Shown here: positions 1-64,000 of the stretch, piece by piece
Layout of the letters: every line of letters begins with the position of its first letter
Position numbering within the stretch: the first letter of the stretch is position 1
DNA from: an uncultured Spirochaetales bacterium
Lineage (GTDB): Bacteria > Spirochaetota > Spirochaetia > SPDA01 > CAZSGZ01
Reading direction: 5' to 3'
Length of the DNA stretch: 64,000 nucleotides
NCBI GenBank assembly: GCA_964440465.1
Contig: CAYTSI010000005.1
Location: 151 to 64,150 of the forward strand
The notes under the pieces: model-generated
What the model was told of the DNA's origin: nothing
Seen by the model: only the letters and a program-made list of their open reading frames with translations
Databases searched by the model: none
Program-made: the position numbers and the translations under genes

Positions 1-736
1 CTTCGGTAATGCCGCCGTCGGTGATAAAGGCGTCGAAATCTTTTAAATCGGCGAAGTGGGTTGAATGCACCTTCCCGATTTTTGATGAATCGGCAACGAG
101 GATCGAAGATATACTCGAATCGATAATCGCCTTTTTTGTTTCCATCTCGTACTGGTTTGGGCAGGTAACGCCTAGATCTTTGCTGATTCCCCCGGCGGAG
201 ATAAAAGCTTTCGACGCCCTGGACCGCCGTATCAGGGAGATCCCCTCGGGGCTTTCAAACATCATCGTATTTTCATGAAGATATCCCCCGGCGAAGATGA
301 CGCGGCAGTTCTTCTTTTTCTGCAATTCCGCGAGGATGTTGAAAGAGTAGCAGATTACCGTCAGCGGCAGGTCCGCGGGAATGGAGCGCGCGATGTATTC
401 GGTAGTGGACCCGGCATCGATGCTGATAACGTCCTCCGCTTCGATGAGGGACGCGGCGTACCGGCCGATGGCTGCTTTTTCTTTCGTCTGTTTCGATCCC
501 GCCGTGATAAGGGAATAACTGATTTCACCCGATGGCGGTCCGCTGTTCTGGGCCGGATTTAAGACCGCGCCGCCGTGAAGGAGCTGGATGTAGTTTTGAT
601 CCTCGAGTTCCTGCAGGTCCCGCCGGATAGTCATGTGGGAAACGCCGAGCTTGTCGGCAAGTTCGTTTACCGACGCGGCATTATAAATCCGGAGAATTTT
701 CAGTATTTCATCTAACCGTTCCTTTTTATCGGCCAT
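1..736 (-). CDS. DeoR/GlpR-family transcriptional regulator (C-terminus cut by window edge)
   Basis: This reverse-strand ORF is not in the supplied track because it runs off the left edge. My translation from the ATG (complement of 734-736) is MADKKERLDEILKILRIYNAASVNELADKLGVSHMTIRRDLQELEDQNY..., which is a winged HTH. It is followed by DeoR-type sensor-domain motifs (ISIDAGSTT, FAGGY, FISAGGIS). The gene is divergent from the BMC operon. Confidence 0.85.
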   Translation of the reverse strand, partial: MADKKERLDEILKILRIYNAASVNELADKLGVSHMTIRRDLQELEDQNYIQLLHGGAVLNPAQNSGPPSGEISYSLITAGSKQTKEKAAIGRYAASLIEAEDVISIDAGSTTEYIARSIPADLPLTVICYSFNILAELQKKKNCRVIFAGGYLHENTMMFESPEGISLIRRSRASKAFISAGGISKDLGVTCPNQYEMETKKAIIDSSISSILVADSSKIGKVHSTHFADLKDFDAFITDGGITE

Positions 737-751
737 TTCCCCCGCCTTTAC

Positions 752-781
752 TTGACAAAAATGTATTATGGAATGTAAAAT
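752..781 (+). promoter_or_regulatory. Candidate sigma70-type promoter of the BMC operon (TTGACA, 18-nt spacer, TAAAAT)
   Basis: TTGACA lies at 752-757 and TAAAAT at 776-781, in the AT-rich DeoR/BMC divergent intergenic region. A direct repeat TATGTTAA at 793-800 and 815-822 (22-bp spacing) lies just downstream and could be an operator. Confidence 0.35.
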
Positions 782-860
782 AACTATCAATATATGTTAA
801 CAAAATACCATCGTTATGTTAAAATTATAACGTAAAACCAAGAAAAAGAAAAGGGAAGGG

Positions 861-1508
861 ATGAAAATTATGAATAATATTGATTTACGGACCTATATCT
901 ACTTAGATTCACTGCAGCCGCAGATGGCATCGTATATATCCACCATTTCCCGGGGATATTTTCCGGTGGCAGGTCAGGCGTGTATGGTCGTGGAGATCTC
1001 GCCGGGTATCGAGATCAACCGGCTGACGGACATCGCTTTAAAAGCGACGAACGTACGGCCTGGAATACAAATCGTCGAGCGGCTGTTCGGGCTCTTAGAG
1101 CTCCATTCCGACAGTCAGGCCGACGCGCGGCAGTCGGGGGAGTCGATCCTGAAAGAGCTCGACTTAACCGAAGCGGACAGGATGAAGCCGACGGTACTGA
1201 CCAGTCAGCTGATAAAAAACGTGGACGACCATCACGCTCAGCTTATCAATAAAGTGCGCTACGGCAACATGATCCTCCGGGGGGACACCCTCTATGTACT
1301 GGAGCTGCAGCCGGCGGGATATGCCTATTACGCCGCGAACGAGGCGGAAAAGGCCTCGCATATAAATATTATCAACGTGCAGGGCTACGGCAGTTACGGC
1401 CGTATTTATATAGCGGGACCGGAAGCGGAAGTTCTGGTCAGCCAGCAGATTGTTGAATCCCGCCTTTTGTCGTTAAGCGGCAGGGAAGCGGGCGGTAAAA
1501 AAGAATAA
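861..1508 (+). CDS. BMC shell protein, tandem-domain (BMC-T class)
   Basis: The 215-aa product has two BMC-like halves (ACMVVEISPGIEINRLTDIALKATNV... and TLYVLELQPAGYAYYAANEAEKASHINII...). It is the first gene of the shell operon. The start may be 861 or 870, because the RBS AGGGAAGGG abuts 861. Confidence 0.75.
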   Translation: MKIMNNIDLRTYIYLDSLQPQMASYISTISRGYFPVAGQACMVVEISPGIEINRLTDIALKATNVRPGIQIVERLFGLLELHSDSQADARQSGESILKELDLTEADRMKPTVLTSQLIKNVDDHHAQLINKVRYGNMILRGDTLYVLELQPAGYAYYAANEAEKASHINIINVQGYGSYGRIYIAGPEAEVLVSQQIVESRLLSLSGREAGGKKE

Positions 1509-1534
1509 CTAAAAGAATAACTAAAAGAATAACT
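1499..1534. repeat. Perfect tandem repeat, 12 bp x 3 (AAAAGAATAACT)
   Basis: Read directly from the sequence. The first unit contains the TAA stop of the BMC-T gene (1506-1508). The array fills the spacer before the BMC-H RBS. Confidence 0.95.
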
Positions 1535-1547
1535 AGAGGAGAAAAAA

Positions 1548-1856
1548 ATGGCAGAGGTATTTGAAAACGCATTGGGAATGATCGAAACAAAGAGCTTCGC
1601 CGCGATGGTTGAAGCATCGGACGCCATGGTCAAGGCGGCAAGGGTTGAACTGACGAACTGGGTCAACACAGGCGGCGGTTATGTAACATCCATCGTCCGG
1701 GGCGATGTCGCAGCGGTACGGGCGGCCTTAGACGCGGGCGGCCGGGCGGCTGAAAAAGTCGGTGAACTGATCAGCGTTCATATTATTCCCCGTCCCCATG
1801 ACAATGTGGACAGCGCGCTTCCGTTGGGACGGACACCGCAGGGCGGAAAGAAATAG
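1548..1856 (+). CDS. BMC shell protein, hexamer type (BMC-H, PduA/EutM-like)
   Basis: The 102-aa product reads ALGMIETKSFAAMVEASDAMVKAARVEL...GGGYVTSIVRGDVAAVRAALDAG...SVHIIPRPH, which is the canonical single BMC (PF00936-like) domain pattern. Confidence 0.9.
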   Translation: MAEVFENALGMIETKSFAAMVEASDAMVKAARVELTNWVNTGGGYVTSIVRGDVAAVRAALDAGGRAAEKVGELISVHIIPRPHDNVDSALPLGRTPQGGKK

Positions 1857-1860
1857 GTAG

Positions 1861-2160
1861 ATGGTACTCGCGAAAGTAGTCGGAACGGTTGTAGCTACCC
1901 GAAAAGAGCCGAAGATCGAAGGGATAAAATTCCTGCTGATAGAAAAACTGGACCCGGCAACCATGAAGGGAAAAAAAGACTTTCTCGTGGCCATGGACAG
2001 TGTCGGCGCCGGTCCCGGAGAGGTTGTCTTTTACGTGTCCGGAAGTTCGTCGAGAATGACCGCGACGACGGAGGGCAAACCGAGCGACGCGACCATAACG
2101 GCGATCGTGGACGTAATCGAAATGGACGGGAAGACCGTTTATCACAAGGACAGGCCTTAA
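1861..2160 (+). CDS. BMC vertex protein (BMC-P, EutN/CcmL family), paralog 1
   Basis: The 99-aa product starts [28 protein letters not shown]...[11 protein letters not shown], the typical EutN/CcmL N-terminal signature. Confidence 0.9.
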
Positions 2161-2163
2161 GCG

Positions 2164-2451
2164 ATGATTTTTGCACAAACTGTGGGAACGGTGGTGAGCA
2201 CCGCCCGAAGCGATGAGATAGAAGGGGCGAAATTCCTTTTAGTGCGGGAATGCAGCTACAAAGGAGAACTTTCTGACAATTACATGATCGCCCTCGACGC
2301 GGTGCAGACCGGCCCGGGAGAGATGGTCCTCATTGCCCAAGGCAGTTCCTGCCGTCAGACGGAAAACACCTTCCAGAAGCCGGTGGATGCCCTGATTGTG
2401 GGAATCGTCGATTCCATAGACGAGGGAGGGGACCTTGTCTTTAGAAAGTAA
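2164..2451 (+). CDS. BMC vertex protein (BMC-P), paralog 2
   Basis: The 95-aa product reads MIFAQTVGTVVSTARSDEIEGAKFLLV...DAVQTGPGEMVLI. Confidence 0.9.
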   Translation: MIFAQTVGTVVSTARSDEIEGAKFLLVRECSYKGELSDNYMIALDAVQTGPGEMVLIAQGSSCRQTENTFQKPVDALIVGIVDSIDEGGDLVFRK

Positions 2452-3790
2452 GACCGCTGTCCGTCTCGCGGAGGCGGTCCGGGAGGCGGGTATCGTCGGC
2501 GCCGGCGGCGCCGGCTTCCCCACCCATAAAAAGCTCGGCGGGACCTGCCGCACGGTAATTGCCAACGGAGCCGAGTGTGAACCCCTTCTGCAGAGCGACA
2601 AATACATTATGGAAACGGAGGCGGAGAAAATCGCCGCCGCCCTCGAGCTTGCGGTGAATGAACTGCGGGCGGAAGAGGGGATTATCGCGGTAAAGGAGAA
2701 GAACAGCCGGGCTGTGGAGCGGCTCGAAGCAGCGGCGGCATCAAGGGTTGCTCTGTCCCTCTATCACCTTGAAAACTTCTATCCAGCGGGGGACGAGCAT
2801 GTGTTAGTCCATGAGATAACCGGAAAGGTAGTGCCCGAGGGGGGTATCCCGATTGCCGTGGGTGTTGTTGTCCTGAATGTGGAAACGCTGTTGAACATCT
2901 GCAACGCGGTATATGAATCGGCCCCGGTCACCCTGCGCACCGTTACCTGTACGGGAGAGGTGAAGACGCCGAAGGTGCTGCGGGTTCCGGTCGGTACGGC
3001 CATGCGGGACGTAATTCATGAGTGCGGGGGTGCTCTGGTGGAAGAACCCGCTATAATCATCGGCGGACCGATGATGGGAAAGGTCACCACCGATGTAGAT
3101 ACGCCGGTTGATAAACTGACCGGCGGAATTATCGTTTTGCCGAGGGACCACGATTGCATTCAACGGAAAACACGGCCGTTAGAAGTGCAGGTGCGGCTCT
3201 CGCGGAGCGCCTGCTGTCAGTGCGTACTGTGCAGCGAGCTCTGTCCCCGGGAGATGCTCGGGCATAATCTGTATCCGCACTTAATTATGCGGCAGATCAA
3301 TTACGGTCTTGATTTGCCGGAAGAAGCGCTGGCAGCGGCGGCGCTCTGCTGTGAATGCGGAGTGTGCGAGGTGTTCGCGTGTCCTATGGGGCTTTCCCCC
3401 TCCTTTATCAACGGAATTATCAAACAGCGGTTTGCCGAGGGGGGGTACAAGCCGGAGTTCCCCGACAGGGAGCCTAAGCCGCATGAGATGCGGGAATACC
3501 GCAAGGTGCCGGCACAGCGGATAATAGGCCGTTTGCGGCTTAACCGCTACGACGAGCCGATGTATGACCGGGGAGGCGCCGTTACACCGGAACGGGTTGA
3601 ATTGCCGCTGCGGCAGCACATCGGGGCGCCGGCGGTGCCGGTGGTTTCCCCCGGGGCAGCGGTGAAACGGGGAGACTTAATCGGGGAAATTCCCGAAGGG
3701 AGCTTAGGGGCACGGGTGCACGCCTCGGTTACGGGGACCGTTACACTGGTGGAGGAAAGCCGGATACTTATTACGGCATCAGGGGCATAA
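2435..3790 (+). CDS. PduS/RnfC-like NAD(H)-binding iron-sulfur flavoprotein
   Basis: The 451-aa product has a GAGGAGFPTHKKL nucleotide/flavin-binding motif. It carries two ferredoxin-type clusters (CCQCVLCSELCP and CCECGVCEVFACP) and an RnfC-type barrel-like C-terminal segment. The track start is a TTG overlapping the upstream gene by 17 nt, so the exact start is uncertain. Confidence 0.8.
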   Translation: MSLESKTAVRLAEAVREAGIVGAGGAGFPTHKKLGGTCRTVIANGAECEPLLQSDKYIMETEAEKIAAALELAVNELRAEEGIIAVKEKNSRAVERLEAAAASRVALSLYHLENFYPAGDEHVLVHEITGKVVPEGGIPIAVGVVVLNVETLLNICNAVYESAPVTLRTVTCTGEVKTPKVLRVPVGTAMRDVIHECGGALVEEPAIIIGGPMMGKVTTDVDTPVDKLTGGIIVLPRDHDCIQRKTRPLEVQVRLSRSACCQCVLCSELCPREMLGHNLYPHLIMRQINYGLDLPEEALAAAALCCECGVCEVFACPMGLSPSFINGIIKQRFAEGGYKPEFPDREPKPHEMREYRKVPAQRIIGRLRLNRYDEPMYDRGGAVTPERVELPLRQHIGAPAVPVVSPGAAVKRGDLIGEIPEGSLGARVHASVTGTVTLVEESRILITASGA

Positions 3791-3793
3791 CAT

Positions 3794-4345
3794 ATGGAAT
3801 ACAGCGTAATCGGAGTACTTGAATTTTCGGCAACGGCGGCGGGCATTCTGGCCTTAGACAGCATGGTGAAGGCCGCGCCGGTGAAAATTATCGACGCGAA
3901 AACGATTTGTCCCGGCAAGTTCTATATTATCGTTACCGGAGACGTTGCCTCGGTTGATGCCGCGCTGACGGCGGGCAAAAAAGCGGGCGAGGGGTACTTG
4001 ATCGACGAGCTCTTTATTACCAACCTGCAGGAGCAGGTAATTCCGGCCATTTTAGGAACGGTGGAAACGACGAAGTGGGAATCTTTAGGCGTTATCGAAT
4101 CGTTTTCCATTGTGTCGAGTATCGTCGCGGGGGATTTGGCGGCGAAAGCGGCGGCGGTGGAGCTGCCTGAAATCAGGCTTGCTACGGGAATGGCGGGTAA
4201 ATCGTATGTAAAGATGATCGGGACGGTGCATGAGGTGGAGGTCTCCATGAAGGCGGCGAAAGAGTATGTGGGAAAGCAGGGCCTGTTATGTAAGGACGTT
4301 ATTATTCCCCACGCGCACCCGGAAATGAAGCCGTTTATTTTATAG
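3794..4345 (+). CDS. BMC shell protein, tandem-domain PduT-like (BMC-T) with candidate pore cysteine
   Basis: The 183-aa product has two BMC domains (VIGVLEFSATAAGILALDSMVKAA... and SLGVIESFSIVSSIVAGDLAAKAA...). Its length and the Cys in TICPGKF resemble PduT, whose trimer pore binds a [4Fe-4S] cluster. Confidence 0.75.
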   Translation: MEYSVIGVLEFSATAAGILALDSMVKAAPVKIIDAKTICPGKFYIIVTGDVASVDAALTAGKKAGEGYLIDELFITNLQEQVIPAILGTVETTKWESLGVIESFSIVSSIVAGDLAAKAAAVELPEIRLATGMAGKSYVKMIGTVHEVEVSMKAAKEYVGKQGLLCKDVIIPHAHPEMKPFIL

Positions 4346-4369
4346 GCACGGCGGAGGTAGGATACAGAT

Positions 4370-5815
4370 ATGCAGATAGATGAAAAAACGATACGGACGG
4401 TTGTCGAAGAGGTGTTAAAAGAGGTGAGCGCGGCGGCGGTGTCGTCCGCCTCGCCGCCCCGGACCCCTTCCCCGGCAGCCTCCTCTACATATCAGGGCTC
4501 ATTCAGTACCATGGACGCAGCCGTGCGCGCGGCGCATCAGGCGCATCTGGATTTAATGAACACGACGCTGGAAATACGGAGAAAAATGATCGATGCCATG
4601 CGGGAGACCATATGGTCCAATCTTTTTGTCCTGTCAAAAAAAGCGGTGGAGGAGACCGGCTTCGGCCGCACCGACGACAAGGTGAAGAAAAACCTTCTCG
4701 CGGCGAAGATGACACCCGGTGTGGAGGATTTAACGCCGACATCGTATACGGATGACCACGGACTTACCCTGACCGAACTCGCACCCTACGGCGTTATCGG
4801 GGCGATTGCTCCGAGTACGAACCCGACGGAGACGATTATCAGCAATGCCATTGGAATGGTAGCAGGCGGAAACACGGCGGTGTTTGGTCCCCACCCGGCC
4901 GCGAAGGAAGTTTCGAAATATACCATCTGCTTGTTAAACACGGCCATTCAGAAAGCCGGCGGACCGGCAAATGTTCTTACAACGGTGGACGAACCGACCA
5001 TCGAGGCCGCCCAGACGATGATGGACCATCCTCTCGTTTCGCTCTTAGTCGTGACCGGCGGCCCGGGAGTAGTAAAAGAGGCGATGAAACGGGCGAAAAA
5101 GGTCATTGCCGCGGGACCGGGGAACCCGCCGGTGGTGGTGGATGAAACCGCGGACATCGTGAAGGCCGGGAAAGATATCGTCGCGGGCGCGGGTTTGGAC
5201 AACAACATCATCTGTATTGACGAGAAAGAAGTCCTGGCGGTGGACTCTATTGCCGATCAGCTGAAGGCGGAAATGAAGAAAAACGGCGCCTTTGAACTGG
5301 ACCGGCAGCAGGCGGAGGCCCTGACGAAAATCGTCATTTCCGATCCCGGACGGCCGGGGCATGAAGGAATGGCGAATAAAAAATACGTGGGAAAAAACGC
5401 GTCCGTATTGGCGGACCTCATCGGCCTGAAGGTCCCCGAAGATACGCGCATCCTCATTGCCGAAGTCGACCGCGACCATCCGATGGTATGGACGGAACAG
5501 CTGATGCCCTTTATTCCGCTGGTGCGGATGAAGAGCGCCGATGAGGCGATCGATTTTGCCGTAGAATGCGAACACGGGTTTCGGCACACGGCAAGCATGC
5601 ATTCGAAAAACATCGAGCGGCTCTCAAGGATGGCGAAAGTCATGAACTGTTCCCTCTTTGTAAAAAACGGTTCGAATTTTAACGGCATGGCCTTCGGCGG
5701 CGCGGGCTACACCTCCTTTACCATTGCCAGTCCCACCGGCGACGGCTTTACCCGGGCGAGGACCTTTACCCGGGAACGGCGGTGTTCGCTCATTGATTAT
5801 TTTCGGATTGTGTAG
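4370..5815 (+). CDS. CoA-acylating aldehyde dehydrogenase (PduP/EutE-like) with N-terminal extension
   Basis: The 481-aa product belongs to the aldehyde dehydrogenase superfamily. It has the catalytic-Cys context GAGLDNNIICIDEKEV typical of EutE/PduP. An N-terminal amphipathic helix (KTIRTVVEEVLKEV) is followed by an Ala/Ser/Pro linker. Confidence 0.9.
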   Translation: MQIDEKTIRTVVEEVLKEVSAAAVSSASPPRTPSPAASSTYQGSFSTMDAAVRAAHQAHLDLMNTTLEIRRKMIDAMRETIWSNLFVLSKKAVEETGFGRTDDKVKKNLLAAKMTPGVEDLTPTSYTDDHGLTLTELAPYGVIGAIAPSTNPTETIISNAIGMVAGGNTAVFGPHPAAKEVSKYTICLLNTAIQKAGGPANVLTTVDEPTIEAAQTMMDHPLVSLLVVTGGPGVVKEAMKRAKKVIAAGPGNPPVVVDETADIVKAGKDIVAGAGLDNNIICIDEKEVLAVDSIADQLKAEMKKNGAFELDRQQAEALTKIVISDPGRPGHEGMANKKYVGKNASVLADLIGLKVPEDTRILIAEVDRDHPMVWTEQLMPFIPLVRMKSADEAIDFAVECEHGFRHTASMHSKNIERLSRMAKVMNCSLFVKNGSNFNGMAFGGAGYTSFTIASPTGDGFTRARTFTRERRCSLIDYFRIV

Positions 5816-5840
5816 GTTAAGGAAAATAGGAAGTGATGGA

Positions 5841-6113
5841 ATGAAATTAGGGAAAGTAATCGGAACGGTGGTGAGTACACAAAAGGTGGAGTCCTTCGAG
5901 GGGGTAAAGCTTCTTTTAGTACAGCCGTTAGATGAAAATTACGACGAGAAAGGCGGACCCTTAGCGGCGTGTGATACCGTTCAGGCGGGAGTTGGAGACA
6001 TTGTCCTTTATGAAGGCGGCCGGGAAGCCGCCCTGACGCTGGAAAACTGGTACAATCCGTCGGACGCGGCGGTAATGGCTATTGTCGACAGTACAAACCT
6101 GGAGGCAACCTAA
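5841..6113 (+). CDS. BMC vertex protein (BMC-P), paralog 3
   Basis: The product reads MKLGKVIGTVVSTQKVESFEGVKLLLVQP...DTVQAGVGDIVL. I trimmed the track ORF (5724) to the ATG at 5841, which is preceded by AGGAAG. The longer N-terminus overlaps the aldehyde dehydrogenase and looks non-coding. Confidence 0.85.
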   Translation: MKLGKVIGTVVSTQKVESFEGVKLLLVQPLDENYDEKGGPLAACDTVQAGVGDIVLYEGGREAALTLENWYNPSDAAVMAIVDSTNLEAT

Positions 6114-6388
6114 TGCTTGTGGCTAAAGTAATCGGAACGGTTGTCGCCACGCGGAAGCATCCCGTTTTACAGGGGTATAAGCTGTTAATTGTGCAGCCGA
6201 AGGGGCCTGACGGAACGGATGCCGGCGGGATCGAGATTGCCCTCGATACGGTACAGGCAGGGACCGGCGAAACGGTGCTGCTGTTGACGGAGGGCAACTC
6301 TTCGAGGATGATTATCGGCGACGACATGGCCCCGGTACGTGCGGTGGTGGTCGGCATTATCGATGAGGTACAGTACGATGCAGTATAA
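6113..6388 (+). CDS. BMC vertex protein (BMC-P), paralog 4
   Basis: The 91-aa product reads [29 protein letters not shown]...DTVQAGTGETVLL. Confidence 0.9.
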   Translation: MLVAKVIGTVVATRKHPVLQGYKLLIVQPKGPDGTDAGGIEIALDTVQAGTGETVLLLTEGNSSRMIIGDDMAPVRAVVVGIIDEVQYDAV

Positions 6389-6929
6389 AAGTGATTCATC
6401 CATTGTACAAAATATCGTTTCCACGCTTCACACGGCCGCGGACCGGCCGCTTCCGGTGGAGAATACCGCGAACCAGGAAGACAAGGTCCTTCGGGTTGCC
6501 CTCGGGGCGGACCACGGCGGCTTCGAGGCGAAGGAGGCCCTGCGGGAGTATCTGAAGTCCTTAGGTTACCGTGTTACCGACGTCGGGACCGACAGTACCG
6601 AAAGCGTCGACTATCCCGATTTCGCGGTAAAGGTGGCGAAAAAAGTGGCCTCCGGGGAATGCGAGCGGGGAATTATGATCGACGGCGCGGGAATCGGATC
6701 GACGATGGTATGCAACAAGGTGCGGGGCATCCGCGCGGCGCTGTGCTACGATGTGAAAACAATCAGCAACAGCAGGGTGCACAATAACGCGAACGTGCTG
6801 TGCTTAGGCGGCCCCCTGCACGGCAGAGAGGAAATTTTTGAAATGGCAAAGCTGTGGCTAACCACGCGATTCGAGGGCGGCAGACACTGGCCGCGGATTA
6901 ATAAAATGATGGCAGTTGAACGAGGATAA
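6378..6929 (+). CDS. rpiB: Ribose-5-phosphate isomerase B / sugar-phosphate isomerase (RpiB/LacAB family) with N-terminal extension
   Basis: The core reads RVALGADHGGFEAKEALREYLKSLGY...GIMIDGAGIGSTMVCNKVRGIRAALC...NANVLCLGG. The start was trimmed to ATG 6378 (in frame with the track ORF at 6339). About 35 aa (SSIVQNIVSTLHTAA plus a linker) precede the catalytic core. Confidence 0.85.
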   Translation: MQYKSDSSIVQNIVSTLHTAADRPLPVENTANQEDKVLRVALGADHGGFEAKEALREYLKSLGYRVTDVGTDSTESVDYPDFAVKVAKKVASGECERGIMIDGAGIGSTMVCNKVRGIRAALCYDVKTISNSRVHNNANVLCLGGPLHGREEIFEMAKLWLTTRFEGGRHWPRINKMMAVERG

Positions 6930-6941
6930 GAGGATAGACAG

Positions 6942-7820
6942 ATGGAGCAGAAAGATTTAGTAGAAAAATTGACGAAAGAGGTTATCGCGCGGCTTACGCA
7001 GGAAGGCAGCGGCGTTACAGGCGGCGCGCCTGCAGGCGGCAGCAGGACAACGGCCTCCGGCGGCGTCGGCGGCAATATGGGCGGCGGCCGGTCATCGGGC
7101 GCCGTACAGGAAGGCGGCTCGGCTCAGGCGGCCGGTTCCGGGGAGCTCCGTCCCTCCGACCTCAATAAATATATCGACCACACTCTGCTCAAACCGGAGG
7201 CGACGAAAGAGCAGATCGACAAGCTCTGCGATGAGGCGAAGGAATACTCTTTTTATTCGGTATGCGTCAACTCGAGCTGGGTGGAATACTGCGCGAAAAA
7301 ACTCCGCGGAAGCGGAGTCAAAATCAGTGCCGTAGTGGGGTTCCCCTTAGGCGCCATGGAAGGCCGTGCGAAGGGTTATGAAACAAGACACGTCGTCGAG
7401 GCGGGTGCCGATGAAATAGATATGGTGATGAACGTGGGCGCCCTGAAATCGGGAGACACGAAAAAGGTTGAAGAAGACATCCGCTGGGTCCGCCGGTCCA
7501 CCCGGCAGAAGACGGTTGTAAAAGTAATTATCGAAGCGGCCCTGCTGACCGATGACGAGAAGGTGCTCGCCTGTCAGATTTCGAAAAACGCCGGCGCCGA
7601 TTTCGTAAAAACGTCCACCGGGTTTGCAAAAGGCGGCGCCACCGCCGAAGATGTCGCCCTGATGCGGCGCACCGTCGGTCCGAAGACGGGCGTTAAAGCT
7701 GCCGGGGGGATCCGCTCCTTCGAAGATGCTGTGAAGATGATCAATGCCGGCGCGACTCGCTTAGGCACCAGTTCCAGCGTAGAGATTGTTACGGGGCAAA
7801 AGAGCACGTCGGCGTACTAA
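6942..7820 (+). CDS. deoC: Deoxyribose-phosphate aldolase (DERA) with ~68-aa N-terminal extension
   Basis: The core reads LNKYIDHTLLKPEAT...YSVCVN...VVGFPLG...DMVMNVG...VKVIIEAALL...ADFVKTSTGF...GVKAAGGIR, the class I aldolase DeoC pattern. The N-terminus is an amphipathic helix (DLVEKLTKEVIARL) followed by a long Gly/Ser/Ala linker. Confidence 0.9.
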   Translation: MEQKDLVEKLTKEVIARLTQEGSGVTGGAPAGGSRTTASGGVGGNMGGGRSSGAVQEGGSAQAAGSGELRPSDLNKYIDHTLLKPEATKEQIDKLCDEAKEYSFYSVCVNSSWVEYCAKKLRGSGVKISAVVGFPLGAMEGRAKGYETRHVVEAGADEIDMVMNVGALKSGDTKKVEEDIRWVRRSTRQKTVVKVIIEAALLTDDEKVLACQISKNAGADFVKTSTGFAKGGATAEDVALMRRTVGPKTGVKAAGGIRSFEDAVKMINAGATRLGTSSSVEIVTGQKSTSAY

Positions 7821-7907
7821 AGACCGGACACCAGCCTCCCAAAAAGGTCCGGCGAAACGCGAAACGCTAATATTGACAACCAGTATTCAAATCGCTATCG
7901 TTATCAT

Positions 7908-8276
7908 ATGGGGACGTTTCATATCAGCTGTAAAGTAGAAAACCATATTGACCGCGGGAAAAATACTACAGTTAAAAACCTATTAGTAGACACCGGAAGC
8001 GGATTTACCTGGCTCCCCGCCTCGGAACTGGAGAACATCGATGTTGCCCGTGAGAAAAAAGATCTGCCTTTTATTATGGCAAACGGTCAAAGGATTACCA
8101 GGGACGCCGGCTTCGCGATCATCCGTGTAGAAGACCATTTCACCATTGATGAGGTTGTATTCGCGGAGGAAGGGGACTTGCTGCTGTTAGGCGCCCGCAC
8201 TTTAGAAGGACTGAACCTCCGGGTCGATTCGGTCCGGAAGAAACTCGTGGCCGCCGGACCGCTCCCGGCCGCGTAG
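7908..8276 (+). CDS. Retropepsin-like (clan AA) aspartic protease domain protein
   Basis: The 122-aa product has the motif LLVDTGSGFTWLP (a D-T-G-S catalytic-type motif) and a C-terminal LLLLGARTLEGL segment typical of bacterial retropepsin-like proteins. Confidence 0.6.
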   Translation: MGTFHISCKVENHIDRGKNTTVKNLLVDTGSGFTWLPASELENIDVAREKKDLPFIMANGQRITRDAGFAIIRVEDHFTIDEVVFAEEGDLLLLGARTLEGLNLRVDSVRKKLVAAGPLPAA

Positions 8277-8325
8277 AATCTCCCTGTTGCCCCGCCGAGT
8301 CCTCTTTGGTATGATGGGACGGGAG

Positions 8326-8517
8326 ATGGACAATACTCCAAAGAAAGCTCCGAACTGCCTGAAATGCCGTTTTTTTTCGGTTTCCTGGGACAGACGTTAC
8401 CCCCGGGCATGTTCCGTATTTGGTATTAAATCGAAGCAGCTTCCCAGCATGGAGGTATACCGGGCCACCGGGCGGCATTGTCCAATGTTTCAAAAATCCG
8501 AAAAAATAAAGGACTAA
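8326..8517 (+). CDS. Small Cys-rich hypothetical protein
   Basis: The product reads MDNTPKKAPNCLKCRFFSVSWDRRYPRACSVFGIKSKQLPSMEVYRATGRHCPMF, giving a CxxC...C...C pattern. The start was chosen at ATG 8326, after GGGACGGGAG. No family was recognised. Confidence 0.35.
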   Translation: MDNTPKKAPNCLKCRFFSVSWDRRYPRACSVFGIKSKQLPSMEVYRATGRHCPMFQKSEKIKD

Positions 8518-8533
8518 ACTGAAGGAATACATC

Positions 8534-9682
8534 ATGAATAGAGAACGAAAAAAAAGGCGGACACTAAAAAAGAGCGGGCCGATGATGTCCCGCCTGTACG
8601 GAGACACCGGCGTTAACGTTTCCGCGTTAGGTTTCGGCGGGATGCGGTTTGAGAAACCGGACGATATCGAGCATTCCGCCGAGACGGTGTTCCACGCCTT
8701 CGAGCGGGGGATTACCTATTTCGATACGGCGCCGGGGTATTTCGACGGTAAGTCGGAGGAGGCCGTCGGTACGGCGGTAAACGAGATGAAGAAAACCGGC
8801 AGGCCTTTTTATATATCCACGAAATCAAACAAGGCGGACGGTGCCGTGGTCCGGAAAGAGCTGGAAGAAAGCCTGAAGCGGCTGAATCTCGACTGTATCG
8901 ATTTTTATAACTGCTGGTACGTACTGACATTAGAGGATTGGGAAAAACGGAAAAACGGCGGGGCAGTGGAAGCAATTCTAAAGGCGCGGGACGAGGGGCT
9001 TGTCCGCTTTCCGGTATTTTCCACCCACCTTCCGGGAGACGCGGTACGTACGGTCATTGAAGAGGGATATTTCCGCGGCGTTACCCTCGGCTATTCGGCC
9101 ATCAATTTTCCCTACCGGGAAGAGGGGATACGGGCAGCCGGAGAGAACAATCTCGGTGTTGTCGTTATGAACCCCTTAGGGGGAGGAACAATTGTAAACA
9201 ATGCCGATGCCTTTCAATTTATCAAACGGGACAGCAAACAGACCGTTTTAGAGGCGGCCCTTCATTTTCTCTGGGCCCACGATGAAATTACGGTCGCGTT
9301 AGTAGGATGCAGGAACAAGTCCGATGTGGACGATGCCGCTGCCGCCGCGGCATCGTACGTACCCTATTCGGACGAAGATATCTCTAAAATAAAGAAGAAC
9401 ATTACCCGGGACTTCAACCAGCTGTGTACAAGCTGTACCTACTGTGATGTTTGTCCCGAAGACATCCCTGTCTGGAAGTTTGTGGAAACTGCAAACCATG
9501 TTATTTTAGGCTCTTCCGCGTCACTGTCCGGACGACTGAAATACTACTGGGGGGCTGATCCGACGGCCATGGAGCGGTGTATCCGGTGCGGGCAGTGTGA
9601 AAGTGCCTGCACCCAGCATATACCGATTATGGAACGGTTTGAGATGCTGAAAACAGCATTGACGGAGGAACCTACAAAGTAA
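8534..9682 (+). CDS. Aldo/keto reductase with C-terminal 4Fe-4S ferredoxin-like tail
   Basis: The AKR barrel motifs are LGFGGMRF, ITYFDTAPGY and GVVVMNPLGGG. The C-terminal cysteine clusters are CTSCTYCDVCP and CIRCGQCESAC. An alternative start exists at 8582. Confidence 0.8.
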   Translation: MNRERKKRRTLKKSGPMMSRLYGDTGVNVSALGFGGMRFEKPDDIEHSAETVFHAFERGITYFDTAPGYFDGKSEEAVGTAVNEMKKTGRPFYISTKSNKADGAVVRKELEESLKRLNLDCIDFYNCWYVLTLEDWEKRKNGGAVEAILKARDEGLVRFPVFSTHLPGDAVRTVIEEGYFRGVTLGYSAINFPYREEGIRAAGENNLGVVVMNPLGGGTIVNNADAFQFIKRDSKQTVLEAALHFLWAHDEITVALVGCRNKSDVDDAAAAAASYVPYSDEDISKIKKNITRDFNQLCTSCTYCDVCPEDIPVWKFVETANHVILGSSASLSGRLKYYWGADPTAMERCIRCGQCESACTQHIPIMERFEMLKTALTEEPTK

Positions 9683-9813
9683 CAGCGCCGAAAAATGGCT
9701 GTAGCTTTGTCTGAGTACAGATGATGTCCCCGCGTGCAGCCGAAAAGAGGATATATCCCGGAAGATTTGATAAATCACTTGCAGATTAGCCGAAATTGTA
9801 TCAAAATAGAGGT

Positions 9814-10953
9814 ATGGAAGAAAGAAAAGTATTAATAAAAGATTTCGAGAAAAAAATCCAATCCAATGAGGAAAAAATCAGGCTGCTGCTGATACAAACG
9901 GGTGAATACCTCTTTGCAAAGGCGAAAAAAGATACCCGGTCCGCGGCGCAGGATGATTATGATGCCGCGAAACGGCAGCTGGATTCCCTGGAACAATACA
10001 AGGACAGCAAAAAACGGATTCTTGCCATTCTCGAACGGCTTTCTGAGATTAAAGAAGAGATGACCAATTCCGGCGGGCAGATTGAGATCATAGAACGGGC
10101 GAATCTGCCGGTATATGAAGTCATAGGAGAAAAGGCCTACGAACACCTGCGTCATGATCCGTCCCGGTATAATCAGTACAGCGATGTATTTGTGGATGTC
10201 AATAATCAGATAGAGGACATTGAAAATATAGAAAATGACATTGAAGCAATACACGCGCAGAAAAAGCAGCGTAAATTCTTTGAAAAAATTGCGGACACCG
10301 GTCAGGTAACCTATTTAAAGGGGATCAAGATGGTCCGGGCAAAAACAATGCCCCGGCTGTACCGGGAGGCCGGGCAAAAGCTCACGGAAACCAATTTTTT
10401 GGAAACAACAGGAAACGAAGAAATCGTAAGCGCCGCCGGACCGTACCTGCAGAACAAAGAAAAATTGAAGGAACTGCATACCCGGATGGAGCATCTCTCG
10501 GAAGAGGAAAAGAGTTTAGAGTCGGAACTGATCAATTTAGGAGTGGACAAACGGGCAGACCGGCGAACGGACGAACTCGACCGGAATATTGCCGCTGCCC
10601 AGGAGAAATACACGGAAAAGCTTCTCGCGATTGCCCGGAAGGTGCGGGAAAACACCCCGGAGGCAATTGCCTCACTGTCGGACTATAAAGAATTTCTCAA
10701 AGAAATCGCGAAATGCGAAAAGCAGAATGATCAATACCGGGAAAATATTACAAAACTCAACGCGGCAATTGAGGCGGATAATTGTGCCCGCCAGCTTGAA
10801 AGAATGAATGAAAGTATCGGCGACCGCGAGCGGCGTATTCGGGAGTACGAACAGGAAATAGAAGACCTGCAAAAACGGATAGCGGAAACGGAGAAAGAGA
10901 AAAAGCGCTACGAGGAAATCAGGGGTCCTAAGGAACTGACACTTCAGTCGTAA
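9814..10953 (+). CDS. Coiled-coil protein, unknown function
   Basis: The ~380-aa product is highly charged (E/K/R/Q-rich) with heptad-like composition throughout. The start was trimmed to ATG 9814, after an AGAGG RBS. The gene has its own terminator downstream. Confidence 0.55.
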   Translation: MEERKVLIKDFEKKIQSNEEKIRLLLIQTGEYLFAKAKKDTRSAAQDDYDAAKRQLDSLEQYKDSKKRILAILERLSEIKEEMTNSGGQIEIIERANLPVYEVIGEKAYEHLRHDPSRYNQYSDVFVDVNNQIEDIENIENDIEAIHAQKKQRKFFEKIADTGQVTYLKGIKMVRAKTMPRLYREAGQKLTETNFLETTGNEEIVSAAGPYLQNKEKLKELHTRMEHLSEEEKSLESELINLGVDKRADRRTDELDRNIAAAQEKYTEKLLAIARKVRENTPEAIASLSDYKEFLKEIAKCEKQNDQYRENITKLNAAIEADNCARQLERMNESIGDRERRIREYEQEIEDLQKRIAETEKEKKRYEEIRGPKELTLQS

Positions 10954-10990
10954 TGTCTGCCCGCGGCATCCCATAACAACCTTCCACTGA

Positions 10991-11029
10991 CAGCCCGTTC
11001 GGATAACTCCGGCCGGGCTGCTCTTTTTT
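10991..11029 (+). terminator. Rho-independent terminator candidate
   Basis: The stem CAGCCCG (10991-10997) pairs with CGGGCTG (11014-11020) and is followed by CTCTTTTTTG. Confidence 0.6.
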
Positions 11030-11046
11030 GTAAGCTGTGATAGGAT

Positions 11047-12174
11047 ATGTTCCGTATGAACCGGTTTACGATGTGCGCGGCAGCCGACTTTCACCTCGGC
11101 ATGAGGTTCTCTTCCTACCCTTCTGTGCAAAAGGAGCTGATACGGGCGAGGTTTTCCGCGCTCCGGCGGGTGGTGGACCGGGCAAATGCCGAACAATGCG
11201 CTCTTCTTGTGATAGCGGGAGATTTGTTTGATCGTATCAACATCCCGGTAAAAGAAGCGGAGGAAGTGATAGAAATTCTCGGCGGATTTCAGGGTGATTG
11301 CATTGCGGTTTTACCGGGTAACCACGATTATTTCAGCGGTGCAAAGAGCGGTGTCTGGAAAACCGTTACGGAGAATGGACCGGATAACCTCCTGCTGCTG
11401 TCGGAGAAGAAAAAATACTACCTCAATGATTTCCATTTGCCGGTTGTTTTATATGCCGGCCCATGCAGTTCTCAGCACGGACGTGAAAACGCGGTATCGT
11501 GGATCGGCCCGGCGGACCGAAAGGACAGAGAATTGTTTCATATAGGGGTAGCCCACGGCAGCATTGAGGGGATTTCCCCCGACGTAACCAAGCAGTATTT
11601 CCCGATGAACAGGAAGCAGCTGGAGTCCGCCGGTCTCGATTTGTGGATTATCGGGCACACCCATATACCCTTCCCGGAGCGGGAGGAAACGGTATCGCCT
11701 TTTATTATACCCGGCACACCCGAACCGGACGGTTTTGATTCCGGCGGGGACGGAGCTGCTTGGATTATTTCGGTAAATGATAACAAGGCGGTACACAAGA
11801 AGCGGTTTACTGCCGGCTCATACCGTTTTACGCGGCAGATAAAGGAAATACACTCCGCCGGGGACATTGAGGAGGCGGTCCGTGAAATGAGCGGAACGGC
11901 CGGTCCTTCCGTTCTCCTGCAGCTGAAACTGCGGGGCACTCTTGTGAAGGGCGATTTTCCCCTTTTAGGTCCGGCAATGGAAGAATTGGCACAGCGGTTT
12001 TTTTATACGGATATTGATACGGAAAGCGTGAAAACAAAGCTGACCCCCGGAGAAATCGGCAATGAATTCCGGGAAGGGACCTTTCCCTATATTCTTCTTT
12101 CCCGTCTCTCCGAGTACGGCGATACCGAGGCGCTCGAGCGGGCTTACAGGATCCTAGAGGAGATGAGGAAATGA
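11047..12174 (+). CDS. Metallophosphoesterase, SbcD/Mre11-like nuclease subunit (YhaO-like)
   Basis: The calcineurin-like phosphoesterase motifs are AADFHLG, IAGDLFD, LPGNHD and GHTH. The gene overlaps the downstream ATPase gene by 4 nt. Confidence 0.75.
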   Translation: MFRMNRFTMCAAADFHLGMRFSSYPSVQKELIRARFSALRRVVDRANAEQCALLVIAGDLFDRINIPVKEAEEVIEILGGFQGDCIAVLPGNHDYFSGAKSGVWKTVTENGPDNLLLLSEKKKYYLNDFHLPVVLYAGPCSSQHGRENAVSWIGPADRKDRELFHIGVAHGSIEGISPDVTKQYFPMNRKQLESAGLDLWIIGHTHIPFPEREETVSPFIIPGTPEPDGFDSGGDGAAWIISVNDNKAVHKKRFTAGSYRFTRQIKEIHSAGDIEEAVREMSGTAGPSVLLQLKLRGTLVKGDFPLLGPAMEELAQRFFYTDIDTESVKTKLTPGEIGNEFREGTFPYILLSRLSEYGDTEALERAYRILEEMRK

Positions 12175-14651
12175 TCATCCGGGACCTGCACATTCATACC
12201 TTCGGGGACTTTCAGGATGTCCGGCTGCAGTTTGCAGACGGGTGTAATATTGTCCTTGGTGAAAATGAAGCGGGTAAGTCAACGGTTTTCAATGTAATCG
12301 ATCATCTGCTGTTTACTCCCGTCAAGCTGACGAAGCGTGAAATGGAAAAAAGCTTGAATCGATGGTTTCCCGTTGGAGGCGGGGATACGTTGAGCGCGGA
12401 ATTATCTGCCGAACTCGGGGACAGAGCTGTTCGGTACTTCAAGTGCTGGGGCGGGAATCCGGAAGGAACAATTCGATTTTCACCGGGAGGGACCTATTCG
12501 GGCGATGATGCCCTCGCTGCGGAAACGGAAAAATTGTGGGGATACTCTCCGGAGACGGTGCGGCAGGTTTGCCTGCTGCGGCAGAGTACCCTCGCGGATA
12601 CGCTGCCTTCCTACCAGAATTCGAAGGAGGTATTGCAGTCTCTTACCGACATCCTGCAAAATTCTTTAATAGAAGGCGGCGGTATTTCCACCTCCGGTTT
12701 TATTGAAACTCTCCGGGACCGGTACAGCTTGTTTTTTTCAAGATGGGACAGAGACCGGAACTATCCGGAAAAAAACAGAGGGATTGAAAATCCATGGTCG
12801 GTAAACGTGGGTACGGTTTTGAAATGGTGGTATGAAATGAAGCGGGCCGAGTTAGAGGTCCGGCGGGTAGAGCAGCTGGAAGACTCAATATGTTTACTGC
12901 AGAGCAGCCAAAAAGAAAAAAAGAAGGAAACGGCAGCTCTCGAGTCGTTTCTTTCTGCCTTTGAGACAGTCTACAACACTGCCGGAGACAGAAAAAGCCT
13001 GGAATTGGAACTGCGGGAAATTATCGGTACGATGGAGCGGATAAAGAAAGACAGTCAATCCTGGGGACGGGGGAGGGATGGTCTTGAACAGGCGCTCCGG
13101 GAGCGGAAAGAAGGGAACGAAGAACTTGGAAAGCTCCGCGGGCGGATCGAAAGCAGGGATGAAGTAACGGCGAAACGGAAACGGTTCGAAAAATATCGTC
13201 GGCTGCTGGAGGTGAAAACAAAACTCGACGCCCTGGAGGCAAAGCTCAGAGAACAGCCGGCAATACCGGAAAAGGATTTGCAGGCACTCCGTGAATCAAG
13301 GTTGGCAATTCGGGAAAGTGAGGTGAAACTGCAGTCCGGAACACTCTTTGCACAGCTGACCGCGAAGAAAAATATCAGTTTTTCCTATACTCCCGGATTG
13401 GGCACTGAAAAGCGGCGTGACCTTATGGCAGGGAATTCGCTTGAAATAACGGCGGAAGGGAAAATTCGGCTGAGCCACGAAGACTGGGAGCTGGATGTTT
13501 ATTCGGGAAACGAAGATTACGAAACCGTCAAAAAGGAGCTGGAGGCAGGCAAAAAAGAGTTTAACGCTCTCTGTGAGAAGTACGGTGTTGTTTCCGTCGA
13601 GGAAGGAGAAGCACAGCGGAAGGTTTATACTGATCTGGAAGGGGAAACGGCACGGGCGCGGAAACAATTTTCCGAGGAACGCGGAGAGGACTCTTTTGAA
13701 GCCCTGAAGAAGGAAGTCGAAAGTTTTGGGGCCCTTCCTGAGGAAACCGACAGTACCGAGCTGGGAAGAGAATACGGTTCTCTCAATGAACGGCTTGCCG
13801 CGCTTGAAAAAACAATACAGGAACATCGGGAACGGTTGTCGTATTTGGAAGAGACATATGGGACGGAGGAAAAGCTTCTGGACATGCTCGCGGACCTCCG
13901 CGGCCGGCAGCGGGACTTGGAGAAACAAGTGGCTGCTCTTCCGGAAATTCCTGACCCCTTCGAAACGGCGGAAGAATTTCTTGAGGCATACAGGGAAAAA
14001 CAAAGAAAAAGGGAGACGCTCCGTCAGGAAATATTTGAGTTAGATAAGGCGGCCGCCCTTGCGGTAAAAGACCTCCCGGACATCTCCCTCGAGGAGCTCG
14101 AAGCGGACGCTGAAGCCGCGCGGCGGCGTTTTCAATCCGCGCTTTCGGAGGGGGAGACAATCGGCCGGATTCTCGAGACAGCGCTGCGGATCCAAAAAGA
14201 AATTCAGGAGAACCCCTATACCGCCTTTATGGAGGCGGCGGAAGCAAACCTTAAAAAAATGACCGGGCAGAGGCTGCAGTATAAAAGCAGATCAGGCGGG
14301 GGGGACGGTCAGGCAGCGGCCCCTTTTCACGGTGATGTTAGAAACAGCCGGGGAGAAATTCTGGCGTACGGACAGCTTTCAGGCGGAACGAAAGACGCGG
14401 TTTCTCTAGCCGTCCGGCTGGCAATGGCGGAGTATTATCTGAAAAATAAAGCAGGGTTTCTCCTCTTTGATGATCCCCTAGTGGAAATGGACCCGCGGCG
14501 CCAGAAGGCCGCCGCCGAACTGCTTTCCGAAACCGCCCGGCGCTACCAGTCGATAATCTTTACCTGTCATCCCCACATGCGCGATTTATTCCCGAATGCC
14601 AATGTAATTGAGCTGCATCGGGACGGGGAACGGAGGCGTGTTAAATTTTAA
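12171..14651 (+). CDS. SbcC/Rad50-like AAA ATPase with long central coiled coil (YhaN-like)
   Basis: Walker A (GENEAGKST) is at the N-terminus. The central ~500 aa are coiled-coil. The C-terminus carries an ABC signature (LSGGTKD) and Walker B (LLFDDPLVEMD). Confidence 0.8.
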   Translation: MIIRDLHIHTFGDFQDVRLQFADGCNIVLGENEAGKSTVFNVIDHLLFTPVKLTKREMEKSLNRWFPVGGGDTLSAELSAELGDRAVRYFKCWGGNPEGTIRFSPGGTYSGDDALAAETEKLWGYSPETVRQVCLLRQSTLADTLPSYQNSKEVLQSLTDILQNSLIEGGGISTSGFIETLRDRYSLFFSRWDRDRNYPEKNRGIENPWSVNVGTVLKWWYEMKRAELEVRRVEQLEDSICLLQSSQKEKKKETAALESFLSAFETVYNTAGDRKSLELELREIIGTMERIKKDSQSWGRGRDGLEQALRERKEGNEELGKLRGRIESRDEVTAKRKRFEKYRRLLEVKTKLDALEAKLREQPAIPEKDLQALRESRLAIRESEVKLQSGTLFAQLTAKKNISFSYTPGLGTEKRRDLMAGNSLEITAEGKIRLSHEDWELDVYSGNEDYETVKKELEAGKKEFNALCEKYGVVSVEEGEAQRKVYTDLEGETARARKQFSEERGEDSFEALKKEVESFGALPEETDSTELGREYGSLNERLAALEKTIQEHRERLSYLEETYGTEEKLLDMLADLRGRQRDLEKQVAALPEIPDPFETAEEFLEAYREKQRKRETLRQEIFELDKAAALAVKDLPDISLEELEADAEAARRRFQSALSEGETIGRILETALRIQKEIQENPYTAFMEAAEANLKKMTGQRLQYKSRSGGGDGQAAAPFHGDVRNSRGEILAYGQLSGGTKDAVSLAVRLAMAEYYLKNKAGFLLFDDPLVEMDPRRQKAAAELLSETARRYQSIIFTCHPHMRDLFPNANVIELHRDGERRRVKF

Positions 14652-14667
14652 GGCACCCGCGAAAGAA

Positions 14668-15645
14668 TTATGAATCGAAGCTGTATTCCCCGCGCCATGA
14701 AACAATGTATTCCCAGACATTTCCCCGCGGCGGCCGTACCGATCCTCCTGTGCCGGGGTCGTACGTCCACGTTCCCGTAATCCCCTTTTCCGCGGCGGCG
14801 GCTTCGAAATGATACATTGCAATTCCCGTATCGATCCGCTGTAGGTCAATGTGCTTCCTGAAAAGCCCGTAAGCTCTGTCCCTTTGCAGAAAAAAATGCA
14901 CCAGGTTCTCCGCTTTCCCGCTGCCCCGGAAGGTGATTATCAGCCGCCATGGCTGCTTGTTTGATGCCGAGGGAGCAAGTCGCACGCATTCGAGAATGAT
15001 CTTTGTTTTTTCGGAAACTTCACTGGGTTGCAGAGGTTTGAGGGGGACAGAGCTGCAGGTAACGAAAAACAGTTTTTCCCACGGTTTCCGGCGTTTCGAT
15101 CCCGCGGCAAATCTGATGAAGCGTGCAGCCGGCCGCCTACGTTCCGCCGGATATCCCACAGGTGTTATTGCAGGGATAATTTCGTTGTCTGGAAGATTGA
15201 GGTATTCTGAAAGTTTCCCGCGCTGAAAAGTTCCCCCGAGCCAGCAGGTCCCGAGGCCGAGATTCGTCAACTGCAGGATAATATGTTCAAAGGTGTAGCC
15301 GAGGTCCGTCATTTTCTGAGGGACAGAGCTGCCTTTTGAGGAATTTTCTATGTTTCGCTTCCGATTTGCAGTGTCCGCCGCGACTGATTTTTCTGTAACT
15401 GTAACAATGCCCGCGGCAAAAAGGCGTGCCCCTCGTATAAAACCGTAAGTACCAAGTGAGCTCCGCCACTCCTCCGGCATACCGGATAGGTCAATCAGCG
15501 TAAACCGGATGCGCGATCCGAACGGCGGGACAGCACCGGGATGTACGATGAGTTTTTCAATTTTATTTACCAGTTCCGGTTCGCAATGCCGCCCAGAATA
15601 AGAGCGGATCGACCTTCTCCGAAGTATTGTATCGTGTATCGTCAT
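14668..15645 (-). CDS. Nitroreductase-family protein
   Basis: The N-terminal TILRRRSIRSYSG motif and the later APSASNKQPW motif are typical of nitroreductase folds. The start was trimmed to the ATG at 15645 (MTIHDTILRRRS). Confidence 0.7.
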   Translation of the reverse strand: MTIHDTILRRRSIRSYSGRHCEPELVNKIEKLIVHPGAVPPFGSRIRFTLIDLSGMPEEWRSSLGTYGFIRGARLFAAGIVTVTEKSVAADTANRKRNIENSSKGSSVPQKMTDLGYTFEHIILQLTNLGLGTCWLGGTFQRGKLSEYLNLPDNEIIPAITPVGYPAERRRPAARFIRFAAGSKRRKPWEKLFFVTCSSVPLKPLQPSEVSEKTKIILECVRLAPSASNKQPWRLIITFRGSGKAENLVHFFLQRDRAYGLFRKHIDLQRIDTGIAMYHFEAAAAEKGITGTWTYDPGTGGSVRPPRGNVWEYIVSWRGEYSFDS

Positions 15646-15836
15646 CGTCTCTTGTCGAGGGTAATTATATTCACAGGTAGGAGAATACTCTAATTGGGAG
15701 TCTACTTCTATGGGCGACCTCAAGTTTTCCCTTACTGGTCTGGAGATGTAAAGCGTTTAGGAAAATCAGCTACTTACTCTTAATGCTCCGTCCCTCATCA
15801 ACAGCACCGGTTATCGCTCACCGGTATTCGGCATTA

Positions 15837-16343
15837 TCAGCGTAACTTCATCCAAACCCGCCGCAGGAAATCATTAGGCGGCCGCTCTAATATGTCCAGC
15901 TGTCCCTTATAGATCAAACTCATGCCGCTGTATTTATAGTCTGTCGCGTATTGGACCATTTTGGCGCGAACTGGGTTATTGGCTATATAAACAAATGTGG
16001 CAAGATATTGCAGGAAACTGTGAATTATTTTGCTTTTAAACCGCTCGTTCCATACATGGCCGGTTAGCCCAAATGTTTTATTATACTGCATCGCGAAAAC
16101 GCTTAAAACCCATTGCATAATGGCCGATAAGCTCTCATTATTCAGCGGTTTTATGATGAAATGGTAATGGTTTCCCATTATACAGAAGTTTTTGATAGTG
16201 AAGCGGTATTTTTTTTTTGCCCTTCTGATGACTTCCATAAACATTTCTTGTATTTCCGGTGTTTTGAATATTACTTCTTTGCGGTTCACTCTGGAAACTA
16301 CGTGATAACTTGCCCCATACTGTAATTGCCTTGGTTTTCTCAT
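15837..16343 (-). CDS. IS200/IS605-type Y1 (HUH) transposase-like protein, RAYT-like
   Basis: The 168-aa product has an HUH motif (GNHYHFII) and a C-terminal tyrosine region (YIANNPVRAKMV...YKYSG). The gene stands alone, with no tnpB nearby, and local GC content is lower than in the neighbouring genes. Confidence 0.8.
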   Translation of the reverse strand: MRKPRQLQYGASYHVVSRVNRKEVIFKTPEIQEMFMEVIRRAKKKYRFTIKNFCIMGNHYHFIIKPLNNESLSAIMQWVLSVFAMQYNKTFGLTGHVWNERFKSKIIHSFLQYLATFVYIANNPVRAKMVQYATDYKYSGMSLIYKGQLDILERPPNDFLRRVWMKLR

Positions 16344-16448
16344 TCTTTACCCCCTCGAATAGTCGGTATTTTTTTTTGCCTATACTTAATAAGAAGGGGT
16401 AAATAGGATTGCTGATTTTAAAATTCGGTCATTTTTTTTATTTTTTTT

Positions 16449-16458
16449 GCTCTGTCCC
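16449..16458 (-). repeat. Intergenic copy of the over-represented 10-mer GGGACAGAGC
   Basis: GCTCTGTCCC is read on the + strand, 106 bp upstream of the RAYT start codon. Confidence 0.95.
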
Positions 16459-16464
16459 CATCTT

Positions 16465-17661
16465 TTAGCTTTTTAACCGCTTGAGAAGTTCCCGGGCGAC
16501 AGCTGTCTCAACTTTATCCTCTGTCCCTAGCCCGCATACAGTACGGACCATGTGTTCATGTCCGTTTGCGGCCAGTTCTTCAGCGAACTGCTTGTCCCCT
16601 GGGAAAAGAATGCCGTTTTCGTCGGATCCGCGGAATGCAAACCCGGCGGCGGCTGCCTCGGCAATTGCGCTATAGGGAAGCCCGTGGGTTTCGGCTAAAA
16701 GCATTGCTCCGACCAGCCTATCGTCTTTGGCAAGTTTCCGTTGAAGGTCCCGGCCGACCCGGAAAATGGTATCACCCAATGCTTTATTTCGGAACCTGTT
16801 TAGAAGGTCGCCAATGTGTTCTCGGAGCGCGTCCAGAGAGAGATCGGCCGGGTACGCGGCGTGAAGGGCTTCTCCTGACTGTTCCATTGCTTTTTGTACT
16901 TTATCCTTAATTTCCGGAAGCTCAAGGGGTTCCCAGATGTAGGTAAACCCGGGTTCCTTACGATATCCGATATACGCCGCCGCCGCGTGACCCATATTAT
17001 GAATGAACAGTTTCCTGTCTACGTAGGCGGTTATATTTTCCACTGCTTTTATCTCGGGGAAATCCGGCACTTCTCGGACAAATCCGTGTTTATCAAGGAT
17101 AAGCGTATTGTATTCTTCCGAGAATACCCACAGTGGATCTTCGTTTTTGTCTTCCTCCCGCATAATCGGTACCATTTTCCCAATACTCGTTTCAACCAGG
17201 CCCACTGTTTTCTGAATGGGGAAGCCGGGAGGTAGATATTTCTGCAGTTCCCTTCTAAAAAAAGCAGCTCCGTCCCTCATATTTTCAGCAATAATGATGT
17301 CGATTTTTGCCGCTTCCGTCCGCATTTTTATCCCTTCGGCAATAACGGGGATTATATGCGGTAAGACCCCCTTCCCAACAGACGTGGCAATGTACGCCGC
17401 TTTGGAAATTTCTTCCGCTACTGCAGCTCTGTCCCTGCCGTCGACGGCTCGGACACCGGTAACGAAGACCTCTTCATCTTCCTGATTGTTCCGTTTAATA
17501 ATGACACGATAGGAGTTCCTGCTGTTCAACTCCCGTATCAGCGTTTCATCAATATCGACAAAGACAACCTCATAACCGTTGCCTGCAAACACCTTCCCGA
17601 TAAATGATCTGCCGATATTTCCGGCACCGAACTGCACTAGTTTTTTCTGTTTTTCCTGCAT
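16465..17661 (-). CDS. mtlD: Mannitol-1-phosphate 5-dehydrogenase family protein
   Basis: The product is collinear with E. coli MtlD as I recall it. Shared segments include FGAGNIGRSFIGK, IIIAENM, VDRKLFIHNMGHAAAAYIG and RFRN...RVGRDLQRKL..DDRL. Confidence 0.75.
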   Translation of the reverse strand: MQEKQKKLVQFGAGNIGRSFIGKVFAGNGYEVVFVDIDETLIRELNSRNSYRVIIKRNNQEDEEVFVTGVRAVDGRDRAAVAEEISKAAYIATSVGKGVLPHIIPVIAEGIKMRTEAAKIDIIIAENMRDGAAFFRRELQKYLPPGFPIQKTVGLVETSIGKMVPIMREEDKNEDPLWVFSEEYNTLILDKHGFVREVPDFPEIKAVENITAYVDRKLFIHNMGHAAAAYIGYRKEPGFTYIWEPLELPEIKDKVQKAMEQSGEALHAAYPADLSLDALREHIGDLLNRFRNKALGDTIFRVGRDLQRKLAKDDRLVGAMLLAETHGLPYSAIAEAAAAGFAFRGSDENGILFPGDKQFAEELAANGHEHMVRTVCGLGTEDKVETAVARELLKRLKS

Positions 17662-17738
17662 ACCCTATTATAAAGTGTTCGTGTACTCCGATACAAGCCG
17701 AGCGGGAGAGCCTGTCCTTGCCTCCGAAGGCCTTCAGT

Positions 17739-17748
17739 GCTCTGTCCC
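17739..17748 (-). repeat. Intergenic copy of the over-represented 10-mer GGGACAGAGC
   Basis: GCTCTGTCCC is read on the + strand, in the mtlD-like/pfkB divergent intergenic region. Confidence 0.95.
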
Positions 17749-17749
17749 C

Positions 17750-17774
17750 GGAATTGCCGGAATTGCGGAATTGA
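17750..17774. repeat. Three tandem copies of GGAATTGC/GGAATTGA (candidate operator)
   Basis: The sequence is GGAATTGC C GGAATTGC GGAATTGA, read directly. It lies 20-60 nt upstream of the kinase start. Confidence 0.9.
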
Positions 17775-17833
17775 ACTGTCTGCCATTGCACTAGATGATC
17801 ATATTTGAAATACTAAAGAAAAGTGAGGCTGAT

Positions 17834-18769
17834 GTGAAACCAGTAATAACTGCATATGGCGAGGCCCTGTGGGACCTTCTGCCGGAAGGCCCGGTCTTAG
17901 GCGGGGCATTGCTGAATTTTACCTACCGGGCAAAGAGCTTAGGCGCTGACGCGGAATGTATCAGCAGGCTCGGTATGGACGATTTGGGGGACAGAGCTGC
18001 CGGAAAAATGAACGACTTGGGGTTTGATATGAATTATATTCAGAGGGACAGTGCTCACTCTACCGGGACGGTCCCAGTCAGTTTTGATGAACAGAAAAAT
18101 CCCAGCTATGTCATTACCCCGGAGGTTGCGTTTGATTTTATTGAAGACACGGAAAATCTTGAGGCCAGAATACAACAATCCGACTGCCTCTGCTTCGGGA
18201 GCCTTATTCAGCGCGCTCCGGTTTCGCGGGAAACCCTCTACAAACTGATCGAGCAATTCGGGGGCAGGTACCTGCTTTTCGATATCAATTTACGAAAAGA
18301 CTGTTATTCCTCCAAAACGGTGCGCACGTCCCTGGAAAAATGTCATATTGCGAAGCTCAATGAGGACGAACTGCATGAGCTTAAAGAATTAATTGGAATT
18401 TCCGGGAATTCAGTCCGGAAACTGACGCAATCCTGTGTTGAAACCTACGGTTTGACCTATTGTCTCGTAACTTTAGGAGACAAGGGGCTTTTTGCCGCGG
18501 CTGATTCGGGGACAGAGGTGTATGTTCCGGGTATTGTCGTCGACCTTGTCGACCCGATTGGTGCCGGGGACGCCTGTACGGCAGGGTTTATTTTTTCTCT
18601 CCTGCAGGACAGTCCTCTCGATTACGCGTGCAAATATGCCAATGCAATCGGTGCGGCGGTCGCGGAAACTTCCGGGGCCACCGGTTTTGTATCGAAAGAG
18701 CGGATCGAAGCGGTCCTCCGCGGTGGGGACTATTCGGAGCCTCATCCAGAATTTCGGAGGAAGTACTGA
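17834..18769 (+). CDS. PfkB-family carbohydrate kinase
   Basis: The N-terminus AYGEALWDLLP is followed by the C-terminal DPIGAGDACTAGF anion-hole/ATP motif typical of ribokinase/PfkB kinases. The start is either GTG 17834 (RBS GTGAGG) or the track ATG at 17795. Confidence 0.8.
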   Translation: MKPVITAYGEALWDLLPEGPVLGGALLNFTYRAKSLGADAECISRLGMDDLGDRAAGKMNDLGFDMNYIQRDSAHSTGTVPVSFDEQKNPSYVITPEVAFDFIEDTENLEARIQQSDCLCFGSLIQRAPVSRETLYKLIEQFGGRYLLFDINLRKDCYSSKTVRTSLEKCHIAKLNEDELHELKELIGISGNSVRKLTQSCVETYGLTYCLVTLGDKGLFAAADSGTEVYVPGIVVDLVDPIGAGDACTAGFIFSLLQDSPLDYACKYANAIGAAVAETSGATGFVSKERIEAVLRGGDYSEPHPEFRRKY

Positions 18770-18822
18770 ACTTTTAGTTGATTTTTTTGCGCTTTACTAT
18801 TATTATATCTCGAAACAACTAA

Positions 18823-19008
<186 letters not shown>

Positions 19009-19046
19009 CACTTTTACGTAAGCAGTGTTAAGCTGCATTTTGTATG

Positions 19047-19090
19047 AAAGCTGCTGCCGGCCGTTGGTGCCGACGGCAGCTTTTTGTTTG
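19047..19090 (+). terminator. Rho-independent terminator after the ferredoxin gene
   Basis: A long GC-rich hairpin (AAAGCTGCTGCCGG...CCGACGGCAGCTTT) is followed by TTTTTGTTTG. Confidence 0.7.
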
Positions 19091-19120
19091 CCCGGCGAAG
19101 CCGGCAAACCTGCCGCGGTG

Positions 19121-19130
19121 GGGACAGAGC
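19121..19130 (+). repeat. Intergenic copy of the over-represented 10-mer GGGACAGAGC
   Basis: This is an exact match occupying the sequence block at 19121-19130. Confidence 0.95.
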
Positions 19131-19156
19131 ATGCCGATCGATGCCTAATTAATTCG

Positions 19157-19185
19157 TTGACAGGGGACAGAGCCGAAGGTAAACT
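19157..19185 (+). promoter_or_regulatory. Candidate sigma70 promoter (TTGACA, 17-nt spacer, TAAACT) with the 10-mer motif in its spacer
   Basis: TTGACA lies at 19157-19162. The 17-nt spacer GGGGACAGAGCCGAAGG contains the motif at 19164-19173. TAAACT lies at 19180-19185, followed by the RBS AAGGAG and the GTG start at 19204. Confidence 0.4.
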
Positions 19186-19203
19186 TTTTTTAAGGAGTGT
19201 GGT

Positions 19204-19875
19204 GTGAAAAAAATACTAAGTGCTCTCGTGTTGTTGTTCTTTTGCCGCGTTTTTCCTGTTTTTTCCTTCAATCCGGAGGAACTGAACACAATTACCTTTC
19301 ATAATAATACAGGTTACGATATTTACTATATTTTCCTCTCCCCGGGAGACAGCGACTTTTGGGGGCCGGAGGTGCTCGGGGCCGACCGCGTCCTTGGCGC
19401 CGGGGAAAGCCTGGGGTTTTATATTCATTACCCCGATTTTTCGAACACTTTCGATATTATGGCCATCGATGACGACGGGTATACCTTTATTCTGTGGGAC
19501 TATGAAGTCTCCGACGATGCTCCGGCGGAACTGACTTTCGATTTTGAAGACCTTTTGGACGATCCTCCGGACCTGGAGTTTATTACACTCAATGTAACAA
19601 ATGAAACGGTGCCGGTTTATCTTCTTTTCGTATCTCCCGAAGATTCAAACATGTGGGGTGTCGATTTGCTGGATGAATATACCATTTTAGAATCGGAAAA
19701 ATCCTTCAGTGTTCTCGTTCCGGTGGGTGGGACTACAACAACCTACAACGTTCTGGCGGTGGACGAGGACATGGATGAATACATCTTTGATATTCACCTC
19801 AACACCCGCTATGCCGATTCCGAAGGGACCATGTACGAGGCCGTTACCCTGGATGATTTGGTTACCGGCTACTGA
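19204..19875 (+). CDS. Secreted protein of unknown function with an internal duplication
   Basis: The N-terminus is a signal-like hydrophobic segment (MKKILSALVLLFFCRVFPVFS). Two ~100-aa repeats share the pattern Y-[IL]-[FL]-[LV]-SP-[GE]-DS-x-[FM]-WG-x-[ED]-[VL]-L and a later 'AIDDDG/AVDEDM' segment. Confidence 0.55.
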   Translation: MKKILSALVLLFFCRVFPVFSFNPEELNTITFHNNTGYDIYYIFLSPGDSDFWGPEVLGADRVLGAGESLGFYIHYPDFSNTFDIMAIDDDGYTFILWDYEVSDDAPAELTFDFEDLLDDPPDLEFITLNVTNETVPVYLLFVSPEDSNMWGVDLLDEYTILESEKSFSVLVPVGGTTTTYNVLAVDEDMDEYIFDIHLNTRYADSEGTMYEAVTLDDLVTGY

Positions 19876-21944
19876 ACCGTAAGTTCTTTCAGCGGCTGCG
19901 GTTTCGATATTTCGTACCCCTGAGCGTAGTCGACACCGATTTCCGTTAGTTTTTCGAGGATCGTACTATTTCGAACAAATTCGGCAATTGTTTCTATTCC
20001 CATGACATGACCTAACGTGTTAATAGCTTCAACCATAGCTGAGTTGACGCTGTTTTCATCCATATCTTTTACAAAGGAACCGTCTATTTTGAGGTAATCG
20101 ACAGGCATATTTTTCAGGTAATTGAAAGAGGAAAAACCGCTCCCGAAATCGTCCAATGAAAATGTACATCCCATTTTTTTCAGCTCGTGAATAAACTGGC
20201 TTGCCGTGGTCATATTGCTGATGGTGACGGTTTCGGTTATTTCAAAGCAAAAGTTTTCCGGCGCCGCGCCGCTGCTGTGAAGCTGGTTCTGTATAAACTC
20301 GAGAAAATGCTCATCCGCCATACTTTCGGCGGAAAGATTGATGGAAAATACCTTTTTCCCGGCGCCGCCGTTCAACTTGTTAAACATCCCGACCGCTGTT
20401 TTCACGACCCAGCGGTCCACGAGGGGCATTAAATTGTAGCGTTCCGCGGCGGGAAGAAAATCGATCGGGGGGATTATCCCTCCGTTTTCGTCTATCATCC
20501 GGATGAGGACCTCCATTTTTTCCGACGTGCTGGCAACCGCGTGGGGCGAAATGGGCATAATCGTCTGATAGTAGAGCTCAAACCTGTCTTCTTCCAAAGC
20601 CTTGGTTAATCGGGTTACCCACTGCATTTCTCCGCGGCGCTGTTTAAATTGTTTGTCCGATGTTTTATAGACCCGGATCCGCCTTCCCCCCTCGTCTTTT
20701 GCGATGTAGCAGGCATCGTCGGCGGCGGCTAAAACCGAATGGATGTCTTCGCTTGTATCATCGATTACAACGAGGCCGATACTCGAGTGGATGTTGAACG
20801 CGTTCTGGCCCCATACCAGGCGCCGTTCCTTCAGCCGGTTCTGCAGCCGCTCGGCGATAATGTGGGCGGTTTCCTGGTCGGTGTTGTTCAGGACAATACC
20901 GAACTCGTCGCCGCCGAGCCGCGCGCAGATGTCACTGCTTCGAAATACGTTTTTGACAATTGCCGTAGTCTCGAGCAGCAGCTCATCTCCCGCGGCGTGG
21001 CCGATGGTGTCGTTTATCAGCTTAAACTGGTCGAGGTCGAGATAGATGAGGGCGTGCTGTGCCCCTTCTTTTTTCGCGGAATTGATAAGGCCCTTCAATG
21101 CCTGTGAAAAAGCGTCCCGATTTAAAAGGCCGGTAAGAGCGTCGTGGCTTGCCTGATAGGAAATTTTGTTCGACATCTCCCTCAGTTCCGAGATGTCCCG
21201 TACTGCTATTACCTGTCCCTCGATTCCCGATTGGCTGTCCCGGATACTGGCTACCGTACCTTCGACGGGGATCGTTTCGCCGTTTTTGTTCTTGATTACC
21301 GCTTCTTTGAAGAAAAATGTTCCCTGTTGAGGGTTTTTAACGTCGATATCGGGAAGCATAATCTCTTGCTTGGTATTTTCGTCATATATCTTTATCACCG
21401 ATGCAATATGCTTTGCTTTGGCTTCGGTTTCTTCGAGTCCCGTTATCGATTCCGCAACGGGATTCATGAATTCCACGTTCCGCTGATTGTCGGTTGCAAT
21501 TATCCCGTCGGCAATGCTGTGAAGAATAGCTGAAAACCGCCGTTCCTGCCGTTTCAGGGTTTTATCCACCTGGTATTTATAGATTGCTATATCAATGGTA
21601 GTGTAGAGTTCTTTTTCTTTAAAGGGTTTGAGAATGTAGCCGAAAGGTTCCGCTTCTTTCGCCCGGTTTAAGGTCTTTTCATCGGCATAGGCCGTGAGAA
21701 AAATGACGGGTATCTGGTTCCGGTCTTTAACGATTTTTGCCGCGTCGATACCGTCGATATCACCTCCGCCAAGCATAATGTCCATAAGAATGATATCCGG
21801 GTTAAGTTCCGCCGCTTTATCTATAGCTTCCTGTCCGGTAGTGCAGAGCCCGACAACATCGTAGTCGAATTTTTCCAAACGCCGCTGCAGGTCGAGGGAA
21901 ATTATTTTTTCATCTTCAACAATAAGAATTCGTTCTTTACTCAT
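19869..21944 (-). CDS. Response-regulator receiver / PAS / GGDEF / EAL c-di-GMP signalling protein
   Basis: The receiver domain reads ILIVEDE...DIILMDIML. PAS-like and GGDEF regions follow (RLGGDEFG), then an EAL domain (the EITE variant FCFEITET, plus DDFGSG and LKIDGSF). Confidence 0.9.
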   Translation of the reverse strand: MSKERILIVEDEKIISLDLQRRLEKFDYDVVGLCTTGQEAIDKAAELNPDIILMDIMLGGGDIDGIDAAKIVKDRNQIPVIFLTAYADEKTLNRAKEAEPFGYILKPFKEKELYTTIDIAIYKYQVDKTLKRQERRFSAILHSIADGIIATDNQRNVEFMNPVAESITGLEETEAKAKHIASVIKIYDENTKQEIMLPDIDVKNPQQGTFFFKEAVIKNKNGETIPVEGTVASIRDSQSGIEGQVIAVRDISELREMSNKISYQASHDALTGLLNRDAFSQALKGLINSAKKEGAQHALIYLDLDQFKLINDTIGHAAGDELLLETTAIVKNVFRSSDICARLGGDEFGIVLNNTDQETAHIIAERLQNRLKERRLVWGQNAFNIHSSIGLVVIDDTSEDIHSVLAAADDACYIAKDEGGRRIRVYKTSDKQFKQRRGEMQWVTRLTKALEEDRFELYYQTIMPISPHAVASTSEKMEVLIRMIDENGGIIPPIDFLPAAERYNLMPLVDRWVVKTAVGMFNKLNGGAGKKVFSINLSAESMADEHFLEFIQNQLHSSGAAPENFCFEITETVTISNMTTASQFIHELKKMGCTFSLDDFGSGFSSFNYLKNMPVDYLKIDGSFVKDMDENSVNSAMVEAINTLGHVMGIETIAEFVRNSTILEKLTEIGVDYAQGYEISKPQPLKELTVQ

Positions 21945-22031
21945 AGATGCTTATCTTTTCCTTATTACGTTGTATAATATTACCATGATTATTGCAACAT
22001 CAATCTTAATAAATATATACTATTATATAAT

Positions 22032-23165
22032 ATGCAGTTTGTAAATAAAATAAATGTTATGGAGTTGCAAAAACGGGAGCGTCCACGGGAGGAAGATCTG
22101 CGGGGGGCCTTTTTCAGGGACACTACCGCTATTATTCACTCCTATCCTTTCCGAAGGCTGCGGCACAAAACACAGGTATTTTTTTCACCGAAAAACGATC
22201 ATATCTGTACGCGCATCGAACATGTCATGCATGTCGCGACTGTGGCGACCACCATCTGCAAAGCCTTGAAACTCGATACCGACCTGGCTTGGGCAATCAG
22301 CATGGGCCACGACTTAGGGCATACTCCCTTCGGGCATTCCGGCGAAAAAATTATCGAGAAGATGTTTGCCGACCGGGGAGGGTTCGCCCACGAACTCTAC
22401 TCCCTTCGGGTGGTGGACAAACTCCACAAATACGGAAAGGGAATGAACCTGACCTATGCCGTGCGGGACGGAATTGTTACCCACTGCGGAGAAAAGTTTG
22501 AGCAGTTTATTTCCCCCGACCACAGGGTAAAAGAACTTTCTTCCATTACCGACAGGGAGTCCTATCCGGCAACGTGGGAAGGGGCTGTTGTCCGGATGTC
22601 CGACAAAATTGCTTACTTAGGAAGGGACATGGAGGATGCCGTACGGCTGAATGTTATCACTCCGAAAGAGCTTCCCGATACTGTAGTACGGGTCTTAGGA
22701 ACGCGGAACAGCGATATTATTGACACCCTCGTACGTGACTGTGTAGCAACTTCGACAGCTGAGGGACAGATCGGGTTCAGCCCGCGGGTCTACTCCGCTC
22801 TTATCGATTTAAAAGATTTCAACTATGAGCATATTTATACAAGCAGGGCCCTCTCCCGCTATACAGCCTTCTTTGAAAGGATCCTTACGACATTGTTTTT
22901 GTATTTGGAGCGAATTTTTAAAGCTTACCGCTTTACATTTGCCGATTACCAGCGGGAGCATACAATTCTTGCCATCCGCTTTGGAGATTACCTGTCTAAA
23001 ATGCAGTCCTTCTACACCGCCGAGAGAGCGGGGGACGATCAGATAGTAATTGATTATGTAGCAGGAATGACCGACGATTACGCGATAGACTGTATAGAAG
23101 AGATTATGGTCCCAAAAGAGTTTGAACATTACGACAGAGAGCTGTACACAAAGTTGAATTTATGA
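22032..23165 (+). CDS. dGTPase-like HD-domain triphosphohydrolase
   Basis: The motifs FRRLRHKTQVF, RIEHVMHV and GHDLGHTPFGH match the Dgt/HD phosphohydrolase pattern. Confidence 0.8.
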   Translation: MQFVNKINVMELQKRERPREEDLRGAFFRDTTAIIHSYPFRRLRHKTQVFFSPKNDHICTRIEHVMHVATVATTICKALKLDTDLAWAISMGHDLGHTPFGHSGEKIIEKMFADRGGFAHELYSLRVVDKLHKYGKGMNLTYAVRDGIVTHCGEKFEQFISPDHRVKELSSITDRESYPATWEGAVVRMSDKIAYLGRDMEDAVRLNVITPKELPDTVVRVLGTRNSDIIDTLVRDCVATSTAEGQIGFSPRVYSALIDLKDFNYEHIYTSRALSRYTAFFERILTTLFLYLERIFKAYRFTFADYQREHTILAIRFGDYLSKMQSFYTAERAGDDQIVIDYVAGMTDDYAIDCIEEIMVPKEFEHYDRELYTKLNL

Positions 23166-23192
23166 TTTAATGCAGATATTAGAGGAAAATGA

Positions 23193-23561
23193 ATGCCGTT
23201 TAGTATTTTGGAAAAAGACAGGAAGACATTTGAATATTTTAAAAAATACGTTGAGTTTTTAGAGCTCGAGGAAAACACCTGTCTCATCCTTGACAACAAG
23301 ATACAATCCGAGGAAATCCAGGAGCATTTGCGCCGGACCGGTCATAACAGCGGAATGGATGGAAGGAAAAAAGAGATTATTTCACAGTGGATTAAAGAAA
23401 ATGCCCGTCCGTTCCGGGATTATCTGAACAGCATCAAACTTGCCTATGTCGTATGGAAATGCATGGGCAAAGAATGGTCCGAGATAACCTGGGAAGAGTT
23501 CTTCAAAATCGAAGAGCGCCTCAATTCCCTCAAGTACAAATGTCTCGATACGATTTTTTAA
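23193..23561 (+). CDS. Hypothetical protein
   Basis: This is a 122-aa ORF with a plausible RBS (AGAGGAAAA). No family was recognised. Confidence 0.4.
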   Translation: MPFSILEKDRKTFEYFKKYVEFLELEENTCLILDNKIQSEEIQEHLRRTGHNSGMDGRKKEIISQWIKENARPFRDYLNSIKLAYVVWKCMGKEWSEITWEEFFKIEERLNSLKYKCLDTIF

Positions 23562-25399
23562 GAAAACATCATGCTGTTCACGTAATCGTCCATAAACTCC
23601 GGCGAAGATGACAATTCAATATATTCGGTCTGTTCACTCAGTGCCCCGCATTCCTGTAATTTTTCCCGGGACAGCAGCGCCATAATCGCGCCGGAGCCGG
23701 CTGCATTGCCGATAACTTCAATCTTGTTTTCCAGTTCTTTGGGAATAAGGCCGATATGTATTGCGTGATGTTTATCGATATAGCTGCCGAATCCGCCCGC
23801 GAGGAACACCCGTTCGATATCATGAACGCTCTTACCGGCGGTTTTCATGAGGGTGGTTATTCCCGCTGCAATTGAAGCTTTCGCGTTTTGCACCTCCCGT
23901 ATGTCCTTCTGGGTAAGAAGAATTGCATCGCCGTGGGACGTATCTTCAGCCTTTACCAAGGTGTAGGCGGTCTGTTTGTCGAGTTTGGTCAGGTTTTCCG
24001 CTAAATGCTTTCCGGTTTCGTTTTCTATATCATCGGCATCAACCATCCTGCCGGTTTCATCGATAATACCGGCATAGAGCAGGTTGGAAATGGCATCCAC
24101 AATTCCGGAACCGCAAATGCCTAAAGGTTTTTTATCGGCAATGGTAGTACAGGATATCGATGAATCGTGAAGGGCGACCGTATCGATTGCTCCGGCTATT
24201 CCTCCGACTCCGTCCCTGATGGTGGCGCCTTCAAATGCCGGTCCGGCCGCGGTGGAACAGGAAAGCAGCCGGTCCTTGTTTCCGAGCATAATTTCACCGT
24301 TTGTTCCGATGTCGATGAGGAGGCTCAAGCTTTCTTCTTTTGCCATTCCGCTGGCCAATGTAGCGGCGGTAATGTCCGCGCCGATATAGGCTGAAATCCC
24401 GGGCAGCAGATAGATCCACCCCTGTTCGGCAATGGCAATCCCCATTTCAGCCGCGGTTGTCCGCGTCATTTCCAGACTGGCGGGGATAAAGGGCGCCGCG
24501 GCGATATTTTTCGGAGGTATTCCCGCCGCGAGGTGCATCATGGTGGAGTTCCCCACGATGGTCATGCTGTAGATGCTCTTCCGGTCAATTGCATATTTGG
24601 AGACAAGCGAATCGATGAGGTCATTCAGCTGCCCGATAATGCCGTTGTGCAGTGTTTCCAAGCCCTGTTCATTCGTCATGGTGTGATTTATCCGGGCAAT
24701 AACGTCCTGTCCGTAACTTTTCTGCACGTTCAGGCCGGAGGCCACGCCGATTTTTTTCCCGGAAGTCATGTCTAAAAGATAGACGACCACGGTTGTTGTC
24801 CCGATATCCACCGCCAGGCCGTAATTGATATCTTCGGTGTTCCCCTGCTCGATGGTCAGAATCTGCGCGTCGTTGTAGACCGCGGTAGCGGAAAAACCGT
24901 TGTCCCGAAGCACCGAGGGCAGTTTTCCGATCTCATTCAGCGTAATCCTGTGGTCCGGCAGTTTGAGTTCGTCCCGAAGCCTTTTCAGGTCGTCCCGCTG
25001 GTCTTCTAAGGTCGGCTTGGAAAGGGAAACATATTTCTTTTTAATGCATGGGTTTAGATGTTCCCGAAACTCGCTGCTGTCCTCTAATATAACGATCTGT
25101 CCGGACTTGTCGTTTAAGGTAACGGTAATGTCTCCGGTTATCTGAGTAGAACAGGCAAGTCTGTATCCCCGGGCGAGTTCGGTTTCCGACAGTTTTTTCT
25201 TTTCAATTTCGGTAACGCCGGAAGCTCCGTCCCCCTCTACACGGACAAGGCATTTGCCGCAGGTCCCCCTCCCCCCGCAGGGTGTTTCGATAAACGACCT
25301 GTATTTTTCACCCACCGCTTCTAAAATCGTAGTTTCTTTTTTGCATGATACCGTTTCTGTTTCGTTTTCGGTAATAATGGTAACGTTGTATTCTGACAT
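23558..25399 (-). CDS. Corrinoid reductive activase (RACo/RamA-like): N-terminal [2Fe-2S] ferredoxin plus ASKHA ATPase domain
   Basis: The N-terminus has a plant-type ferredoxin Cys pattern (CGGRGTCGKC...C). The remaining ~500 aa carry ASKHA-type phosphate motifs (VDIGTTT, IDIGTNGE). Confidence 0.8.
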   Translation of the reverse strand: MSEYNVTIITENETETVSCKKETTILEAVGEKYRSFIETPCGGRGTCGKCLVRVEGDGASGVTEIEKKKLSETELARGYRLACSTQITGDITVTLNDKSGQIVILEDSSEFREHLNPCIKKKYVSLSKPTLEDQRDDLKRLRDELKLPDHRITLNEIGKLPSVLRDNGFSATAVYNDAQILTIEQGNTEDINYGLAVDIGTTTVVVYLLDMTSGKKIGVASGLNVQKSYGQDVIARINHTMTNEQGLETLHNGIIGQLNDLIDSLVSKYAIDRKSIYSMTIVGNSTMMHLAAGIPPKNIAAAPFIPASLEMTRTTAAEMGIAIAEQGWIYLLPGISAYIGADITAATLASGMAKEESLSLLIDIGTNGEIMLGNKDRLLSCSTAAGPAFEGATIRDGVGGIAGAIDTVALHDSSISCTTIADKKPLGICGSGIVDAISNLLYAGIIDETGRMVDADDIENETGKHLAENLTKLDKQTAYTLVKAEDTSHGDAILLTQKDIREVQNAKASIAAGITTLMKTAGKSVHDIERVFLAGGFGSYIDKHHAIHIGLIPKELENKIEVIGNAAGSGAIMALLSREKLQECGALSEQTEYIELSSSPEFMDDYVNSMMFS

Positions 25400-25444
25400 A
25401 GGACATCCTTTCTTACATATAGAATTTTTAATATATTGATTAAT

Positions 25445-25720
25445 TTACATCGATTTTATCAATTGTTCAAGTCTGTTTTCGGTAATAATTGAACCGGCAC
25501 TGACCTGTTTTCCCCGAACAAGAAGGGCGGGAAACTGATGAATTTCAACACCGGGTACCGTGCATTCTTCATCCGCCCGGAGTTTTACATGATTTATTTG
25601 TATATCGGGATGTTTGGTCTGTATCTCACGCAATACTTCACGAACAATTTGATCGCTAATTGTGCAGGAAGCGCAATGCTGGTCTTTTGAAACAAGGGTA
25701 ATGGTAACAGGTTCAGCCAT
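25445..25720 (-). CDS. Small thioredoxin-fold protein (CxxC)
   Basis: The 91-aa product has a CASC motif after the first beta-strand-like segment (ITLVSKDQHCASC) and a later FPALLV segment. Confidence 0.5.
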   Translation of the reverse strand: MAEPVTITLVSKDQHCASCTISDQIVREVLREIQTKHPDIQINHVKLRADEECTVPGVEIHQFPALLVRGKQVSAGSIITENRLEQLIKSM

Positions 25721-26651
25721 TTCCTTCTATTGTACACGCTTTAATGCTTTGCGCAAGAGATTCTTCGCTGATGCTGCCGCGGATAAGGACGATTTTGCTG
25801 CTGTTTGCTTCGAGAAGCGCGGGAACAGGGGGTTTTTCGGAATAGACGCCGTCAATAATTTCAAAGTACTTCGGACCTTCGGGAAAGCGGAGGACCCCTT
25901 TGCCACGGAGTATTTCCGGTTGTATTTTTTTAATATACGCCTCCCATTTCCCCCGGTCGAGGAGGGCTTTCAGTTCAATACTGAAAGAGAAAAAATTATC
26001 CGGCGGTGTATCGCTGCATTTTTCGGGGACATCCTTCTGCCGCGGCGCGATTTCTTCCAGTGCGTCCCGGGAAACTTCCCCGAAACGGGCGGGAAAGATG
26101 GGGGCGGATTCATTATGTTCCCGCAGAAGCTTTTCCGTTTCTTCCAACCGCTCCGGCGTTACCGTGTCGACTTTATTCAGAATAAAGGCGTCGGCGTATT
26201 CTGCCTGGATCTGTACCGCCTCTAAGGTGGCCTCGACTTTATGAAAATTCGCCGCGTCGATAACACAGAAATTCTGTTCCAGTGATATCAGCTTATCGAG
26301 CCCGTCGAGGCGCATCATGGCATACATATCATCCACCCGGGCGATCCCGGTTGCTTCGATAAGGAGAAAATCGGGCCGCGTCTTCTCCGCTATGTTTTTC
26401 AGCTCCGCGATAAAATCGGTGCGCATGCATACGCAGAAAATGCTGCCCTTGTTGAGTTCGATTTTGTAAAAATCGCCCTCCCGTACCAGGGCGCCGTCAA
26501 TCCCGATGGACCCGAACTCATTAATCATCACCGCGAGTTTTCCGCCCCGGGTACTGTACCATTCGATAAGCCGGTTAATAAGTGTCGTTTTCCCGGCGCC
26601 TAAGAACCCCGTAACCAGGACGGTTTTAATTAGAGGATAGCTTTGATCCAT
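25713..26651 (-). CDS. COG0523/CobW-family G3E GTPase (metallochaperone-like)
   Basis: The P-loop VTGFLGAGKTTLINRLI is followed by a CVCMR Cys motif, LLIEATGIA, and a CobW-type C-terminal domain. Confidence 0.85.
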   Translation of the reverse strand: MDQSYPLIKTVLVTGFLGAGKTTLINRLIEWYSTRGGKLAVMINEFGSIGIDGALVREGDFYKIELNKGSIFCVCMRTDFIAELKNIAEKTRPDFLLIEATGIARVDDMYAMMRLDGLDKLISLEQNFCVIDAANFHKVEATLEAVQIQAEYADAFILNKVDTVTPERLEETEKLLREHNESAPIFPARFGEVSRDALEEIAPRQKDVPEKCSDTPPDNFFSFSIELKALLDRGKWEAYIKKIQPEILRGKGVLRFPEGPKYFEIIDGVYSEKPPVPALLEANSSKIVLIRGSISEESLAQSIKACTIEGNG

Positions 26652-28249
26652 TCCTTAATAACCTCTTTGTCGATTACCTTTCCGAAAGATTTGAGTTCTT
26701 TTTTAACGGAAATGACCGCCGGCAGTTTTTTTACCTTTAAATCGCGGATTTCGTCGGTATCATTAACCCGTTCGATGGTAATATTGCTTCCCAGTTCCCG
26801 CTGGGCCCTGTTGATGTTGTCGAGCAGCTCCATCGATTCGTCGGAACCGTCGTCTATAACGATCAGTTTCGAGTCGGCCCGCTTAATCCGCGCCCGTTCA
26901 ATCATCCTCTTGTAGACGGCATGGACTAAGTCTTCCCGTTTCGGGATTTGGCTGATAAAAGCAACCTGCCCGTCGATACAGATGGTGGGCACTTTTTCCA
27001 CATGCAGAGCCTCCATCAGTTCGATGGATTCCTTTGTTTTAATTTTATGTTCCCGCCATTCGACCACCCCTTCGAACTCCGGCGCGATTTCCTGCACGCT
27101 TTCCACCATGTACTGACAGGGGGCGCAGGATTCGGAGTCAAGGGTTATGATATCAACCTTGATTTTATCCAGGCCGCCGTAATCGGACATGTCCAGGTCG
27201 GAATGTTCGGCCACCTCTGTCCCCACTAACTCCATGGCAACCTGAAGCTTGTAATCGTCCTTCAGCATTTCCGAAACGGCGATAATGTTTTCCTTCGGTA
27301 CGCCGAAGGGAATATCGCATCCCGGGGCGAGGATAAATCCCGTTTTTCCGCCGGTCTGCAGGCATTCCGCCGCGTGCCGGAGGTTGTCCTTTTCATCCCC
27401 GAAGAGCATGATCGTTGTCAGGCGCATATTGCCGCCGAAGGAAACGTTGTATTTTTCAGCGGTCTCCCGAACGTAATCGAGGGGAATGTTTTCATCAATT
27501 GATACATTGTCGGGCCTGCATTTACACATGGCCTCGACATTTTTCTGGGCGTGGCCGCATACAAAAAAGGATGAGTAGGTGTTTTCCTCCCGAATATGGG
27601 AAAAAATGTCGGAGCAGTATTTTGAGACGTAGGTCCCGAAATCTTTCGGGCTTATCTGGCTTGTCATAGGATCGACAACCGCAATCACATCGCAGCCGTT
27701 TTTTATGTAGTAGGAAGCCATTTTTTTCCCAATTTCCGTACCGAATCGCATTACCTCATGGACTTTCTCCGGATTATCGTACATTTCCATAAAGATTTCC
27801 GGCCCTAACAGGTGCAGTGACAATGTAAAGGGCCCTGTTATCAGGCCGTACAGGGCCACTTCGGGGTATTTCTCCCGGATCTTCCGGGTAACTTCCATAA
27901 TCATCGGAATACGACCCTTGGTTTCATTCAATTCCGGAAGGTCCTCCAGTTTTTTTCCGCCTGTAAGGGCGTGGCTGGATACCGCCGGCGGATTGTCCCG
28001 GGCCCAGATCAGGTCGCAGCCTAAAATTTCCGCTTCCACCTGCAGGTCGAAAATGACCGGGATCCCGTCGGGCCGGTAGGTGTCAACTGCCGCGGAAATG
28101 CCCGCGATCATATTGTCTTTGCTTTTTAAAAACTCCTCGGCCCCCATTCCCAGAAGGGCCGCCGCGTGCACCCCCACAAAGGGGACATAGGGTACACGGA
28201 GGGTCTCTTTATTTTGAATAGCTGTTACTACGAGTTCTTTACCTGTCAA
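26630..28249 (-). CDS. URO-D-family (MtaA/MtbA-like) methyltransferase fused to C-terminal thioredoxin-like domains
   Basis: The N-terminal ~340 aa resemble methylcobamide methyltransferases of the uroporphyrinogen decarboxylase fold (FFVCGHA and APGCDIP candidate Zn ligands). The C-terminal ~190 aa contain a CAPC motif (ITLDSESCAPCQYM) and a second Trx-like repeat. Confidence 0.75.
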   Translation of the reverse strand: MTGKELVVTAIQNKETLRVPYVPFVGVHAAALLGMGAEEFLKSKDNMIAGISAAVDTYRPDGIPVIFDLQVEAEILGCDLIWARDNPPAVSSHALTGGKKLEDLPELNETKGRIPMIMEVTRKIREKYPEVALYGLITGPFTLSLHLLGPEIFMEMYDNPEKVHEVMRFGTEIGKKMASYYIKNGCDVIAVVDPMTSQISPKDFGTYVSKYCSDIFSHIREENTYSSFFVCGHAQKNVEAMCKCRPDNVSIDENIPLDYVRETAEKYNVSFGGNMRLTTIMLFGDEKDNLRHAAECLQTGGKTGFILAPGCDIPFGVPKENIIAVSEMLKDDYKLQVAMELVGTEVAEHSDLDMSDYGGLDKIKVDIITLDSESCAPCQYMVESVQEIAPEFEGVVEWREHKIKTKESIELMEALHVEKVPTICIDGQVAFISQIPKREDLVHAVYKRMIERARIKRADSKLIVIDDGSDESMELLDNINRAQRELGSNITIERVNDTDEIRDLKVKKLPAVISVKKELKSFGKVIDKEVIKEWIKAIL

Positions 28250-28388
28250 TATATTCTCCTTACATATGAATATACAAAAATTGCCGCTCTGGAGAAAGGA
28301 TGATCTTTCTAATTTTTGTAATTCCTCTTCCTCCGTCCCCTCATTTATGGTATTTTAGCTGTGGACCCGCAAAATAGAAGGAGAAGAT

Positions 28389-29285
28389 ATGGCACGAACG
28401 ACAATAACAGAGGCAATAGCGGCGCGGAAAGTACTCGTTTCCGACGGCGCGTGGGGAACAATGATGCAGATGGGGGGGCTCTCGCCGGGTGAATGCCCGG
28501 AGGCCTGGAACACGGAAAAGGCCGATACGGTATTCGAAATCGGCAAGGCGTATATCGATGCCGGGTCCGATATTATCGAGACAAACAGCTTCGGCGGAAC
28601 ATCATATAAATTGAAGTACTACGGTCTTGAAGACCGGGTCGAAATACTGAATAAACTGGCCGCGGAATTGTCCCGGAAGGCCGCCGGCGAGGACAGATGG
28701 GTAATGGGGTCCATGGGACCGACAGGGAAGCTAACGGTAATGGGGGACATAACGGAAGAGGAATATTTCACCGCCTTCACCGAGCAGGCAAAGGCCCTCG
28801 AGGCTGGCGGCGCGGACGCGCTGATGATAGAAACCCAAATGGCCCTTGATGAGGCGTTGGCAGCGGTCCGGGCCGGGAAAGAACATACCTCTCTCGAGAT
28901 TATCGCCTCGTTTACTTTTGAAGAAACCGAAAAAGGCGGTTTTAAAACGATGATGGGTGTAAGCCCCGCGCGGGCGGTTACGGCTGCCGTGGACGCCGGG
29001 GCCTCGATTATCGGCGCGAACTGCGGCAGAGGCTATGCAGGAATGGAACGGGTAATACGGGAGTTCAAGGAGGCCCGCCCGGATGTACCTGTCCTTATTC
29101 AGACAAATGCCGGAATTCCGAAGCAGGAGGACGGGGTAGATGTGTTCCCCGCGACACCGGAGGAGATGGCGGGACAGGTGCCGCTATGGATTGAAGCCGG
29201 GGCCTCGATTATCGGCGGCTGCTGCGGAACGACGGAACAGCATATTGCCGCGATCCGGAAAGCCGTCGATGAATATCTACGCTGA
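28389..29285 (+). CDS. Homocysteine S-methyltransferase domain protein (MetH N-terminal-like)
   Basis: The motifs LVSDGAWGTMMQ, DIIETNSFGG, GANCG and GGCCGT form the Zn-binding Cys triad pattern of Hcy-binding domains. Confidence 0.8.
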   Translation: MARTTITEAIAARKVLVSDGAWGTMMQMGGLSPGECPEAWNTEKADTVFEIGKAYIDAGSDIIETNSFGGTSYKLKYYGLEDRVEILNKLAAELSRKAAGEDRWVMGSMGPTGKLTVMGDITEEEYFTAFTEQAKALEAGGADALMIETQMALDEALAAVRAGKEHTSLEIIASFTFEETEKGGFKTMMGVSPARAVTAAVDAGASIIGANCGRGYAGMERVIREFKEARPDVPVLIQTNAGIPKQEDGVDVFPATPEEMAGQVPLWIEAGASIIGGCCGTTEQHIAAIRKAVDEYLR

Positions 29286-29299
29286 CAAAAGGACGGAAC

Positions 29300-30349
29300 A
29301 TGGACCGAAAACTGAAGCTCTCGATTAGGAAAACTGAAAATGAAAAACTCCGGGGGGAAATTCAAACCCGCCTCGACGACTTGACGAAGCCCCCGGGAAG
29401 CCTGGGACGGTTGGAAGAACTGGTTATGCAGTACTGTCTCTGCAGAGGTAATGCCGATGCCGTACTTGAAAAAATGAAGATTTTTACCTTTGCCGGGGAC
29501 CACGGGATTACCGAAGAAGGCGTCAGCCCCTATCCCTCGGAGGTTACCATGCAGATGGTGATGAACATGGCCGCCGGCGGGGCCGCTATCAGTGTGCTCT
29601 GTAAGAACGCGGGAATCGAATATTCCGTTGTGGATATCGGCGTTGCCGGGGACCTTCCGAAGATTGACGGCATTATCTATCAAAAAATTGCACGGGGGAC
29701 GGAGAATTTTGCCAAAGGGCCGGCAATGACGGAGGAGCAGTGCTTCAATGCCCTGCAGGCGGGCATTGATCTCGCCGGCGCGGGACCCCGCGACCTGTAT
29801 GGCGTCGGGGAGATGGGGATTGGCAACACTTCATCCGCTTCCGCCCTCTGTGCCCTTTTGCTGGGAATACCGGCCGAGGAAACAGTCGGTGCCGGGACCG
29901 GAGCGTCGGGAGATCTTCTGGCGCGAAAAAAAGAAGTCATACGGGCGGCGGTTCATTTTCACCGAAAGTCCTGGGACGGAAGCGGGTTTGACGCCCTGCG
30001 CCGTGTCGGGGGGTATGAACTTGCCGGAATGGCCGGTGTCATGCTGGGTGCCGCCGCGAAAAGGGTCCCGACCGTGGTCGACGGCTTTATCTCCTCCGCG
30101 GCGGCGCTGGCGGCGCTTCGTATCTGTCCCGAAACGGAGGATTATCTTATCTTTTCTCACGCATCGGCGGAACATTATCACCGGGCTTTTTTAGAAAAAC
30201 TTTCCGTCAAGCCGGTAATGGACCTGCGGATGCGTTTAGGTGAGGGGACCGGTTCCGCCCTGGCAATGCAGATTATTCAGCAGGGAATGAACTGCTATCA
30301 CCAGATGGCCACCTTCAGTTCCGCCGGGGTTTCGGGGACGGAGGAATAG
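29300..30349 (+). CDS. cobT: Nicotinate-nucleotide--dimethylbenzimidazole phosphoribosyltransferase
   Basis: The motifs [28 protein letters not shown] and [10 protein letters not shown] match the canonical CobT pattern. Confidence 0.9.
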
Positions 30350-30356
30350 CCGCGGC

Positions 30357-31271
30357 ATGCCGATTAAAATACCCGACAATTTACCCGCCCACCTTGTCTT
30401 GTCCCGGGAAAACATCTTCGTTATGGACGAGACCCGGGCAATCCATCAGGATATCAGGCCGTTAAAAATCCTTTTACTCAATTTGATGCCGACAAAAATT
30501 ACGACGGAAACCCAGGTGATGCGTCAGCTTTCCAACTCGCCCCTGCAGATCGAGGTTGAGCTGCTGCATCCGAAAACGCATATACCGAAAAACACCCCTT
30601 CCGAGCATCTGCTGGCTTTTTATAAAACCTTTGACGATGTGAAACATCAAAAATACGACGGCCTTATTATTACCGGCGCGCCTGTTGAGCGTATCGAATT
30701 TGAAGAGGTCACCTACTGGGAAGAGCTTACCCGCATTATGGAATGGTCGATACATCATGTAACGTCGACAATGCACGTCTGCTGGGCCGCCCAGGCGGGG
30801 CTGTACTATCATTACGGGATAAAAAAGCACGATCTTTCGAAAAAAATGTTCGGTGTCTTCCCGCATTCCACCCTGAACAGATCGATACCCCTAGTCCGCG
30901 GCTTCGATGACGTGTTTGTCGCCCCCCATTCGAGGCATACGGAGGTCCGGCGGGAAGAAATCGCGGCCCATCCGGAGCTCGAACTTTTAAGTGAATCCCA
31001 GGAGGCGGGAGTATACATCGTTTTGGCGAAAAACGGCATGATTTTCGTAACCGGTCATGCCGAATACGATCCCCTTACCCTGAAGGAGGAGTACGAACGG
31101 GACCGGCAGAAGGGGGAGTACATCGAATTACCGAAAAACTACTTTATCAATGATGATCCGGGACTAGGCGTTATCGTCCGCTGGCGAAGCCACGCCCAGC
31201 TCCTCTTTTCGAACTGGCTTAATTACTACGTCTACCAGCTTACCCCCTATGATATGAACCAGATCCGGTAG
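30357..31271 (+). CDS. metA: Homoserine O-acyltransferase, MetA type
   Basis: The sequence [11 protein letters not shown]...[10 protein letters not shown]...ITGAPVE...CWAAQAG...HSRHTEV matches the MetA family pattern. Confidence 0.9.
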
Positions 31272-31273
31272 CT

Positions 31274-32800
31274 TTACTCCTGAAAGATCCGTTTTGTCGC
31301 GTAGACAGGGTCCGCCGTCAAGTTTACGCCGATCCTCCTCAGTCCCGCCTCATCGCCGGGGCTCGGAATATGGGTCAGATGCATTTTGCAGCCCCGAATT
31401 TCGTGCAGTTTATCCATGCAGGCCTTGACCATCGGGGTGAGGGCGGAACTTATCGCTAAAGCGATCAGGGCCTCATCCACATCAAGACTGGGATGTTTCC
31501 CGCCTCCCACTTCCCGTTTAAAACCGGCGATGGATTCGATAATCAGCGGGGAAAGGAGGTGTATCGAATCCGGTACGCCCGCGAGTCTCTTCAGCCCGTT
31601 AATGATTGCCGCGGTTGCCGCGTGCAGCAGGTGGGAATTTTTTCCCGTTATCATTTCTCCCGAGGAAAGTTCCAAAGCGGCACCGCAGATGGTAAGTCCG
31701 TCGGCAACACCCCCTTTCGCGCCCAAACGTTCCGCTCTTTCCTCCACCGTTTTTCGGGCGGGAGTTACAACCGGCCGATACTCCGGTGTTATCCCCAGCT
31801 CCTTCAGAAGCATATGGGCTTTATTGAGAGACTCTATGTCAGCTAATCCCATCATATACTCACAGGCCGTCCGAAAATATCTGTAAACGGTTTCCTGCTT
31901 TGCCGATTCACGGGCAGCGTCGTCGTTAACAATAGCGAATCCCACGCGGTTTACCCCCATTTCCGTTGGGGACCGGTAGATCGGCCGGGAAGCGGTAATA
32001 CGTTCTAGTATCGCCTTTAAAATAGGAAAGGACTCCACGTCCCGGTTGTAGTTGATTGCACTTTCCCCCGCGGCCTCCAGGTGGAAAGGGTCGATACAAT
32101 TAACGTCCTTGAGGTCCAGTGTAGCAGCTTCGTAGGCAATATTGACGGGGTGTTTAAAGGGGAGGTTCCACACGGGGAAGGTTTCGAACTTCGCGTACAT
32201 TGCGGGGACCCCCCGTTTATAATCATGGTAAACCTGGGAGAGGCATGTTGCCATTTTCCCCGAACCGGGGCCGGGACCGGTAACCACCACCAGGGGGCTC
32301 GAGACTTCGATCCTGGGATTCGCGCCGTACCCTTCGCCGGAAACAATAAGGTCGATATCGGCAGGATAGCCGCTGATCGGCGCGTGCGTGTAGACCCTGA
32401 GTCCGCGGTTCTCCAGCTTCGTTTTGAATACTTTTGCCTGGCGCTGCCCCTCCCACCGGGTAATGACCACCGCGGACACGGCAAGACTTCTTTCGGCGAG
32501 ATCGTCGATGAGTTTCATGGCGTCGGCATCGTAGGTTATCCCGTAATCGGCCCGGATCTTCCGCTGTTCGATGGCTCCCGCGTGGATGCATAAAAGGATG
32601 TCCGCCTCCTTCTTAAGTTCCTTGAGAAGTCTGACTTTTATATTCGGATCATATCCGGGAAGGACCCGGGCGGCATGGAAGTCATTCAGCAGCTTTCCTC
32701 CGAATTCCAGGTAGAGCCTTCCTTTTGATGTACGCATCCGTTCTCTGATGCAAGAGGTCTGTTCTTGGAGGTAAATTTCGTTATCGAATGCCTTTTCCAT
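31274..32800 (-). CDS. DUF1846 (UPF0371) family protein
   Basis: The 508-aa product starts FDNEIYLQEQ...LYLEFGGKLLNDFHAARVLPGYDPN, which is characteristic of the UPF0371 family as I recall it. Confidence 0.7.
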   Translation of the reverse strand: MEKAFDNEIYLQEQTSCIRERMRTSKGRLYLEFGGKLLNDFHAARVLPGYDPNIKVRLLKELKKEADILLCIHAGAIEQRKIRADYGITYDADAMKLIDDLAERSLAVSAVVITRWEGQRQAKVFKTKLENRGLRVYTHAPISGYPADIDLIVSGEGYGANPRIEVSSPLVVVTGPGPGSGKMATCLSQVYHDYKRGVPAMYAKFETFPVWNLPFKHPVNIAYEAATLDLKDVNCIDPFHLEAAGESAINYNRDVESFPILKAILERITASRPIYRSPTEMGVNRVGFAIVNDDAARESAKQETVYRYFRTACEYMMGLADIESLNKAHMLLKELGITPEYRPVVTPARKTVEERAERLGAKGGVADGLTICGAALELSSGEMITGKNSHLLHAATAAIINGLKRLAGVPDSIHLLSPLIIESIAGFKREVGGGKHPSLDVDEALIALAISSALTPMVKACMDKLHEIRGCKMHLTHIPSPGDEAGLRRIGVNLTADPVYATKRIFQE

Positions 32801-32983
32801 GGTAACGCCTTGTCCCGGGGCAGTCTAACCGGTATCCGGTCTTTTGGGAATAGAACAGATTGAATGATGTTTATTCCCCGCCGATGTTACAACTTTTTTA
32901 CAATTGTTTTACACTGGTCTGACTAAAAAAAATCTCCGGGATATAGATTTGTAATGAAAGAATCTAATTGCAAGGAGAAAGAA

Positions 32984-34321
32984 ATGAAAAAAAGCGGTAT
33001 TATAACGGTGTTTTTGGCGGCAGCGGTCGTTATCGGCGGTGTTTTCGGAGGGACAGAGCTGTCCGCGCAGACTGTGGACTTGAAGGTTTCCGTGTCGAAC
33101 CCGTATCTGCTCGCTGGGGAGCGGCAGAGTGTCTTTCTGAAGGTGGGGCTGACCGGGTTTGAGCTGGATGGACGGATAGACAGGCCGCCCGCGAATGTTT
33201 CTATTGTGCTGGACAAGTCGGGGTCGATGGAGGGGGAAAAGCTGGTCCGGGCGAAGGAAGCGGCGCTGTTAGCGGTGGAGATGCTCGGAGACAGGGACAT
33301 TGTTTCGATTGTGACCTATTCCGATACTGTATCGGTCCTGGTGCCCGCGACACGGGTATCGGAGCGGAGTTATATCCGGCGGCGGATCGAGTCGATTTTT
33401 GCCGGGGGATCGACGGCGCTGTTTGCCGGGGTGAGCAAAGGGGCCGACGAGGTGTCGAAATTCTTAGAGCGGAACAAGGTAAACCGGGTCATTCTTCTTT
33501 CCGACGGTCTGGCGAATGTGGGGCCGGATTCGCCTATGGCGTTAGGCAGTTTGGGAGAATCGTTGAAGCGCACGGGGATTTCGGTGACCACTATCGGCCT
33601 CGGCTTGGGTTACAATGAAGACTTGATGGTTGCTTTAGCGGAACGGAGCGACGGGAACCATGCTTTTGTGGAAAATTATCGCGATTTGACAAGGATTTTT
33701 CAGTATGAGTTTCAGGACATTCTGTCCGTGGTGGCGCAGGACGTGAAAATAGAAATTATATGCGACGAACGGATTGTTCCCCGGCGGATTTTAGGCAGAA
33801 ACGCGGAAATTATCGGGAACAAAGTGTATACCAACCTCAATCAGCTTTACAGCAATCAGGAAAAGTATCTGCTTATCGAGCTCGAAGTGCCCCCGTTTCA
33901 GGAGGGGACACAGATTGATGCCGCCCGGGTAAGTATACAGTATGATAATATGGGGACATACAAGTCCGATTATCTAACGGGGGCCGCGGCCGTCAGTTTT
34001 ACCCGGTCGAAGCAGGCTGTCGACGATGCGAAGGACCGGGCGACATTGGTAGACGCGGTAAAGCAGATAGCAACGGAACGGAGTGAAGAGGCCATCAGTC
34101 TGCGGGACAAGGGAGAGGTGGAGGAAGCACGGCGGGTTTTGCAGGCGAATTCCGAGTTTTTGCTGGAAGAGGCGGAAGAACTGGCATCGCCGGAACTGGA
34201 AGGATTAAGCCAGTCGATTCAGATGGACGCGGCGGCAATTGAGGATGATGCCGAGTGGAATTCCAACCGGAAACGGATGAAGAAGGAGTCCTATGAAGTC
34301 CAGAATCAGCAGAGTTACTAA
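32984..34321 (+). CDS. Secreted von Willebrand factor A (VWA) domain protein
   Basis: A signal peptide (MKKSGIITVFLAAAVVIGGVFG) precedes a VWA MIDAS-type motif (IVLDKSGSMEG...GGSTAL...ILLSDGLAN). The start was trimmed to ATG 32984, after AAGGAG. Confidence 0.75.
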   Translation: MKKSGIITVFLAAAVVIGGVFGGTELSAQTVDLKVSVSNPYLLAGERQSVFLKVGLTGFELDGRIDRPPANVSIVLDKSGSMEGEKLVRAKEAALLAVEMLGDRDIVSIVTYSDTVSVLVPATRVSERSYIRRRIESIFAGGSTALFAGVSKGADEVSKFLERNKVNRVILLSDGLANVGPDSPMALGSLGESLKRTGISVTTIGLGLGYNEDLMVALAERSDGNHAFVENYRDLTRIFQYEFQDILSVVAQDVKIEIICDERIVPRRILGRNAEIIGNKVYTNLNQLYSNQEKYLLIELEVPPFQEGTQIDAARVSIQYDNMGTYKSDYLTGAAAVSFTRSKQAVDDAKDRATLVDAVKQIATERSEEAISLRDKGEVEEARRVLQANSEFLLEEAEELASPELEGLSQSIQMDAAAIEDDAEWNSNRKRMKKESYEVQNQQSY

Positions 34322-35954
34322 CAAAAAACTAATTGCGGTTTTTCTACTATTGACCGCGGTACCGGTAGGGCTGCTGGGCTGGCTTGCCGTAGTGGGCTAC
34401 AGGTCCGAAGCGGAACGGACTCGGCAGCAGCTCGAGGCCCTGGGGAGGGAACGCCTTACCACCGTTAATCTGCAGATAGAACACCATTTTTCTTCCCTGG
34501 AATCGGAGCTGCTGGGCCTGCCGAATCTGTATGAGGCATTTACCCGCGGCGCCGGCGAAGGCGCCGGCGCCGCGGGGACGGAGGAGCTGCGGGAACTTAC
34601 CCGTGAAAATTTTCTTTTTCGCCAGGTTTTTATCCTCGATAGCGAAAACCGCATGCTTTTCCCCGATGCTGAAATGCCGTTAAGCGAAAATGAACGTGAT
34701 TTTCTCCTTCGGACAAAGGAGATTGGGCTCTCCCGGGGGCTGTTTGAAAATAGCAGCGAGAAACGTACCGGTACACAGGAGTACGGCTGGTATACCTGGT
34801 ATTTAGGTGAAGGCATCAATTTTATTTTCTGGCAAAAAGGGGAACAAAAAGGGGGGACAGAGCAAGAAAAAAGCGTGATAACCGCTGTTGAATTAAACCG
34901 TATGGCCGTTATTTCCGGTGTTATCCGGGGACTTCCGGCAACCGACCCTAAGAGCGGTGACAGGTTTCGCGTGGTTTTAAAGGATGTCGGGAATAATGAA
35001 GTGTATATATGGGGCAGCTATGTTCCTGAAGAGGGGATTCCGCCAACGGCAACTGCTTCGGTAGTACCGCCGCTTGCCGCGTGGAGTCTCGAATATTACC
35101 TTCCGCCGGGGACAGAGGAGGCGGCCGCGGGAAGAATTATCCCGCTGTTCGGCGTAATCGGGTTTGTTTCCCTGGCGATTATCGGTTTGGCGGTGTATTT
35201 TTACCGGGAAAGTAGGAGGGAAGTCCGTGAAGCGTATAAAAAGGTCAGTTTCGTCAATCAGGTCAGCCATGAATTGAAAACTCCGTTAACGAATATCCGA
35301 ATGTACGCGGAGCTTCTCGAGAACAGGCTGCCTGAAGAGGATGAGAGGGGAAGCAGCTATCTCGATATCGTTATATCCGAAAGCAGAAGGCTGGGCAGGC
35401 TGATAGGCAATGTGCTTACCTTTGCAAGAGAGGGGCAAAACGGGGCCGCGTTTTCTCCCTCGGAGGAAGTCCCGGACCGGATCGTACAAGCGGTGGTCGG
35501 GAATTTTCGCGCCTCCCTGGAATCGAAAAAAATTCACGTTGAGTTGGACCTTCATGCCGGTACGGCGGTGATGATAGACAGGGACATTACCGAACAAATA
35601 GTGAGTAATCTAATCAGCAATGTGGAAAAGTATGCCGCCTCCGGCGAGTACCTGGGAATACAAACAAAGCAGTACGGGCAAACCGCGAAGAGCTTTACTA
35701 CTGAAATTACCGTTGTCGACAAGGGGCCGGGAATTCCGAAGGGTTTGCGGGAAAAGGTGTTTTCGCCGTTTTTCAGAATCAGCAGCAAGTCGACAGACGG
35801 GATTTCCGGGACCGGTATCGGTTTGTCGATTGTCCGCGGTCTGGCAAAGAAACACGGCGGAAGCGCGGCTGTAATTTCCGGCGGGGGGCCGGGGACAGAG
35901 CTGCGGGTTGTTTTGAAAACTGAAAGAGGACAAAATGAAAATACTGTTAGCTGA
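34293..35954 (+). CDS. Sensor histidine kinase
   Basis: Two TM segments flank a ~250-aa periplasmic region. The H-box is FVNQVSHELKTPLT, and the N/G boxes include NVEKYA and GTGIGLSIV. The gene overlaps the VWA gene by 29 nt. Confidence 0.85.
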   Translation: MKSRISRVTNKKLIAVFLLLTAVPVGLLGWLAVVGYRSEAERTRQQLEALGRERLTTVNLQIEHHFSSLESELLGLPNLYEAFTRGAGEGAGAAGTEELRELTRENFLFRQVFILDSENRMLFPDAEMPLSENERDFLLRTKEIGLSRGLFENSSEKRTGTQEYGWYTWYLGEGINFIFWQKGEQKGGTEQEKSVITAVELNRMAVISGVIRGLPATDPKSGDRFRVVLKDVGNNEVYIWGSYVPEEGIPPTATASVVPPLAAWSLEYYLPPGTEEAAAGRIIPLFGVIGFVSLAIIGLAVYFYRESRREVREAYKKVSFVNQVSHELKTPLTNIRMYAELLENRLPEEDERGSSYLDIVISESRRLGRLIGNVLTFAREGQNGAAFSPSEEVPDRIVQAVVGNFRASLESKKIHVELDLHAGTAVMIDRDITEQIVSNLISNVEKYAASGEYLGIQTKQYGQTAKSFTTEITVVDKGPGIPKGLREKVFSPFFRISSKSTDGISGTGIGLSIVRGLAKKHGGSAAVISGGGPGTELRVVLKTERGQNENTVS

Positions 35955-36621
35955 AGATGATCAGTTTACCCGGGAGGGACTATCGGAGATTTTTGAACGG
36001 GAAGGGTACAACGTAACCACCGCGGGGGACGGAGCCGCGGCAATTGAGCTGTTTCGGGAAAGTCGGCCGGATATGGTTGTTCTTGATATTATGATGCCGG
36101 AGATAAGCGGCTATGATGTCTGCAGGAAAATTAGAAAAGAGGACAAACACGTGCCCGTCATCTTTTTAAGTGCAAAATCGGAGGAAATTGACAAGGTTGT
36201 AGGGCTCGAACTGGGGGCAGACGACTATATTTCGAAGCCCTTCGGCGTGCGGGAAGTTGTCGCGCGGATCCGGGCCGTTACGAGGAGAGTGATGAATGCA
36301 GGATCAGAATCACCTGCTGCCGTTGAAACCTTCGTGCTGGGAGACCTTGAGGTATATCCGGCCGAGCTGAAGGCCCAGAGAGGGACGGAGGAAATCGATT
36401 TGAGTCTGCGTGATGTGAAAATACTGTCGCTTTTTGCCCGAAACAGGGGGAAAGTCCTTAGCCGGGACGAGATCTACAACACCGGCTGGGGAATCAGCCA
36501 CATGCCGAATTCACGGACCCTCGATCAGCATATATCACAACTGAGAAAAAAAATCGAAGTAGACCCCAAAAATCCTCAGATTATTACGACTGTCCATTCC
36601 GCGGGCTACCGGTATCCCTGA
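35935..36621 (+). CDS. OmpR-family response regulator
   Basis: The receiver domain (KILLAEDD...VVLDIMMP...SAK) is followed by a winged-helix trans_reg_C domain (LSLRDVKILSLFARNRGKVLSRDEI...GYRY). The gene overlaps the kinase gene by 20 nt. Confidence 0.9.
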   Translation: MKILLAEDDQFTREGLSEIFEREGYNVTTAGDGAAAIELFRESRPDMVVLDIMMPEISGYDVCRKIRKEDKHVPVIFLSAKSEEIDKVVGLELGADDYISKPFGVREVVARIRAVTRRVMNAGSESPAAVETFVLGDLEVYPAELKAQRGTEEIDLSLRDVKILSLFARNRGKVLSRDEIYNTGWGISHMPNSRTLDQHISQLRKKIEVDPKNPQIITTVHSAGYRYP

Positions 36622-36690
36622 GGCGGTTCGATAGGTGTTATTTGTACAGTCCTATTTCGGAAACTTGGATATCGGCATCGAATTCGGCTT

Positions 36691-36716
36691 TTGCCGCTAC
36701 TACGGCAATACTTTTT
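36691..36716. terminator. Hairpin plus T-run between convergent genes
   Basis: The stem TTGCCG/CGGCAA has a 6-nt loop and is followed by TACTTTTT. Confidence 0.4.
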
Positions 36717-36722
36717 AGGTGT

Positions 36723-37592
36723 TCAGTTTTTACATCGGGCGGTCTGCCGTTTAAAAACAATGTCCCCGAGGGTGACTCCAAGTTCCCGGGCCACGCAGAC
36801 GCATTTCGTCCTCAAAAGAAAGTAGATATTTGCTTCGAGTTCGGAGAGGGTTTCAAAGTTTGCATGCCCCTTGCTGATGATGATATCGGCACTGGAAAAG
36901 CAGTTTTTGAATTCATCGGAAGTGTGGTCCCAATGAACACCCAGATGCCCCGATCCGGTCCCGATAACCTTGACAATATCGGTCAGTCCGGCGAATTCGG
37001 CGTCTTCCATGGTTACATCGTTGATAATCGGGGCTGATTTTACAGAATATGTCAGCTCTGTCCCCAGTTCCAGCAGTTCTTCAACGAAGACCCGGTCAAA
37101 AATGATTTCTCCCGAGTTGTCTCCAATGTAAAGGACCTTTGCGCCCGGCCCGATGTCTTCGCGGAATTGTTCAATATCGTCAATTGCAAAGGTCTGTTCC
37201 GCAATCGGCAGTACGTCACGCTCGACTTTCAGGTCCGGATTAATTCCGAAATCGATAATATTTCCCGCCACGGCCATGTGGACCGCGCTGCGTAACGGGT
37301 CATCCGAGGTAAACACCAGTTTTTCCAGCGTCGGCAGCAGGTCCTTCGCCTGTCTGTTAGTCTCTGCTTTCATGCTTTTATACGGATCGGCTTCTCCGGT
37401 AACCTCCGTAACAATATCGTACACGTGCTGCGAAACTGCCGCCGGGGTGTCCCGGTCTAACACCATTTCTTTTACGCGATCGGCAAGCCGCCGGATAACT
37501 TCTTCCCATTCATCCGGATTATTCGACGCTATTTTTGATGTACGTATCGCCTGGCCGAAAATACAGGAGAGGCATTCAGGATATGCTTTCAT
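36723..37592 (-). CDS. DUF89 / ARMT1-like damage-control phosphatase family protein
   Basis: The 289-aa product shows C..C..Q at the N-terminus (CLSCIFGQA), then DNSGEIIFD, and a C-terminal KGHANFETL segment, which is the typical DUF89 pattern. Confidence 0.75.
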   Translation of the reverse strand: MKAYPECLSCIFGQAIRTSKIASNNPDEWEEVIRRLADRVKEMVLDRDTPAAVSQHVYDIVTEVTGEADPYKSMKAETNRQAKDLLPTLEKLVFTSDDPLRSAVHMAVAGNIIDFGINPDLKVERDVLPIAEQTFAIDDIEQFREDIGPGAKVLYIGDNSGEIIFDRVFVEELLELGTELTYSVKSAPIINDVTMEDAEFAGLTDIVKVIGTGSGHLGVHWDHTSDEFKNCFSSADIIISKGHANFETLSELEANIYFLLRTKCVCVARELGVTLGDIVFKRQTARCKN

Positions 37593-37693
37593 GCTGTTTC
37601 ATACCATGCCTCGGTGTCTTGTGCAAGAGCGGCTCGTTTAAAAGATTTGCCGGAATGATTGTATTTCGGCACAAATTTGCGTACTTTTATGAT

Positions 37694-40273
37694 ATGAAAA
37701 ACAGGCAAGGACGAATATGGACTGCGGTTGTCGTTTCAACATTGTTTCTCGGCTCATGTTCCTCAATGGCCGGGAGGTATATCGGGTATAGGCTGAATCC
37801 CGATACCGTACAAACAACAGGAACGATAGAAGTTGATGTCGAAGCTGACCTGCAGCAGCCGGTAACAGTATACCTGGACGATTACGCGGTGCCCCACATC
37901 CAGGCTGACAGCGAGTACGATCTCTATTTTGCCCTCGGCTATATGCAGGGGCGGGACAGGCGGTTTCAGCTCGAGATGTTCAAGATGCTTGCATACGGCA
38001 GGCTGCGGGAGTTAGTCGGCGACCGGGACAAAACGGGGATCCTTAAGCAGACTGAAATGATGAGCAGGATGCTCGGTTTTTATAAAGATGCTGAGTATCT
38101 TCTGCGGGAGGCCTCGGAAGAGGATGCGCGGCTGCTCGAGGCATTTTCGGCAGGCATCAACGAGGCGACCCGGCTCGAACCTCGGCCCATGGAATTCCGG
38201 GTGCTGGATTATCAGCCGGAGGAGTGGAAGCCGGAAGATTCGATGGTTATTTTTGCAATGATTTCCTTCGGTTTATGTAAAAACTGGGAACACGAATTGA
38301 GCAGGCTGGAACTGATAGTGCATCAGCTCAGAATCGGCCAAAGTATTGATCGAAGCTTACAGATATATAAACCCGTTTATGAATTACCGCCGTATCTTAT
38401 CAGTGACGGGGCTGCCAATACCTACTCACCAAACGGGAGCGGATACCGCTCTCCTGCCGACGGCGGCGTTTCTCTTATTTCCCCGGAGCTTGTCAGTTAT
38501 TTAGAAGCGTTTGTTGAAGATTATCCCGAACCGGACATGGAAAACCCGGCCGAAGATGCCGGACTTGTCTACAGAGGGATGGATAACTGGTACCGCGGCA
38601 ACAGCGCAAGCAACAACTGGGCGGTTGACGGCAGCTGGACCGGCACCGGCAAAGCGGCGCTGGCAACGGATTCACATATGCCGCATATGCTGCCGTCGAT
38701 GGGATATCTTTTTCACCTGGAAAAAGAGGGTGCATATTCGGCAATCGGGGCGGGCTTTACCGGCCTGCCCGCGGTCCCATTCGGGACAAACGGTAACGTT
38801 GCGTGGGGTGCGACTTCGAACTGGGCGGACGTAACGGACCTGTTTGTTGAAAAACCCGTATCGGGCGATCCGGATTTTTACTATTTTGAAGGGGAAGCTG
38901 TCCCGTTCGAAAAGCGGGTCGAGACATTTAAAATTCGCCGTGACGACGGCAGTTTTACGGAAGAAACCTATACGGTAAGGGAGTCGCGTCACGGGGTTAT
39001 CCTCAACGATTTTATAGAACGGATTGGCGGCGATTTTCCTCTTTTGGCACTGCGAAGAAACCGCATATTGGGAGAGCCCCTCAGTGCTCTCCGGCGGGCT
39101 TATAACGCTTATAATGTGGATGATGCGAGAGGGGCCTTTGAGGATTTCTATGGTTTTACCGGACACTGGGCCCTGGCGGATGTAAACGGGGACATAGGCT
39201 ATGTTGGAAGTGTCAGGCTGCCGCGGCGGCAGTTTCATCCGGGGACTCTCCCGGTACCGGGATGGATTGATCGGTATGAATGGAAGGAATATGTAGGGAC
39301 GGAGGAACTTCCGTTTATCAAAAACCCGCCGGCGGGACACCTCGGCACTGCAAATAATCAGGTCGTCGACCCTGAGTCAGTTTCATATCCGTTAAACCTG
39401 GACGGCTCTACGCCATTTCGCTATCAGCGAATAAAGGAAGTATTGGATAAAGGCAGCGAGGGCAGGGAAATATCGGAGATTATGTCGGAATTACAGATGG
39501 ACGACAAATTTATGGGCTGGGAGCTTCTCCGTTCCCGCTTTGGGGCCTTTCTAACCCCATTGTTACATGATGCTGATCCGCTTGTTGCTGATGCTTCCGC
39601 GATATTGCTGGAGTGGGACGGTCGGAATATTGATACGAGTACCGGGCCGACGATTTTTAATATTTTCCAGATCCAGGCATTCATTGCGGCCCTCGAGGAT
39701 GAGGTAAGTCCGAAAACGCTTCATTTCTACCTTTCCTTTTATAATATGGAGCCGCTTGTTTACGATCTTCTCGGTGATCCTGAAAATCCGGCCTGGGATG
39801 ATATCCGGACGTCCGGAAGGGAAACCTATGAAGAGGTCCTCGATGAGGCTTTCCGGAAGACTGTTTCCATGTGTGCCGATCTATATGGGGAAAAGGTTGA
39901 AAAATGGAGATGGGACCGGGGAGCGACCTTTATTTTAGAACACCCCTTCGGGACGGAAAAGGCCCTTGCCGGCTTTTTAAACAGGGGCCCCCTGCCGCTC
40001 CGCGGTGCTACCGACACACTGTTTGCACATCAAATCCAGAGGAGTGAAATCGACCACTTCGATATCAAAGGCGGTCCGGTTCTTCGTGTAGTCGTCGATT
40101 TTGGTGATCTTGAGCGTTCTTTTATGAGTTTACCAGGTGGTCAGTCGGGACGTCCTGTATCCGGCCACTATGACGATATACTTCCGCTGTATGTGAAAGG
40201 GAAGGGAATACCGATGTTAACCGATTTTTACCGGCTTGACTCCAACGCGAAGGGGCGGATAATTCTTTATTAG
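37694..40273 (+). CDS. Penicillin/acyl-homoserine-lactone acylase family protein (peptidase S45, Ntn hydrolase)
   Basis: A signal or lipoprotein-like N-terminus (VVVSTLFLGSCSS) is present. The alpha-subunit region includes PHIQA and GYMQGRDRRFQLE. The candidate self-processing nucleophile context is GNSASNNWAV. The start was trimmed to ATG 37694. Confidence 0.85.
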   Translation: MKNRQGRIWTAVVVSTLFLGSCSSMAGRYIGYRLNPDTVQTTGTIEVDVEADLQQPVTVYLDDYAVPHIQADSEYDLYFALGYMQGRDRRFQLEMFKMLAYGRLRELVGDRDKTGILKQTEMMSRMLGFYKDAEYLLREASEEDARLLEAFSAGINEATRLEPRPMEFRVLDYQPEEWKPEDSMVIFAMISFGLCKNWEHELSRLELIVHQLRIGQSIDRSLQIYKPVYELPPYLISDGAANTYSPNGSGYRSPADGGVSLISPELVSYLEAFVEDYPEPDMENPAEDAGLVYRGMDNWYRGNSASNNWAVDGSWTGTGKAALATDSHMPHMLPSMGYLFHLEKEGAYSAIGAGFTGLPAVPFGTNGNVAWGATSNWADVTDLFVEKPVSGDPDFYYFEGEAVPFEKRVETFKIRRDDGSFTEETYTVRESRHGVILNDFIERIGGDFPLLALRRNRILGEPLSALRRAYNAYNVDDARGAFEDFYGFTGHWALADVNGDIGYVGSVRLPRRQFHPGTLPVPGWIDRYEWKEYVGTEELPFIKNPPAGHLGTANNQVVDPESVSYPLNLDGSTPFRYQRIKEVLDKGSEGREISEIMSELQMDDKFMGWELLRSRFGAFLTPLLHDADPLVADASAILLEWDGRNIDTSTGPTIFNIFQIQAFIAALEDEVSPKTLHFYLSFYNMEPLVYDLLGDPENPAWDDIRTSGRETYEEVLDEAFRKTVSMCADLYGEKVEKWRWDRGATFILEHPFGTEKALAGFLNRGPLPLRGATDTLFAHQIQRSEIDHFDIKGGPVLRVVVDFGDLERSFMSLPGGQSGRPVSGHYDDILPLYVKGKGIPMLTDFYRLDSNAKGRIILY

Positions 40274-40300
40274 TGCCGTTTAACAAGTGCCGTTTAACAA
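40273..40300. repeat. Perfect 14-bp tandem duplication (GTGCCGTTTAACAA x2)
   Basis: Read directly. The duplication starts at the last base of the acylase stop codon. Confidence 0.95.
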
Positions 40301-40435
40301 GGGACCGCTTGCCGATACTATTTTTTCAGGAAGCCCTAAGTACAGAAATGAAAAGATATCTCTATTAATTTTCAAAAGGACCTGAAAGTTTTTATGTGGA
40401 AGTCAATACCGTTGTACTAGTTGTACTATATGTGC

Positions 40436-40472
40436 AAGAGAAACAAGGCAATGCAATTGCCTTGTTTCTCTT
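40436..40472. other. Perfect 17-bp-stem hairpin (AAGAGAAACAAGGCAAT gca ATTGCCTTGTTTCTCTT)
   Basis: Read directly. There is no flanking T-run on either strand, so it is not a canonical terminator. It lies between the convergent acylase and TRL-like genes. Confidence 0.85.
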
Positions 40473-40478
40473 GAGATA

Positions 40479-40760
40479 TTATTCGCCTGTTATAATAGTA
40501 GTTATTTTATACCCGACGAAAAACCAGTTGTATTCTATATCAACAGTACCAATCTTGGAGATACCTCCATTTTGGGCGGCTTTTCTAAGTCCGGCATCAC
40601 CGGTTGCTGGGAAAAACAGAATACTCGTCATTTCCGATCGTCCAACTTTTGATCCCACTTTGCCACTGGCGCCGGCATCAAATGGCCTTACATTAACACA
40701 AGATCCAAGTAATGCAATAATGAACACCACAGTAATAGCTAACATTACCCCTTTTTTCAT
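40479..40760 (-). CDS. TRL-like small lipoprotein
   Basis: A lipobox (MKKGVMLAITVVFIIALLGSC) is present. The C-terminal pattern GDAGLRKAAQNGGISKIGTVDIEY...YKITTIITGE matches my recollection of the TRL-like family. The start was trimmed to 40760. The overlapping + strand ORF (40396..40803) was rejected. Confidence 0.6.
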   Translation of the reverse strand: MKKGVMLAITVVFIIALLGSCVNVRPFDAGASGKVGSKVGRSEMTSILFFPATGDAGLRKAAQNGGISKIGTVDIEYNWFFVGYKITTIITGE

Positions 40761-40914
40761 GAAAATACTCCTTAGGCTAAGTTTTTTTATGCAGTTTGTA
40801 TGATATAATATTAATAAAATCATGTCAATCTGTTTTTTTTCGAACTTTTTGCGAGATTATCCAAATTTCTTTGATATTTTCTAGGCTGCTTTATACCATT
40901 TAACCTGGGTAAGC

Positions 40915-41283
40915 TTACTCGATTGGATATAACTTGTAATAGTGTTCTTCTTGGGGGCCGTAAACCCATAAAAGAGGCCACGGAGCAAAGAAGAATGGAA
41001 TACTAGCAATAATAGCCCCTGCCTTTATCTCTTTTTCCAATTGAGCAGAAACTTCTTGGTATCCTTGTTTTTTTATTTTTACGTTGTAGGTGTTGCCAGC
41101 AAAATCACTCAATTCCGTTTTCACCGGAGTAGCTCCGACGTACCTATGATTAATGAATACATCGGATCCTTTCGGTTCACTATCAATCGAAACAACTGTT
41201 GTGCAACTTATTAGCGTAGCAATTAAAATAATAGATGTAATATTCTTGACGAAAATCATAAGCCTTTTAAAATTATAATACAT
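40915..41283 (-). CDS. PEGA-domain lipoprotein
   Basis: A lipobox (IILIATLISC) is followed by a PEGA-like segment (SEPKGSDVFINHRYVGATPVKTEL...YNVKIKKQGY). An alternative start exists at 41259. Confidence 0.6.
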   Translation of the reverse strand: MYYNFKRLMIFVKNITSIILIATLISCTTVVSIDSEPKGSDVFINHRYVGATPVKTELSDFAGNTYNVKIKKQGYQEVSAQLEKEIKAGAIIASIPFFFAPWPLLWVYGPQEEHYYKLYPIE

Positions 41284-41289
41284 GGCTGC

Positions 41290-42864
41290 CTACTCCGGCG
41301 GCATGGTGGTGAGGGTTAGAAACGCCTCTCCAACTTTTACGTCGGTGCTGCCCGTCTCGCTCTGCTTTTTTCGCAGTCCCCGTGTTTGAGCGACAACCGC
41401 CTTCGCGTCTCCAAACACTTCGTAACGCTCGCCGTCAATGTAATCGATAATGACGTTTGCCGGCGGCGGTTCCTTTGAGAAGGCCGTTACCATGAGATGT
41501 TCGACGCCGTACGGCGGGACAACTTCAAATTCGTACGAGTATTTCACTACCCGGTTAACCATATCCATGCCGATATAAAAGGATTCTTCTAAAAGCACCT
41601 TTTCTCCGGTTGCCAAATCGTAGGTAAGCTGGAGGAACGCCGGCTGGTTGACCTTGAAATAGAGCTGTAGAGATTCTCCGCCTGTAAAAACGAGAACATC
41701 TCCATTTCTGCCTCTGTTTGTCCATATGTCTACCTTCAGTCCCCCGTCGGTAAAGGCGCCGTCGGCTATGGCATACTGTGTTTTCAGTGCTTCTTCGGCG
41801 TTTTGCGGTTTTATGTCATATCCCCCGGGGGCGGAGGAAACCGGAAACTCGGCAAAACCGCTGCCGAGGCTTTGCCCCGTCTCGACCGACCTCGCGACGA
41901 CCATCAGTTCAATGGAATCGCCTTTTTCCCAGTATGTGCCCCGCACTGCAATTTTGCTCTGTCCCCGTGTAAGCCGGGTATTGACGAGATTTTCAAGTTT
42001 CCGTGAAGCATAATTGCCGAAAGCGCTGGTAAAGTCGGAGTTCTGATACAAAAGAGGCGGGACTTGAAAGGAGCCGCCTTGTACCTGCTGCGTGGCGAGC
42101 ATAACGACGATTTTGTCCAGCGCGGCGTCGAGGTCGGGGACAGAGCCTTTCTGCAGGGTGGTTATTTTATTTCTAATCTCACCTTCTAAGCGGAAAAAGG
42201 TGTCCGCGTTGGTAATCCCGCCGACATTTCCCGCGGGGAAAAAACCGCTTTCGTAGCTCCCTTCCGCTAAGACATTGAAAATTGACCGGTTTTCGAGTAC
42301 ATCGGAAAAATACGGCAGTATGCCGATATATATGTCGATGGCGGACCCGATATCTCCCGCGCGTTCGGCATTTTCCGCCCGGTTTTTCCCCTGGACGATC
42401 TTTTGAAGCGCCTCCGTCCCTCTGCTCAGGAACGTATTCCGAAGCGGCCCCTTCGCGGCGTAGGCGAGGGCGTAGTGATGCTTCCAGTCGCCTGCAATTT
42501 CAAAGTCGATGTTGGTCAGTTTCATATTGCTGATGCTCCTGCTGACCATGGATACACTGGAGGACGCCGTCCCGCCGCTATCGGCCGTCGACGTGGTAAT
42601 GGTACTGGAAACCTGTACCCTGATTTTACGAATTAAATCGTCTAACGCGCCGGTTTTCGCGGCTTCCAGGGACTCGGCATCATCCGCTCCCCGCTCAGCC
42701 ATCCCGAATCCGGTAATGTGCCGCGTATCGGAGTAGGGTGATTGTAAGCCGTACTCCCGCGCCCATTCCGGCAGGCTTTGAGCGCCGGCAGGTCCGGGAA
42801 CTAGTACCGCCGCAAAGAGAAAAAGCGGCAGCGCGGCATGGAGTGTCACTTTTTTCATCATCAC
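41290..42864 (-). CDS. Secreted protein, LPP20-like N-terminal region and DUF4384-like C-terminal region (tentative)
   Basis: A signal peptide (MMMKKVTLHAALPLFLFAAVLVPGPAGA) is present. The domain calls rest on my recollection of family patterns (ITGFGMAE...AKTGALDDLIRKIRVQV and a C-terminal beta-rich segment QLYFKVNQPAFLQLTY) and were not searched. Confidence 0.5.
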   Translation of the reverse strand: MMMKKVTLHAALPLFLFAAVLVPGPAGAQSLPEWAREYGLQSPYSDTRHITGFGMAERGADDAESLEAAKTGALDDLIRKIRVQVSSTITTSTADSGGTASSSVSMVSRSISNMKLTNIDFEIAGDWKHHYALAYAAKGPLRNTFLSRGTEALQKIVQGKNRAENAERAGDIGSAIDIYIGILPYFSDVLENRSIFNVLAEGSYESGFFPAGNVGGITNADTFFRLEGEIRNKITTLQKGSVPDLDAALDKIVVMLATQQVQGGSFQVPPLLYQNSDFTSAFGNYASRKLENLVNTRLTRGQSKIAVRGTYWEKGDSIELMVVARSVETGQSLGSGFAEFPVSSAPGGYDIKPQNAEEALKTQYAIADGAFTDGGLKVDIWTNRGRNGDVLVFTGGESLQLYFKVNQPAFLQLTYDLATGEKVLLEESFYIGMDMVNRVVKYSYEFEVVPPYGVEHLMVTAFSKEPPPANVIIDYIDGERYEVFGDAKAVVAQTRGLRKKQSETGSTDVKVGEAFLTLTTMPPE

Positions 42865-42909
42865 CTCCTGTAGATAGTATAGCGCTTTTTTTCCGGAAAA
42901 CCAGGCCCC

Positions 42910-43671
42910 CTATACTCCTCGAACTTCGCAGTTGATGCCCGTTTCTCGGACGATTTCAGCCGCGCGGCGCAGTTCAGTCCCGAAATAGGGACAGAGCTCG
43001 CTGAACGCGGGGTCGAGGGTCGTGCCGGGCCTGAATTGCGTCAGAATGTACCTGCCCGCGCTTTGCGGGTCCCGGGCCGCCGAAGTATAAGCCGATTTCA
43101 GGAGTTCCGCTATTGCTGCCGCCTCCTCCGTCCCCGCTATACCCGGGGCCATGGTGGTGCGGAATTCGTGGCGCACCCCGGAAGAGATGATGATTTCAAT
43201 GCTTTGCCGCAGGGCGTTTTCCACAGTGTCGACAGCCGCGGATGCCGGAGGGACAGAGCTGCTGAGAAGGCCGTATTTCTCCGGGACCGTTTTGATGTCC
43301 ATGGCAATATAGTCGGTCCGTGCAAGCAGCGGACGAAGCAGGCGGGGAAAGCAGCCGTTCGTGTCGAGTTTTACTTTTAAACCGAGGTTTTTACAGAAAT
43401 CGATAAACCCTATCAGGTCCGTATGCAGAAGCGGTTCGCCGCCGGTAACGCAGACCCCCCCGAGGACGGAAGCGCGTTTTGCTACAAACCGCCGCACCTC
43501 TTCAATCGGCAGCAGGTCATCCGGAAACGGCGGTATAACGAGCTCGGGATTGTGGCAGTAGGGGCAGCGGAGGTTGCAGCCCGGTGTAAACACCGTGGCC
43601 GCAACCTCTCCCGGAAAGTCGATTAAGGTCGTTTTAACCAGCCCTGCCCTGGTAAGCGTCATGGCCGGCAC
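42910..43671 (-). CDS. nrdG: Anaerobic ribonucleoside-triphosphate reductase activating protein (radical SAM)
   Basis: The CNLRCPYCHN radical-SAM cluster motif is present, along with GGVCVTGGEPL, and the gene lies in the nrdD operon. Confidence 0.85.
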   Translation of the reverse strand: MPAMTLTRAGLVKTTLIDFPGEVAATVFTPGCNLRCPYCHNPELVIPPFPDDLLPIEEVRRFVAKRASVLGGVCVTGGEPLLHTDLIGFIDFCKNLGLKVKLDTNGCFPRLLRPLLARTDYIAMDIKTVPEKYGLLSSSVPPASAAVDTVENALRQSIEIIISSGVRHEFRTTMAPGIAGTEEAAAIAELLKSAYTSAARDPQSAGRYILTQFRPGTTLDPAFSELCPYFGTELRRAAEIVRETGINCEVRGV

Positions 43672-43691
43672 ACTAACCGGAGAAAACGACC

Positions 43692-44228
43692 CTAGGAGAC
43701 GCCGGCTTCCGCAAGTGAAAACACCTGCTCCATGGTTTCGGTGTTATTCGCCCGAAACACCTCGTGATCCTGGACGTCGAAAAAGATCACCGTTGGAGAG
43801 GCAAGTACCTGATGCTCTATCGCCGAATCCATTCCTTCGGGGGTATCAACATCGACGGAACTGCCGGGCATGGAAAGCTTGTTTACATATTCTTTAACCG
43901 GAGGACAATTCGGGCATGTGCCGCGGTAAAAAAACGTATAGGAAGCGGCCGATTCCGCGATGTCCCGGGGAGGGGACCCGCCGGTGCCCATCTCTTTTCC
44001 CGCGAATTCCGGCTGCCTCGAGCCGTGTTTTATCATGTTTTTCGGTTCCGAAAACAGCTTTCGGTAGTCGTATTCCTCCCGCTTCCCCTTGTTCCAATTT
44101 GCCACGGAACGGTAATATCCGACAATCCGCGTATATACTTCGGTTTTCGTACCGGTCACGCCCCGCAGATGCTGTTGTAATTCGGCTATTTCTTTGTCCA
44201 CCTGTTCAACTGTTCGTGTCGCGTTCAT
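43692..44228 (-). CDS. Stand-alone glycyl-radical domain of class III RNR fused to a CxxC thioredoxin-fold domain
   Basis: The 178-aa product contains EVYTRIVGYYRSVANWNKGKREEY, the C-terminal glycyl-radical motif normally found at the end of NrdD. The C-terminal ~90 aa read FFYRGTCPNCPPVKEYV...SPTVIFFD, which is a Trx/NrdH-like fold. Its ATG overlaps the nrdD stop (ATGA). Confidence 0.7.
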   Translation of the reverse strand: MNATRTVEQVDKEIAELQQHLRGVTGTKTEVYTRIVGYYRSVANWNKGKREEYDYRKLFSEPKNMIKHGSRQPEFAGKEMGTGGSPPRDIAESAASYTFFYRGTCPNCPPVKEYVNKLSMPGSSVDVDTPEGMDSAIEHQVLASPTVIFFDVQDHEVFRANNTETMEQVFSLAEAGVS

Positions 44229-46351
44229 TTCTTCTCTCCCTTCTGTGTTTTAACCAGTTTCTGCTTTTCTGTTTGCAGTTCATCGAGCCGCCGCTGGATT
44301 TTCTCCCGTTCTTCATCGGCGCATTTCGGGCAGGCGAAATGTTCACCGTTTAAATATCCGTGTATCGGGCAGATAGAGAACGTCGGCGAGATGGTAAAAT
44401 AGGGGAGCCTGTAATTCCAGGCAATGGCGCGCACGAGATTTCTGCATGCCTCCCAGTTGTCCACGGCTTCACCCAGAAATCCATGGAATACAGTCCCCCC
44501 TGTATATTTAATTTGAAGCTCGTCCTGATGGTCGAGGGCCTCAAAAATGTCCGAAGTAAAATCGACGGGCATCTGCGTCGAATTGGTGTAGAAGGGCTCC
44601 TGAACGCCGCTGGTAATAATGTCCGGATACCGCTCTCTGTCGTGTTTTGCCAGCCTGTAGGAGGTGCTCTCCGCGGGTGTTGCCTCAAGATTGAACAGGT
44701 CTCCCGTGTCTTCCTGCAGGTCCGCAAGGTGCCGCCGCATGTAGTCGAGAATTTCCAGAGCAAATTCGCGGCCTGTTTCGGTGGTCATGTCCTCTCCTGA
44801 AAAATTAAGAGTGCATTCGTTCATCCCCACGATGCCGATAGTCGAAAAGTGGTTGTCCAGGTGTTTCAGGTACCGTTTGGTATATGGAAACAGTCCGGCT
44901 TCCATCAGCCTGTTGATTACCTTCCGTTTAATAGTGAGGGACTCCGCGGCGGTGTCCATCAGTTCGGTAAGCCGGTGGAAGAAATCCACTTTCGTGTTCG
45001 AAAGATATCCGATTCTCGGAAGGTTGATGGTTACCACCCCGATAGACCCGGTAAACTCGTCGGAACCGAAGAGGCCGCCCCCCCGTTTCCGGAGTTCCCG
45101 CTTGTCCAGCTGCAGCCGGCAGCACATGGAGCGGACATCCCCGGGATTCAGGTCGCTGTTGACGAAATTCTGAAAGTAGGGTGTTCCGTACTTCGAGGTC
45201 ATTTCAAACAGCAGTTTCGCGTTTTCCGAATCCCAGTTGAAATCGTCGGTAATGTTGTAGGTGGGTATAGGATATTGAAACCCCCGGCCGTTGGCGTCAC
45301 CGTCAATCATAAGATGAATGAAAGCCTTGTTGATGAGGTCCATCTCCCGCTGACAGTCGCCGTAGGTAAAGTCAAGATCTTCACCCCCCACAATTGCCGG
45401 CCGTTCCTGCAGGTCGGAAGGAACATTCCAGTCCAGGGTAATGTTGGTGAACGGCGCCTGACTTCCCCAGCGGGACGGTGTATTAACACCGAAAATAAAA
45501 CTCTGGATTGCCTGTTTTACCTGTTCGAAGCTTAAATCATCAATTTTTACAAAGGGGGCCAAGTAGGTGTCGAAACTCGAAAGCGCCTGCGCGCCGGCCC
45601 ATTCGTTCTGCATAATCCCTAAAAAATTGACAATCTGCTGAATTAAGGTGTTTAAGTGCTTTGCCGGTTTCGACGTAATTTTATCGGGAACGCCGCCTAA
45701 GCCTTCCATAATCAGCTGACGCAGGGACCAGCCGGCGCAGTAGCCGGAAAACATTGACAGATCGTGGATATGAAAATCGGCATTCTGATGGGCCATGGAA
45801 ACGTCCTCGGGATAGATGTTTTTAAGCCAGTAATTTGCCGTGATGGTACCCGAATTGTGAAGGACCAGCCCGCCTAATGAAAAATTAACGTTGGCGTTTT
45901 CGTTTACCCGCCAGTCGGACTGGCTTAAGTATCCGTCCATGGTTGAGCTGATGTCCAGTGTCAGCTTTCTGGTGTCCCTTATTATCTCATGTTTGGCCCG
46001 GTAGATAATATAGGCTTTTGCAATATCGAACTGCTTCCTTTCCATCAGGACCGTTTCCACTAAGTCCTGTATCTCCTCTATTGCCGGTACCGAGTTCGGA
46101 TGCCGTGCGGACATTACCTTCCGCATCCGTTCCTCCACCTGACTTGTAAGCTCCTCTACAAAGTCGAGGTCTTCCTCTCCCCGGACTGCCCGGACCGCTT
46201 TCCCGACGGCCCCGGCAATTTTCCATCGGTCATACTTTTCCAATTTCCCGTTTCTTTTAATAACCTGCCGTATCACTGCCCCTGCAGCCGGCTTCTCGGA
46301 ACTCTCTATGCCGAGAAACTCCTCCCAATAGCTGCGTCCTGTATGCTCCAA
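44225..46351 (-). CDS. nrdD: Anaerobic ribonucleoside-triphosphate reductase, large (core) polypeptide lacking the glycyl-radical tail
   Basis: An ATP-cone (VIKRNGKLEKYDRWKI) precedes the class III core (SMCCRLQLD, GSIGVVTINLPR). The Zn-ribbon ICPIHGYLNGEHFACPKC lies near the C-terminus, and the protein then ends in a charged helix. Confidence 0.9.
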   Translation of the reverse strand: MEHTGRSYWEEFLGIESSEKPAAGAVIRQVIKRNGKLEKYDRWKIAGAVGKAVRAVRGEEDLDFVEELTSQVEERMRKVMSARHPNSVPAIEEIQDLVETVLMERKQFDIAKAYIIYRAKHEIIRDTRKLTLDISSTMDGYLSQSDWRVNENANVNFSLGGLVLHNSGTITANYWLKNIYPEDVSMAHQNADFHIHDLSMFSGYCAGWSLRQLIMEGLGGVPDKITSKPAKHLNTLIQQIVNFLGIMQNEWAGAQALSSFDTYLAPFVKIDDLSFEQVKQAIQSFIFGVNTPSRWGSQAPFTNITLDWNVPSDLQERPAIVGGEDLDFTYGDCQREMDLINKAFIHLMIDGDANGRGFQYPIPTYNITDDFNWDSENAKLLFEMTSKYGTPYFQNFVNSDLNPGDVRSMCCRLQLDKRELRKRGGGLFGSDEFTGSIGVVTINLPRIGYLSNTKVDFFHRLTELMDTAAESLTIKRKVINRLMEAGLFPYTKRYLKHLDNHFSTIGIVGMNECTLNFSGEDMTTETGREFALEILDYMRRHLADLQEDTGDLFNLEATPAESTSYRLAKHDRERYPDIITSGVQEPFYTNSTQMPVDFTSDIFEALDHQDELQIKYTGGTVFHGFLGEAVDNWEACRNLVRAIAWNYRLPYFTISPTFSICPIHGYLNGEHFACPKCADEEREKIQRRLDELQTEKQKLVKTQKGEKK

Positions 46352-46367
46352 TTGGTCCCCCTTCCCC

Positions 46368-46832
46368 TCATGACGATTTATTTGACAACTTTCCTATTTC
46401 ATCGATAAATTGATCAACATTTTCAAACATCCGGTATACCGAGGCAAACCGGACATACCCCACCATATCAACGTCGAATAATTTTGAAAGCACCATTTCC
46501 CCTAATTTCCGCGAGGTAATCTCATGGGTGCTTTTTGCCTGCATGGCCGCTTCATCTTCCAATTCGTGAAGCATTTCTTCTACTTTCAGCTGGGGGACCG
46601 GCCGTTTTTCCAGGGAAATTTGAATACCCCGTTCGAGTTTGGTCAAATCGAACTGCTGCCGCCGGCCGTCACGCTTTACAACCATCAGCTTTTTTTCTTC
46701 AATGTGTTCGTAGGATGTGAATCGATACCCGCAGTGCAGACATTCCCTCCGCCGGCGTATGGACGTGCCGCTGGCGTTCTGTCTGGACTCGAGGACCCTG
46801 TCTTCGTGACTTTCACAAAGCGGGCATTTCAC
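46368..46832 (-). CDS. nrdR: Transcriptional repressor NrdR
   Basis: The product reads (V)KCPLCESHEDRVLESRQ...RRRRECLHCGYRFTSYE, a Zn-ribbon, followed by an ATP-cone. The start was trimmed to GTG 46832, after GGGGGAAGG. The track's longer N-terminus runs through the promoter region. Confidence 0.85.
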   Translation of the reverse strand: MKCPLCESHEDRVLESRQNASGTSIRRRRECLHCGYRFTSYEHIEEKKLMVVKRDGRRQQFDLTKLERGIQISLEKRPVPQLKVEEMLHELEDEAAMQAKSTHEITSRKLGEMVLSKLFDVDMVGYVRFASVYRMFENVDQFIDEIGKLSNKSS

Positions 46833-46864
46833 AACCTTCCCCCAATTAACGCGGCCGCCCAAAA

Positions 46865-46880
46865 CCTCTATATATAGTGG
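46865..46880. promoter_or_regulatory. Candidate NrdR box 1 (CCTCTATATATAGTGG)
   Basis: This is an AT-centred 16-bp imperfect palindrome upstream of nrdR. It resembles the reported NrdR-box consensus (acaCwAtATaTwGtgt). Confidence 0.45.
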
Positions 46881-46907
46881 AATTAGCCGCAACAATATCA
46901 CTATATC

Positions 46908-46923
46908 ACACCATATATTGTGT
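46908..46923. promoter_or_regulatory. Candidate NrdR box 2 (ACACCATATATTGTGT)
   Basis: This near-perfect 16-bp palindrome matches the NrdR-box consensus well. Its centre is 43 bp from box 1. Confidence 0.55.
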
Positions 46924-47039
46924 TGCAACACAATTCTAATATTTTTATCGACATTTCTTGCCAAACCCTAAACGGATGTGTGTAAAATTTTCGGTAACGG
47001 GTATATACTGATACCAATGACCACTGTAAGGAGATATGA

Positions 47040-50000
47040 ATGAAACGGACCGTAATGCTGATTGCCCTTTTACTAGGCAGCATACTGCTTGTTTTTACCG
47101 GCTGCACCAGGGAGGAAGCCCCCGGGGCGAAACCTGCTACGGAGGAAAACACGGAGGAGATGAGTGAAAGCCAAAAAATCCAGCGGCAGCTGTATCAAGA
47201 CGCGGCAATTAACGAGGACCTAGCCTCCTATGACATTACCTACTACGAGCCGGACTCGATACAAACGGTAGCGGCGCCGGTGAAGGAATCGGACGAACCG
47301 TTTCAAATTGTCGATTACGGTCCCGTCGAGGAGCTTCCCCCGGAGGTCGTTTATCCGTCGATGTATGTCGTTTTCTCCCAGCCGGTGGTGCCTCTGCGGC
47401 AGCTGGGAGAACCTATGCGTTCGTCTGACATTATGTCAATTGACCCGCCCATACAAGGTACCTTCCGATGGTACGGGACCAGGCTTTTGAGTTTTGACGC
47501 CGATGAAAAGGCCCTTCCCCAGCGGCGTTACACCGTTTCAATTTCGGATACCGCGCGGTCATTAGGCGGCAAAGAGCTGACGGGAGAGAAATCCTTCAGT
47601 TTTCATACCGAATATCTTTCGATTCGGGACTTTTTTACCGGTACAGCGGAGGGGGACTACAGCTTAGATGATGTGCCCCCAGACGAAGCAAAAACAATCC
47701 ACATCGTATTTTCCCACAAGGTCAACCTCAATGTTATCAAAAATTATCTGTCCGTCGAAGCGGGAGGCCGCGGCTATAATTTTACCATTGCCCGTCCCGA
47801 CGACCCGGAAAATCGGCTGTCCGAAGAAATCAAGGAACGGACGGCAGTCCTGCATGTGGAAGGTCTGTTCCCTGAAGATACCGATGTTACCGTAACAGTA
47901 CGGAAAGGGGCGCGGAGTGAAGCCGATTTTATCGGTACGCCGGTGAACATAACACGGAGTTTTCATACCCTCAGGCCCTTCCGGTTTGTGGATTACGATA
48001 CCTGTTCCTGGTCCTTTCCCCGGAGCAGGCAGGGCGAAGCAAATCCGGTATATCTAAAGTTCAGTCATTCCGTAAAAGCCGAGGACCTCACGGGTAAGGT
48101 CCGCACCAATCCGGCAATGGAAATAACGGAAGAGAATGTCGAGGTTTACCGGGACCGGGTCCGGATCAACAATCTGCCCGTTGCCCCCGAGTCGGTATAC
48201 ACTCTGTTTCTGGACGCCGGTATTACCGACGTGTACGGGAGAAAACTACAAAGGAGCGAACAGGTCCGAGTCGAGGTCCCTCCGGCGGAACGCTACGCCT
48301 ATTTTCCGAATACCGGGCCCCGGATGCTGGAGGCCGCGTTCCCGAAGCGGATTATGTGGGAGCACCAGAATGTTTTCGAAGGCCTGTGGAAGGCGGATAC
48401 CGTTTCCGACCCCTACGGGACGTTCAGTCATGAGGAGCTCAGGCCCTACAATTTCGGAGAAATCGAGAGGAATAAACGGTATTTTGAGGTCTACAATTTC
48501 AAGGACTATTTGAACAGTGAAGGATACGGCTGGGTCGGCTTCTCCTGGAACTTCGGGAAGAGGAACAACGACGGCACCATGCCGACATGGACGAAACGGG
48601 ACCTTCGGCTGCAGGTTACCGATTTGGGCCTTACGGTCCGCCACGGTTACAATAAAATTATTACCCTTGTTACTTCCCTCGCGACAGGCGAGGCGGTAGA
48701 GGGTGCCGAGGTAAGCATTACGCGGAAACAGGCCGTTAAAAAGAGCACCGAAACGGATGCCGACGGCTTAGCGGTATTCGAGCTGGAAGAAGGGGAATAC
48801 TTTGAATATTTCGGGGTCCCCGGACGGACCTATGAAAATGAACTGCGGATACGGGTCAAGTACGGAAACGACAAAATAGAATTTAAACCGAATTACAGTC
48901 ACGATACGTGGCGTTCCAATATATACAACACCGCGGCGCCGACACAGATCGGGACCCCGAATATGGTCACCTATCTGTTTACCGACCGCAAACTGTACAA
49001 GCCGGGGGAAACGGTCACCTTCAGAGGTATCGACCGGAACCAGCAGTACGGTAAATACACGCCTTTTTCCGGCGGGTACGATATCGCCGTTCGTGAGTCC
49101 CGGTACCGCGGAAGAGAAATAACCCGTTTCCGCGGTGAAACAACCGGTTCCGGCGGGTTGTACGGGAGTTTTACCCTGCCGGAGGACGCGGAACCGGGGT
49201 GGTATGAAATTGCTTACAGCCGGGACGAAAAAACGGTCCGGGAGCTGTTCCAGGTGGCCCACTTCCGGCGGCTTCTCTTTTCCGTCGATATGTCGAGTCC
49301 CGACATTACCCATTATCAGGGGGACACGGTGAGTTTTACCGTTGCCTCGGAATATCTTGCAGGCGGGGCTCTCAGCCGGGGAAATTACGAGGTCTATTGG
49401 TCGAAACGTCCGGTTACCTACACGCCGCCGGGAGATGACTGGAAGGATTACCGGTTCGGACCGGAAGGGTACGACAGCAGACACAGCCTGGAAACTGCCG
49501 AAGGCAGCCTGCCGCCGACGGGTACTATCAATGTGAAGCAGAAAACATCACCCGAGGGCATCGAGGGGAGGGCCTATGTTTATGAAGCAGAAGCGCGAAT
49601 CAGCGACGTCAGCAATCAGCTTGTAGCAAAGCGGGAGGGTGTAACGGTCCATCCCGCCGCTTTTTACATCGGCGCCCGGGTGAAGGACGCTGCCGGCTCC
49701 TGGTATACCTTTGTGGAAAAGGGAAAGGAGATGGAGTGTGAGGTCCGGCTGGTTACACCGGAAGGCGGCCTTGTAAAAGACGGAGAAAAAATCAGCCTTA
49801 CAGGTGAATTGTATAAAATCGAGTGGAAACTGGCCCAGCAGCAGGGGGTGTATGATACCATCAACTCCCGCTGGGAGCGGGTGGAGACGAAAATCGCCGA
49901 CGAGGAAATAACCCTAAGCAGCGGAAAGGGGACGGCGCGGTTTACCCCCGGGGAGAGCGGTTCGTATTATATCAAATTTACCGCCGAGGACGCCATGGAG

Positions 50001-52820
50001 CGGAAAGCGGTAACGGAACTGAGCTTGTACGCCACCGGCGGCGGGTGGGTCCGCTGGGGGTCCGGAGACGCGGACATGCTGGAGCTGAAACCGGACAAGC
50101 AGCTGTATAAGCCGGGAGATACGGCGAAAATCCTGCTGCAGTCTCCCATTCCCGAAGGGGACTACCTGATAACCGTCGAGCGGGAGGGAATTTTCAATGA
50201 GAGAAAAATCAGCGTGGAAGGATCGGCGAAGCTGATCGAGGTCCCGATTACGGAGGACTATCTGCCGGTTGTGTATGTCAGCGTTTCCTCCTATACGGTG
50301 AGGACCGGCAAACCGGAGCATACCTACTTCGAACCCGATTTAGACAAGCCGAAGGGACTCTACGGCGTTACGCCGCTGCGGGTTGAAACGGCGGCGAAAT
50401 TGATCGATATCAGTATCGAACCGGCGGCACCTGCCTATTTGCCGGGGGCTGAGGCGGAAGTGGTCCTTACCGCGACACAAAACGGCAGGCCCGTGGAAAA
50501 CGCGGAGCTTACCTTTTTGGCAGTCGACCGCGGGGTTTTAGACCTCATCAACTACCATATTACGGACCCGCTTGCATTTTTCTACAGTGAAGGACGGTTT
50601 CCCCTGGCCGTGGAGGGGGCGGATTCCCGGTCCCTCTTAATCGACCCGGTTACCTACGACGTGCCCGACCTGGCAGGGGGCGACGGGAAAGACGGAGAAG
50701 ACGAGGGAGGCGCCGGTATGGGGATGAAAAGGCGGGAGGATTTTAACCCTACCGCGGTTTTCGAGCCGTTTCTCAGTACCGATGAAGAGGGCAGAGTAAC
50801 GGTGCGCTTTACCCTTCCCGATACCCTTACAACGTACCGCTTAACCGCCGTTGCGGTACGGGACAACAGCTTCGGTATTCAGGAAAAAGAGCTGAAGGTC
50901 CAGAATCCCATCAACGTAAAAACCGCCTTTCCGCGGCGTCTCCGCTACCGGGACACCGCCGTCGGCAGCGTGCTGCTTACCAATTTAGACGGCAAAGAGC
51001 ACGAAGTTACCCTGAATATCGAATCGGACATTCTCGGTATCGGAGGAAAAAACTCCAAGACCGTTGCCATACCCGCGGCGTCCACCTTGGAAGTGCCGTT
51101 TCAGCTCTTAGCTGTTTCGCCGGGTACGGCGGAAATTACGGTCACCACGAAGTCCGAAGTCCTGGAAGAACAGCTTGTGGAAACACTAATTGTTGAAAAG
51201 CCCTACATTTTCGAAACATTTGCCACTATCGGGCAGGCGGAGGACTCCGCGGGAGAGGGGATTGTACTTCCTTCCTATGTCGACGACGATGAGGGGAGCC
51301 TTACCATTAACCTTTCCGGTTCCCGGGCCGCCTCGTTAGGAGAGGCAATCGACTATGTAATCGGATATCCGTACGGCTGCATGGAGCAGCGGGCGAGCAA
51401 ACTCTTGCCGCTGGTGCTTTTAGAGGATTATGTCGACGATTTCGCTTTGGAAAATCCCGTCGGGGACATCAGGGGAACGGTGCAGGCCGACCTCGACTTG
51501 TGGGGAGCGTATCAGCGTTCCGACGGGGGGTTCCCCTTCTGGCCGGTCCGGGAAGGTGTATATTCATCCTACTATGCCACTGTCCGTGCCGGACACCTCC
51601 TGGCCCTCGCACGGGACCGGGGCTACACGATTCCGGACGGCCTCAGTGTTCCCGGGCTGCTCGACTATCTGGCCAATCCCCCCTCCTCCGCGCGGGGGAA
51701 CAATTACCTCATGCTCTACGGGCTCTATGTCCGCTCCCTCCTCGGTGCCGGAGTTTCCGGGGAGGCGGCCCGCTATTTTGCCAGGGGTGATGAAATTGGT
51801 ATTTCAGGATACGGATTTTTAGGGCTTATTTACCTGGACCAAAACCAGGACAATCAGGCGGAGCAGTGCCTGAACAGAATTAAGCAGTTTGTCCGGCCCG
51901 GTACCCGGTCCGTTGATCTAACGGAAACATACGAAAGCTCCTCGTTTTATAATTCCCAGGTTGAGCAGCTGGCGCTGTTTCTCATGCTTTACAGCCGGAT
52001 CGACCCCGAAAGCGATATGGTAACCAGGATTACCAACACCCTCATGGACAGACAGAAGGGGGGAATCTGGAAAAATACCGCCGATACAAACTGGGCCATT
52101 CAGGCCTTTACCTCATTACTGCAAGCCGAAGGCGGGGGAGGGCCCGATTTTGCCGCGGAGGTGACAATCGACGGTGAGACAATCGCGGAAGCTGAAATCG
52201 ATTCGATCGCGGAAATTTTCAACCGGAAGCTGCCCCTGTCGGGAAGCGTGCTTACGGGATTCGACCGGGACACCATGTATCCCCTTACATTTACAAAAGA
52301 GGGGGCGGGCCGCCTCTACTATACCGCGAGTCTGCGTTACGCAATTCCTTCGGAAATAAGCTACCCCCGGGACGAGGGGATAGGGATTGTCTATGAAATC
52401 AGCACCGTAGACGGGCAGAAGGTGGAGGGTGCTGCCCTTACCGTCGGTAAAACGTACCGTCTGAAAGCGGTAGTTTCCAGCCACCGCGGCCGGAGCTACG
52501 TAGCTGTCCGTCTGCCCGTGCCGTCGGGGGCGGAAATCCTCGATGCCGCTTTCGTTACCACACCGAAGTACGACGAATTTCAGGACCCGGACGTCGACTG
52601 GTCCCGGTATGTTCCATTCGGGTCGAAAATATTCGACAACGAAGTGCGCTATTTCTGGGACGAGTTCCCCCGGGGGCGGCAGGAGGTGAGTTTTCTCTTC
52701 CGGACGACCAGCGGCGGTGTTTTTCCCACGCCTCCGGCAACGGCGGAATGTATGTACGAACCGGAAATTTTCGGCCGGACCGGGGGGAGGATCTTTATTA
52801 TCAAACGGGATGAGGAGTAG
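47040..52820 (+). CDS. Alpha-2-macroglobulin family lipoprotein (thioester-containing)
   Basis: The 1926-aa product has a lipobox (LLVFTGC). A thioester motif, GCMEQ, is encoded at 51378-51389. The length and repeated beta-rich MG-like architecture are typical of bacterial A2M. Confidence 0.9.
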   Translation: MKRTVMLIALLLGSILLVFTGCTREEAPGAKPATEENTEEMSESQKIQRQLYQDAAINEDLASYDITYYEPDSIQTVAAPVKESDEPFQIVDYGPVEELPPEVVYPSMYVVFSQPVVPLRQLGEPMRSSDIMSIDPPIQGTFRWYGTRLLSFDADEKALPQRRYTVSISDTARSLGGKELTGEKSFSFHTEYLSIRDFFTGTAEGDYSLDDVPPDEAKTIHIVFSHKVNLNVIKNYLSVEAGGRGYNFTIARPDDPENRLSEEIKERTAVLHVEGLFPEDTDVTVTVRKGARSEADFIGTPVNITRSFHTLRPFRFVDYDTCSWSFPRSRQGEANPVYLKFSHSVKAEDLTGKVRTNPAMEITEENVEVYRDRVRINNLPVAPESVYTLFLDAGITDVYGRKLQRSEQVRVEVPPAERYAYFPNTGPRMLEAAFPKRIMWEHQNVFEGLWKADTVSDPYGTFSHEELRPYNFGEIERNKRYFEVYNFKDYLNSEGYGWVGFSWNFGKRNNDGTMPTWTKRDLRLQVTDLGLTVRHGYNKIITLVTSLATGEAVEGAEVSITRKQAVKKSTETDADGLAVFELEEGEYFEYFGVPGRTYENELRIRVKYGNDKIEFKPNYSHDTWRSNIYNTAAPTQIGTPNMVTYLFTDRKLYKPGETVTFRGIDRNQQYGKYTPFSGGYDIAVRESRYRGREITRFRGETTGSGGLYGSFTLPEDAEPGWYEIAYSRDEKTVRELFQVAHFRRLLFSVDMSSPDITHYQGDTVSFTVASEYLAGGALSRGNYEVYWSKRPVTYTPPGDDWKDYRFGPEGYDSRHSLETAEGSLPPTGTINVKQKTSPEGIEGRAYVYEAEARISDVSNQLVAKREGVTVHPAAFYIGARVKDAAGSWYTFVEKGKEMECEVRLVTPEGGLVKDGEKISLTGELYKIEWKLAQQQGVYDTINSRWERVETKIADEEITLSSGKGTARFTPGESGSYYIKFTAEDAMERKAVTELSLYATGGGWVRWGSGDADMLELKPDKQLYKPGDTAKILLQSPIPEGDYLITVEREGIFNERKISVEGSAKLIEVPITEDYLPVVYVSVSSYTVRTGKPEHTYFEPDLDKPKGLYGVTPLRVETAAKLIDISIEPAAPAYLPGAEAEVVLTATQNGRPVENAELTFLAVDRGVLDLINYHITDPLAFFYSEGRFPLAVEGADSRSLLIDPVTYDVPDLAGGDGKDGEDEGGAGMGMKRREDFNPTAVFEPFLSTDEEGRVTVRFTLPDTLTTYRLTAVAVRDNSFGIQEKELKVQNPINVKTAFPRRLRYRDTAVGSVLLTNLDGKEHEVTLNIESDILGIGGKNSKTVAIPAASTLEVPFQLLAVSPGTAEITVTTKSEVLEEQLVETLIVEKPYIFETFATIGQAEDSAGEGIVLPSYVDDDEGSLTINLSGSRAASLGEAIDYVIGYPYGCMEQRASKLLPLVLLEDYVDDFALENPVGDIRGTVQADLDLWGAYQRSDGGFPFWPVREGVYSSYYATVRAGHLLALARDRGYTIPDGLSVPGLLDYLANPPSSARGNNYLMLYGLYVRSLLGAGVSGEAARYFARGDEIGISGYGFLGLIYLDQNQDNQAEQCLNRIKQFVRPGTRSVDLTETYESSSFYNSQVEQLALFLMLYSRIDPESDMVTRITNTLMDRQKGGIWKNTADTNWAIQAFTSLLQAEGGGGPDFAAEVTIDGETIAEAEIDSIAEIFNRKLPLSGSVLTGFDRDTMYPLTFTKEGAGRLYYTASLRYAIPSEISYPRDEGIGIVYEISTVDGQKVEGAALTVGKTYRLKAVVSSHRGRSYVAVRLPVPSGAEILDAAFVTTPKYDEFQDPDVDWSRYVPFGSKIFDNEVRYFWDEFPRGRQEVSFLFRTTSGGVFPTPPATAECMYEPEIFGRTGGRIFIIKRDEE

Positions 52821-52833
52821 AAACAGCCGGTGA

Positions 52834-52861
52834 TTAACCCGCTCGGAAATGAGCGGGTTAA
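52834..52861 (+). terminator. Hairpin terminator candidate after the A2M gene
   Basis: The stem TTAACCCGCTC / GAGCGGGTTAA has a 6-nt loop and begins 14 nt after the stop codon. There is no strong T-run. Confidence 0.45.
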
Positions 52862-53154
52862 TTAAGTGACAAGGCCCCTCGCCCGCGGAGGGTTCCCGGC
52901 CCCGTCCTGCTACGTCTTCTGGCTGACGGTATGAAAAGTATGCGGATAGTCCTTCCCGCTCACGTGGCAGTGGACCAACCGCGTAGAAACCCTCCACCGA
53001 ACACAGCAGCGCGTCTGCAGCGGAATTACACCGCAATTCCGTATAGCAGGACGGTTAGAAATCACCAACTGTCGGCAGTATACTATTCATCCGCCGGGAA
53101 TGCAAGCAAAAATCCGGCTTGATCTTCCGGTATCCGGGGTTTATATTTGTATTA

Positions 53155-53696
53155 ATGAAAAAGACAATAATTCTCCTGCTGGTCCTGATGTGCGCGGTCC
53201 CGGTTTTCGGACTGGAGAGTATTTCCGTATATGGACGCCTGGTCGATTACGCCTGGGCGCATTCCTCGGATGAATTGGCCCTGCTGCTTTTTCGGGGGAA
53301 GGGCATCCCGATGTATATTTTTACAACGGACCTGAGCTGCTTCTGCGGACCGATGTATATCCCGGCATCATTACACTTGTAGGCTGGGATGAAGGGTACG
53401 CGTACTGCATGTCCGATGTACTCCTCGATGCGGGGATGACACAGGGTGAACGGGAGGAGTCGTACCGGAGGAGCGGAGAGGCCGAAGATGGCATTTCCTT
53501 TCGGGATTCGAAGTATTTTGTTGATGAACGGCTCAGGCTGTACCGGATCGATCCGGAAACAGGGACGGCGGTAGAATCCGAGAAATATTACAAGGAGCTG
53601 ATTAGCACTTCCTCCAGCGGTACCTACACTGTTGACTTTTCACAAATTACGCTTCCGGAGTCGGGATTCTCTCAGATTACCGTCAGCATTTTTTAA
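53155..53696 (+). pseudogene. Secreted hypothetical protein split by a frameshift (or sequencing error) near a T5/G5 run
   Basis: ORF 53155..53382 encodes a signal peptide (MKKTIILLLVLMCAVPVFG). A second frame is open from 53274 and continues to 53696. The two frames overlap across CTTTTTCGGGGGAA (53287-53300). Confidence 0.4.
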
Positions 53697-53851
53697 GCGG
53701 GCCGTATGGACCATCCCGGGCACGCCCGTCACCACCTTAAAATTGTTGAAGACCTGCCGCTGTCGCAAATAGAAGGGCTGAAAAGCGGCGCGAAGGAGAT
53801 GCTCCACGATCGGCATTTGATTCCCCTTTAAAAAAGGCGTACATTGTTGGC

Positions 53852-55759
53852 ATGAACGACAAAGAAAACCAATTTCAAAATCAATTTGACAAACTGCCCG
53901 GCTTTTCCGGCGGGGACAACGGCAACTTTTTCCGCAAATGGGGACCGCTGCTTCTCCTGCTCCTTCTGTTTACCATTCCCTGGATCGTGACCCTCTTTTC
54001 CGGAGGGGTAACCCGTACACAGGTAAGCTATTCCTTTTTTATTCAACAGCTGAACGAGGGAAATATCGAGTCCGTGCTGGTCCGCGGCGAAGAAATACAA
54101 GGAACGCTGAAGGAAAATGCCCTGACGCTGTCGACGGAAGGGGACGGCGGGGGGACGGAGGTGCGCCGGTTTACCACATTTTATCCGGCAAAGATCAGCA
54201 GTTCGCTCATTTCCGACCTCCAGGGCGGCAATGTTGTGGTATACACCCAGCCTGAAAGGGAGGGGGATTTTTTTACCGTTCTTCTGAATATTCTTCCGTT
54301 TCTTTTTATTTTCTGGATCATTTTTCGGCTTTCCAAACGGATGCGCGCCCAGGGCGGAGGGCTGTTCAATGTTGGCCGGAACAAAGCGAAAAAATATGAA
54401 AAGAAACGGCAGGAGGAAACCACCTTTGACGATGTGGCAGGGATAGAATCGGCGAAGGCCGAACTCAAGGAAATTGTCGATTTTTTAAAGAAGCCGGACA
54501 AGTACCGCAATTTCGGCGCGAAAACGCCGAAGGGAGTACTGTTAGTGGGTCCTCCGGGGACCGGAAAAACGCTCCTTGCCCGCGCGGTCGCGGGGGAGGC
54601 GGATGTGCCCTTTTTCAGCATCAGCGGTTCCGATTTTATGGAAATGTTTGTCGGTGTCGGCGCTTCACGGGTGAGAAATCTGTTTCGGGACGCAAAAAAG
54701 CAGCAGCCGAGTATTATTTTTATCGACGAACTCGACTCCATCGGCAGGAGCCGGGGCGCGGGTTTAGGGGGCGGACACGACGAGCGGGAACAGACCCTCA
54801 ATCAGCTCCTTTCCGAACTGGACGGATTCGAGCAGGACGAAAGCACAATCGTTCTAGCCGCTACCAATCGGCCGGACATTCTCGACCCCGCTCTGCAGCG
54901 CCCGGGAAGGTTTGACCGGCAGATTACCACAAATCTGCCGCCGAAGAAGGACAGAACGTCTATTCTGCGAATCCACAGTAAAAACAAACCATTGGCGGAA
55001 TCCGTGGACCTCGAGCGGCTTGCCTCGAGCACACCCGGGTTCAGCGGCGCGGATTTGGCAAACCTGCTGAACGAGGCGGCCTTGATCGCGGTAAAAAACG
55101 GGAAAAAGGAAATTGAACAGGAGGACCTTGATACGGCCAGGGACAAGGTGATACTTGGTCTTGAACGGAAAAGTGTCGTCATGAGCGACCGGGAAAAGGA
55201 GATTGTAGCGTATCACGAATCGGGGCATGCCTTAGTGGCGGCGCTCCTTCCCAATGCGGAGCCGGTCCACAAGGTCACCATTATCCCACGGGACCGTTCC
55301 ATGGGGGCGACGCAGCAGCTTCCCGAAGAAGACAGGTATCTGTATGAACTCGCCTATCTGCAGGACCGGATTTCGGTAATGATGGGAGGCCGGGCGGCTG
55401 AAAAACTGAAAACCGGTACCCTGACAAGCGGCGCGGAAAACGACTTGAAGGAGGCACAGAAACTCGCGCGGAAAATGGTCCTTGACTGGGGAATGGCGGA
55501 ACAATTCGAGAATATCGCCATGGGCAGCCAGCGGCAGAATGTTTTTTTAGGTGAACAGATCGCGGCTGAAAAAGAGTACAGCGAAGAGACAAACCGGCAC
55601 ATCGATGAAGCGGTGCAAAAACTGCTGACCGATGCTTTTAACCGGGCAACGGAAAACTTACAGGAGCAGGAGAAAGTCCTGGACGGTATTGCCGAAATAC
55701 TGCTGCGGGAAGAGGAGATATCCGGGCGGCAGATTTATGAAATGCTCCACACACAGTGA
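53852..55759 (+). CDS. ftsH: ATP-dependent zinc metalloprotease FtsH
   Basis: The AAA module has GPPGTGKT and DELD. The SRH region is present, and the HESGH zinc motif appears in [12 protein letters not shown]. There is an N-terminal TM segment. Confidence 0.95.
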
Positions 55760-55761
55760 AG

Positions 55762-55790
55762 TTGACCTGCATTTTTTCTTTTAGTATATT
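55762..55790 (+). promoter_or_regulatory. Candidate sigma70 promoter (TTGACC, 17-nt spacer, TATATT)
   Basis: Read directly. The element lies 44 nt upstream of the 55834 ORF. Confidence 0.4.
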
Positions 55791-55833
55791 TACCGTATCA
55801 GTTTCGTAGAGGAGCTGAAAGAGGAGGAGACCT

Positions 55834-56217
55834 ATGGCTACAATAGATTCAACAATAATAGAGCAGCTGCAGTCGATTATCACTTCGGGGGTGGACGACA
55901 GTGAGCAGAAGTGTAAAGCGGCGTTTAAGGAAGTAATGCCGGAAAATCTGCCCGCTGATAAAATGTTTAACGAAGCGGCGGAGAAATTTTCCGACGAAGA
56001 ACTGGCGGAAGTGTGCGGAGAGGTTGCTTTAACGGTACACGCGGGATGCACCCGTGACGATTTTCACAATTGGAACTACGATCATCTCGAGTTTATCATT
56101 GACCTTTCGAACCGTTACGATTTTGATATACCGAAAAATTTTTTAAACGGGCTTCCCGAGCAGCTGATTATCCTGGTTGATTCGGACCATGTGAAAAAGC
56201 CCGAATGCGATGATTAG
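55834..56217 (+). CDS. Hypothetical protein
   Basis: This is a 127-aa acidic ORF preceded by a GAGGAGGAG RBS. No family was recognised. Confidence 0.5.
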   Translation: MATIDSTIIEQLQSIITSGVDDSEQKCKAAFKEVMPENLPADKMFNEAAEKFSDEELAEVCGEVALTVHAGCTRDDFHNWNYDHLEFIIDLSNRYDFDIPKNFLNGLPEQLIILVDSDHVKKPECDD

Positions 56218-56229
56218 AAAACAGGCTTA

Positions 56230-58476
56230 TTGAAAAGAAACGGTAACTATATACCGGTAATTGTCGCGGGAATAATTATTTTCCTGTTTGTTACCGGAGA
56301 AATTACACTGCGGCATCTCCCCTTTCCCGAACTTGAGGCGTTTCAGAACAGGGCGTACAGTACAATAGTAACCGACAGAAACGGCACAATTCTCAGAATT
56401 CTTCCTCTCGAAGGAGGATTGAGGCGGGAATACGTTCCCCTCGAAGAACTGCGCCCGGAGATTGTCCGGATTTTTATCGAAAGCGAAGACAAGCGGTTCT
56501 CTTTTCACCGCGGTGTGGACGGTTTTGCCGTGCTGCGCGGTTTTTTTCAAAACAGACGAGCGGGACGGACGGTTTCGGGGGCGTCCACCATCTCCATGCA
56601 GCTGGCGGGTCTTGTCCGCCCGCGAAAGCAGACCGTCGGGGGCAAGGTCCTTGAAGCCTGGGACGCCCTTCGCCTGGAGGCAAAACTCTCGAAACGGGAA
56701 ATCCTCGAGCTGTGGCTAAACTCTCTCCCCTTCGGCAGGCAGGCGGAGGGTGTCGGGAGCGGCAGCAGGGCCTACTTCAATATATCCGCCGCGGACCTCT
56801 CAATTCCGGAGGCGGCCCTTCTTGCCGTTGTTCCGAGGCATCCGAAAAAGTACAGCCCCGTCGACAATCCAGAGGGCGCGTATGAAGGCGCGCTCCGCAA
56901 TGCCGGGAGGCTTCGTACGGACATTTCCGCACAGGAGCTGCGGAAGGCCGCCCGGGCCGCGGAGCCGGGAAATTTTATCTACCACGCGCCCCATTTTCTT
57001 CGTCAAATAGGGACAGAGCTCGGCGGCAAGCAGGGCGGCAGGGTAACAACCACATTGGATCTGGAACTTCAGCAGCATTTTCACCGTCTTTTGTCCACCT
57101 ATCAGCAGCGGTACGCCCAAAGCCGCATTACCAGCGCCGCCGGAATGCTCATCGACAATCATACGGGCGAAGTCCTTGCCTACGTCGGTTCACTCGACTT
57201 TTTCTCCGGCAGAGCGGGGGAGCAGCTGGACGGGGTAACCGTCCCGCGGCAGCCCGGGTCCTGTCTTAAACCCTTTCTTTACGCGGCGGCGCTGGAGGAC
57301 GGGTGGTATCCGAACACACTGCTTCCCGACGTCCCGCTCAATTTCGGCGGGGGCGAGGTATATGTGCCTTCGAATTTCACAAATTCTTTTTCCGGTCCCG
57401 TCAGGCTTCGGGTTGCCCTCGGGTCGTCTCTGAACGTACCGGCGGTCTATCTGTTGGATGAGATCGGGTTGGAACGGTTCGGGGAGCTGCTGCGGGCGGC
57501 GGGTTTTCACGTCGGAGCGGGCGCGCTTGAGAAGGCGGGCCTCGGCGCCGCGTTGGGCAATCTGGATGTCTCCCTCCTGGAACTGACCCGGGGCTTCGCC
57601 CTTTTCCCCCGGCGTGGTGTGCCCCTGGAGCTTTCATGGACACTCCCCGAAGTTTTCGAAGGGCCCTCCCCCGCGGGACGGGCCGTTTCCGAATACACCG
57701 CCGATATTATCTGCGACATCCTCTCGGACCCGGCGGCGAGGGCCCGGGGGTTCGGGTACAATTCCGCTTTTACCCTTCCCTTTCCCGCCATGTTTAAAAC
57801 CGGGACAACCGATCAGTTTCAGCACATCTGGGCCCTTGCCGCGACGCCGGATTATACCGTGGGCATATGGATGGGAAACAACACCGGGGAAACGGTAATC
57901 GGCCGGACCGGTTCCTCCGTCCCCGCGCGGATAGCGGCTGAAGTGCTTACCTTCGCGCGGAAGGGGAGGGCGGAATTCCCGGTCCCGGCGGGGGCGGTGC
58001 CGGTGGAGATCTGCACAGTATCCGGGCAGCGGGGGACGGAGCTCTGTCCCTCCGTTGTTACCGAATACCTGCCGGCGGCCGGCGGGGAAGGGGCTGTACC
58101 CGGTCCCTGTACATTTCATATACTGCGAAACGGTACGGTAACAACCGAGTATCCGGAAAAATATCATGCATGGCTGCGGGAGCTGGGCCGGTCGGGGGGA
58201 TTTTCCTTCTCCGGCGGAGAAGGCCTTGAAATTATTCACCCCCGCGGCGGAGCGGTATTTTACTATGACCCGACAGTTTCCGCCGGAGTCCAGGCGCTGC
58301 GGGTCGAGGCAGCTGCCGGCAGGCCCGGGGCCTGCACACTCTATGTAAACGGCGAAAGGGCGGGTACTGTTTTCCATCCCCCCTATGTATGGTTTTTGCC
58401 GCTTCAGCGGGGAGCGTGGGAATTGACCGTATCGAATACCGGTTCCGAGGCGACGGTGCGCGTCGAAGTCCGCTAA
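56230..58476 (+). CDS. pbpC: Penicillin-binding protein 1C-like (glycosyltransferase plus transpeptidase)
   Basis: The GT51 motifs are EDKRFSFHRGVD and GASTISMQL. The transpeptidase motifs are SCLKPF, SNF and KTGTT. A C-terminal extra domain is typical of PbpC. The start codon in the track is TTG. Confidence 0.85.
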   Translation: MKRNGNYIPVIVAGIIIFLFVTGEITLRHLPFPELEAFQNRAYSTIVTDRNGTILRILPLEGGLRREYVPLEELRPEIVRIFIESEDKRFSFHRGVDGFAVLRGFFQNRRAGRTVSGASTISMQLAGLVRPRKQTVGGKVLEAWDALRLEAKLSKREILELWLNSLPFGRQAEGVGSGSRAYFNISAADLSIPEAALLAVVPRHPKKYSPVDNPEGAYEGALRNAGRLRTDISAQELRKAARAAEPGNFIYHAPHFLRQIGTELGGKQGGRVTTTLDLELQQHFHRLLSTYQQRYAQSRITSAAGMLIDNHTGEVLAYVGSLDFFSGRAGEQLDGVTVPRQPGSCLKPFLYAAALEDGWYPNTLLPDVPLNFGGGEVYVPSNFTNSFSGPVRLRVALGSSLNVPAVYLLDEIGLERFGELLRAAGFHVGAGALEKAGLGAALGNLDVSLLELTRGFALFPRRGVPLELSWTLPEVFEGPSPAGRAVSEYTADIICDILSDPAARARGFGYNSAFTLPFPAMFKTGTTDQFQHIWALAATPDYTVGIWMGNNTGETVIGRTGSSVPARIAAEVLTFARKGRAEFPVPAGAVPVEICTVSGQRGTELCPSVVTEYLPAAGGEGAVPGPCTFHILRNGTVTTEYPEKYHAWLRELGRSGGFSFSGGEGLEIIHPRGGAVFYYDPTVSAGVQALRVEAAAGRPGACTLYVNGERAGTVFHPPYVWFLPLQRGAWELTVSNTGSEATVRVEVR

Positions 58477-58481
58477 ATACA

Positions 58482-59417
58482 ATGAAATGGCATGAAATAA
58501 TACAGAAATACTTCGGTCTCATATTTTTCGCGGCGATGGCGGCGGGATTTCTTTTTTCGGATGTTTTCCGTCCTCTTTCGGAAATTACCTATATTGTTTT
58601 AGGGGTAATTATTACCATATCCTTTCTCACCCTCGATTACCGGCAGTTCGCCCATACGCTGAAGCGCTTTTATGTTCCCGTCGGGGTGTTCATTGTCTAT
58701 AAACTGGTCATTCCCGCCGCCTTCTACTATATCATCTCTTTATGGGACAGAAATATCGCCCTTGCGGCACTCCTTCTGGCGGCCACACCCGTGGGGATGA
58801 TTACTCCGGCCCTTTCACAGCTCATCGGGGCCGATAGGGAATTTGTTCTTTCCATTGTAGTTATCACCTCATTCGCGGCCCCCTTTTATCTGCCCTTTCT
58901 TATTAAGCTGGTTGCCGGGGCCCATATCAGTGTCGATCCCGTTTCCATGATGTTTTCGCTTATCAAACTGATCTTTATCCCCTTTGCTGTTTCCCTCGTT
59001 GTGAGAAAATGGGGGAAACGGTTTATCGATACAACAAAGCACTTTCACAGCGCCCTTTCCGTTCTTTTGCTGATTTTCGTGCTGCTTGGAATTGTGGCAA
59101 AAGGCGCTCCCCATATCCGTGATAATTGGACGGTGTCTGTCGGTTTTCTCGGGATGTCCGTTGTTTTTTGCGCCGCGCTTGCCGGTCTGGGGTTCGGTCT
59201 GTTTTGGTTTTTATCGAAAGAAAAGCGGTTCGGACTTGCCGTTTCGGTCCCGTATATGAATTTGGCCATGTCCATCGTAATCGCGGCCGTTTATTTCCGG
59301 CCGGATGTTCTCCTGTTCTGCATTATGTATGAAGTTCCGGTAAATCTCCTGCCGGTCATTCTTCGCGGAATCAAGCGGAAGCCGGCCGCGGAAAGCGCGG
59401 CTGACGGAGGGGACTAA
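58482..59417 (+). CDS. Bile acid:sodium symporter (BASS/Acr3-like) family transporter
   Basis: The ~310-aa polytopic membrane protein has composition and length typical of the BASS family. The start was trimmed to ATG 58482 (MKWHEIIQKYF). Confidence 0.65.
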   Translation: MKWHEIIQKYFGLIFFAAMAAGFLFSDVFRPLSEITYIVLGVIITISFLTLDYRQFAHTLKRFYVPVGVFIVYKLVIPAAFYYIISLWDRNIALAALLLAATPVGMITPALSQLIGADREFVLSIVVITSFAAPFYLPFLIKLVAGAHISVDPVSMMFSLIKLIFIPFAVSLVVRKWGKRFIDTTKHFHSALSVLLLIFVLLGIVAKGAPHIRDNWTVSVGFLGMSVVFCAALAGLGFGLFWFLSKEKRFGLAVSVPYMNLAMSIVIAAVYFRPDVLLFCIMYEVPVNLLPVILRGIKRKPAAESAADGGD

Positions 59418-59450
59418 GTGTGTTACAATCACTACAACAGAGAATAAAAC

Positions 59451-60119
59451 GTGTTTCATATCGATAAAAACGACATTAAAAAGAAGCGGGTAGTTAAACT
59501 CTTTATAGAAGCCGCGTCGGATATTATCAGCAATGAAGGGATCGACGGAGTAACCATCCGAAAAGTTGCCGAACGTACCGGCTATAACAGTGCTTCCATC
59601 TATTCCTATTTTGATAATTTCCGGCAGCTGGTGTTCCTCGCCTCGGCGTCCTCGCTGCACGACTATGTTACCGCTATGCCGAAATATATTAAAAAGGGGA
59701 AAAACGCCCTGGATAAATTCCTGCTGATGTGGGAATGTTTCTGCCGGTATTCTTTTCAGAAGCCCCGGGATTATTACGCGGTATTTTCAGACGACATAGG
59801 GTCCGAGCCGGAGGCCCTGGTTGCCCATTATTATGAACTGTTTCCCGAAGAATTAGCGGAGGCCCCGAAGGACCTGCGTCCAATGCTTACAGAAACAGAC
59901 CTGAAGCGCAGAAACATGATTGCAATCAGCGGCTGCACGGAGGCGGGATTTTTCTCAGAAGCTGATGAAGAAGTCGTGGAGGAATCGATCCGGTTGATCT
60001 ATCAGGGGATGCTTACGCTGATGGTGAACCGCCGTGTGGAATATACGCCTGAAGAGGCGGTGAAACGGACAATGCGGAGCATTACAAAAATCGCGGAGAG
60101 TTATTCCCGGCGTTCCTGA
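59451..60119 (+). CDS. TetR-family transcriptional regulator
   Basis: The N-terminal HTH reads KLFIEAASDIISNEGIDGVTIRKVAERTGYNSASIYSYF. Confidence 0.85.
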   Translation: MFHIDKNDIKKKRVVKLFIEAASDIISNEGIDGVTIRKVAERTGYNSASIYSYFDNFRQLVFLASASSLHDYVTAMPKYIKKGKNALDKFLLMWECFCRYSFQKPRDYYAVFSDDIGSEPEALVAHYYELFPEELAEAPKDLRPMLTETDLKRRNMIAISGCTEAGFFSEADEEVVEESIRLIYQGMLTLMVNRRVEYTPEEAVKRTMRSITKIAESYSRRS

Positions 60120-60155
60120 TAACCGGCTGCCGCGGGCTGCTGTGTATAGAAAAAA

Positions 60156-60201
60156 CTCCAGCCGTAAACGGCAGGACAACTGCCGCCTGACCTGGCTGGA
60201 G
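60156..60201. terminator. Compound hairpin between the convergent TetR and MttB-family genes
   Basis: The outer stem is CTCCAGCC/GGCTGGAG and the inner stem is CGGCAG/CTGCCG. Confidence 0.45.
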
Positions 60202-60229
60202 AATTGGAAGGATTTTTACATAAACTTTT

Positions 60230-61654
60230 TTACATGTTCTTTTTTTTACTTACAAACCCTATAAGGTCTTTTTCCAGTTTTGGATCGATATCCGGTTTCT
60301 CCCATTCCTCAAGCCGCCGTTCGAGGATTTTTTCCGCGCGGTCAACCGCGAGGGGTTTACCGCTGCTTTCCCAGGAGGGGAAATCGGAAACAGTCATAAT
60401 TTCAGGATCGAAAAATTCGCTTCTGCACCGCTCGATAGTTTTGTCCTGGGTCATAAACTCTCCGCCGATTCCCGCCTCCCGGAACGCGGCGACGTCAATT
60501 TCGTCACCTGAAATTACAGTCGGCGTAATCAGTTTCCTGATCATTCCGGCAAGTTCTTCGTCGGCAAGGTATTTTTCATAACTCATTGCCAGATAGGAAC
60601 CGAGGATTCCGGCAGAATGGAGGATGAAATTGATGCCGCTTCGTATGGCCGTGGAAAGGGCCAGCGCGGACTGGGCACCGGCCTGGATGTCGGGGTAATT
60701 AGCATCCGTCAGTCCTCCGCCGCTCCGGGACGGCAGGTGGTAGTAGTGTGCCAACTGGGCGGTAAAGGAAACCAGCATGGAAAGTTCCGGCGCTCCGATG
60801 GAGAGGCCGCCGGTTTTCATGTCCATCGGTGCCGATGTGGAGCCGTAAATAACCGGCGCGCCGGGGCGAACGAGCTGGGCGAGGGTAAGCCCTGCCAGCA
60901 CTTCCGCGTTCTGCTGCGCCAATACTCCCGGCAGTGTAATAGGCCCGGAGGACCCCGCCATAATAAGGCTTGCGATAACACAAGCCTGTCCGCCGCGGAC
61001 CAAGGCAATCAGGCTCCCTGCCATCTCTTCCGAAAATCCCAGGGGAGACAGTGAATTGATCAGGGATACGGTGGCCGGGGCGCGTTCCATTTCCTCCTTT
61101 CCCCAGACAATTTCGAGCATTTCAGCGCACTCGTCCGCCCCCTGCCGTGAAACGGGGCTTCCCATAAACGGTTTATCACAGTGCAGTATATTAGCCAGCA
61201 GCATATCGAGGTGCGCGGTGGCGGCGGGAATACCCGACGGTTCGACCATCATAAAACCGTTCATATTGATGTGCCGGGATGTCTGCGCCAGTTTACAGAA
61301 GTTGTTGTAATCCTCCATGCTCGCTTCCCGCCGCGCCTTTTCCGCGGTAATAATGAATGGGGCCCCGTAGCCCGGTACAAGGGCAAAATCGTCTTTTCCA
61401 ATGGGAACACTTTTTTCAGGGTCCCGTGCCGTAACAATAAAGGTTTCCGGCGCCGAATCGAGGGCTTTCCTGATGTCCGCCTCCGATAAATAAACGACAT
61501 AACCGTCTGTTGTAACACCGTGTTTTTTAAATATCTCGATGGCCTCGTCTTCTTTAAACCGTATCCCGACCGAACTCAATATTTCCATCGAAGAAGAATG
61601 GATAAGTTCGAGGTCCGTTTTCGTCAATTCCTGTATTCGGTCATACATTGGCAT
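60230..61654 (-). CDS. MttB-superfamily methyltransferase, non-pyrrolysine type
   Basis: The 474-aa product has an N-terminus (LTKTDLELIHSSSMEILSSVGIRFKEDEAIEIFKKHG) and an overall TIM-barrel length that match the trimethylamine methyltransferase family. There is no in-frame TAG. Confidence 0.8.
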   Translation of the reverse strand: MPMYDRIQELTKTDLELIHSSSMEILSSVGIRFKEDEAIEIFKKHGVTTDGYVVYLSEADIRKALDSAPETFIVTARDPEKSVPIGKDDFALVPGYGAPFIITAEKARREASMEDYNNFCKLAQTSRHINMNGFMMVEPSGIPAATAHLDMLLANILHCDKPFMGSPVSRQGADECAEMLEIVWGKEEMERAPATVSLINSLSPLGFSEEMAGSLIALVRGGQACVIASLIMAGSSGPITLPGVLAQQNAEVLAGLTLAQLVRPGAPVIYGSTSAPMDMKTGGLSIGAPELSMLVSFTAQLAHYYHLPSRSGGGLTDANYPDIQAGAQSALALSTAIRSGINFILHSAGILGSYLAMSYEKYLADEELAGMIRKLITPTVISGDEIDVAAFREAGIGGEFMTQDKTIERCRSEFFDPEIMTVSDFPSWESSGKPLAVDRAEKILERRLEEWEKPDIDPKLEKDLIGFVSKKKNM

Positions 61655-61790
61655 TTACCCTCCTTATCTCCTTGGCTGAAATTCTACCATGGCTTTTTCC
61701 AGACGTCAATCAAGATTATTAATTAATCGCGATTATTTTGTTGTTATTTTTCATCTATACCTTTATACTGAATACAGAAGGGGGTATATA

Positions 61791-62462
61791 ATGAAAGTAA
61801 AAAAACTGATGACGCCTGCACCGATAACCGCCGGAACGAACACAAGCTACAATGAAGCCGTAAAACTGTTGCAGGAGAACGAAATTCGGCATTTGCCGGT
61901 TATCGGTAAAAAAGGAAAGCTTGTTGGAATAGTCTCTCTCGAGGACTTGTTAAGTGCAAAGCCTTCGGGAGTTTCTACATTGAGCGTTTATGAAATTGCC
62001 TCTCTGCTTGAATCCGTGAAGCTTGAAAAGGTTATGACGTCTCCGGTATATGCCGTTAGTGAAGATTGCAGTCTGACGAACGCGGCACGTTTTATGATCG
62101 AAAAAAAGATCGGCTGTCTTCCTGTTGTGCAAGATGATAAACTGATCGGCATTATTACCGACACCGATATTTTCCGCAGCTTTGTTGAAATCTCCGGAGG
62201 AGGTCAGCCGGGGACCCGAATTGAAATCAAGATGCCCGATAAAAAAGGTGAACTGGCAAAAATTATCCAGGCTTTGGCAGACGCCGGAAGCTATATTGTT
62301 TCCGTTACTCTCACGTACGAGAAAGGTGAACCGGTCTGTATTGCCGATATCAAAGAGCGGGACGGCGACGAAAAAAACCTCCGGGAGGAACTCGAAAAAC
62401 TCGAAGGGATGGAAATTACAACTTTCAGGCCCCACCGGGAGGATAAACTGCTGTCCTACTAA
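61791..62462 (+). CDS. CBS-pair plus ACT domain protein
   Basis: Two CBS motifs are present (VKKLMTPAPIT...IRHLPVI and VMTSPVYAV...IGCLPVV). An ACT-like C-terminus follows (GTRIEIKMPDKKGELAKI). The start was trimmed to ATG 61791, after GAAGGGGG. Confidence 0.75.
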   Translation: MKVKKLMTPAPITAGTNTSYNEAVKLLQENEIRHLPVIGKKGKLVGIVSLEDLLSAKPSGVSTLSVYEIASLLESVKLEKVMTSPVYAVSEDCSLTNAARFMIEKKIGCLPVVQDDKLIGIITDTDIFRSFVEISGGGQPGTRIEIKMPDKKGELAKIIQALADAGSYIVSVTLTYEKGEPVCIADIKERDGDEKNLREELEKLEGMEITTFRPHREDKLLSY

Positions 62463-62482
62463 AACGGCACAGCGCTGCCTCA

Positions 62483-63454
62483 TTAAACCGGGGGGGTAAA
62501 TTGATCAGCGGGCTTTTTCGGATGCCGGTTCCGATTTAACATGATAAAAAGCGATACCCCTCCCACCACAAAGGTCGTGCCGATCCATTGGTAGAGGGTA
62601 AAGCTTTCCGAGAACAGCAGGGATGCATACAGAAATGCAACGGGAATTTCCGCCATGGAAAGTATTCCGGCAATGCTCACCTGTAGTTTCCGCAGTGTCG
62701 CGGTGTAAAGTGCAAACGGCAGAAGTGTTGAAATAATAACGAGCCCGCCAAGCCACAGGCAGGAAACCGCGGGAAAACTTGCCGGAGGCGGAACGAAGAA
62801 CTGGATTGGAAGGAGTACCAGCGCCCCGAAACCGAAGCCGTAGGTAAGAATTGTAAAAGGATGATACTTGCCGGTAATTTTTTTTCCAAAGAGATTAAAC
62901 AGAGCATAGGCTAGTGGAATAGAGAACCCGACAATGACACCGGTTATGTTTGCCGGCCCGGGACCGCCTCTAAGCAGTCCCGACAGAAAAACGGACCCGC
63001 TAAGAGTCAGCACGACGGCGATTATTTTCCTAAAATTAAACGCTTCTTTAAAAAAAAGCCGGGCCGCGACGGCAAGGATTATCGGCATAATCGCCTGCTG
63101 TACCGTGGAAACCGCTACACCGTTTATTCCCACGCCGAAATTCCACAGCAGGTGGAACACCCCGAGGCCGAGGCCGCCGAGTGCGGCAAGCCAGGGGATG
63201 TCCTTCCGGTCAACGCGAAGCAGGTCGCGCCTGAAGATGAGGAGAATAAACAAAAGACAGAAGAACGTTGCAAGATCTCGGTAGAAGGCCAGGGAGTATT
63301 CCGATATTTCCGCCGAGGACAATGTCAGCTTGATAAAAACGCCGGATGTCGCCCACATAACTGTGGTGGCGAAAACTCCGCCGTAATTCTTGGCTTCAGA
63401 GGTCTTTGTAGGAAACTTTGTTCCCCGTCGATTGCAGAAATTTTTTAAAATCAT
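62483..63454 (-). CDS. EamA/DMT-family transporter
   Basis: The product has ten predicted hydrophobic segments and a duplicated EamA-like organisation. The track start overlaps the upstream gene by 59 nt, so the true start is uncertain. Confidence 0.7.
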   Translation of the reverse strand: MILKNFCNRRGTKFPTKTSEAKNYGGVFATTVMWATSGVFIKLTLSSAEISEYSLAFYRDLATFFCLLFILLIFRRDLLRVDRKDIPWLAALGGLGLGVFHLLWNFGVGINGVAVSTVQQAIMPIILAVAARLFFKEAFNFRKIIAVVLTLSGSVFLSGLLRGGPGPANITGVIVGFSIPLAYALFNLFGKKITGKYHPFTILTYGFGFGALVLLPIQFFVPPPASFPAVSCLWLGGLVIISTLLPFALYTATLRKLQVSIAGILSMAEIPVAFLYASLLFSESFTLYQWIGTTFVVGGVSLFIMLNRNRHPKKPADQFTPPV

Positions 63455-63884
63455 CTATGCTTATCGTTATAGTTGCCGTATTGACGTTCGGGTGAAACCC
63501 GATCCGTCCGCTTTTCAGAAGCTTGTTATCGACAATTACCTCGACTGCTTTCTTTTCGTCATTGATCAGCCCGAAAACAGATACGGCGCCTTTGGAGAGG
63601 CCGAGATGTTCTTGCAGCCTCCTGTCGGAGGCGAAACTCAGTGTTCCGGCTCCAATCTTGGATTGGAGGGACTTTATATCGAGGTTTTTCGCGCTGTCCA
63701 GAATAACAAGGAAATGACGGTTGCCTTTTTTGTTCCGAAAAAAAAGGTTTTTTGTATGGGACCCCTCGAGGGCCGCCCAGTGTTCATTTGCCTCCTCCAC
63801 CGTAAAAACCGGAGGGTGGGTTATTTTTTCGTACTCTATTCCAAGATCATTAAGTACTTCATACACGTTTTCTTCCGACGCCAT
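63396..63884 (-). CDS. YbaK/ProX-like aminoacyl-tRNA editing domain protein
   Basis: The sequence MASEENVYEVLNDLGIEYEKITHPPVFTVEEA...TKNLFFRNKKG...GAVSVFGL matches the prolyl-tRNA synthetase associated domain pattern. The start was trimmed to ATG 63884. Confidence 0.7.
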   Translation of the reverse strand: MASEENVYEVLNDLGIEYEKITHPPVFTVEEANEHWAALEGSHTKNLFFRNKKGNRHFLVILDSAKNLDIKSLQSKIGAGTLSFASDRRLQEHLGLSKGAVSVFGLINDEKKAVEVIVDNKLLKSGRIGFHPNVNTATITISIDDFKKFLQSTGNKVSYKDL

Positions 63885-64000
63885 AGCTGCCTCCTGGATA
63901 CTGTTGCTGAAAACAAGTATAGCAGAAGCATACGGGGGAGGCAAGGGAGTATCCGGCAAGGCAAACAGAAAACTGCAAAAAAGTAGTTAAATATTGTGTA

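Follow-up and report, generated by a model that had tools for sequence, protein, structure and literature searches.

The closest described system is the sugar phosphate utilising (SPU) bacterial microcompartment (BMC), defined by Axen 2014, Sutter 2021 and Dwyer, Sutter and Kerfeld 2024 (PMC11585597). SPU loci combine deoxyribose-5-phosphate aldolase (DERA), an aldehyde dehydrogenase (AldDh) and an RpiB-type protein (RPI) with BMC-H, BMC-T and at least three BMC-P genes, a PduS homologue and a CcmP-like BMC-T(dp); the RPI and DERA genes are adjacent, the three enzymes carry N-terminal extensions, and the change of the RPI catalytic Cys to Asp is universal (PMC11585597). Dwyer et al. predicted encapsulation peptides (EPs) on the DERA, RPI and AldDh of all subtypes; for SPU6, they reported a Chloroflexi DERA active on dR5P, a DERA-RPI complex and a negligible R5P isomerase activity of the RPI, for which a packaging role was proposed, while the only effect shown for an SPU DERA extension was protein insolubility (PMC11585597). 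The second point of comparison is given by the EPs of PduD, PduP and EutC (Salmonella Pdu and Eut), terminal helices of 15-20 residues in which hydrophobic pairs recur at every fourth position; a flexible linker comes next, and non-BMC homologues lack such extensions.

We analysed a stretch of 64,000 nt (hereafter, the window) from a Spirochaetales-like bacterium, in which the SPU gene content listed above and N-terminal extensions on the three enzymes recur. We consider the region below as the enzyme part of an SPU BMC operon with EP-type helix-linker extensions on AldDh, the RpiB-like protein and DERA, with a probability of about 0.85. Since Dwyer, Sutter and Kerfeld reported predicted EPs on the same enzymes, this finding is correct but ordinary, and has been known for the SPU type since 2024. 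The features are the following:

2..736, minus strand: DeoR-family regulator, HTH_DeoR plus DeoRC sensor domain (Pfam DeoRC 6.5e-48, HTH_DeoR 9e-16)
861..1508, plus strand: BMC-T(dp) shell protein, CcmP-like, 215 aa (NCBIfam CcmP NF053796)
1548..1856, plus strand: BMC-H shell hexamer protein (PF00936, 1.9e-28)
1861..2451, plus strand: two BMC-P pentamer genes, 1861-2160 and 2164-2451 (PF03319, 1.5e-25 and 1.9e-24)
2435..3790, plus strand: PduS/MNdh-type flavin and Fe-S NADH dehydrogenase, TTG start (Complex1_51K, SLBB, Fer4_17, RnfC_N)
3794..4345, plus strand: BMC-T(s) tandem-domain shell protein with CPGK pore, BMC-T^SE type, MNdh partner (PF00936, twice)
4370..5815, plus strand: acylating aldehyde dehydrogenase AldDh, 481 aa (PF00171; NF011927, 645.7 bits)
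4376..4426, plus strand: predicted EP helix of AldDh, residues 3-19, IDEKTIRTVVEEVLKEV (similarity to the Salmonella PduD targeting peptide MEINEKLLRQIIEDVLRDMK)
4427..4489, plus strand: AldDh linker, residues 20-40 (90% Gly/Ser/Ala/Pro/Thr)
5841..6388, plus strand: two further BMC-P pentamer genes, 5841-6113 and 6113-6388 (PF03319, 4.9e-26 and 1.6e-26)
6378..6929, plus strand: RpiB-family protein from ATG 6378, 183 aa, catalytic Cys replaced by Asp (PF02502, 1.2e-52)
6393..6440, plus strand: RpiB N-terminal helix, residues 6-21, core motif IVQNIVSTLH (AlphaFold2, hydrophobic moment, homologue motif)
6441..6488, plus strand: RpiB linker, residues 22-37 (AlphaFold2 pLDDT <50 for residues 22-32)
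6942..7820, plus strand: DERA/DeoC deoxyribose-5-phosphate aldolase, signature enzyme, 292 aa (TIGR00126 equivalog, 282.5 bits, residues 74-283; PF01791)
6948..7010, plus strand: predicted EP helix of DERA, residues 3-23 (AlphaFold2, pattern in homologues)
7011..7151, plus strand: Gly/Ser/Ala-rich disordered linker of DERA, residues 24-70 (AlphaFold2 pLDDT 43-50)

The gene content is that by which SPU loci are recognised, namely a DERA with its Asp/Lys/Lys residues (D160, K194 and K223, invariant in the homologue alignment; PDB DERA matches at 1e-79), an AldDh whose nearest PDB matches are the BMC AldDh structures 5jfl and 4c3s, the RpiB with the Cys-to-Asp change and a full shell set. Precisely, within 6 kb of DERA there are one BMC-H, one BMC-T(s), one CcmP-like BMC-T(dp) and four BMC-P genes, the last against a minimum triplet in SPU loci. 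As in the SPU subtypes without PTAC, PTAC is absent and BMC-T(dp) is present; the CcmP-like BMC-T(dp), PduS and the unfused RPI and DERA make SPU2 or SPU3 the candidate subtypes. The BMC-T(dp) matched NF053796 with E=1.5e-84 and 282.9 bits, under the equivalog cut-off of 340, and had a precomputed match to PF27545 (CsoS1D_N); the Pfam BMC model gave no match over 861..1508. The pore region of the BMC-T(s) reads DAKTICPGKFY. The PduS/MNdh protein, whose function is taken from PMC11626177, has no terminal extension, Complex1_51K starting at residue 15. The DeoR gene is divergent from the BMC operon and its 3′ end is cut by the window start (the full gene encodes 262 aa in loci L081 and L082); its homologues adjoin 37 related SPU loci.

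The three N-terminal extensions measure ~37 (AldDh), ~37 (RpiB) and ~72 (DERA) residues and are missing from solved non-microcompartment homologues. The sequences quoted for them in the first-pass annotation were all recovered residue for residue. AldDh begins with MQIDEKTIRTVVEEVLKEV, then SAAAVSSASPPRTPSPAASST, and its catalytic core aligns from about residue 38 (4c3s). From ATG 6378, RpiB reads MQYKSDSSIVQNIVSTLHTAA, DRPLPVENTANQEDK and VLRVALGADHGG in succession and its core begins at residue 38-39 (3he8). DERA begins with MEQKDLVEKLTKEVIARLTQE, then a 47-residue linker, and its core begins at residue 73-74 (5dbu, 223 aa; TIGR00126). RpiB is, as had been proposed, longer than the non-BMC form (183 aa against 149 aa in 3he8). 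The comparison of DERA with the 259 aa of the E. coli enzyme was right as to the length of 292 aa but not as to the size of the extension, which is ~72 aa and not 33, because the nearest solved DERAs have 220-230 aa. Likewise, the description of the linkers as low-complexity holds for AldDh and for DERA (77% Gly/Ser/Ala/Pro/Thr) and fails for RpiB, in which the same residues make up 27% of a linker of ~16 aa that is partly conserved; the corresponding RPI linker of SPU6 has ~75 residues. SPU6 also differs in its DERA extension, which contains two beta-strands, whereas here a 21-residue helix is followed by a Gly/Ser-rich disordered linker with no strands.

The proposed helices are not equally well predicted. 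AlphaFold2 gave DERA a helix at residues 3-23 with pLDDT 86-88, followed by a disordered stretch, and RpiB a helix at residues 6-21 with pLDDT of only 46-52, so that on this point the earlier suggestion stands for DERA and is weak for RpiB. For AldDh, we infer the helix from similarity to residues 1-20 of PduD (MEINEKLLRQIIEDVLRDMK), an experimentally used tag (8/20 residues identical, 15/20 similar); this helix is kept in all the SPU-type AldDh examined. The Eisenberg moment at 100 degrees was 0.28 for DERA, 0.44 for AldDh and 0.43 for RpiB, values matched by 33%, 11% and 0.4% of shuffles, respectively, and hence significant only for RpiB. The periodicity of DERA and AldDh is nearer 4.0 residues, with a peak of 0.63-0.68 at 85-90 degrees and an hh-xx-hh-xx-hh pattern; this period-4 pattern matches known EPs, but the standard moment metric is not decisive. 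DERA begins ME-QK, the EutC EP MD-QK. The RpiB helix differs from the PduD, PduP and EutC peptides in having no charged residues on its polar face; this difference, the low pLDDT and the linker composition of RpiB, as well as the non-significant moments of DERA and AldDh, weigh against the EP explanation.

Conservation was counted over 120 homologue clusters for DERA and the 120 nearest for RpiB. The DERA helix pattern occurs in 113/120 clusters, with its L, I, T, V and L columns at 90-98%, and the RpiB motif I-[IV]-x-N-[IV]-V-S-x-[LIM]-[HY] in 110 of 120; across both sets, single helix columns reach 90-99% identity. The DERA linker is instead hypervariable, with column identities of 23-52% and lengths of 26-89 aa.

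To relate the DERA helix to its genomic context we considered the 76 usable DERA loci in named genomes, and shell genes were sought within 10 kb. The strict helix pattern was found in 24/29 loci with shell genes and in 1/47 without, the single latter case lying on a 2-kb contig and adjoining an RPI gene. Of the five shell-linked exceptions, one is a degenerate copy, another has a shorter EP-like helix, a third is an RPI-DERA fusion whose helix is internal, and a fourth has a long N-terminal domain; the fifth (locus L018) is a DERA truly without a helix beside shell genes, and counts against the EP explanation. In ~40 non-BMC DERAs, among them those of Bacillus, Streptococcus and Brachyspira, the protein begins 1-20 residues before the core; the solved structures of DERA, RpiB and truncated AldDh begin at it. 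A related helix was also seen, away from shell genes, in four DERAs of Myxococcales or delta-proteobacteria, and these exceptions fit the satellite arrangement described by Sutter et al. 2021 in genomes with HO-type BMCs. The extensions are thus specific to microcompartment loci, as had been expected, at least for DERA. Many related SPU loci have an RpiB without any helix; the system therefore does not require the RpiB helix.

By analogy with PduP, PduD and EutC, the extensions most likely pull the three enzymes into the shell, although here the cargo is a class I aldolase and an RpiB-fold protein. Under the proposed mechanism, each enzyme would bear an N-terminal EP, a helix of 13-20 residues in which hydrophobic residues are paired at intervals of four, and a disordered linker that evolves fast would connect this helix to the catalytic domain. 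Binding of the helices to one another, to the lumenal side of shell proteins or to both would make the cargo coalesce, and hence be enclosed during shell assembly. AldDh would then turn trapped acetaldehyde into acetyl-CoA, PduS/MNdh docked on the CPGK-pore BMC-T would re-oxidise NADH, and the RpiB-like protein, having no catalytic Cys, would act as packaging partner of DERA and not as isomerase. Physical targeting, the substrate and the scaffold role are taken in this scheme from the literature or from analogy. It is also quite possible, though we would not call it probable, that the helices mainly self-associate and bind the shell directly little or not at all; the cargo would first condense into a core, around which the shell would then form. 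The full-length SPU6 DERA was insoluble and became soluble once its extension was removed (PMC11585597), a 2025 paper reports that biomolecular condensation is driven by EPs (PMC12339742), and the hh-xx-hh periodicity shared by the three cargo proteins is compatible with helix-helix bundling; against this, the sequence does not tell condensation and shell binding apart, and both could operate together.

The first-pass annotation had also supposed that the lumen chemistry would be defined by the targeting of an isomerase and a class I aldolase, which is doubtful as to the isomerase. At the position of the catalytic Cys the alignment places Asp (IDGAG against ICGTG in 3he8), and the same holds in 120/120 of the nearest homologue clusters. 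The protein is thus probably non-catalytic on ribose 5-phosphate and, since the SPU6 homologue is inactive on R5P, probably outside the lumen chemistry; the Cys-to-Asp change and the literature together suggest a scaffold or packaging partner of DERA. Such a protein would resemble CcmM and CcmN of beta-carboxysomes and the inactive AldDh of GRM loci, which share an enzyme fold minus a catalytic residue, a retained targeting helix and binding to the signature enzyme, the last as shown for the SPU6 RPI (Dwyer et al., PMC11585597); there is no sequence homology with them, and the organiser role of RpiB would follow here from the Cys-to-Asp change and the literature.

A more specific version of this role, which we consider unlikely, is that the RpiB helix is not a generic EP but a dedicated adaptor to PduS/MNdh and BMC-T^SE, the catalytically dead RpiB being the organiser; in that case the helix would coevolve with PduS/MNdh and the Fe-S-pore BMC-T, and would link the site of NAD+ recycling with the aldolase core. 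Among 40 informative loci, the helix I-[IV]-x-N-[IV]-V-S-x-L-H was present in 24/24 with a full PduS next to the BMC-T and in 0/14 without PduS, and in the two remaining loci both the PduS-like gene and the helix are divergent. The conserved Asn and His/Tyr and the uncharged polar face also set this helix apart from those of PduD, PduP and EutC. Loci with PduS and helix, and loci with neither, are interleaved within one clade of 98% support; however, the internal nodes of this clade have only 40-65% bootstrap, so that perhaps just one or two independent co-losses occurred, and with such a poorly resolved phylogeny the co-occurrence is suggestive only. Moreover, the RpiB of locus L032 has no extension although PduS is present, in L033 and L048 PduS occurs together with an RpiB whose EP is of the canonical charged kind, L141, L145 and L153 retain the CPGK pore without PduS or helix, and MNdh reportedly binds BMC-T^SE directly, which would make an adaptor unneeded (PMC11626177).

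That the extensions are annotation artefacts, the real starts lying downstream and the helices being untranslated leader, is effectively refuted: in-frame alternative starts do exist (ATG at DERA residue 46, GTG at RpiB residue 26) and some homologue database entries are truncated (P0073, P0102, P0113 and P0235), but the helices, and not the linker that follows, are conserved in amino acids across homologues of 55-87% overall identity, including those at only 55-65%, the upstream ATGs are preceded by Shine-Dalgarno-like motifs (GGAGG before 4370, GAGG 9 nt before 6378 and GAGGA before 6942), three independent metagenome assemblies of the locus give identical gene calls (481, 183 and 292 aa), and Dwyer et al. 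concluded likewise after manual re-annotation (PMC11585597). The true starts lie upstream of the helices, and the EP-like reading of the N-termini was overturned neither by downstream starts nor by non-BMC orthologs with the same extensions. For RpiB a longer reading frame from GTG 6339 is also listed; the homologue N-termini align with ATG 6378 instead.

By its gene content, the locus in the window is identified as a sugar-phosphate-utilising (SPU) bacterial microcompartment (BMC), encoded in a single tightly packed operon on the + strand (861-7820).

Genes of the operon and the divergent regulator (window coordinates)
2-736, -, DeoR-family regulator, divergent, cut off by the window start
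861-1508, +, CcmP-like shell protein BMC-T(dp), 215 aa; no match to the Pfam BMC model; NCBIfam CcmP NF053796 at E=1.5e-84 and 282.9 bits (equivalog cut-off 340)
1548-1856, +, BMC-H
1861-2451, +, two BMC-P genes
2435-3790, +, PduS/MNdh-type flavin and Fe-S protein; its TTG start overlaps the stop of the preceding BMC-P
3794-4345, +, tandem shell protein BMC-T(s) with CPGK pore motif
4370-5815, +, acylating aldehyde dehydrogenase (AldDh)
5841-6388, +, two further BMC-P genes
6378-6929, +, RpiB-family protein (RPI)
6942-7820, +, DeoC aldolase (DERA)

The CcmP-like BMC-T(dp), the PduS gene and the unfused RPI and DERA genes point to subtype SPU2 or SPU3. SPU loci typically carry a BMC-P triplet, whereas this operon has four paralogues, one extra, with a mutual identity of 35-45%. 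Homologues of the DeoR-family regulator adjoin 37 related SPU loci. The same locus is found in microbial-mat metagenome assemblies, where independent gene calling gave 481 (AldDh), 183 (RpiB) and 292 aa (DERA), and among named genomes the nearest are those of uncultured Spirochaetales (L001, 85-96% identity over the genes).

The first-pass annotation had claimed encapsulation peptide (EP)-like N-termini on AldDh, RpiB and DeoC, and all the peptides quoted there were found as written in the window translation. A Shine-Dalgarno-like motif lies upstream of each of the three starts. For RpiB, the longest ORF (196 aa) would start at GTG 6339; we preferred ATG 6378 on the basis of homologue N-termini, the ribosome-binding site and the independent gene calls. 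The catalytic cores start at residue 73-74 in DERA (versus 5dbu, 223 aa, and TIGR00126), at residue 38-39 in RpiB (versus 3he8, 149 aa) and at about residue 38 in AldDh (versus 4c3s), hence, by comparison with solved structures and curated family models, the extensions are of ~72, ~37 and ~37 residues, respectively. The extension previously deduced for DeoC by comparison with the 259-aa E. coli protein is thus real, but its size had been understated, because E. coli DeoC belongs to a distant, longer subclass (E ~1e-20) and is unsuitable as a length reference, the nearest solved DERAs being 220-230 aa long at E ~1e-79.

In the AlphaFold2 prediction of DERA, built on a 47-sequence alignment, the proposed helix was recovered at residues 3-23 (pLDDT 86-88), followed by residues 24-67 with pLDDT 43-50 and then by a confident TIM barrel. 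For RpiB a helix was also predicted (residues 6-21), but with a pLDDT of just 46-52, and residues 22-32 were disordered. Of the 100-degree hydrophobic moments, only that of RpiB was significant (0.43, reached by 0.4% of shuffles); the moments of DERA and AldDh peak at 85-90 degrees (0.63-0.68), because hydrophobic pairs recur every four residues. The hydrophobic period of the AldDh helix (4376-4426) and of the DERA helix (6948-7010) is ~4.0 residues and not 3.6, therefore the standard helical-wheel moment under-reports both. For two of the three helices this moment does not settle amphipathicity, and we judged EP-like character on conservation and context in its place. The PduD, PduP and EutC tags (PMC5405515) have the same layout of hydrophobic pairs as the DERA and AldDh helices of the window; between Salmonella PduD 1-20 and the AldDh N-terminus 8/20 residues are identical and 15/20 similar.

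All three helices are conserved. The DERA pattern falls within the first 45 residues in 113 of the 120 top-scoring clusters of DERA homologues, with 90-99% identity at its anchored columns (M, L, I, T, V, L); the linker columns show 23-52% identity, and among homologues the linker is 26 to 89 residues long. In RpiB, the motif I-[IV]-x-N-[IV]-V-S-x-[LIM]-[HY] was present in 110 of the 120 best clusters (column identity 91% for Ile, 93% for Asn and 83% for Ser). The AldDh helix, M-x-I-x-E-x-x-[IV]-R-x-[LIV]-V-E-[EQ]-V-[LV], was found in every SPU-type locus examined.

For the comparison with shell-gene context we considered 80 named-genome DERA loci, each with flanks of 10 kb, in which shell genes were scored by tblastn and the in-frame sequence upstream of the DERA core was read. 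Four of the 80 were left out as truncated or masked. In the closest complete Spirochaetaceae chromosome (L008), which gave no shell matches, 100 masked N (9822-9921) lie exactly over the DERA N-terminus; its extension is thus unreadable and the locus uninformative. The strict DERA helix pattern was present in 24/29 loci with shell genes nearby and in 1/47 loci without them, the latter being a 2-kb contig (L009) that also carries an RPI gene. Some 40 DERAs, among them those of Bacillus, Streptococcus and Brachyspira, start 1-20 residues before the core. These counts indicate that the extensions are microcompartment-specific, as had been proposed; the true starts lie upstream of the helices and not downstream of them. 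For an internal comparison, the window was searched for a further paralogue of DERA or RpiB lacking an EP, and none was found.

Five shell-associated DERAs fall outside the pattern: L022 has a degenerate copy, the EP-like helix of L061 is shorter, L029 is an RPI-DERA fusion whose helix is internal, L032 carries a long N-terminal domain, and L018 genuinely lacks an EP. The last is an exception to the association of helix and shell genes: this Treponemataceae DERA (3408-4070), with a core 71% identical, has BMC-H and BMC-T(dp) genes at a distance of 1.2 kb. BMC-associated DERAs of Endomicrobia and unclassified genomes (L032, L059, L065) carry an N-terminal domain of 210-280 residues instead of the short helix and linker. 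A related helix was also seen in four Myxococcales or delta-proteobacterial DERAs (L031, L039, L042, L070) that have no shell genes in reach; exactly such an arrangement has been described for genomes with HO-type microcompartments (Sutter et al. 2021). Some DERA homologue extensions (L017 2574-3431, L020 9806-10669, L040, L053, L056, L058, L061 and the protein entries P0094 and P0111) contain a Cys-rich insert (e.g. C-x7-C-x2-C-x2-C) followed by a conserved GASRVSSxxGVVNVP; this region possibly comprises a metal or Fe-S site plus an SPU6-type beta-strand element. Ignavibacteria DERAs with the insert had no shell genes within 10 kb.

The presence of EP-like N-termini is confirmed, and their interpretation as targeting signals is supported, except for the catalytic role assumed for RpiB. 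Residues 101-105 of the window RpiB (6678-6692) read IDGAG versus ICGTG in 3he8, with Asp at the catalytic Cys position, and the same Asp was present in 120/120 nearest RpiB homologue clusters. Dwyer et al. (PMC11585597) reported this Cys-to-Asp substitution in all SPU RPIs, found for the SPU6 RPI negligible isomerase activity on ribose 5-phosphate and a stable complex with DERA, and suggested a packaging role for SPU RPI. For these reasons, the earlier proposal that a targeted isomerase and aldolase define the lumen chemistry is probably wrong in its isomerase half.

The same work (Dwyer, Sutter and Kerfeld, Commun Biol 2024, PMC11585597) described an N-terminal extension with an amphipathic helix on all SPU DERAs, absent in non-BMC DERAs, an N-terminal EP and linker on SPU RPIs and an N-terminal EP on SPU AldDhs, SPU6 excepted, and noted that the extensions are often missed by automated annotation. 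Since these EPs, like the inferred DNA-sugar salvage chemistry, were already published in 2024, our finding is a correct rediscovery and no new principle. It means that microcompartment cargo signals are recoverable from sequence reading alone, and the window offers an SPU locus of Spirochaetales-like origin that is clean, well annotated and correct in its gene starts, which automated pipelines often truncate. Its departures from the published description, the four BMC-P genes among them, concern details. The SPU6 DERA extension contains two beta-strands, whereas that of the window consists of a helix and a Gly/Ser linker without strands; the RPI linker is short in comparison with published SPU6-type RPIs. 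The practical value is limited to short natural targeting tags for trial in SPU-type shell engineering, plus the lead on the RPI helix and MNdh described below.

In the published model, deoxyribose 5-phosphate would pass into the compartment and the confined acetaldehyde would be converted to acetyl-CoA by AldDh; acetyl-CoA may exit via the large BMC-T(dp) pore, the locus being without PTAC. The three helices would serve for gathering and enclosing the soluble cargo, and their partners may be shell proteins, one another, or both. The sole experimental hint on helix action is that the SPU6 DERA extension renders the protein insoluble (PMC11585597). PduS is now read as MNdh, an NADH dehydrogenase that docks on BMC-T with a CP(G/S)K Fe-S pore site and passes NADH electrons out of the shell. 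In the window it is directly upstream of the CPGK BMC-T (2435-4345), which is the published NAD+-recycling module, and it has no terminal extension, which is consistent with direct docking. Related loci without PduS have Asn, Thr or His at the position of the pore Cys.

Across genome and metagenome loci the RPI N-terminus occurs in three states: an uncharged helix, I-[IV]-x-N-[IV]-V-S-x-L-[HY], as in the window (N-helix), a canonical charged EP (e.g. L024, L033, P0238) and no helix. We compared the N-helix with PduS in the 40 loci covering the region upstream of BMC-T. The N-helix was present in 24/24 loci with a full-length PduS/MNdh gene and absent in 14/14 without it; the remaining two have a divergent PduS-like gene and a divergent helix. 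As a control, PduS presence also tracked the CPGK pore cysteine, matching the published pattern. In a neighbour-joining tree with bootstrap of concatenated AldDh, RPI and DERA, a 98%-supported clade contains the window and L084, each having PduS and helix, alongside several groups without either. Nodes inside this clade have only 40-65% support, so that the independent co-losses may be as few as one or two. Counter-examples are L032, with PduS and an RPI without any extension, and L141, L145 and L153, which keep CPGK without PduS or helix. A coupling of the RPI N-helix to the PduS/MNdh module is therefore suggestive only; if it holds up, it would add something new, though modest, on how the core is organised. 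In a contig that covers more of this side (L081, region 712-3695), genes for the alpha and beta subunits of an electron-transfer flavoprotein lie just past the DeoR-family regulator; they could be candidate acceptors of electrons exiting the shell.

Directly 3' of the DERA gene there is a retropepsin-like ORF (7908-8276; clan AA aspartic protease, DTGS motif). As a candidate EP-processing protease it was rejected, and it is probably outside the system, because it has no homologue in any other SPU locus examined. Further downstream (8534-9682) lies an aldo/keto reductase whose C-terminal part is a fused 4Fe-4S dicluster region; of the SPU loci, only L002 and L090 have a homologue of it (46-47% identity) downstream. 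An SbcD-like metallophosphatase and SbcC/AAA_27-like ATPase pair (11047-14651) is followed by an IS200/IS605-type Y1 transposase on the - strand (15837-16343; precomputed Pfam Y1_Tnp match).

What the first reader, a model, noticed from the sequence alone, without database searches (positions are those of the whole stretch)
12418..19173. The 10-mer is clumped, with the densest clump centred on the solitary RAYT-like transposase gene
Distribution:
- Ten of the 22 exact copies fall in 6.8 kb (12418-19173) surrounding the HUH/Y1 transposase-like gene at 15837-16343.
- One of these copies lies 106 bp upstream of that gene's start.
- The other copies form small clumps: 2750/3238; 33050-37055 (four copies); 41956-43250 (four copies); 57010/58041.
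- There are long empty stretches at 3.3-12.4 kb, 19.2-33.0 kb and 43.3-57.0 kb, the last including the whole 5.8-kb A2M gene.

Interpretation:
- RAYTs are known to be associated with, and to mobilise, short REP sequences clustered near them.
- This word differs from classical REPs in three ways. It is not an obvious extended palindrome, it lacks the GTAG-type 5' tetranucleotide, and most copies are inside ORFs.
- The link is therefore only a spatial correlation within one window.
Basis: inference. Interest (0 to 1): 0.5.

Follow-up and report, generated by a model that had tools for sequence, protein, structure and literature searches.

The report
Transposase-linked DNA word cloud in spirochaetes
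A 10-12 base DNA word piles up, even inside ordinary genes, within a few kilobases of a domesticated transposase (RAYT) gene in this window and in about 80 other spirochaete loci, which links a RAYT to a repeat that is not a hairpin and does not spread by insertion.

Summary
GGGACAGAGC occurs 22 times at the stated positions, and 10 copies lie in 12418-19173 around the RAYT gene at 15837-16343 (scan p about 0.002).

The word is the core of a 12-position motif, R-GGGAC-R-GAG-S-H, with 42 copies in the window against about 0.25 expected.

The link to the RAYT is real:
- Over 80 RAYT loci from spirochaete genomes, density falls from 3.2/kb just upstream of the gene (93% co-oriented) to 0.2-0.3/kb at 6-10 kb.
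- The fall is seen in coding and in non-coding DNA, and in 35 of 42 genomes.
- Syntenic relatives without the RAYT, and RAYT-free loci of two RAYT-bearing MAGs, carry the word at chance level.
- The word variant (A or G at position 6) follows RAYT clades. It co-varies with RAYT residue 99, next to an arginine that reads DNA bases in E. coli TnpA-REP.

It is not a REP:
- there is no hairpin;
- close pairs are direct, not inverted;
- the in-gene copies examined (3 in one protein, plus the window/L004 differences) are codon-choice substitutions, not insertions (93% of Gly-Thr-Glu tripeptides within 1 kb of a RAYT are spelled with the word).

Best reading: this is the cognate recognition word of a spirochaete RAYT clade, kept exact by a RAYT-dependent, locally acting bias. 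How that bias works is unknown. It appears undescribed in the searchable literature.

The parts
15837..16343 (-). RAYT gene (168 aa, HUH/Y1 nuclease), 37-40% GC in a 50-55% GC neighbourhood
   Evidence: Pfam Y1_Tnp 2e-15. NCBIfam REP_Tyr_transpos 80.2 bits against a cut-off of 80. The only PDB sequence relative is 4ER8, E. coli TnpA-REP. AF2 model pLDDT 91.8; best fold match 4ER8, TM 0.71. H59/H61 and Y119 are invariant in 40 homologs. GC profile.
16448..16459 (-). RAYT-proximal copy of the word (gGGGACAGAGCa), 106 nt upstream of the ATG, just after the stop of the mannitol-DH gene. It marks the 5' edge of the RAYT cassette.
   Evidence: A same-strand copy lies within 400 nt upstream of the RAYT in 63 of 71 loci. 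The cassette edge is defined against the empty site in L174.
16426..16447 (-). A-rich tract with an internal short repeat (AAAAAAAAT x2) between the proximal word and the conserved box
   Evidence: Similar short re-iterations follow the proximal word in many loci.
16406..16425 (-). Conserved box AATTTTAAAATCAGCAATCC, the counterpart of the TTGAAGCAGCAG / TCAATCAACAG box that lies about 35 nt before the ATG in most relatives. Probably a promoter or operator (inference).
15806..15825 (-). Small hairpin (ACCGGT-8 nt-ACCGGT) just after the RAYT stop codon
   Evidence: Not conserved in L164 or L004.
15785..15794 (-). G-form copy (GGGACGGAGC), about 43 nt past the RAYT stop, on the same strand as the gene
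   Evidence: A downstream copy within 300 nt is present in only 20 of 75 loci.
16518..16527 (-). Copy GGGACAGAGG inside the 3' end of the mannitol-DH gene (encodes G-T-E)
17267..17276 (-). G-form copy in the mannitol-DH gene, spelling the family-conserved R-D-G-A
17426..17435 (-). Copy in the mannitol-DH gene (R-D-R-A), in ungapped alignment columns
17739..17748 (-). Intergenic copy between the divergent mannitol-DH and PfkB genes. Absent through an indel in the sister genome L004.
17988..17997 (+). Copy in the PfkB kinase gene (G-D-R-A)
18509..18518 (+). Copy GGGACAGAGG in the PfkB kinase gene (G-T-E)
19121..19173 (+). Two direct intergenic copies 43 nt apart (19121-19130 and 19164-19173), between the ferredoxin gene and the ORF at 19204
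   Evidence: Direct close pairs are the rule: 167 direct against 53 inverted.
14873..15329 (.). Three copies inside the nitroreductase gene: 14873-14882 (-), 15044-15053 (+), 15320-15329 (+)
12418..13869 (+). Three copies inside sbcC: 12418-12427, 12745-12754, and 13860-13869 (G-form)
2750..58050 (.). Thirty further copies of GGGACRGAG outside the clump. A-form: 2750, 3238, 27214, 33050, 34854, 35109, 35892, 37055, 41956, 42137, 42988, 43250, 57010, 58041. G-form: 7145, 11747, 24207, 25224, 28330, 29696, 30335, 34575, 36026, 36382, 39296, 42411, 43125, 54152, 57914, 58033.

Best explanation
GGGACAGAGC is the core of a 12-position word, R-GGGAC-R-GAG-S-H. This word is the cognate DNA recognition site of a RAYT (REP-associated tyrosine transposase, an HUH/Y1 single-strand DNA nuclease) clade found almost only in Spirochaetota.

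Shown:
- The RAYT gene sits in a small cassette that starts with one or more co-oriented copies of the word ahead of its promoter-like box.
- Around the gene, exact copies form a cloud whose density decays over several kilobases, in both orientations, in intergenic DNA and inside resident genes.
- In-gene copies examined are made by point substitution and codon choice at peptides that can accommodate the word (Gly-Thr-Glu, x-Asp-Arg/Gly-x).
- Some intergenic copies are tandem duplicates of word-plus-spacer units.
- The cloud is present where the RAYT is present and absent from the same genes in relatives that lack it.

Inferred:
- The RAYT protein binds the word, and probably nicks and rejoins it, on single-stranded DNA. 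Residues 99-100, just before a base-reading arginine, read position 6.
- Newly arising exact copies are retained by a RAYT-dependent bias, either selection for binding sites or a drive.
- That bias is effective only close to the RAYT gene. This could be because the protein acts mostly in cis, as many transposases do. It could instead be because only tightly linked sites stay with the RAYT in a recombining population that is polymorphic for it.

The biochemical nature of the bias is not known.
For: Over-representation:
- 42 copies of the 12-mer in the window against about 0.25 expected.
- 10- to 80-fold over codon-usage expectation in five of six frames and about 5-fold in the sixth.
- The flanks carry no information.

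Distance dependence over 80 RAYT loci (1.09 Mb):
- 3.17/kb in the first 500 nt upstream, 93% co-oriented, falling to 0.2-0.3/kb at 6-10 kb.
- 38 of 48 loci and 35 of 42 genomes have near > far, p=2e-7 and 1e-6. Without the 8 richest loci it is still 0.83 against 0.19/kb.
- The gradient holds in coding DNA (1.77 to 0.23/kb) and in non-coding DNA (3.70 to 0.43/kb).

Not explained by words clumping on their own: far from RAYTs, word-word clustering within a region is 0.84 of expectation.

Presence or absence of the RAYT:
- Syntenic RAYT-positive loci have 0.7-1.6/kb (window, L164).
- RAYT-less syntenic relatives have about 0.2, 0 and 0.05/kb (L172/173, L174, L165).
- Seven RAYT-free mannitol-DH loci have 0.028/kb, which is chance level. 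They include two from MAGs whose RAYT loci are word-rich (L166 against L005, L169 against L039).
- Unrelated FtsH loci have 0.008/kb.

Specificity:
- The variant follows RAYT clades.
- In MAG JAFGDJ01, paralogs from different clades have different local variants.
- L164 has the RAYT at the same site as the window but only G-form words.
- In the window the clump is A-form specific: 13:3 inside against 14:16 outside, p=0.03.
- Residue 99 is Tyr in 42 of 46 G-form RAYTs and Gly/Asn/Ala/Cys in all 21 A-form RAYTs, from four lineages.
- Residue 99 lies two residues before R101, which aligns with E. coli TnpA-REP R97, a base-specific DNA contact (PMC3479197).

Active maintenance:
- Exact copies are about 150-fold above control near RAYTs, while one-mismatch copies are only 1.5-fold above.
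- 9 of 11 aligned copies are conserved between the window and L004, against a 47% baseline.
- 27 of 29 G-T-E tripeptides within 1 kb of a RAYT are spelled with the word, against 4.6% expected.
Against: - No binding or cleavage was tested. Recognition by the RAYT is inferred from co-localisation and co-variation.
- Most of the variant/RAYT co-variation is confounded with host phylogeny. The within-genome contrasts rest on MAGs (JAFGDJ01, CAZKZZ01, CAZWAS01), which can be chimeric, and there are only three of them.
- L164 has Asn99 like the window but only G-form words, so residue 99 is not a simple code.
- In the window the G-form is evenly spread at about 0.3/kb and the A-form persists at about 0.25/kb 20-40 kb from the RAYT. 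So in this genome there is also a wide background that a purely local effect does not explain. Other RAYT copies outside the window could account for it, but none can be seen.
- Known RAYTs need a hairpin plus a GTAG tag (PMC3479197). No HUH enzyme of this family is known to read a bare 12-mer.
- No mechanism is known by which a nuclease would favour fixation of its own site by point mutation.
- The substitution origin of in-gene copies rests on three copies in one protein plus the handful of window/L004 differences.
Confidence: 0.72

Rival explanations
1. Classical REP/REPIN model. The word is a miniature non-autonomous transposable element that the RAYT copies to new places by cutting and pasting single-stranded DNA, and copies land preferentially nearby.
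For: - The gene is a RAYT by sequence and fold.
- RAYT genes are typically flanked by their REPs (PMC5581495).
- A co-oriented copy lies just upstream in 63 of 71 loci.
- Some intergenic copies differ by indels.
- 29 of 162 direct close pairs are tandem duplications.
Against: - No hairpin: the flanks carry no sequence information, and folding energy around 682 copies is no better than GC-matched controls.
- No GTAG.
- Close pairs are direct (167) and not inverted (53).
- 40 of 46 window copies are inside ORFs.
- In-gene copies sit in ungapped alignment columns, some of them at conserved residues.
- In-gene copies differ between sister genomes by point substitutions.
- A 10-nt insertion would shift the reading frame.
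Confidence: 0.06
2. Uptake-sequence-like signal. The word is a lineage-wide signal such as a DNA uptake sequence, accumulated by mutation plus biased uptake or recombination. RAYT genes merely carry or sit near copies.
For: - Length, both orientations, presence inside genes through codon choice and over-use of compatible tripeptides, and lineage 'dialects' all resemble DUS/USS (PMC2817400 and PMC3630211 as listed).
- In the window the G-form is evenly spread.
Against: - There is a kb-scale gradient centred on RAYT genes.
- Density is at chance level in RAYT-free loci of two MAGs that have word-rich RAYT loci, and in RAYT-less syntenic relatives from the same habitat.
- Different variants surround different RAYT paralogs of one MAG.
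- A RAYT residue co-varies with the variant.
Confidence: 0.08
3. Target-site choice. Words and word clumps exist for an unrelated reason, and the mobile RAYT cassette inserts next to a word, so it is found inside clumps by size-biased sampling.
For: - 93% of copies in the 500 nt upstream are co-oriented with the gene, like the fixed target at the left end of IS200/IS605 elements.
- The RAYT cassette is AT-rich relative to its surroundings.
- The cassette is absent from the same site in relatives.
Against: - Words more than 4 kb from RAYTs show no clustering within a region (0.84 of expectation), and word-centred density is about half the RAYT-centred density.
- The empty site in L174 has no word.
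- RAYT-less syntenic relatives lack the clump in the same genes.
- RAYT paralogs within a genome are old and diverged, not recent transpositions.
Confidence: 0.06
4. Imported island. The RAYT lies on a block of DNA brought in from a donor whose whole genome is word-rich, so the 'cloud' is just the island.
For: The RAYT gene has atypical GC. Stretches without words in the window (43-57 kb) could be differently sourced DNA.
Against: - The genes carrying the words (sbcCD, mannitol DH, PfkB, ferredoxin, GGDEF/EAL) are in the same order in RAYT-less relatives, which lack the words.
- GC of the flanking genes is typical.
- The decay is smooth and symmetric in both coding and non-coding DNA.
Confidence: 0.03

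Closest known systems
REP/REPIN-RAYT systems (E. coli TnpA-REP with REP/BIME; Pseudomonas RAYT with REPINs)
   Same: - A single small HUH/Y1 protein of the TnpA-REP fold with intact HUH and Tyr.
- The gene is flanked by its repeat.
- Repeat sequence and RAYT lineage co-vary.
- Multiple diverged RAYT paralogs per genome, not identical IS copies.
   Different: - The repeat is a bare 12-position word with no palindrome and no GTAG.
- Most copies are inside genes.
- The in-gene copies examined arise by substitution, not insertion.
- Close pairs are direct, not inverted doublets.
- Copies form a distance-graded cloud around the gene and are not simply scattered through intergenic space.
CGTC-tagged REPs (Di Nocera et al. 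2013, PMC3733652)
   Same: - The reverse complement of the word contains CGTC (G-form) or TGTC (A-form), the same alternation reported for the CGTC tag.
- CGTC repeats were reported in Spirochaetes.
- Some CGTC repeats are intragenic.
   Different: - CGTC REPs have an 8-9 bp stem, a 4-5 nt loop and a CCA tail, and mostly form head-to-head dimers. Here there is no stem.
- That paper found no transposase associated with CGTC repeats, whereas this word is tightly tied to a RAYT. The resemblance may be coincidental.
DNA uptake sequences (Neisseria DUS, Pasteurellaceae USS)
   Same: - A 9-12 nt word in both orientations.
- Written into genes by codon and amino-acid choice.
- Exact copies greatly outnumber near-misses.
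- Related lineages have 'dialects'.
   Different: - DUS/USS are genome-wide and recognised by the uptake machinery.
- This word is concentrated around one gene family, is absent from RAYT-free loci, and tracks that gene's sequence.
IS200/IS605 elements (IS608, ISDra2)
   Same: - A Y1 HUH enzyme.
- A fixed short sequence abutting the 5' side of the gene cassette, in fixed orientation.
- The cassette is present or absent at one site among relatives.
   Different: - The fold and sequence are closer to TnpA-REP than to TnpA of IS200/IS605.
- No subterminal hairpins are conserved.
- Copies within a genome are old paralogs.
- IS targets are 4-5 nt and do not accumulate around the element.
Iterons and binding-site clusters near the gene of the binding protein (Rep/iterons, ParB/parS)
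   Same: - Direct repeats of a roughly 12-nt site at 20-60 nt spacing ahead of the gene.
- Sites are concentrated around the gene encoding the presumed binding protein.
   Different: - There are tens of sites spread over more than 10 kb and inside unrelated genes.
- No replication or partition function is indicated.
- This analogy is from general knowledge, not from a test.

Membership tests
RAYT (REP-associated tyrosine transposase, TnpA-REP) | HUH motif and catalytic tyrosine of the Y1 HUH nucleases | tested here: met
   H59-x-H61 and Y119 are invariant in an alignment of 40 homologs. Pfam Y1_Tnp 2e-15.
RAYT (REP-associated tyrosine transposase, TnpA-REP) | Sequence and fold closer to TnpA-REP than to IS200/IS605 transposases | tested here: met
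   NCBIfam REP_Tyr_transpos 80.2 bits (cut-off 80, so marginal) against transpos_IS200 32.7 bits (cut-off 55). The only PDB sequence hit is 4ER8. Foldseek gives 4ER8 TM 0.71 over 160 columns, against about 0.5 over about 125 columns for IS608/ISDra2/IS200.
RAYT (REP-associated tyrosine transposase, TnpA-REP) | Not multiplying as an IS: no near-identical copies within a genome | tested here: met
   One copy in the 64-kb window. Paralogs within MAGs are deeply diverged. Whole genomes could not be examined.
RAYT (REP-associated tyrosine transposase, TnpA-REP) | Gene flanked by an abundant repeat that co-varies with the RAYT lineage | tested here: met
   63 of 71 loci have a co-oriented copy within 400 nt upstream. 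The variant follows RAYT clades.
RAYT (REP-associated tyrosine transposase, TnpA-REP) | Binds and cleaves its repeat as single-stranded DNA | not testable with these tools
   Needs purified protein and oligonucleotides.
REP / REPIN (the repeat itself) | Imperfect palindrome of 20-40 nt able to form a hairpin | tested here: not met
   No information outside 12 positions. DNA folding energy around 682 copies is not lower than GC-matched controls.
REP / REPIN (the repeat itself) | Conserved 5' GTAG (or CGTC) tag next to the hairpin foot | tested here: not met
   No GTAG. CGTC/TGTC occurs inside the reverse complement of the word, but without any adjacent stem.
REP / REPIN (the repeat itself) | Extragenic location | tested here: not met
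   40 of 46 window copies lie in long ORFs. Coding-sequence density is up to 1.8/kb near RAYTs.
REP / REPIN (the repeat itself) | Inverted doublets (REPIN, BIME) as the replicating unit | tested here: not met
   Adjacent pairs within 200 nt: 167 direct, 53 inverted.
REP / REPIN (the repeat itself) | New copies arise by insertion | tested here: not met
   Three in-gene copies lie in ungapped columns of a 120-protein alignment. In-gene differences between sister genomes are substitutions. Only some intergenic copies differ by indel or tandem duplication.
DNA uptake sequence (DUS/USS) | Roughly even genome-wide distribution, independent of any one gene | tested here: not met
   Gradient around RAYT genes. 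Chance-level density in RAYT-free loci of RAYT-bearing MAGs.
DNA uptake sequence (DUS/USS) | Preferential uptake of DNA carrying the word by competent cells | not testable with these tools
   Needs transformation or uptake assays. Competence genes could not be surveyed without whole genomes.
IS200/IS605 insertion sequence | Subterminal imperfect hairpins at both ends, and identical copies in a genome | tested here: not met
   The hairpin after the stop codon in the window is not conserved in L004 or L164. No near-identical copies were seen.

The most novel reading that the evidence does not exclude
A domesticated HUH nuclease 'writes' its own 12-nt recognition word into the surrounding chromosome, including resident protein-coding genes, through a locally acting molecular drive or selection on point mutations. 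The drive is strong enough to dictate codon and even amino-acid choice. This would create a heritable, gene-centred cloud of sites that switches sequence when the nuclease's reading residue changes. It would be a mode of repeat propagation distinct from both transposition and uptake-sequence drive.
Probability: 0.4. Interest if true: 0.9.

Novelty: new variant of a known kind. Interest (0 to 1): 0.8.

Why it matters
RAYTs are the textbook case of a domesticated bacterial transposase, yet how they act on their repeats, and what the host gains, is unresolved. Every described case involves extragenic hairpins.

Here a RAYT clade is tied to a bare word that lies mostly inside genes, is made by substitution, and fades with distance from the gene. 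That separates 'being recognised by a RAYT' from 'being transposed by a RAYT'. It shows a short-range, gene-centred pressure on sequence strong enough to fix 93% of compatible tripeptides.

It also provides a natural specificity switch (A or G at position 6, against Tyr or a small residue at position 99) that can be tested with a few oligonucleotides and point mutants.

Detection pipelines based on 16-mers or palindromes would miss such systems, so they may be more widespread than is known.

Tried and rejected
- Longer repeat around the 10-mer: none found. The flanks are unrelated.
- Strand or transcription asymmetry: the 30:10 sense bias and the frame bias in the window are explained by codon compatibility, which predicts 4:1.
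- 12-nt in-frame insertion, considered because the motif spans exactly four codons: rejected for the mannitol-DH copies.
- Structure-only hairpin near the copies: none.
- Known RNA families: the only hit is an unrelated cobalamin riboswitch.
- FtsH-anchored metagenome loci as a matched control: the relatives were only 47-66% identical and came from other lineages. They serve only as a specificity control. Matched controls were obtained from mannitol-DH homologs instead.
- Literature searches for the word itself, for RAYTs in spirochaetes, and for over-represented oligonucleotides in Treponema found no prior description. The library lacks most subscription journals.

Full report
**1.

The finding did not spell out the 10-mer. 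A k-mer count shows it is GGGACAGAGC / GCTCTGTCCC, the most frequent 10-mer of the window. It has 22 copies at exactly the positions listed, 13 in one orientation and 9 in the other.

Ten copies lie in 12418-19173. One lies 106 nt upstream of the ORF at 15837-16343, on that ORF's own strand.

For the 9-mer core GGGACAGAG, 13 of 27 copies lie in the clump, p about 3e-4.

A sister word, GGGACGGAG, occurs 19 times but is evenly spread. The flanks of the copies share nothing.

A logo over about 700 copies from many genomes shows 12 informative positions, R-GGGAC-R-GAG-S-H, and no information outside them. The window holds 42 matches to that 12-mer, against about 0.25 expected from base composition.

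**2. The gene**

The 168-aa product matches Pfam Y1_Tnp. It just reaches NCBIfam's cut-off for REP-associated tyrosine transposase, 80.2 against 80 bits, and is far below the cut-off for IS200.

Its only relative among solved structures by sequence is E. coli TnpA-REP, 4ER8. A confident AlphaFold model (pLDDT 91.8) matches 4ER8 best: TM 0.71 over 160 columns, against about 0.5 over about 125 columns for IS608, ISDra2 and IS200 transposases. The HUH histidines and the catalytic tyrosine are invariant among 40 homologs.

The gene is 37-40% GC in a 50-55% GC neighbourhood. It is the only one of its kind in the window.

Its neighbours are ordinary genes:

| Coordinates | Gene |
|---|---|
| 11047-14651 | sbcD and sbcC |
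| 14668-15723 | nitroreductase |
| 16465-17661 | mannitol-dehydrogenase-family enzyme |
| 17795-18769 | PfkB kinase |
| about 18838-19008 | ferredoxin |
| 19869-21944 | GGDEF/EAL regulator |

**3. The link to the RAYT across genomes**

A scan of one genome per species for relatives of this protein returned 322 hits. The best 80 loci, each with up to 10 kb on either side, are all from Spirochaetota apart from two Margulisiibacteriota contigs and one unclassified contig. Several genomes carry multiple diverged copies.

In most of these loci, whose GC ranges from 33 to 68%, the commonest 10-mer is a variant of the same word: GGGACGGAGG, GGGACGGAGC, GGGACAGAGC, GGGACAGAGG or GGGACAGTGC. In 1.09 Mb, GGGACGGAG occurs 461 times and GGGACAGAG 213 times. 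No other GGGACNNNN exceeds 31.

Pooled density of GGGACRGAG by distance from the RAYT gene:

| Region | Density |
|---|---|
| first 500 nt upstream (93% on the gene's strand) | 3.17/kb |
| first 1 kb downstream | 1.4-1.7/kb |
| 1-2.5 kb | roughly 0.4-1.2/kb (mean about 0.85) |
| 6-10 kb | 0.2-0.3/kb |

Only one copy lies inside the 38 kb of RAYT coding sequence.

Excluding the first 300 nt, near density exceeds far density in 38 of 48 loci (p=2e-7) and in 35 of 42 genomes (p=1e-6). Without the eight richest loci it is still 0.83 against 0.19/kb.

The decay is seen separately in predicted coding DNA (1.77, 0.97, 0.70, 0.45, 0.23/kb) and in non-coding DNA (3.70, 2.58, 1.67, 1.12, 0.43/kb).

**4. 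Is the RAYT merely sitting in a pre-existing clump?**

More than 4 kb from RAYT genes, the words show no clustering within a region: observed/expected is 0.84 at 0.3-2.5 kb. Word-centred density is about half the RAYT-centred density.

| Locus | RAYT | Relationship | Words |
|---|---|---|---|
| window (equivalent 11 kb) | yes | reference | about 1.6/kb |
| L164 | yes (80% identical, same site) | syntenic | 12 in 17 kb |
| L172/L173 | no | same gene order | 2 in about 10 kb |
| L174 | no | mannitol DH abuts the nitroreductase across a 76-nt spacer with no word (an empty site) | 0 in 6.1 kb |
| L165 | no | same mat, same gene order | 1 in 21 kb |
| seven RAYT-free loci together (L165-L171) | no | mannitol-DH anchored | 0.028/kb (chance level) |

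Two of the seven RAYT-free loci come from MAGs whose RAYT loci are word-rich: L166 against L005, and L169 against L039. Eighty FtsH-anchored loci from other lineages hold 0.008/kb. So the cloud follows the RAYT and not the neighbouring genes.

**5. Specificity**

The variant next to the RAYT matches the variant enriched around it. On a RAYT tree the variants follow clades.

In MAG JAFGDJ01, two paralogs of one clade are surrounded by A-form words. A third paralog, from a distant clade, is surrounded by 12 G-form and no A-form copies.

L164 has the RAYT at the same site as the window but only G-form words. In the window the clump is A-form specific: 13:3 inside against 14:16 outside, p=0.03.

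One alignment column carries almost all the information about the variant, 0.86 of 0.90 bits. At window residue 99, in G-H-V-W-Y-D-R-F, 42 of 46 G-form RAYTs have Tyr. All 21 A-form RAYTs, from four separate lineages, have Gly, Asn, Ala or Cys. Residue 100 behaves similarly.

By the alignment to 4ER8, the following Arg101 corresponds to E. coli R97, which makes a base-specific contact with REP DNA (PMC3479197). This fits direct reading of position 6 by the protein.

There are caveats. Phylogeny confounds most of the signal. L164 is an exception (Asn99 with G-form words). The within-genome contrasts depend on MAG binning.

**6. It is not a REP, and the in-gene copies examined are not insertions**

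- There is no conserved partner arm.
- DNA folding energy around 682 copies is no better than for GC-matched controls.
- Adjacent pairs within 200 nt are direct 167 times and inverted 53 times, usually 17-80 nt apart. Twenty-nine of 162 direct pairs are tandem duplications of word plus spacer.
- Forty of 46 window copies lie in long ORFs.
- The apparent sense-strand bias (30:10) and frame bias match what codon usage predicts (4:1). Over-representation is 10- to 80-fold in five of the six frames and about 5-fold in the sixth. The signal is therefore at the DNA level.
- Between the window and its sister genome L004 (82-92% identical, syntenic over 16 kb), in-gene differences at word sites are point substitutions. 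Only two intergenic copies differ by indels.
- In an alignment of 120 mannitol-DH homologs, the three in-gene words fall in ungapped columns. One spells a family-conserved R-D-G-A.

Among Gly-Thr-Glu tripeptides in the RAYT loci, the fraction spelled GGG-ACR-GAG is 27 of 29 within 1 kb of the RAYT and 24 of 48 at 5-10 kb, against 4.6% expected. A second compatible peptide class falls from 60% to 21% (p=3e-8).

Exact words are about 150-fold above control near RAYTs, while one-mismatch variants are only 1.5-fold above. Nine of 11 aligned copies are conserved between the window and L004, against a 47% baseline (p=0.02). So the exact word is actively maintained. It is not left over from a past burst.

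**7. Anatomy next to the gene**

In the window, L004 and L164 the cassette begins with the proximal word. It continues through an A-rich tract and a conserved AATTTTRAAATCAGC box into the ORF. In most other loci one to four co-oriented words, often followed by short re-iterations of the word's 3' half, precede a TTGAAGCAGCAG or TCAATCAACAG box about 35 nt before the ATG. This resembles iterons ahead of a promoter. Its function is inferred, not tested.

**8. Most likely mechanism**

Shown:
- The word cloud depends on a nearby RAYT.
- It is variant-specific.
- It is graded with distance.
- In-gene copies examined are made by substitution, and some intergenic copies are tandem duplicates.

Inferred:
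- The RAYT binds the word, and probably nicks and rejoins it, on single-stranded DNA. TnpA-REP can cleave and transfer strands (PMC3479197).
- Exact copies that arise by mutation are retained by a RAYT-dependent bias.
- The short range could reflect action in cis, which is established for many transposases (general knowledge). It could also reflect linkage: where RAYT-positive and RAYT-negative haplotypes recombine (both occur in the same mat), only sites within a recombination tract of the gene stay associated with it.

I cannot say whether the bias is selection for binding sites (titration, or a local nucleoprotein structure) or a selfish drive.

**9. What remains unexplained**

In the window, the G-form is evenly spread at about 0.3/kb. 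The A-form persists at about 0.25/kb 20-40 kb from the RAYT. Yet RAYT-free loci in two other genomes have none. Further RAYT copies outside the window, or a wider range in this genome, could account for this, but neither can be checked here.

**10. Comparison with what is known**

The protein is a RAYT by every testable criterion. The repeat fails every defining feature of REPs and REPINs.

CGTC-tagged REPs share a CGTC/TGTC core and were reported in Spirochaetes, with no known transposase (PMC3733652). However, they are hairpins.

Uptake sequences share the way the word is written into genes and the existence of dialects, but they are genome-wide.

Searches of the available literature found no description of this word or of a spirochaete RAYT system. 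The 16-mer-based detection used for REPINs would not find it.

I rate it a new variant of a known kind, with a substantial chance that the propagation mode is new in kind.

Noticed in passing
window 7145-58042 (19 copies of GGGACGGAG): The G-form sister word is as over-represented as the A-form but evenly spread (variance/mean 0.92). It is not enriched around the local RAYT. This suggests a second source, such as another RAYT paralog outside the window, or a genome-wide background peculiar to this genome.
   Followed up: partly
window 58033-58050: A G-form copy and an inverted A-form copy overlap to give the near-palindrome GGGACGGAGCTCTGTCCC inside the PBP1-type gene (56230-58476). This is one of the few inverted pairs.
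   Followed up: no
window 52892-53065 (-): A cobalamin riboswitch (Rfam RF00174, 50.7 bits) lies just downstream of the 1926-aa alpha-2-macroglobulin-like ORF, on the opposite strand. It presumably controls a minus-strand gene to its left (the ORF at 52116-53036 overlaps it).
   Followed up: no
window 43300-57000: The long word-free stretch covers highly conserved or very large genes: anaerobic ribonucleotide reductase NrdD (44225-46351), the A2M-like gene (47040-52820) and FtsH (53852-55759). Low tolerance for the word in constrained proteins, or different ancestry of this DNA, could explain the gap.
   Followed up: partly
L023-L063, about 30-45 nt before the RAYT ATG; window 16406-16425: A conserved TTGAAGCAGCAG / TCAATCAACAG-like box is followed by a TATA-like hexamer very close to the ATG in many RAYT loci. 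This suggests a conserved promoter and possibly leaderless or short-leader transcripts. The window copy has a longer leader with a GGGGG ribosome-binding site.
   Followed up: no
L027 8838-8905; L031 13-90; L047 641-720; L035 5468-5510: Short tandem arrays of word plus a 17-36 nt spacer, with 2-4 units that are sometimes perfect. They look like the products of strand transfer between neighbouring direct copies.
   Followed up: partly
L174 about 5260-5275 (mannitol-DH/nitroreductase spacer, the empty site): The RAYT-less spacer contains GGGGACCGCCGG, which shares only the GGGAC half of the word. This could be chance, or it could be a proto-site or remnant.
   Followed up: no
window about 6000-8300 and L001 18500-20500: Bacterial microcompartment shell genes (EutN/CcmL) lie with DeoC aldolase and RpiB a few kb from the clump. 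This indicates a sugar-degradation microcompartment locus.
   Followed up: no
L064, L072 (JBAZXJ01, Candidatus Margulisiibacteriota MAG): Two RAYT homologs with G-form words occur in contigs binned to a non-spirochaete phylum at very low coverage (about 0.8-0.9x). This is either horizontal transfer of the RAYT with its word, or mis-binning.
   Followed up: no

Follow-up and report, generated by a model that had tools for sequence, protein, structure and literature searches.

A candidate modular, MetH-like methionine synthase locus with an undescribed methyltransferase-thioredoxin fusion in an uncultured Spirochaetales bacterium

Precedents exist for a MetH that is split into separate proteins and works with a RamA-like activase, DUF1638 being a genetic partner of that activase (bioRxiv 10.1101/192971), and for a corrinoid protein common to methionine synthesis and betaine demethylation (PMC12478193). 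G3E GTPases are known to gate B12 loading, and subfamily 13 of their COG0523 proteins adjoins corrinoid methyltransferases (PMC2770081). For the MtaA-like Mlp proteins, which occur with a corrinoid protein and RACE, methyl-S or methyl-Se compounds have been suggested as substrates; methylation of selenide and sulfide was measured, ClMlp2 using methylcobalamin as the methyl source, and retention of both Cys ligands was associated with S/Se substrates (PMC10418091). Here we analyzed a locus in a 64-kb stretch of DNA from an uncultured Spirochaetales bacterium (hereafter the window), where a RACo-type activase, a COG0523 protein and a stand-alone homocysteine module surround an MtaA-like protein fused to thioredoxin (Trx) domains.

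All seven ORFs of the locus lie where the preliminary description had placed them and contain the domains it named, as judged by Pfam and NCBIfam (Table 1). On the minus strand, the fusion and COG0523 genes overlap by 22 nt and the COG0523 and small Trx genes by 8 nt, while 45 nt separate the small Trx gene from the RACo gene; this operon and the plus-strand operon of the homocysteine module are divergently transcribed. The fusion starts with a TTG codon preceded by an AAGGAG ribosome-binding site, and this start gives an N-terminus identical in extent to that of its homologues.

Table 1. Positions of the genes and domains in the window.
Feature	Position	Strand	Description
RACo/RamA-like reductive activase	23558-25399	-	613 aa; [2Fe-2S] ferredoxin domain and ASKHA ATPase
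Small stand-alone Trx-fold protein	25445-25720	-	91 aa; C16-A-S-C19; FPA cis-Pro motif
COG0523-type G3E GTPase	25713-26651	-	312 aa; translationally coupled to fusion
URO-D/Trx fusion	26630-28249	-	539 aa; URO-D and two Thioredoxin_3 stretches (Pfam)
Second Trx-fold domain of fusion	26633-26875	-	residues about 459-539
First Trx-fold domain of fusion	26882-27169	-	residues about 361-456
URO-D/MtaA-like (beta/alpha)8 methyltransferase domain of fusion	27230-28249	-	residues 1-340
Stand-alone MetH-type homocysteine-binding methyltransferase module	28389-29285	+	298 aa; PF02574; divergent
CobT (nicotinate-nucleotide:DMB phosphoribosyltransferase)	29300-30349	+	TIGR03160
MetA, homoserine O-acetyltransferase (acetyl) type	30357-31271	+	NF047918
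MttB-family methyltransferase, non-pyrrolysine	60230-61654	-	Pfam MTTB

Domain annotation together with AF2 models and fold matching bore out the proposed architecture of the fusion, with an MtaA-like URO-D barrel in front and two thioredoxin folds behind it. The URO-D match spans residues 3-330 (Pfam, E=1e-56), the top NCBIfam matches are methylcobalamin:CoM methyltransferase families, none of them reaching its cut-off, and the model of the methyltransferase domain (pLDDT 86.9) has MtaA as its best Foldseek match (4AY7, TM 0.90, rmsd 2.2 Å). The candidate metal ligands are C231 (FFVCGH), C311 (APGCD) and E253 (DEN). In the alignment to 4AY7, however, the His of the MtaA His-x-Cys zinc motif is Phe in the fusion, and the residue following Cys-Gly varies among relatives (H, N, D or Y), so that the metal site, and hence the argument for a soft substrate, is uncertain. 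A Glu/Cys/Cys site in the fusion would resemble that of the methanol enzyme MtaB. The COG0523 protein matched cobW (E=1e-38) and CobW_C (E=1.5e-6) in Pfam and has a Walker A motif (G15-T22) and NKVD at 159, but it is non-canonical in having CxC (C73-V-C75-M) instead of CxCC; a GS[VIL]FC[VI]C motif is preserved in 69 COG0523 partners of fusions. The zinc enzyme and zinc chaperone of the preliminary description thus stay an assumption, the His-x-Cys and CxCC motifs both being absent.

AF2 modeled the last 188 residues of the fusion as two beta-alpha-beta-alpha-beta-beta-alpha units (pLDDT 80), which resemble the tandem-Trx proteins PDI, ERp72 and Pyrococcus PDO and also match single thioredoxins (TM about 0.7, rmsd 2.8 Å), so the thioredoxin fold expected in this extension is predicted twice. 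CAPC, which had been given for the repeats as a whole, is found only in the first unit, within a DSExC375-A-P-C378 motif accompanied by a VPT cis-Pro loop. This first domain matched HUIPC_Trx (E=4e-11) and redox_disulf_1 in NCBIfam and the thioredoxin of PDB 1FO5 (E=1e-4), and its DSExCAPC motif is nearly invariant: all 66 of the homologues that were aligned have it, and it occurs in each of the three subfamilies. The second matched Thioredoxin_3 (Pfam) and TIGR00412 (E=5e-12, residues 468-536); in the alignment its CxxC is gone (DDGSDES here) and kept in few relatives only. The small Trx-fold protein gave weak matches to Thioredoxin_3 (E=1e-4) and TIGR00412, and at 8 metagenomic loci a homologue (87-130 aa) that shares its C-x-x-C is encoded between a one-Trx fusion and COG0523. 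Thiol-redox control is a plausible role for these modules. The RACo protein has Fer2, RACo_linker, Raco_middle and RACo_C_ter domains (Pfam, E-values 1e-79 to 2e-8), the [2Fe-2S] cysteines C41, C47, C50 and C83, and an AcsV-like NCBIfam match under the cut-off (465 bits).

On the plus strand, the stand-alone homocysteine module (PF02574, E=4e-69) is, by its sequence, of the MetH type: among solved structures it is closer to the MetH homocysteine domain (1Q7M, E=6e-46) than to BHMT (1e-11), and it keeps the zinc triad Cys212/Cys278/Cys279. CobT (TIGR03160, 417 bits, over the cut-off) begins 14 nt past this module, with which it is probably co-transcribed, and MetA (NF047918, 490 bits, over the cut-off) begins 7 nt past CobT and links the operon to methionine biosynthesis. 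The adjacency of these two genes to the module is not a conserved association: 160 related loci contained no CobT, and no MetA except one 6.6 kb off, so that these are neighbours in this lineage only. CobT is doubtful as a member of the methyl-transfer system. The distant MttB-family gene reported earlier was also verified (Pfam MTTB, E=5e-140); its reading frame is unbroken, implying a non-pyrrolysine form, and its product might feed the same pool of corrinoid as a donor-side (MT1) enzyme. When all frames of the window were searched with a profile derived from 86 neighbouring corrinoid proteins, no hit fell below E=0.1, and the DxHxxG...SxL...GG motif was absent from the window. The lack of a corrinoid protein noted near the locus therefore extends to the whole 64 kb, and methyl-transfer coupling in this genome is argued by analogy with relatives.

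The fusion is widespread, with 559 confirmed matches among species-representative genomes of many phyla and a constant length in relatives of 50-55% identity. More than 120 full-length homologues (52-97% identity) come from Spirochaetota, Bacteroidota, PVC phyla, KSB1 and Raymondbacteria, and clustering at 50% identity gave one representative. Our literature searches found no description of an MtaA-Trx-type fusion, in agreement with the earlier remark.

We then surveyed 82 genome loci, plus metagenome loci, with denominators varying by feature; the loci were retrieved using the fusion as query, and its ubiquity among them holds by construction. A COG0523 orthologue lies downstream of the fusion at 66 of 71 genome loci, and a corrinoid protein of the MtaC/MttC/MetH-B12 type is beside it at 38 of 60. 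Orthologues of the homocysteine module (310-374 bits) adjoin it at 32/60 genome and 13/33 metagenome loci, and a MetH activation-domain protein (PF02965) does so at 16 genome and 6 metagenome loci; no pterin-binding gene was seen among the conserved neighbours. The commonest operon in relatives consists of corrinoid protein, fusion, homocysteine module and COG0523, with or without the activation protein. Fusion and homocysteine module are adjacent in at least four phyla, where relatives add a corrinoid protein together with either a MetH activation-domain protein or RACo, and in varied gene orders in Bacteroidota, KSB1 (locus L070), Chitinivibrionales (L051) and this spirochaete. RACo lies near the fusion at L008 and L030 as well as in the window. 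Of the RACo proteins adjoining fusions, those of L113 and L114 are most similar to ours (473 and 455 bits): L113, with the order fusion, small Trx, COG0523, corrinoid protein, short URO-D and RACo, is a complete comparator for our operon, and L114 carries DUF1638 in addition. The fusion and COG0523 also occur by themselves, amid unrelated genes, in PVC phyla and several spirochaetes, implying that the pair may function without the homocysteine module.

With moderate confidence, we interpret the locus as a modular B12-dependent, MetH-like methionine synthase that lacks a folate module, with the fusion shuttling methyl groups between a corrinoid protein and a compound of the thiol/thioether type. 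The proposed corrinoid-to-homocysteine route to methionine agrees with the type of the homocysteine module, its zinc triad and the recurrent neighbourhood. The locus would supply all parts but the carrier, a small corrinoid protein presumably encoded elsewhere in the genome (adjacent in relatives) and cycling between Co(I) and methyl-Co(III). From this carrier the MetH-type module would methylate zinc-activated homocysteine, with methionine as the anabolic product, and RACo would use ATP to re-reduce corrinoid fallen to inactive Co(II). The fusion would be a second methyltransferase on the same carrier, most likely performing reversible MtaA/MtsA-type exchange with a soft-atom compound (thiol/thioether, possibly selenol) held at its Cys-rich metal site. 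Here and in the common operon, the carrier may be loaded from a methylated sulfur compound, methanethiol or DMS-type donors being our first guess. The MT1 enzyme described as missing may thus be present, the fusion being the sole donor-side candidate in that operon. To maintain the Cys-ligated metal site, or else the thiol substrate, in a reduced and metallated state could be the role of the CAPC domain, of the small CASC thioredoxin and of the COG0523 protein with its CxC.

Alternatively, the fusion might be strictly an MtbA-like MT2 on the acceptor side, moving methyl groups from the corrinoid protein to a bulk thiol (e.g. sulfide to methanethiol), with the homocysteine module as a second, anabolic outlet and the donors (MttB, short URO-D proteins, MtmB homologues) scattered in catabolic loci; the MttB gene of the window could then encode the real donor enzyme. 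We regard this as possible but hold it only tentatively. Among characterised proteins the fusion is closest to MtaA and MtbA, both of them MT2 enzymes, and ClMlp2 uses methylcobalamin to methylate selenide and sulfide. The fusion/COG0523 pair is frequently alone, and L070, L113, L086 and L089 contain additional short URO-D genes. Moreover, subfamily B, a sister group with a single Trx domain, is the sole MT2 candidate in clusters of corrinoid protein, MttB or non-Pyl MtmB, URO-D/Trx and RACo (12/15 loci). The commonest operon, however, would then have two outlets and no inlet, the acceptor is presumed, and the connection of the MttB gene to the fusion locus is putative. Many relatives lie in sugar-utilisation contexts with extra short URO-D genes, which would fit either such an acceptor-side enzyme or O-methyl donors. 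The latter could make the fusion an MT1 O-demethylase for methanol or polysaccharide-derived O-methylated sugars or inositols that feeds methionine synthesis. The hosts are mainly anaerobic polysaccharide degraders, one-Trx relatives have as neighbours genes for fucosidase, mannosidase, Gfo/Idh/MocA and xylose-isomerase-like proteins and sugar ABC transporters, along with regulators of the AraC, LacI and GntR-PBP types, and loss of the His ligand could yield the MtaB-like site. This seems unlikely to us, as both Cys ligands are retained, subfamily B adjoins N-methyl donor enzymes that make a second MT1 superfluous, and the Trx domains would have no obvious role.

We give very little credence to the fusion and COG0523 being a corrinoid-processing and delivery pair, with CblC-like thiol dealkylation of methylcobamide and MeaB/CblA-like loading of apo-proteins, instead of a metabolic methyltransferase. 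The two form an invariant unit that is often alone, G3E gating of B12 loading is established, CobT and RACo adjoin in the window, and L070 adjoins a TonB receptor under cobalamin riboswitch control; yet the MtaA-like active-site face is strongly conserved, the fusion sits among corrinoid protein and methyltransferase genes, and the CobT adjacency is limited to this lineage. We also know of no bacterial precedent for such a pair. Chance juxtaposition is equally improbable: RACo and the homocysteine module would belong to an ordinary split MetH with B12 and pterin parts elsewhere, unrelated to the fusion, COG0523 and Trx genes. The divergent operons, the window free of corrinoid or pterin genes and the possibility of dispersed split MetH parts fit such a view, but the fusion recurs beside the homocysteine module, corrinoid protein and activases in at least four phyla in differing gene orders.

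Our favoured reading, the modular methionine synthase, thus centers on a widespread enzyme, so far undescribed, that combines an MtaA-like methyltransferase with two thioredoxin domains. Compared with MetH, the proposed system would be split and modular and would lack the folate (pterin) module, although the genome might carry a gene for a pterin-binding protein at another site, as Phaeobacter does. The subfamily B clusters mirror the MtmB/MtmC/MtbA/RamA system of methanogens, with the URO-D/Trx protein in the place of MtbA, where the same chemistry may run in reverse as an MtbA-like methyl sink.

The genes named in the preliminary description were all recovered in place, and every assignment was backed by both Pfam and NCBIfam. 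Four closely packed minus-strand ORFs make up an operon encoding a 539-aa protein that joins an MtaA-like URO-D barrel to two thioredoxin (Trx) folds (hereafter the fusion), a COG0523 GTPase, a small thioredoxin-fold protein and a corrinoid-protein reductive activase (RACo). A second group of genes, starting with a stand-alone homocysteine S-methyltransferase module, runs divergently from it. The fusion gene starts with TTG, preceded by AAGGAG, and the resulting N-terminus, MTGKELV, is common to the homologues. No riboswitch or leader was detected in the divergent promoter region, neither at the Rfam gathering score in the scan of the window nor at E<=1 in 28150-28480, and a scan for sigma-70 promoters and terminators gave a result not better than that for shuffled sequence. 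Where the RACo gene ends lies a 122-aa ORF without a family match, which is likewise predicted in L087, a metagenome contig matching the window.

Features of the window, with strand and spacing where available
Feature	Position	Strand	Remarks
Bacterial microcompartment-type locus	2435-7820		RnfC/PduS-like flavoprotein, tandem BMC shell protein, aldehyde dehydrogenase, RpiB, DeoC-family aldolase
122-aa ORF	23193-23561	+	converges on RACo gene end, 4-nt overlap
RACo-type activase	23558-25399	-	45-nt gap after 91-aa Trx gene
CxxC thioredoxin-fold protein, 91 aa	25445-25720	-	8-nt overlap with COG0523 gene
COG0523 GTPase	25713-26651	-	22-nt overlap with fusion gene
Fusion, 539 aa	26630-28249	-	URO-D and two Trx folds
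Homocysteine S-methyltransferase module, stand-alone	28389-29285	+	divergent, 139 nt from minus-strand operon
CobT	29300-30349	+	14 nt behind homocysteine module
MetA, acetyl-type	30357-31271	+	7 nt behind CobT
Anaerobic ribonucleotide reductase set	42910-46964		comprises the next four rows
NrdG-like radical SAM activase	42910-43671
Small NrdD C-terminal fragment ORF	43692-44228
NrdD	44225-46351
NrdR	46368-46964
Alpha-2-macroglobulin, bacterial, 1926 aa	47040-52820	+
Cobalamin riboswitch RF00174	52892-53065	-	50.7 bits, E=1e-9
FtsH	53852-55759	+
PBP1C-type penicillin-binding protein	56230-58476	+	BiPBP_C domain
MttB	60230-61654

Elsewhere in the window, besides the microcompartment-type locus, we observed a cobalamin riboswitch in the 1-kb gap between the macroglobulin gene and ftsH. 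No minus-strand gene lies downstream of it, and its transcript would extend in antisense orientation into the 3' part of the macroglobulin gene. The riboswitch may be an orphan or antisense-acting. The macroglobulin gene and the gene for the PBP1C-type protein lie on the same strand with ftsH between them, presumably an instance of the known macroglobulin/PbpC pairing. The anaerobic ribonucleotide reductase set is consistent with an anaerobic lifestyle.

The URO-D barrel comprises residues 1-340 of the fusion (Pfam URO-D, E=1e-56). Its nearest solved relative by sequence is MtaA, the methylcobalamin:CoM methyltransferase (4AY7, E=5e-19), and the same structure is the top Foldseek match of the predicted fold (TM 0.90, rmsd 2.2 A, 24% identity). 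AlphaFold modelled the full-length protein with confidence (pLDDT 86.9, pTM 0.75). The fusion scores under all curated MtaA/MtbA/CmuA cut-offs (bits against cut-off: TIGR01463, 140/235; NF040654, 126/400; NF041608, 117/600; PRK06252, 159/244). In the alignment to MtaA both zinc cysteines are retained, as C231 and C311, and the Glu of an invariant D252-E253-N254 motif is aligned with an MtaA glutamate. The His of the MtaA His-x-Cys motif is replaced by Phe (FFVCGH versus LHICG). We considered H233 as a substitute for this lost ligand, an idea that is weakened because the residue following Cys-Gly varies across the clade, being H, N, D or Y in the sister families.

The C-terminal 188 aa, modelled separately (pLDDT 80), match tandem-thioredoxin proteins (PDI, ERp72, QSOX and Pyrococcus PDO) as well as single thioredoxins. 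Since the predicted structure has two Trx folds (beta-alpha-beta-alpha-beta-beta-alpha) and such matches, a C-terminus lacking the fold, the outcome that the preliminary description had set against its own proposal, was not what we obtained. The same description had read the region as thioredoxin-like repeats with CAPC; the fold holds for both units, but CAPC is present only in the first. By its motifs Trx1 is probably of the redox type, with DSESC375APC378 and a VP421T cis-Pro loop, and Trx2 keeps the Trx fold and has lost CxxC, in the fusion and in most relatives. The separate 91-aa protein likewise appears to be a Trx fold, with C16ASC19 and the cis-Pro FP64A. It is not a copy of the Trx domains of the fusion (BLASTP E=7), and the view that it is lineage-restricted, which came from a word-based search with 9 matches, was dropped because profile-free phmmer found 8 more distant homologues in related loci. 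As a separate observation, P0137, a diverged 455-aa relative, has lost the barrel cysteines (TTGNP, ATGRD) and also the Trx CxxC (GSVENQ); this one case suggests that the barrel cysteine site and the Trx CxxC are coupled.

The COG0523 protein of the window (cobW, E=1e-38; CobW_C, E=1.5e-6 in Pfam) has the G3E GTPase motifs, namely the Walker A GFLGAGKT, EATG and NKVD. A CxCC metal-binding motif defines the COG0523 family (Haas 2009; PMC2770081). In its place the window protein has FC73VC75M, and 69 COG0523 partner proteins have GS[VIL]FC[VI]C[LMTVI]. The COG0523 gene lies downstream of the fusion gene in 66 of the 71 genome loci, frequently overlapping it.

RACo has all four Pfam domains ([2Fe-2S] ferredoxin N-terminal, linker, middle and ASKHA), with the ferredoxin cysteines at positions 41, 47, 50 and 83; its NCBIfam score, 465 bits, is under the AcsV exception-level cut-off of 800 bits. 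It would provide the window with the reactivation function of a split methionine synthase. The homocysteine module (PF02574, E=4e-69) carries the Cys3 zinc site C212, C278 and C279, and is clearly of the MetH type (1Q7M, E=6e-46, versus BHMT, 1e-11). As the preliminary description had noted, no corrinoid protein lies by the locus: the B12-binding module (PF02607 and PF02310) is absent across the 64-kb window. The pterin-binding methyl-THF module (PF00809) was likewise found in none of the window ORFs scanned, and could be encoded elsewhere in this genome.

The fusion is widespread. Its full-length homologues (about 539 aa, 52-97% identity) number more than 120 and come from Spirochaetota, Bacteroidota, Victivallales/Lentisphaerae, Planctomycetota, Verrucomicrobiota, KSB1, Raymondbacteria and others; counting one genome per species, there were at least 559 confirmed matches, and clustering at 50% reduced the entire family to one representative. 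Complete or cultured genomes with the fusion include Anaerohalosphaera lusitana CP019791.1, Victivallales OZ245791.1, Mariniphaga sediminis NZ_QWET01 and Maribellus mangrovi NZ_JBBIXN01. Sister families have URO-D with a single Trx (about 455 aa, 35-42% identity) or are unfused (about 335-345 aa), and the fusion and these families all retain three motifs, F-[VC]-C-G-x, [AS]PGCD and C-[APT]-[PA]-C. Databases name the fusion only as "uroporphyrinogen decarboxylase family" or "thioredoxin family". Our literature searches found no description of a URO-D/thioredoxin fusion, of an obligate CxC-type COG0523 partner for it, or of an operon in which it takes the place of the pterin module beside a MetH-type homocysteine module.

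ORFs were called in 82 genome and 80 metagenome loci, with the window proteins and one neighbouring corrinoid protein as queries; these loci were gathered by searching with the fusion, whose presence in them is thus by construction. A 222-aa corrinoid protein of the MtaC/MttC/MetH-B12 type adjoins the fusion in 38 of the 60 genome loci with enough flank, and an orthologue of the homocysteine module does so in 32 of these 60. The typical order in Bacteroidota is a divergent AraC regulator, the corrinoid protein, the fusion, the homocysteine module and COG0523. In 16 genome and 6 metagenome loci the next gene encodes a protein carrying PF02965, the MetH activation domain, and such operons include those of Draconibacterium and Mariniphaga; in others it is RACo instead. 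The fusion and the homocysteine module are also adjacent, in other gene orders, in KSB1 (locus L070), in Chitinivibrionales (locus L051) and in the window, and in two further loci (L091, L092) the homocysteine module adjoins an unfused relative. No pterin-binding gene was found among the conserved neighbours in 160 related loci. Neither ars, mer nor sel genes recur in the neighbourhoods, and for this reason readings of the Trx and CxC parts in terms of arsenic, mercury or selenium were set to low probability. A riboswitch scan of 13 related loci gave a single relevant match, a cobalamin riboswitch in L070 (5769-5963, 116 bits) that precedes a TonB-dependent receptor; beyond the receptor lie a GntR/PBP regulator and then the largest version of the cluster, with the fusion, COG0523, corrinoid protein, URO-D, homocysteine module, MetH activation domain and URO-D.

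The fusion and COG0523 also occur as an isolated pair, in PVC phyla and in several spirochaetes. In two spirochaete loci (L086, L089) whose fusions are 71-72% identical to that of the window, the pair is surrounded by sugar ABC transporter genes and three short URO-D genes, a context that suggests corrinoid-dependent demethylation of methylated sugars. These two loci also carry regulators of the LacI and AraC types and a two-component system resembling YesMN.

The sister families with one Trx fall into two groups. In subfamily A, COG0523 is usually downstream, and in 8 loci a separate small thioredoxin gene, homologous to that of the 91-aa protein and with C-x-x-C and the FPA motif conserved, is located between the fusion and COG0523. 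Of the complete clusters, the locus L113 compares best with the window operon, having the order fusion, small Trx, COG0523, corrinoid protein, short URO-D, RACo and PocR/AraC regulator; it adjoins sugar or inositol-type dehydrogenases, and its RACo is the nearest to that of the window (473 bits). Another locus, L114, additionally has DUF1638, for which Price et al. (10.1101/192971) found a genetic link to the RamA-like activase of split MetH. Subfamily B (P0133-like) comes from Sphaerochaetaceae and gut or digester metagenomes, and 12 of its 15 loci are MttB or non-pyrrolysine MtmB clusters with a corrinoid protein, URO-D/Trx and RACo. They are arranged as transporter, corrinoid protein and MttB, or as corrinoid protein and MtmB homologue (PF05369, E=1e-78), followed in either form by URO-D/Trx and RACo. 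These clusters carry the methylamine:CoM gene set of methanogens, with URO-D/Trx in the MtbA (acceptor-side) position. We also observed that the MtmB homologues located between the corrinoid protein and the one-Trx fusion in L097, L099, L102-L106 and L108 are uninterrupted (463 aa; for example L106:6804-8195). Genes for RACo, a class-III aminotransferase and an NhaC-type transporter lie close by on these bacterial contigs, one of which comes from a human gut metagenome.

These neighbourhoods are the main evidence for the reading that we favour, if only somewhat, in which the system is by analogy a split MetH with the URO-D/Trx enzyme in place of the methyl-folate module. A single activity could serve all the contexts: a reversible, MtaA/MtsA-like methyl exchange in which one partner is a corrinoid protein and the other a thiol or thioether (possibly a selenol) bound at the cysteine-rich metal site. 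The fusion would be the outlet where MttB or MtmB is the inlet, and the inlet where the homocysteine module is the outlet and the operon holds no other inlet, so that the flow in the window would end in methionine. It would start from a methylated sulfur compound, or through another inlet such as the MttB gene of the window, and pass via the methyl-Co(III) form of a corrinoid protein encoded elsewhere to homocysteine, with RACo repairing Co(II) and MetA supplying the homoserine branch in the plus-strand operon. The simplest role for the two thioredoxin parts (CAPC in the fusion, CASC in the small protein) and for the CxC GTPase would be to maintain the cysteine-ligated metal site, by reducing oxidised or persulfidated ligands and re-inserting the metal, or else to reduce a disulfide form of the substrate.

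Chance juxtaposition of the fusion and the homocysteine module is very improbable because the adjacency recurs with different gene orders. That the fusion is a pure sink, namely a methyl outlet only, agrees with its position in the MttB and MtmB clusters and is doubtful next to the homocysteine module, where the operon holds no other inlet. A role as an O-methyl donor enzyme, to which the sugar-related spirochaete loci might point, seems improbable beside the MttB and MtmB clusters of subfamily B. A role in cofactor processing is as improbable as chance juxtaposition.

Going beyond the split-MetH reading, we tentatively propose, as a possibility that we would not yet call probable, that the fusion with its CxC-type COG0523 protein is the bacterial counterpart of MtaA/MtbA, a methylcorrinoid:thiol methyltransferase acting as both sink and source. 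Its substrate would be sulfide/methanethiol or another small thiol or selenol. It would link O- and N-demethylation (by short URO-D proteins, MttB and non-pyrrolysine MtmB), methanethiol formation and a folate-independent methionine synthase in non-methanogenic, non-acetogenic anaerobes, with Trx and the GTPase repairing a cysteine-ligated metal site under constant damage from sulfide chemistry.

If this is true, hundreds of anaerobic species, among them Bacteroidota, PVC bacteria, KSB1 and spirochaetes, would have a methionine synthase that draws its methyl group from a source other than methyl-folate via a separate B12 protein, which would affect the prediction of methionine auxotrophy and B12 dependence from genomes. 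The fusion would also be a candidate enzyme for methyl movement between corrinoids and sulfur compounds in bacteria (methanethiol/DMS cycling), and we know of no anaerobic bacterium in which sulfide-dependent methyl transfer has been assigned to an enzyme. It would further bear on the role of MttB and MtmB homologues in bacteria without coenzyme M. Defined, conserved clients of COG0523 GTPases or of fused thioredoxins are, to our knowledge, rare, and the fusion would offer one that is open to direct experiment.

Compared with known systems, the locus falls outside MtaA/MtbA by the cut-offs and the His ligand, outside canonical COG0523 by CxCC, and outside the type 1 mlp clusters. The methylamine/methanol:CoM systems of methanogens (MtmB/MttB/MtaB, MtmC/MtaC, MtbA/MtaA and RamA) share with it the MtaA-like barrel and the association with a corrinoid protein and an activase that uses ATP, and subfamily B with its MttB or MtmB homologues reproduces their whole gene set. 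However, the hosts here are bacteria, which normally lack coenzyme M; the enzyme has Phe for His, one or two fused Trx and scores under the MtaA/MtbA cut-offs; and its partner in the window is a homocysteine module rather than a methylamine enzyme. COG0523 genes are also known to accompany corrinoid methyltransferase systems in Methanosarcina (PMC2770081).

The locus resembles the B12-dependent methionine synthase of split form (10.1101/192971), whose activase is RamA-like, in its stand-alone PF02574 module, its RamA/RACo-type activase (DUF4445), the DUF1638 of L114 and the separate small corrinoid protein, which is adjacent only in relatives. With Ruegeria MtgBCD/MetH, where one corrinoid protein serves methionine synthesis and betaine demethylation (PMC12478193), it shares the concept of one carrier for methionine synthesis and another methyl donor. 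It differs from these systems in having an MtaA-like URO-D/Trx enzyme with COG0523 instead of a PF00809 module in the cluster, and in its hosts, which are anaerobes of other phyla. The type 1 mlp clusters, for which methyl-sulfur or methyl-selenium metabolism and methionine recycling were proposed (Kountz and Balskus, PMC10418091), also place bacterial MtaA-like proteins (Mlps) with a corrinoid protein and an activase (RACE), with no THF methyltransferase. They contain at least Mlp2 and Mlp3, as two or three unfused Mlps with His-Cys-Cys sites, mostly in Firmicutes, whereas in the window URO-D occurs in a single gene and a corrinoid protein is absent; in the main text of that paper "fusion", "CobW" and "GTPase" are absent, and "thioredoxin" and "homocysteine" occur only in a reference title and a figure legend.

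Tandem-Trx oxidoreductases such as Pyrococcus PDO (1A8L) and the PDI a-b domains likewise have two consecutive Trx folds, the first with CxxC and cis-Pro, whereas the fusion has one active motif, an attached methyltransferase barrel and a cytoplasmic bacterial context. MtsA/MtsB, the URO-D-family methylthiol:CoM methyltransferase of Methanosarcina, both transfers methyl groups from DMS or methanethiol onto a corrinoid protein and passes them from there to a thiol, and has neither a Trx fusion nor a homocysteine outlet; this likeness, drawn from its chemistry, is to the reversible thiol chemistry that we propose for the fusion. The parts and the logic are known already, both from MT1-CP-MT2-activase systems with donor-side (MT1) and acceptor-side (MT2) methyltransferases and from split MetH, the shared corrinoid protein, the mlp clusters and COG0523 beside corrinoid methyltransferases.
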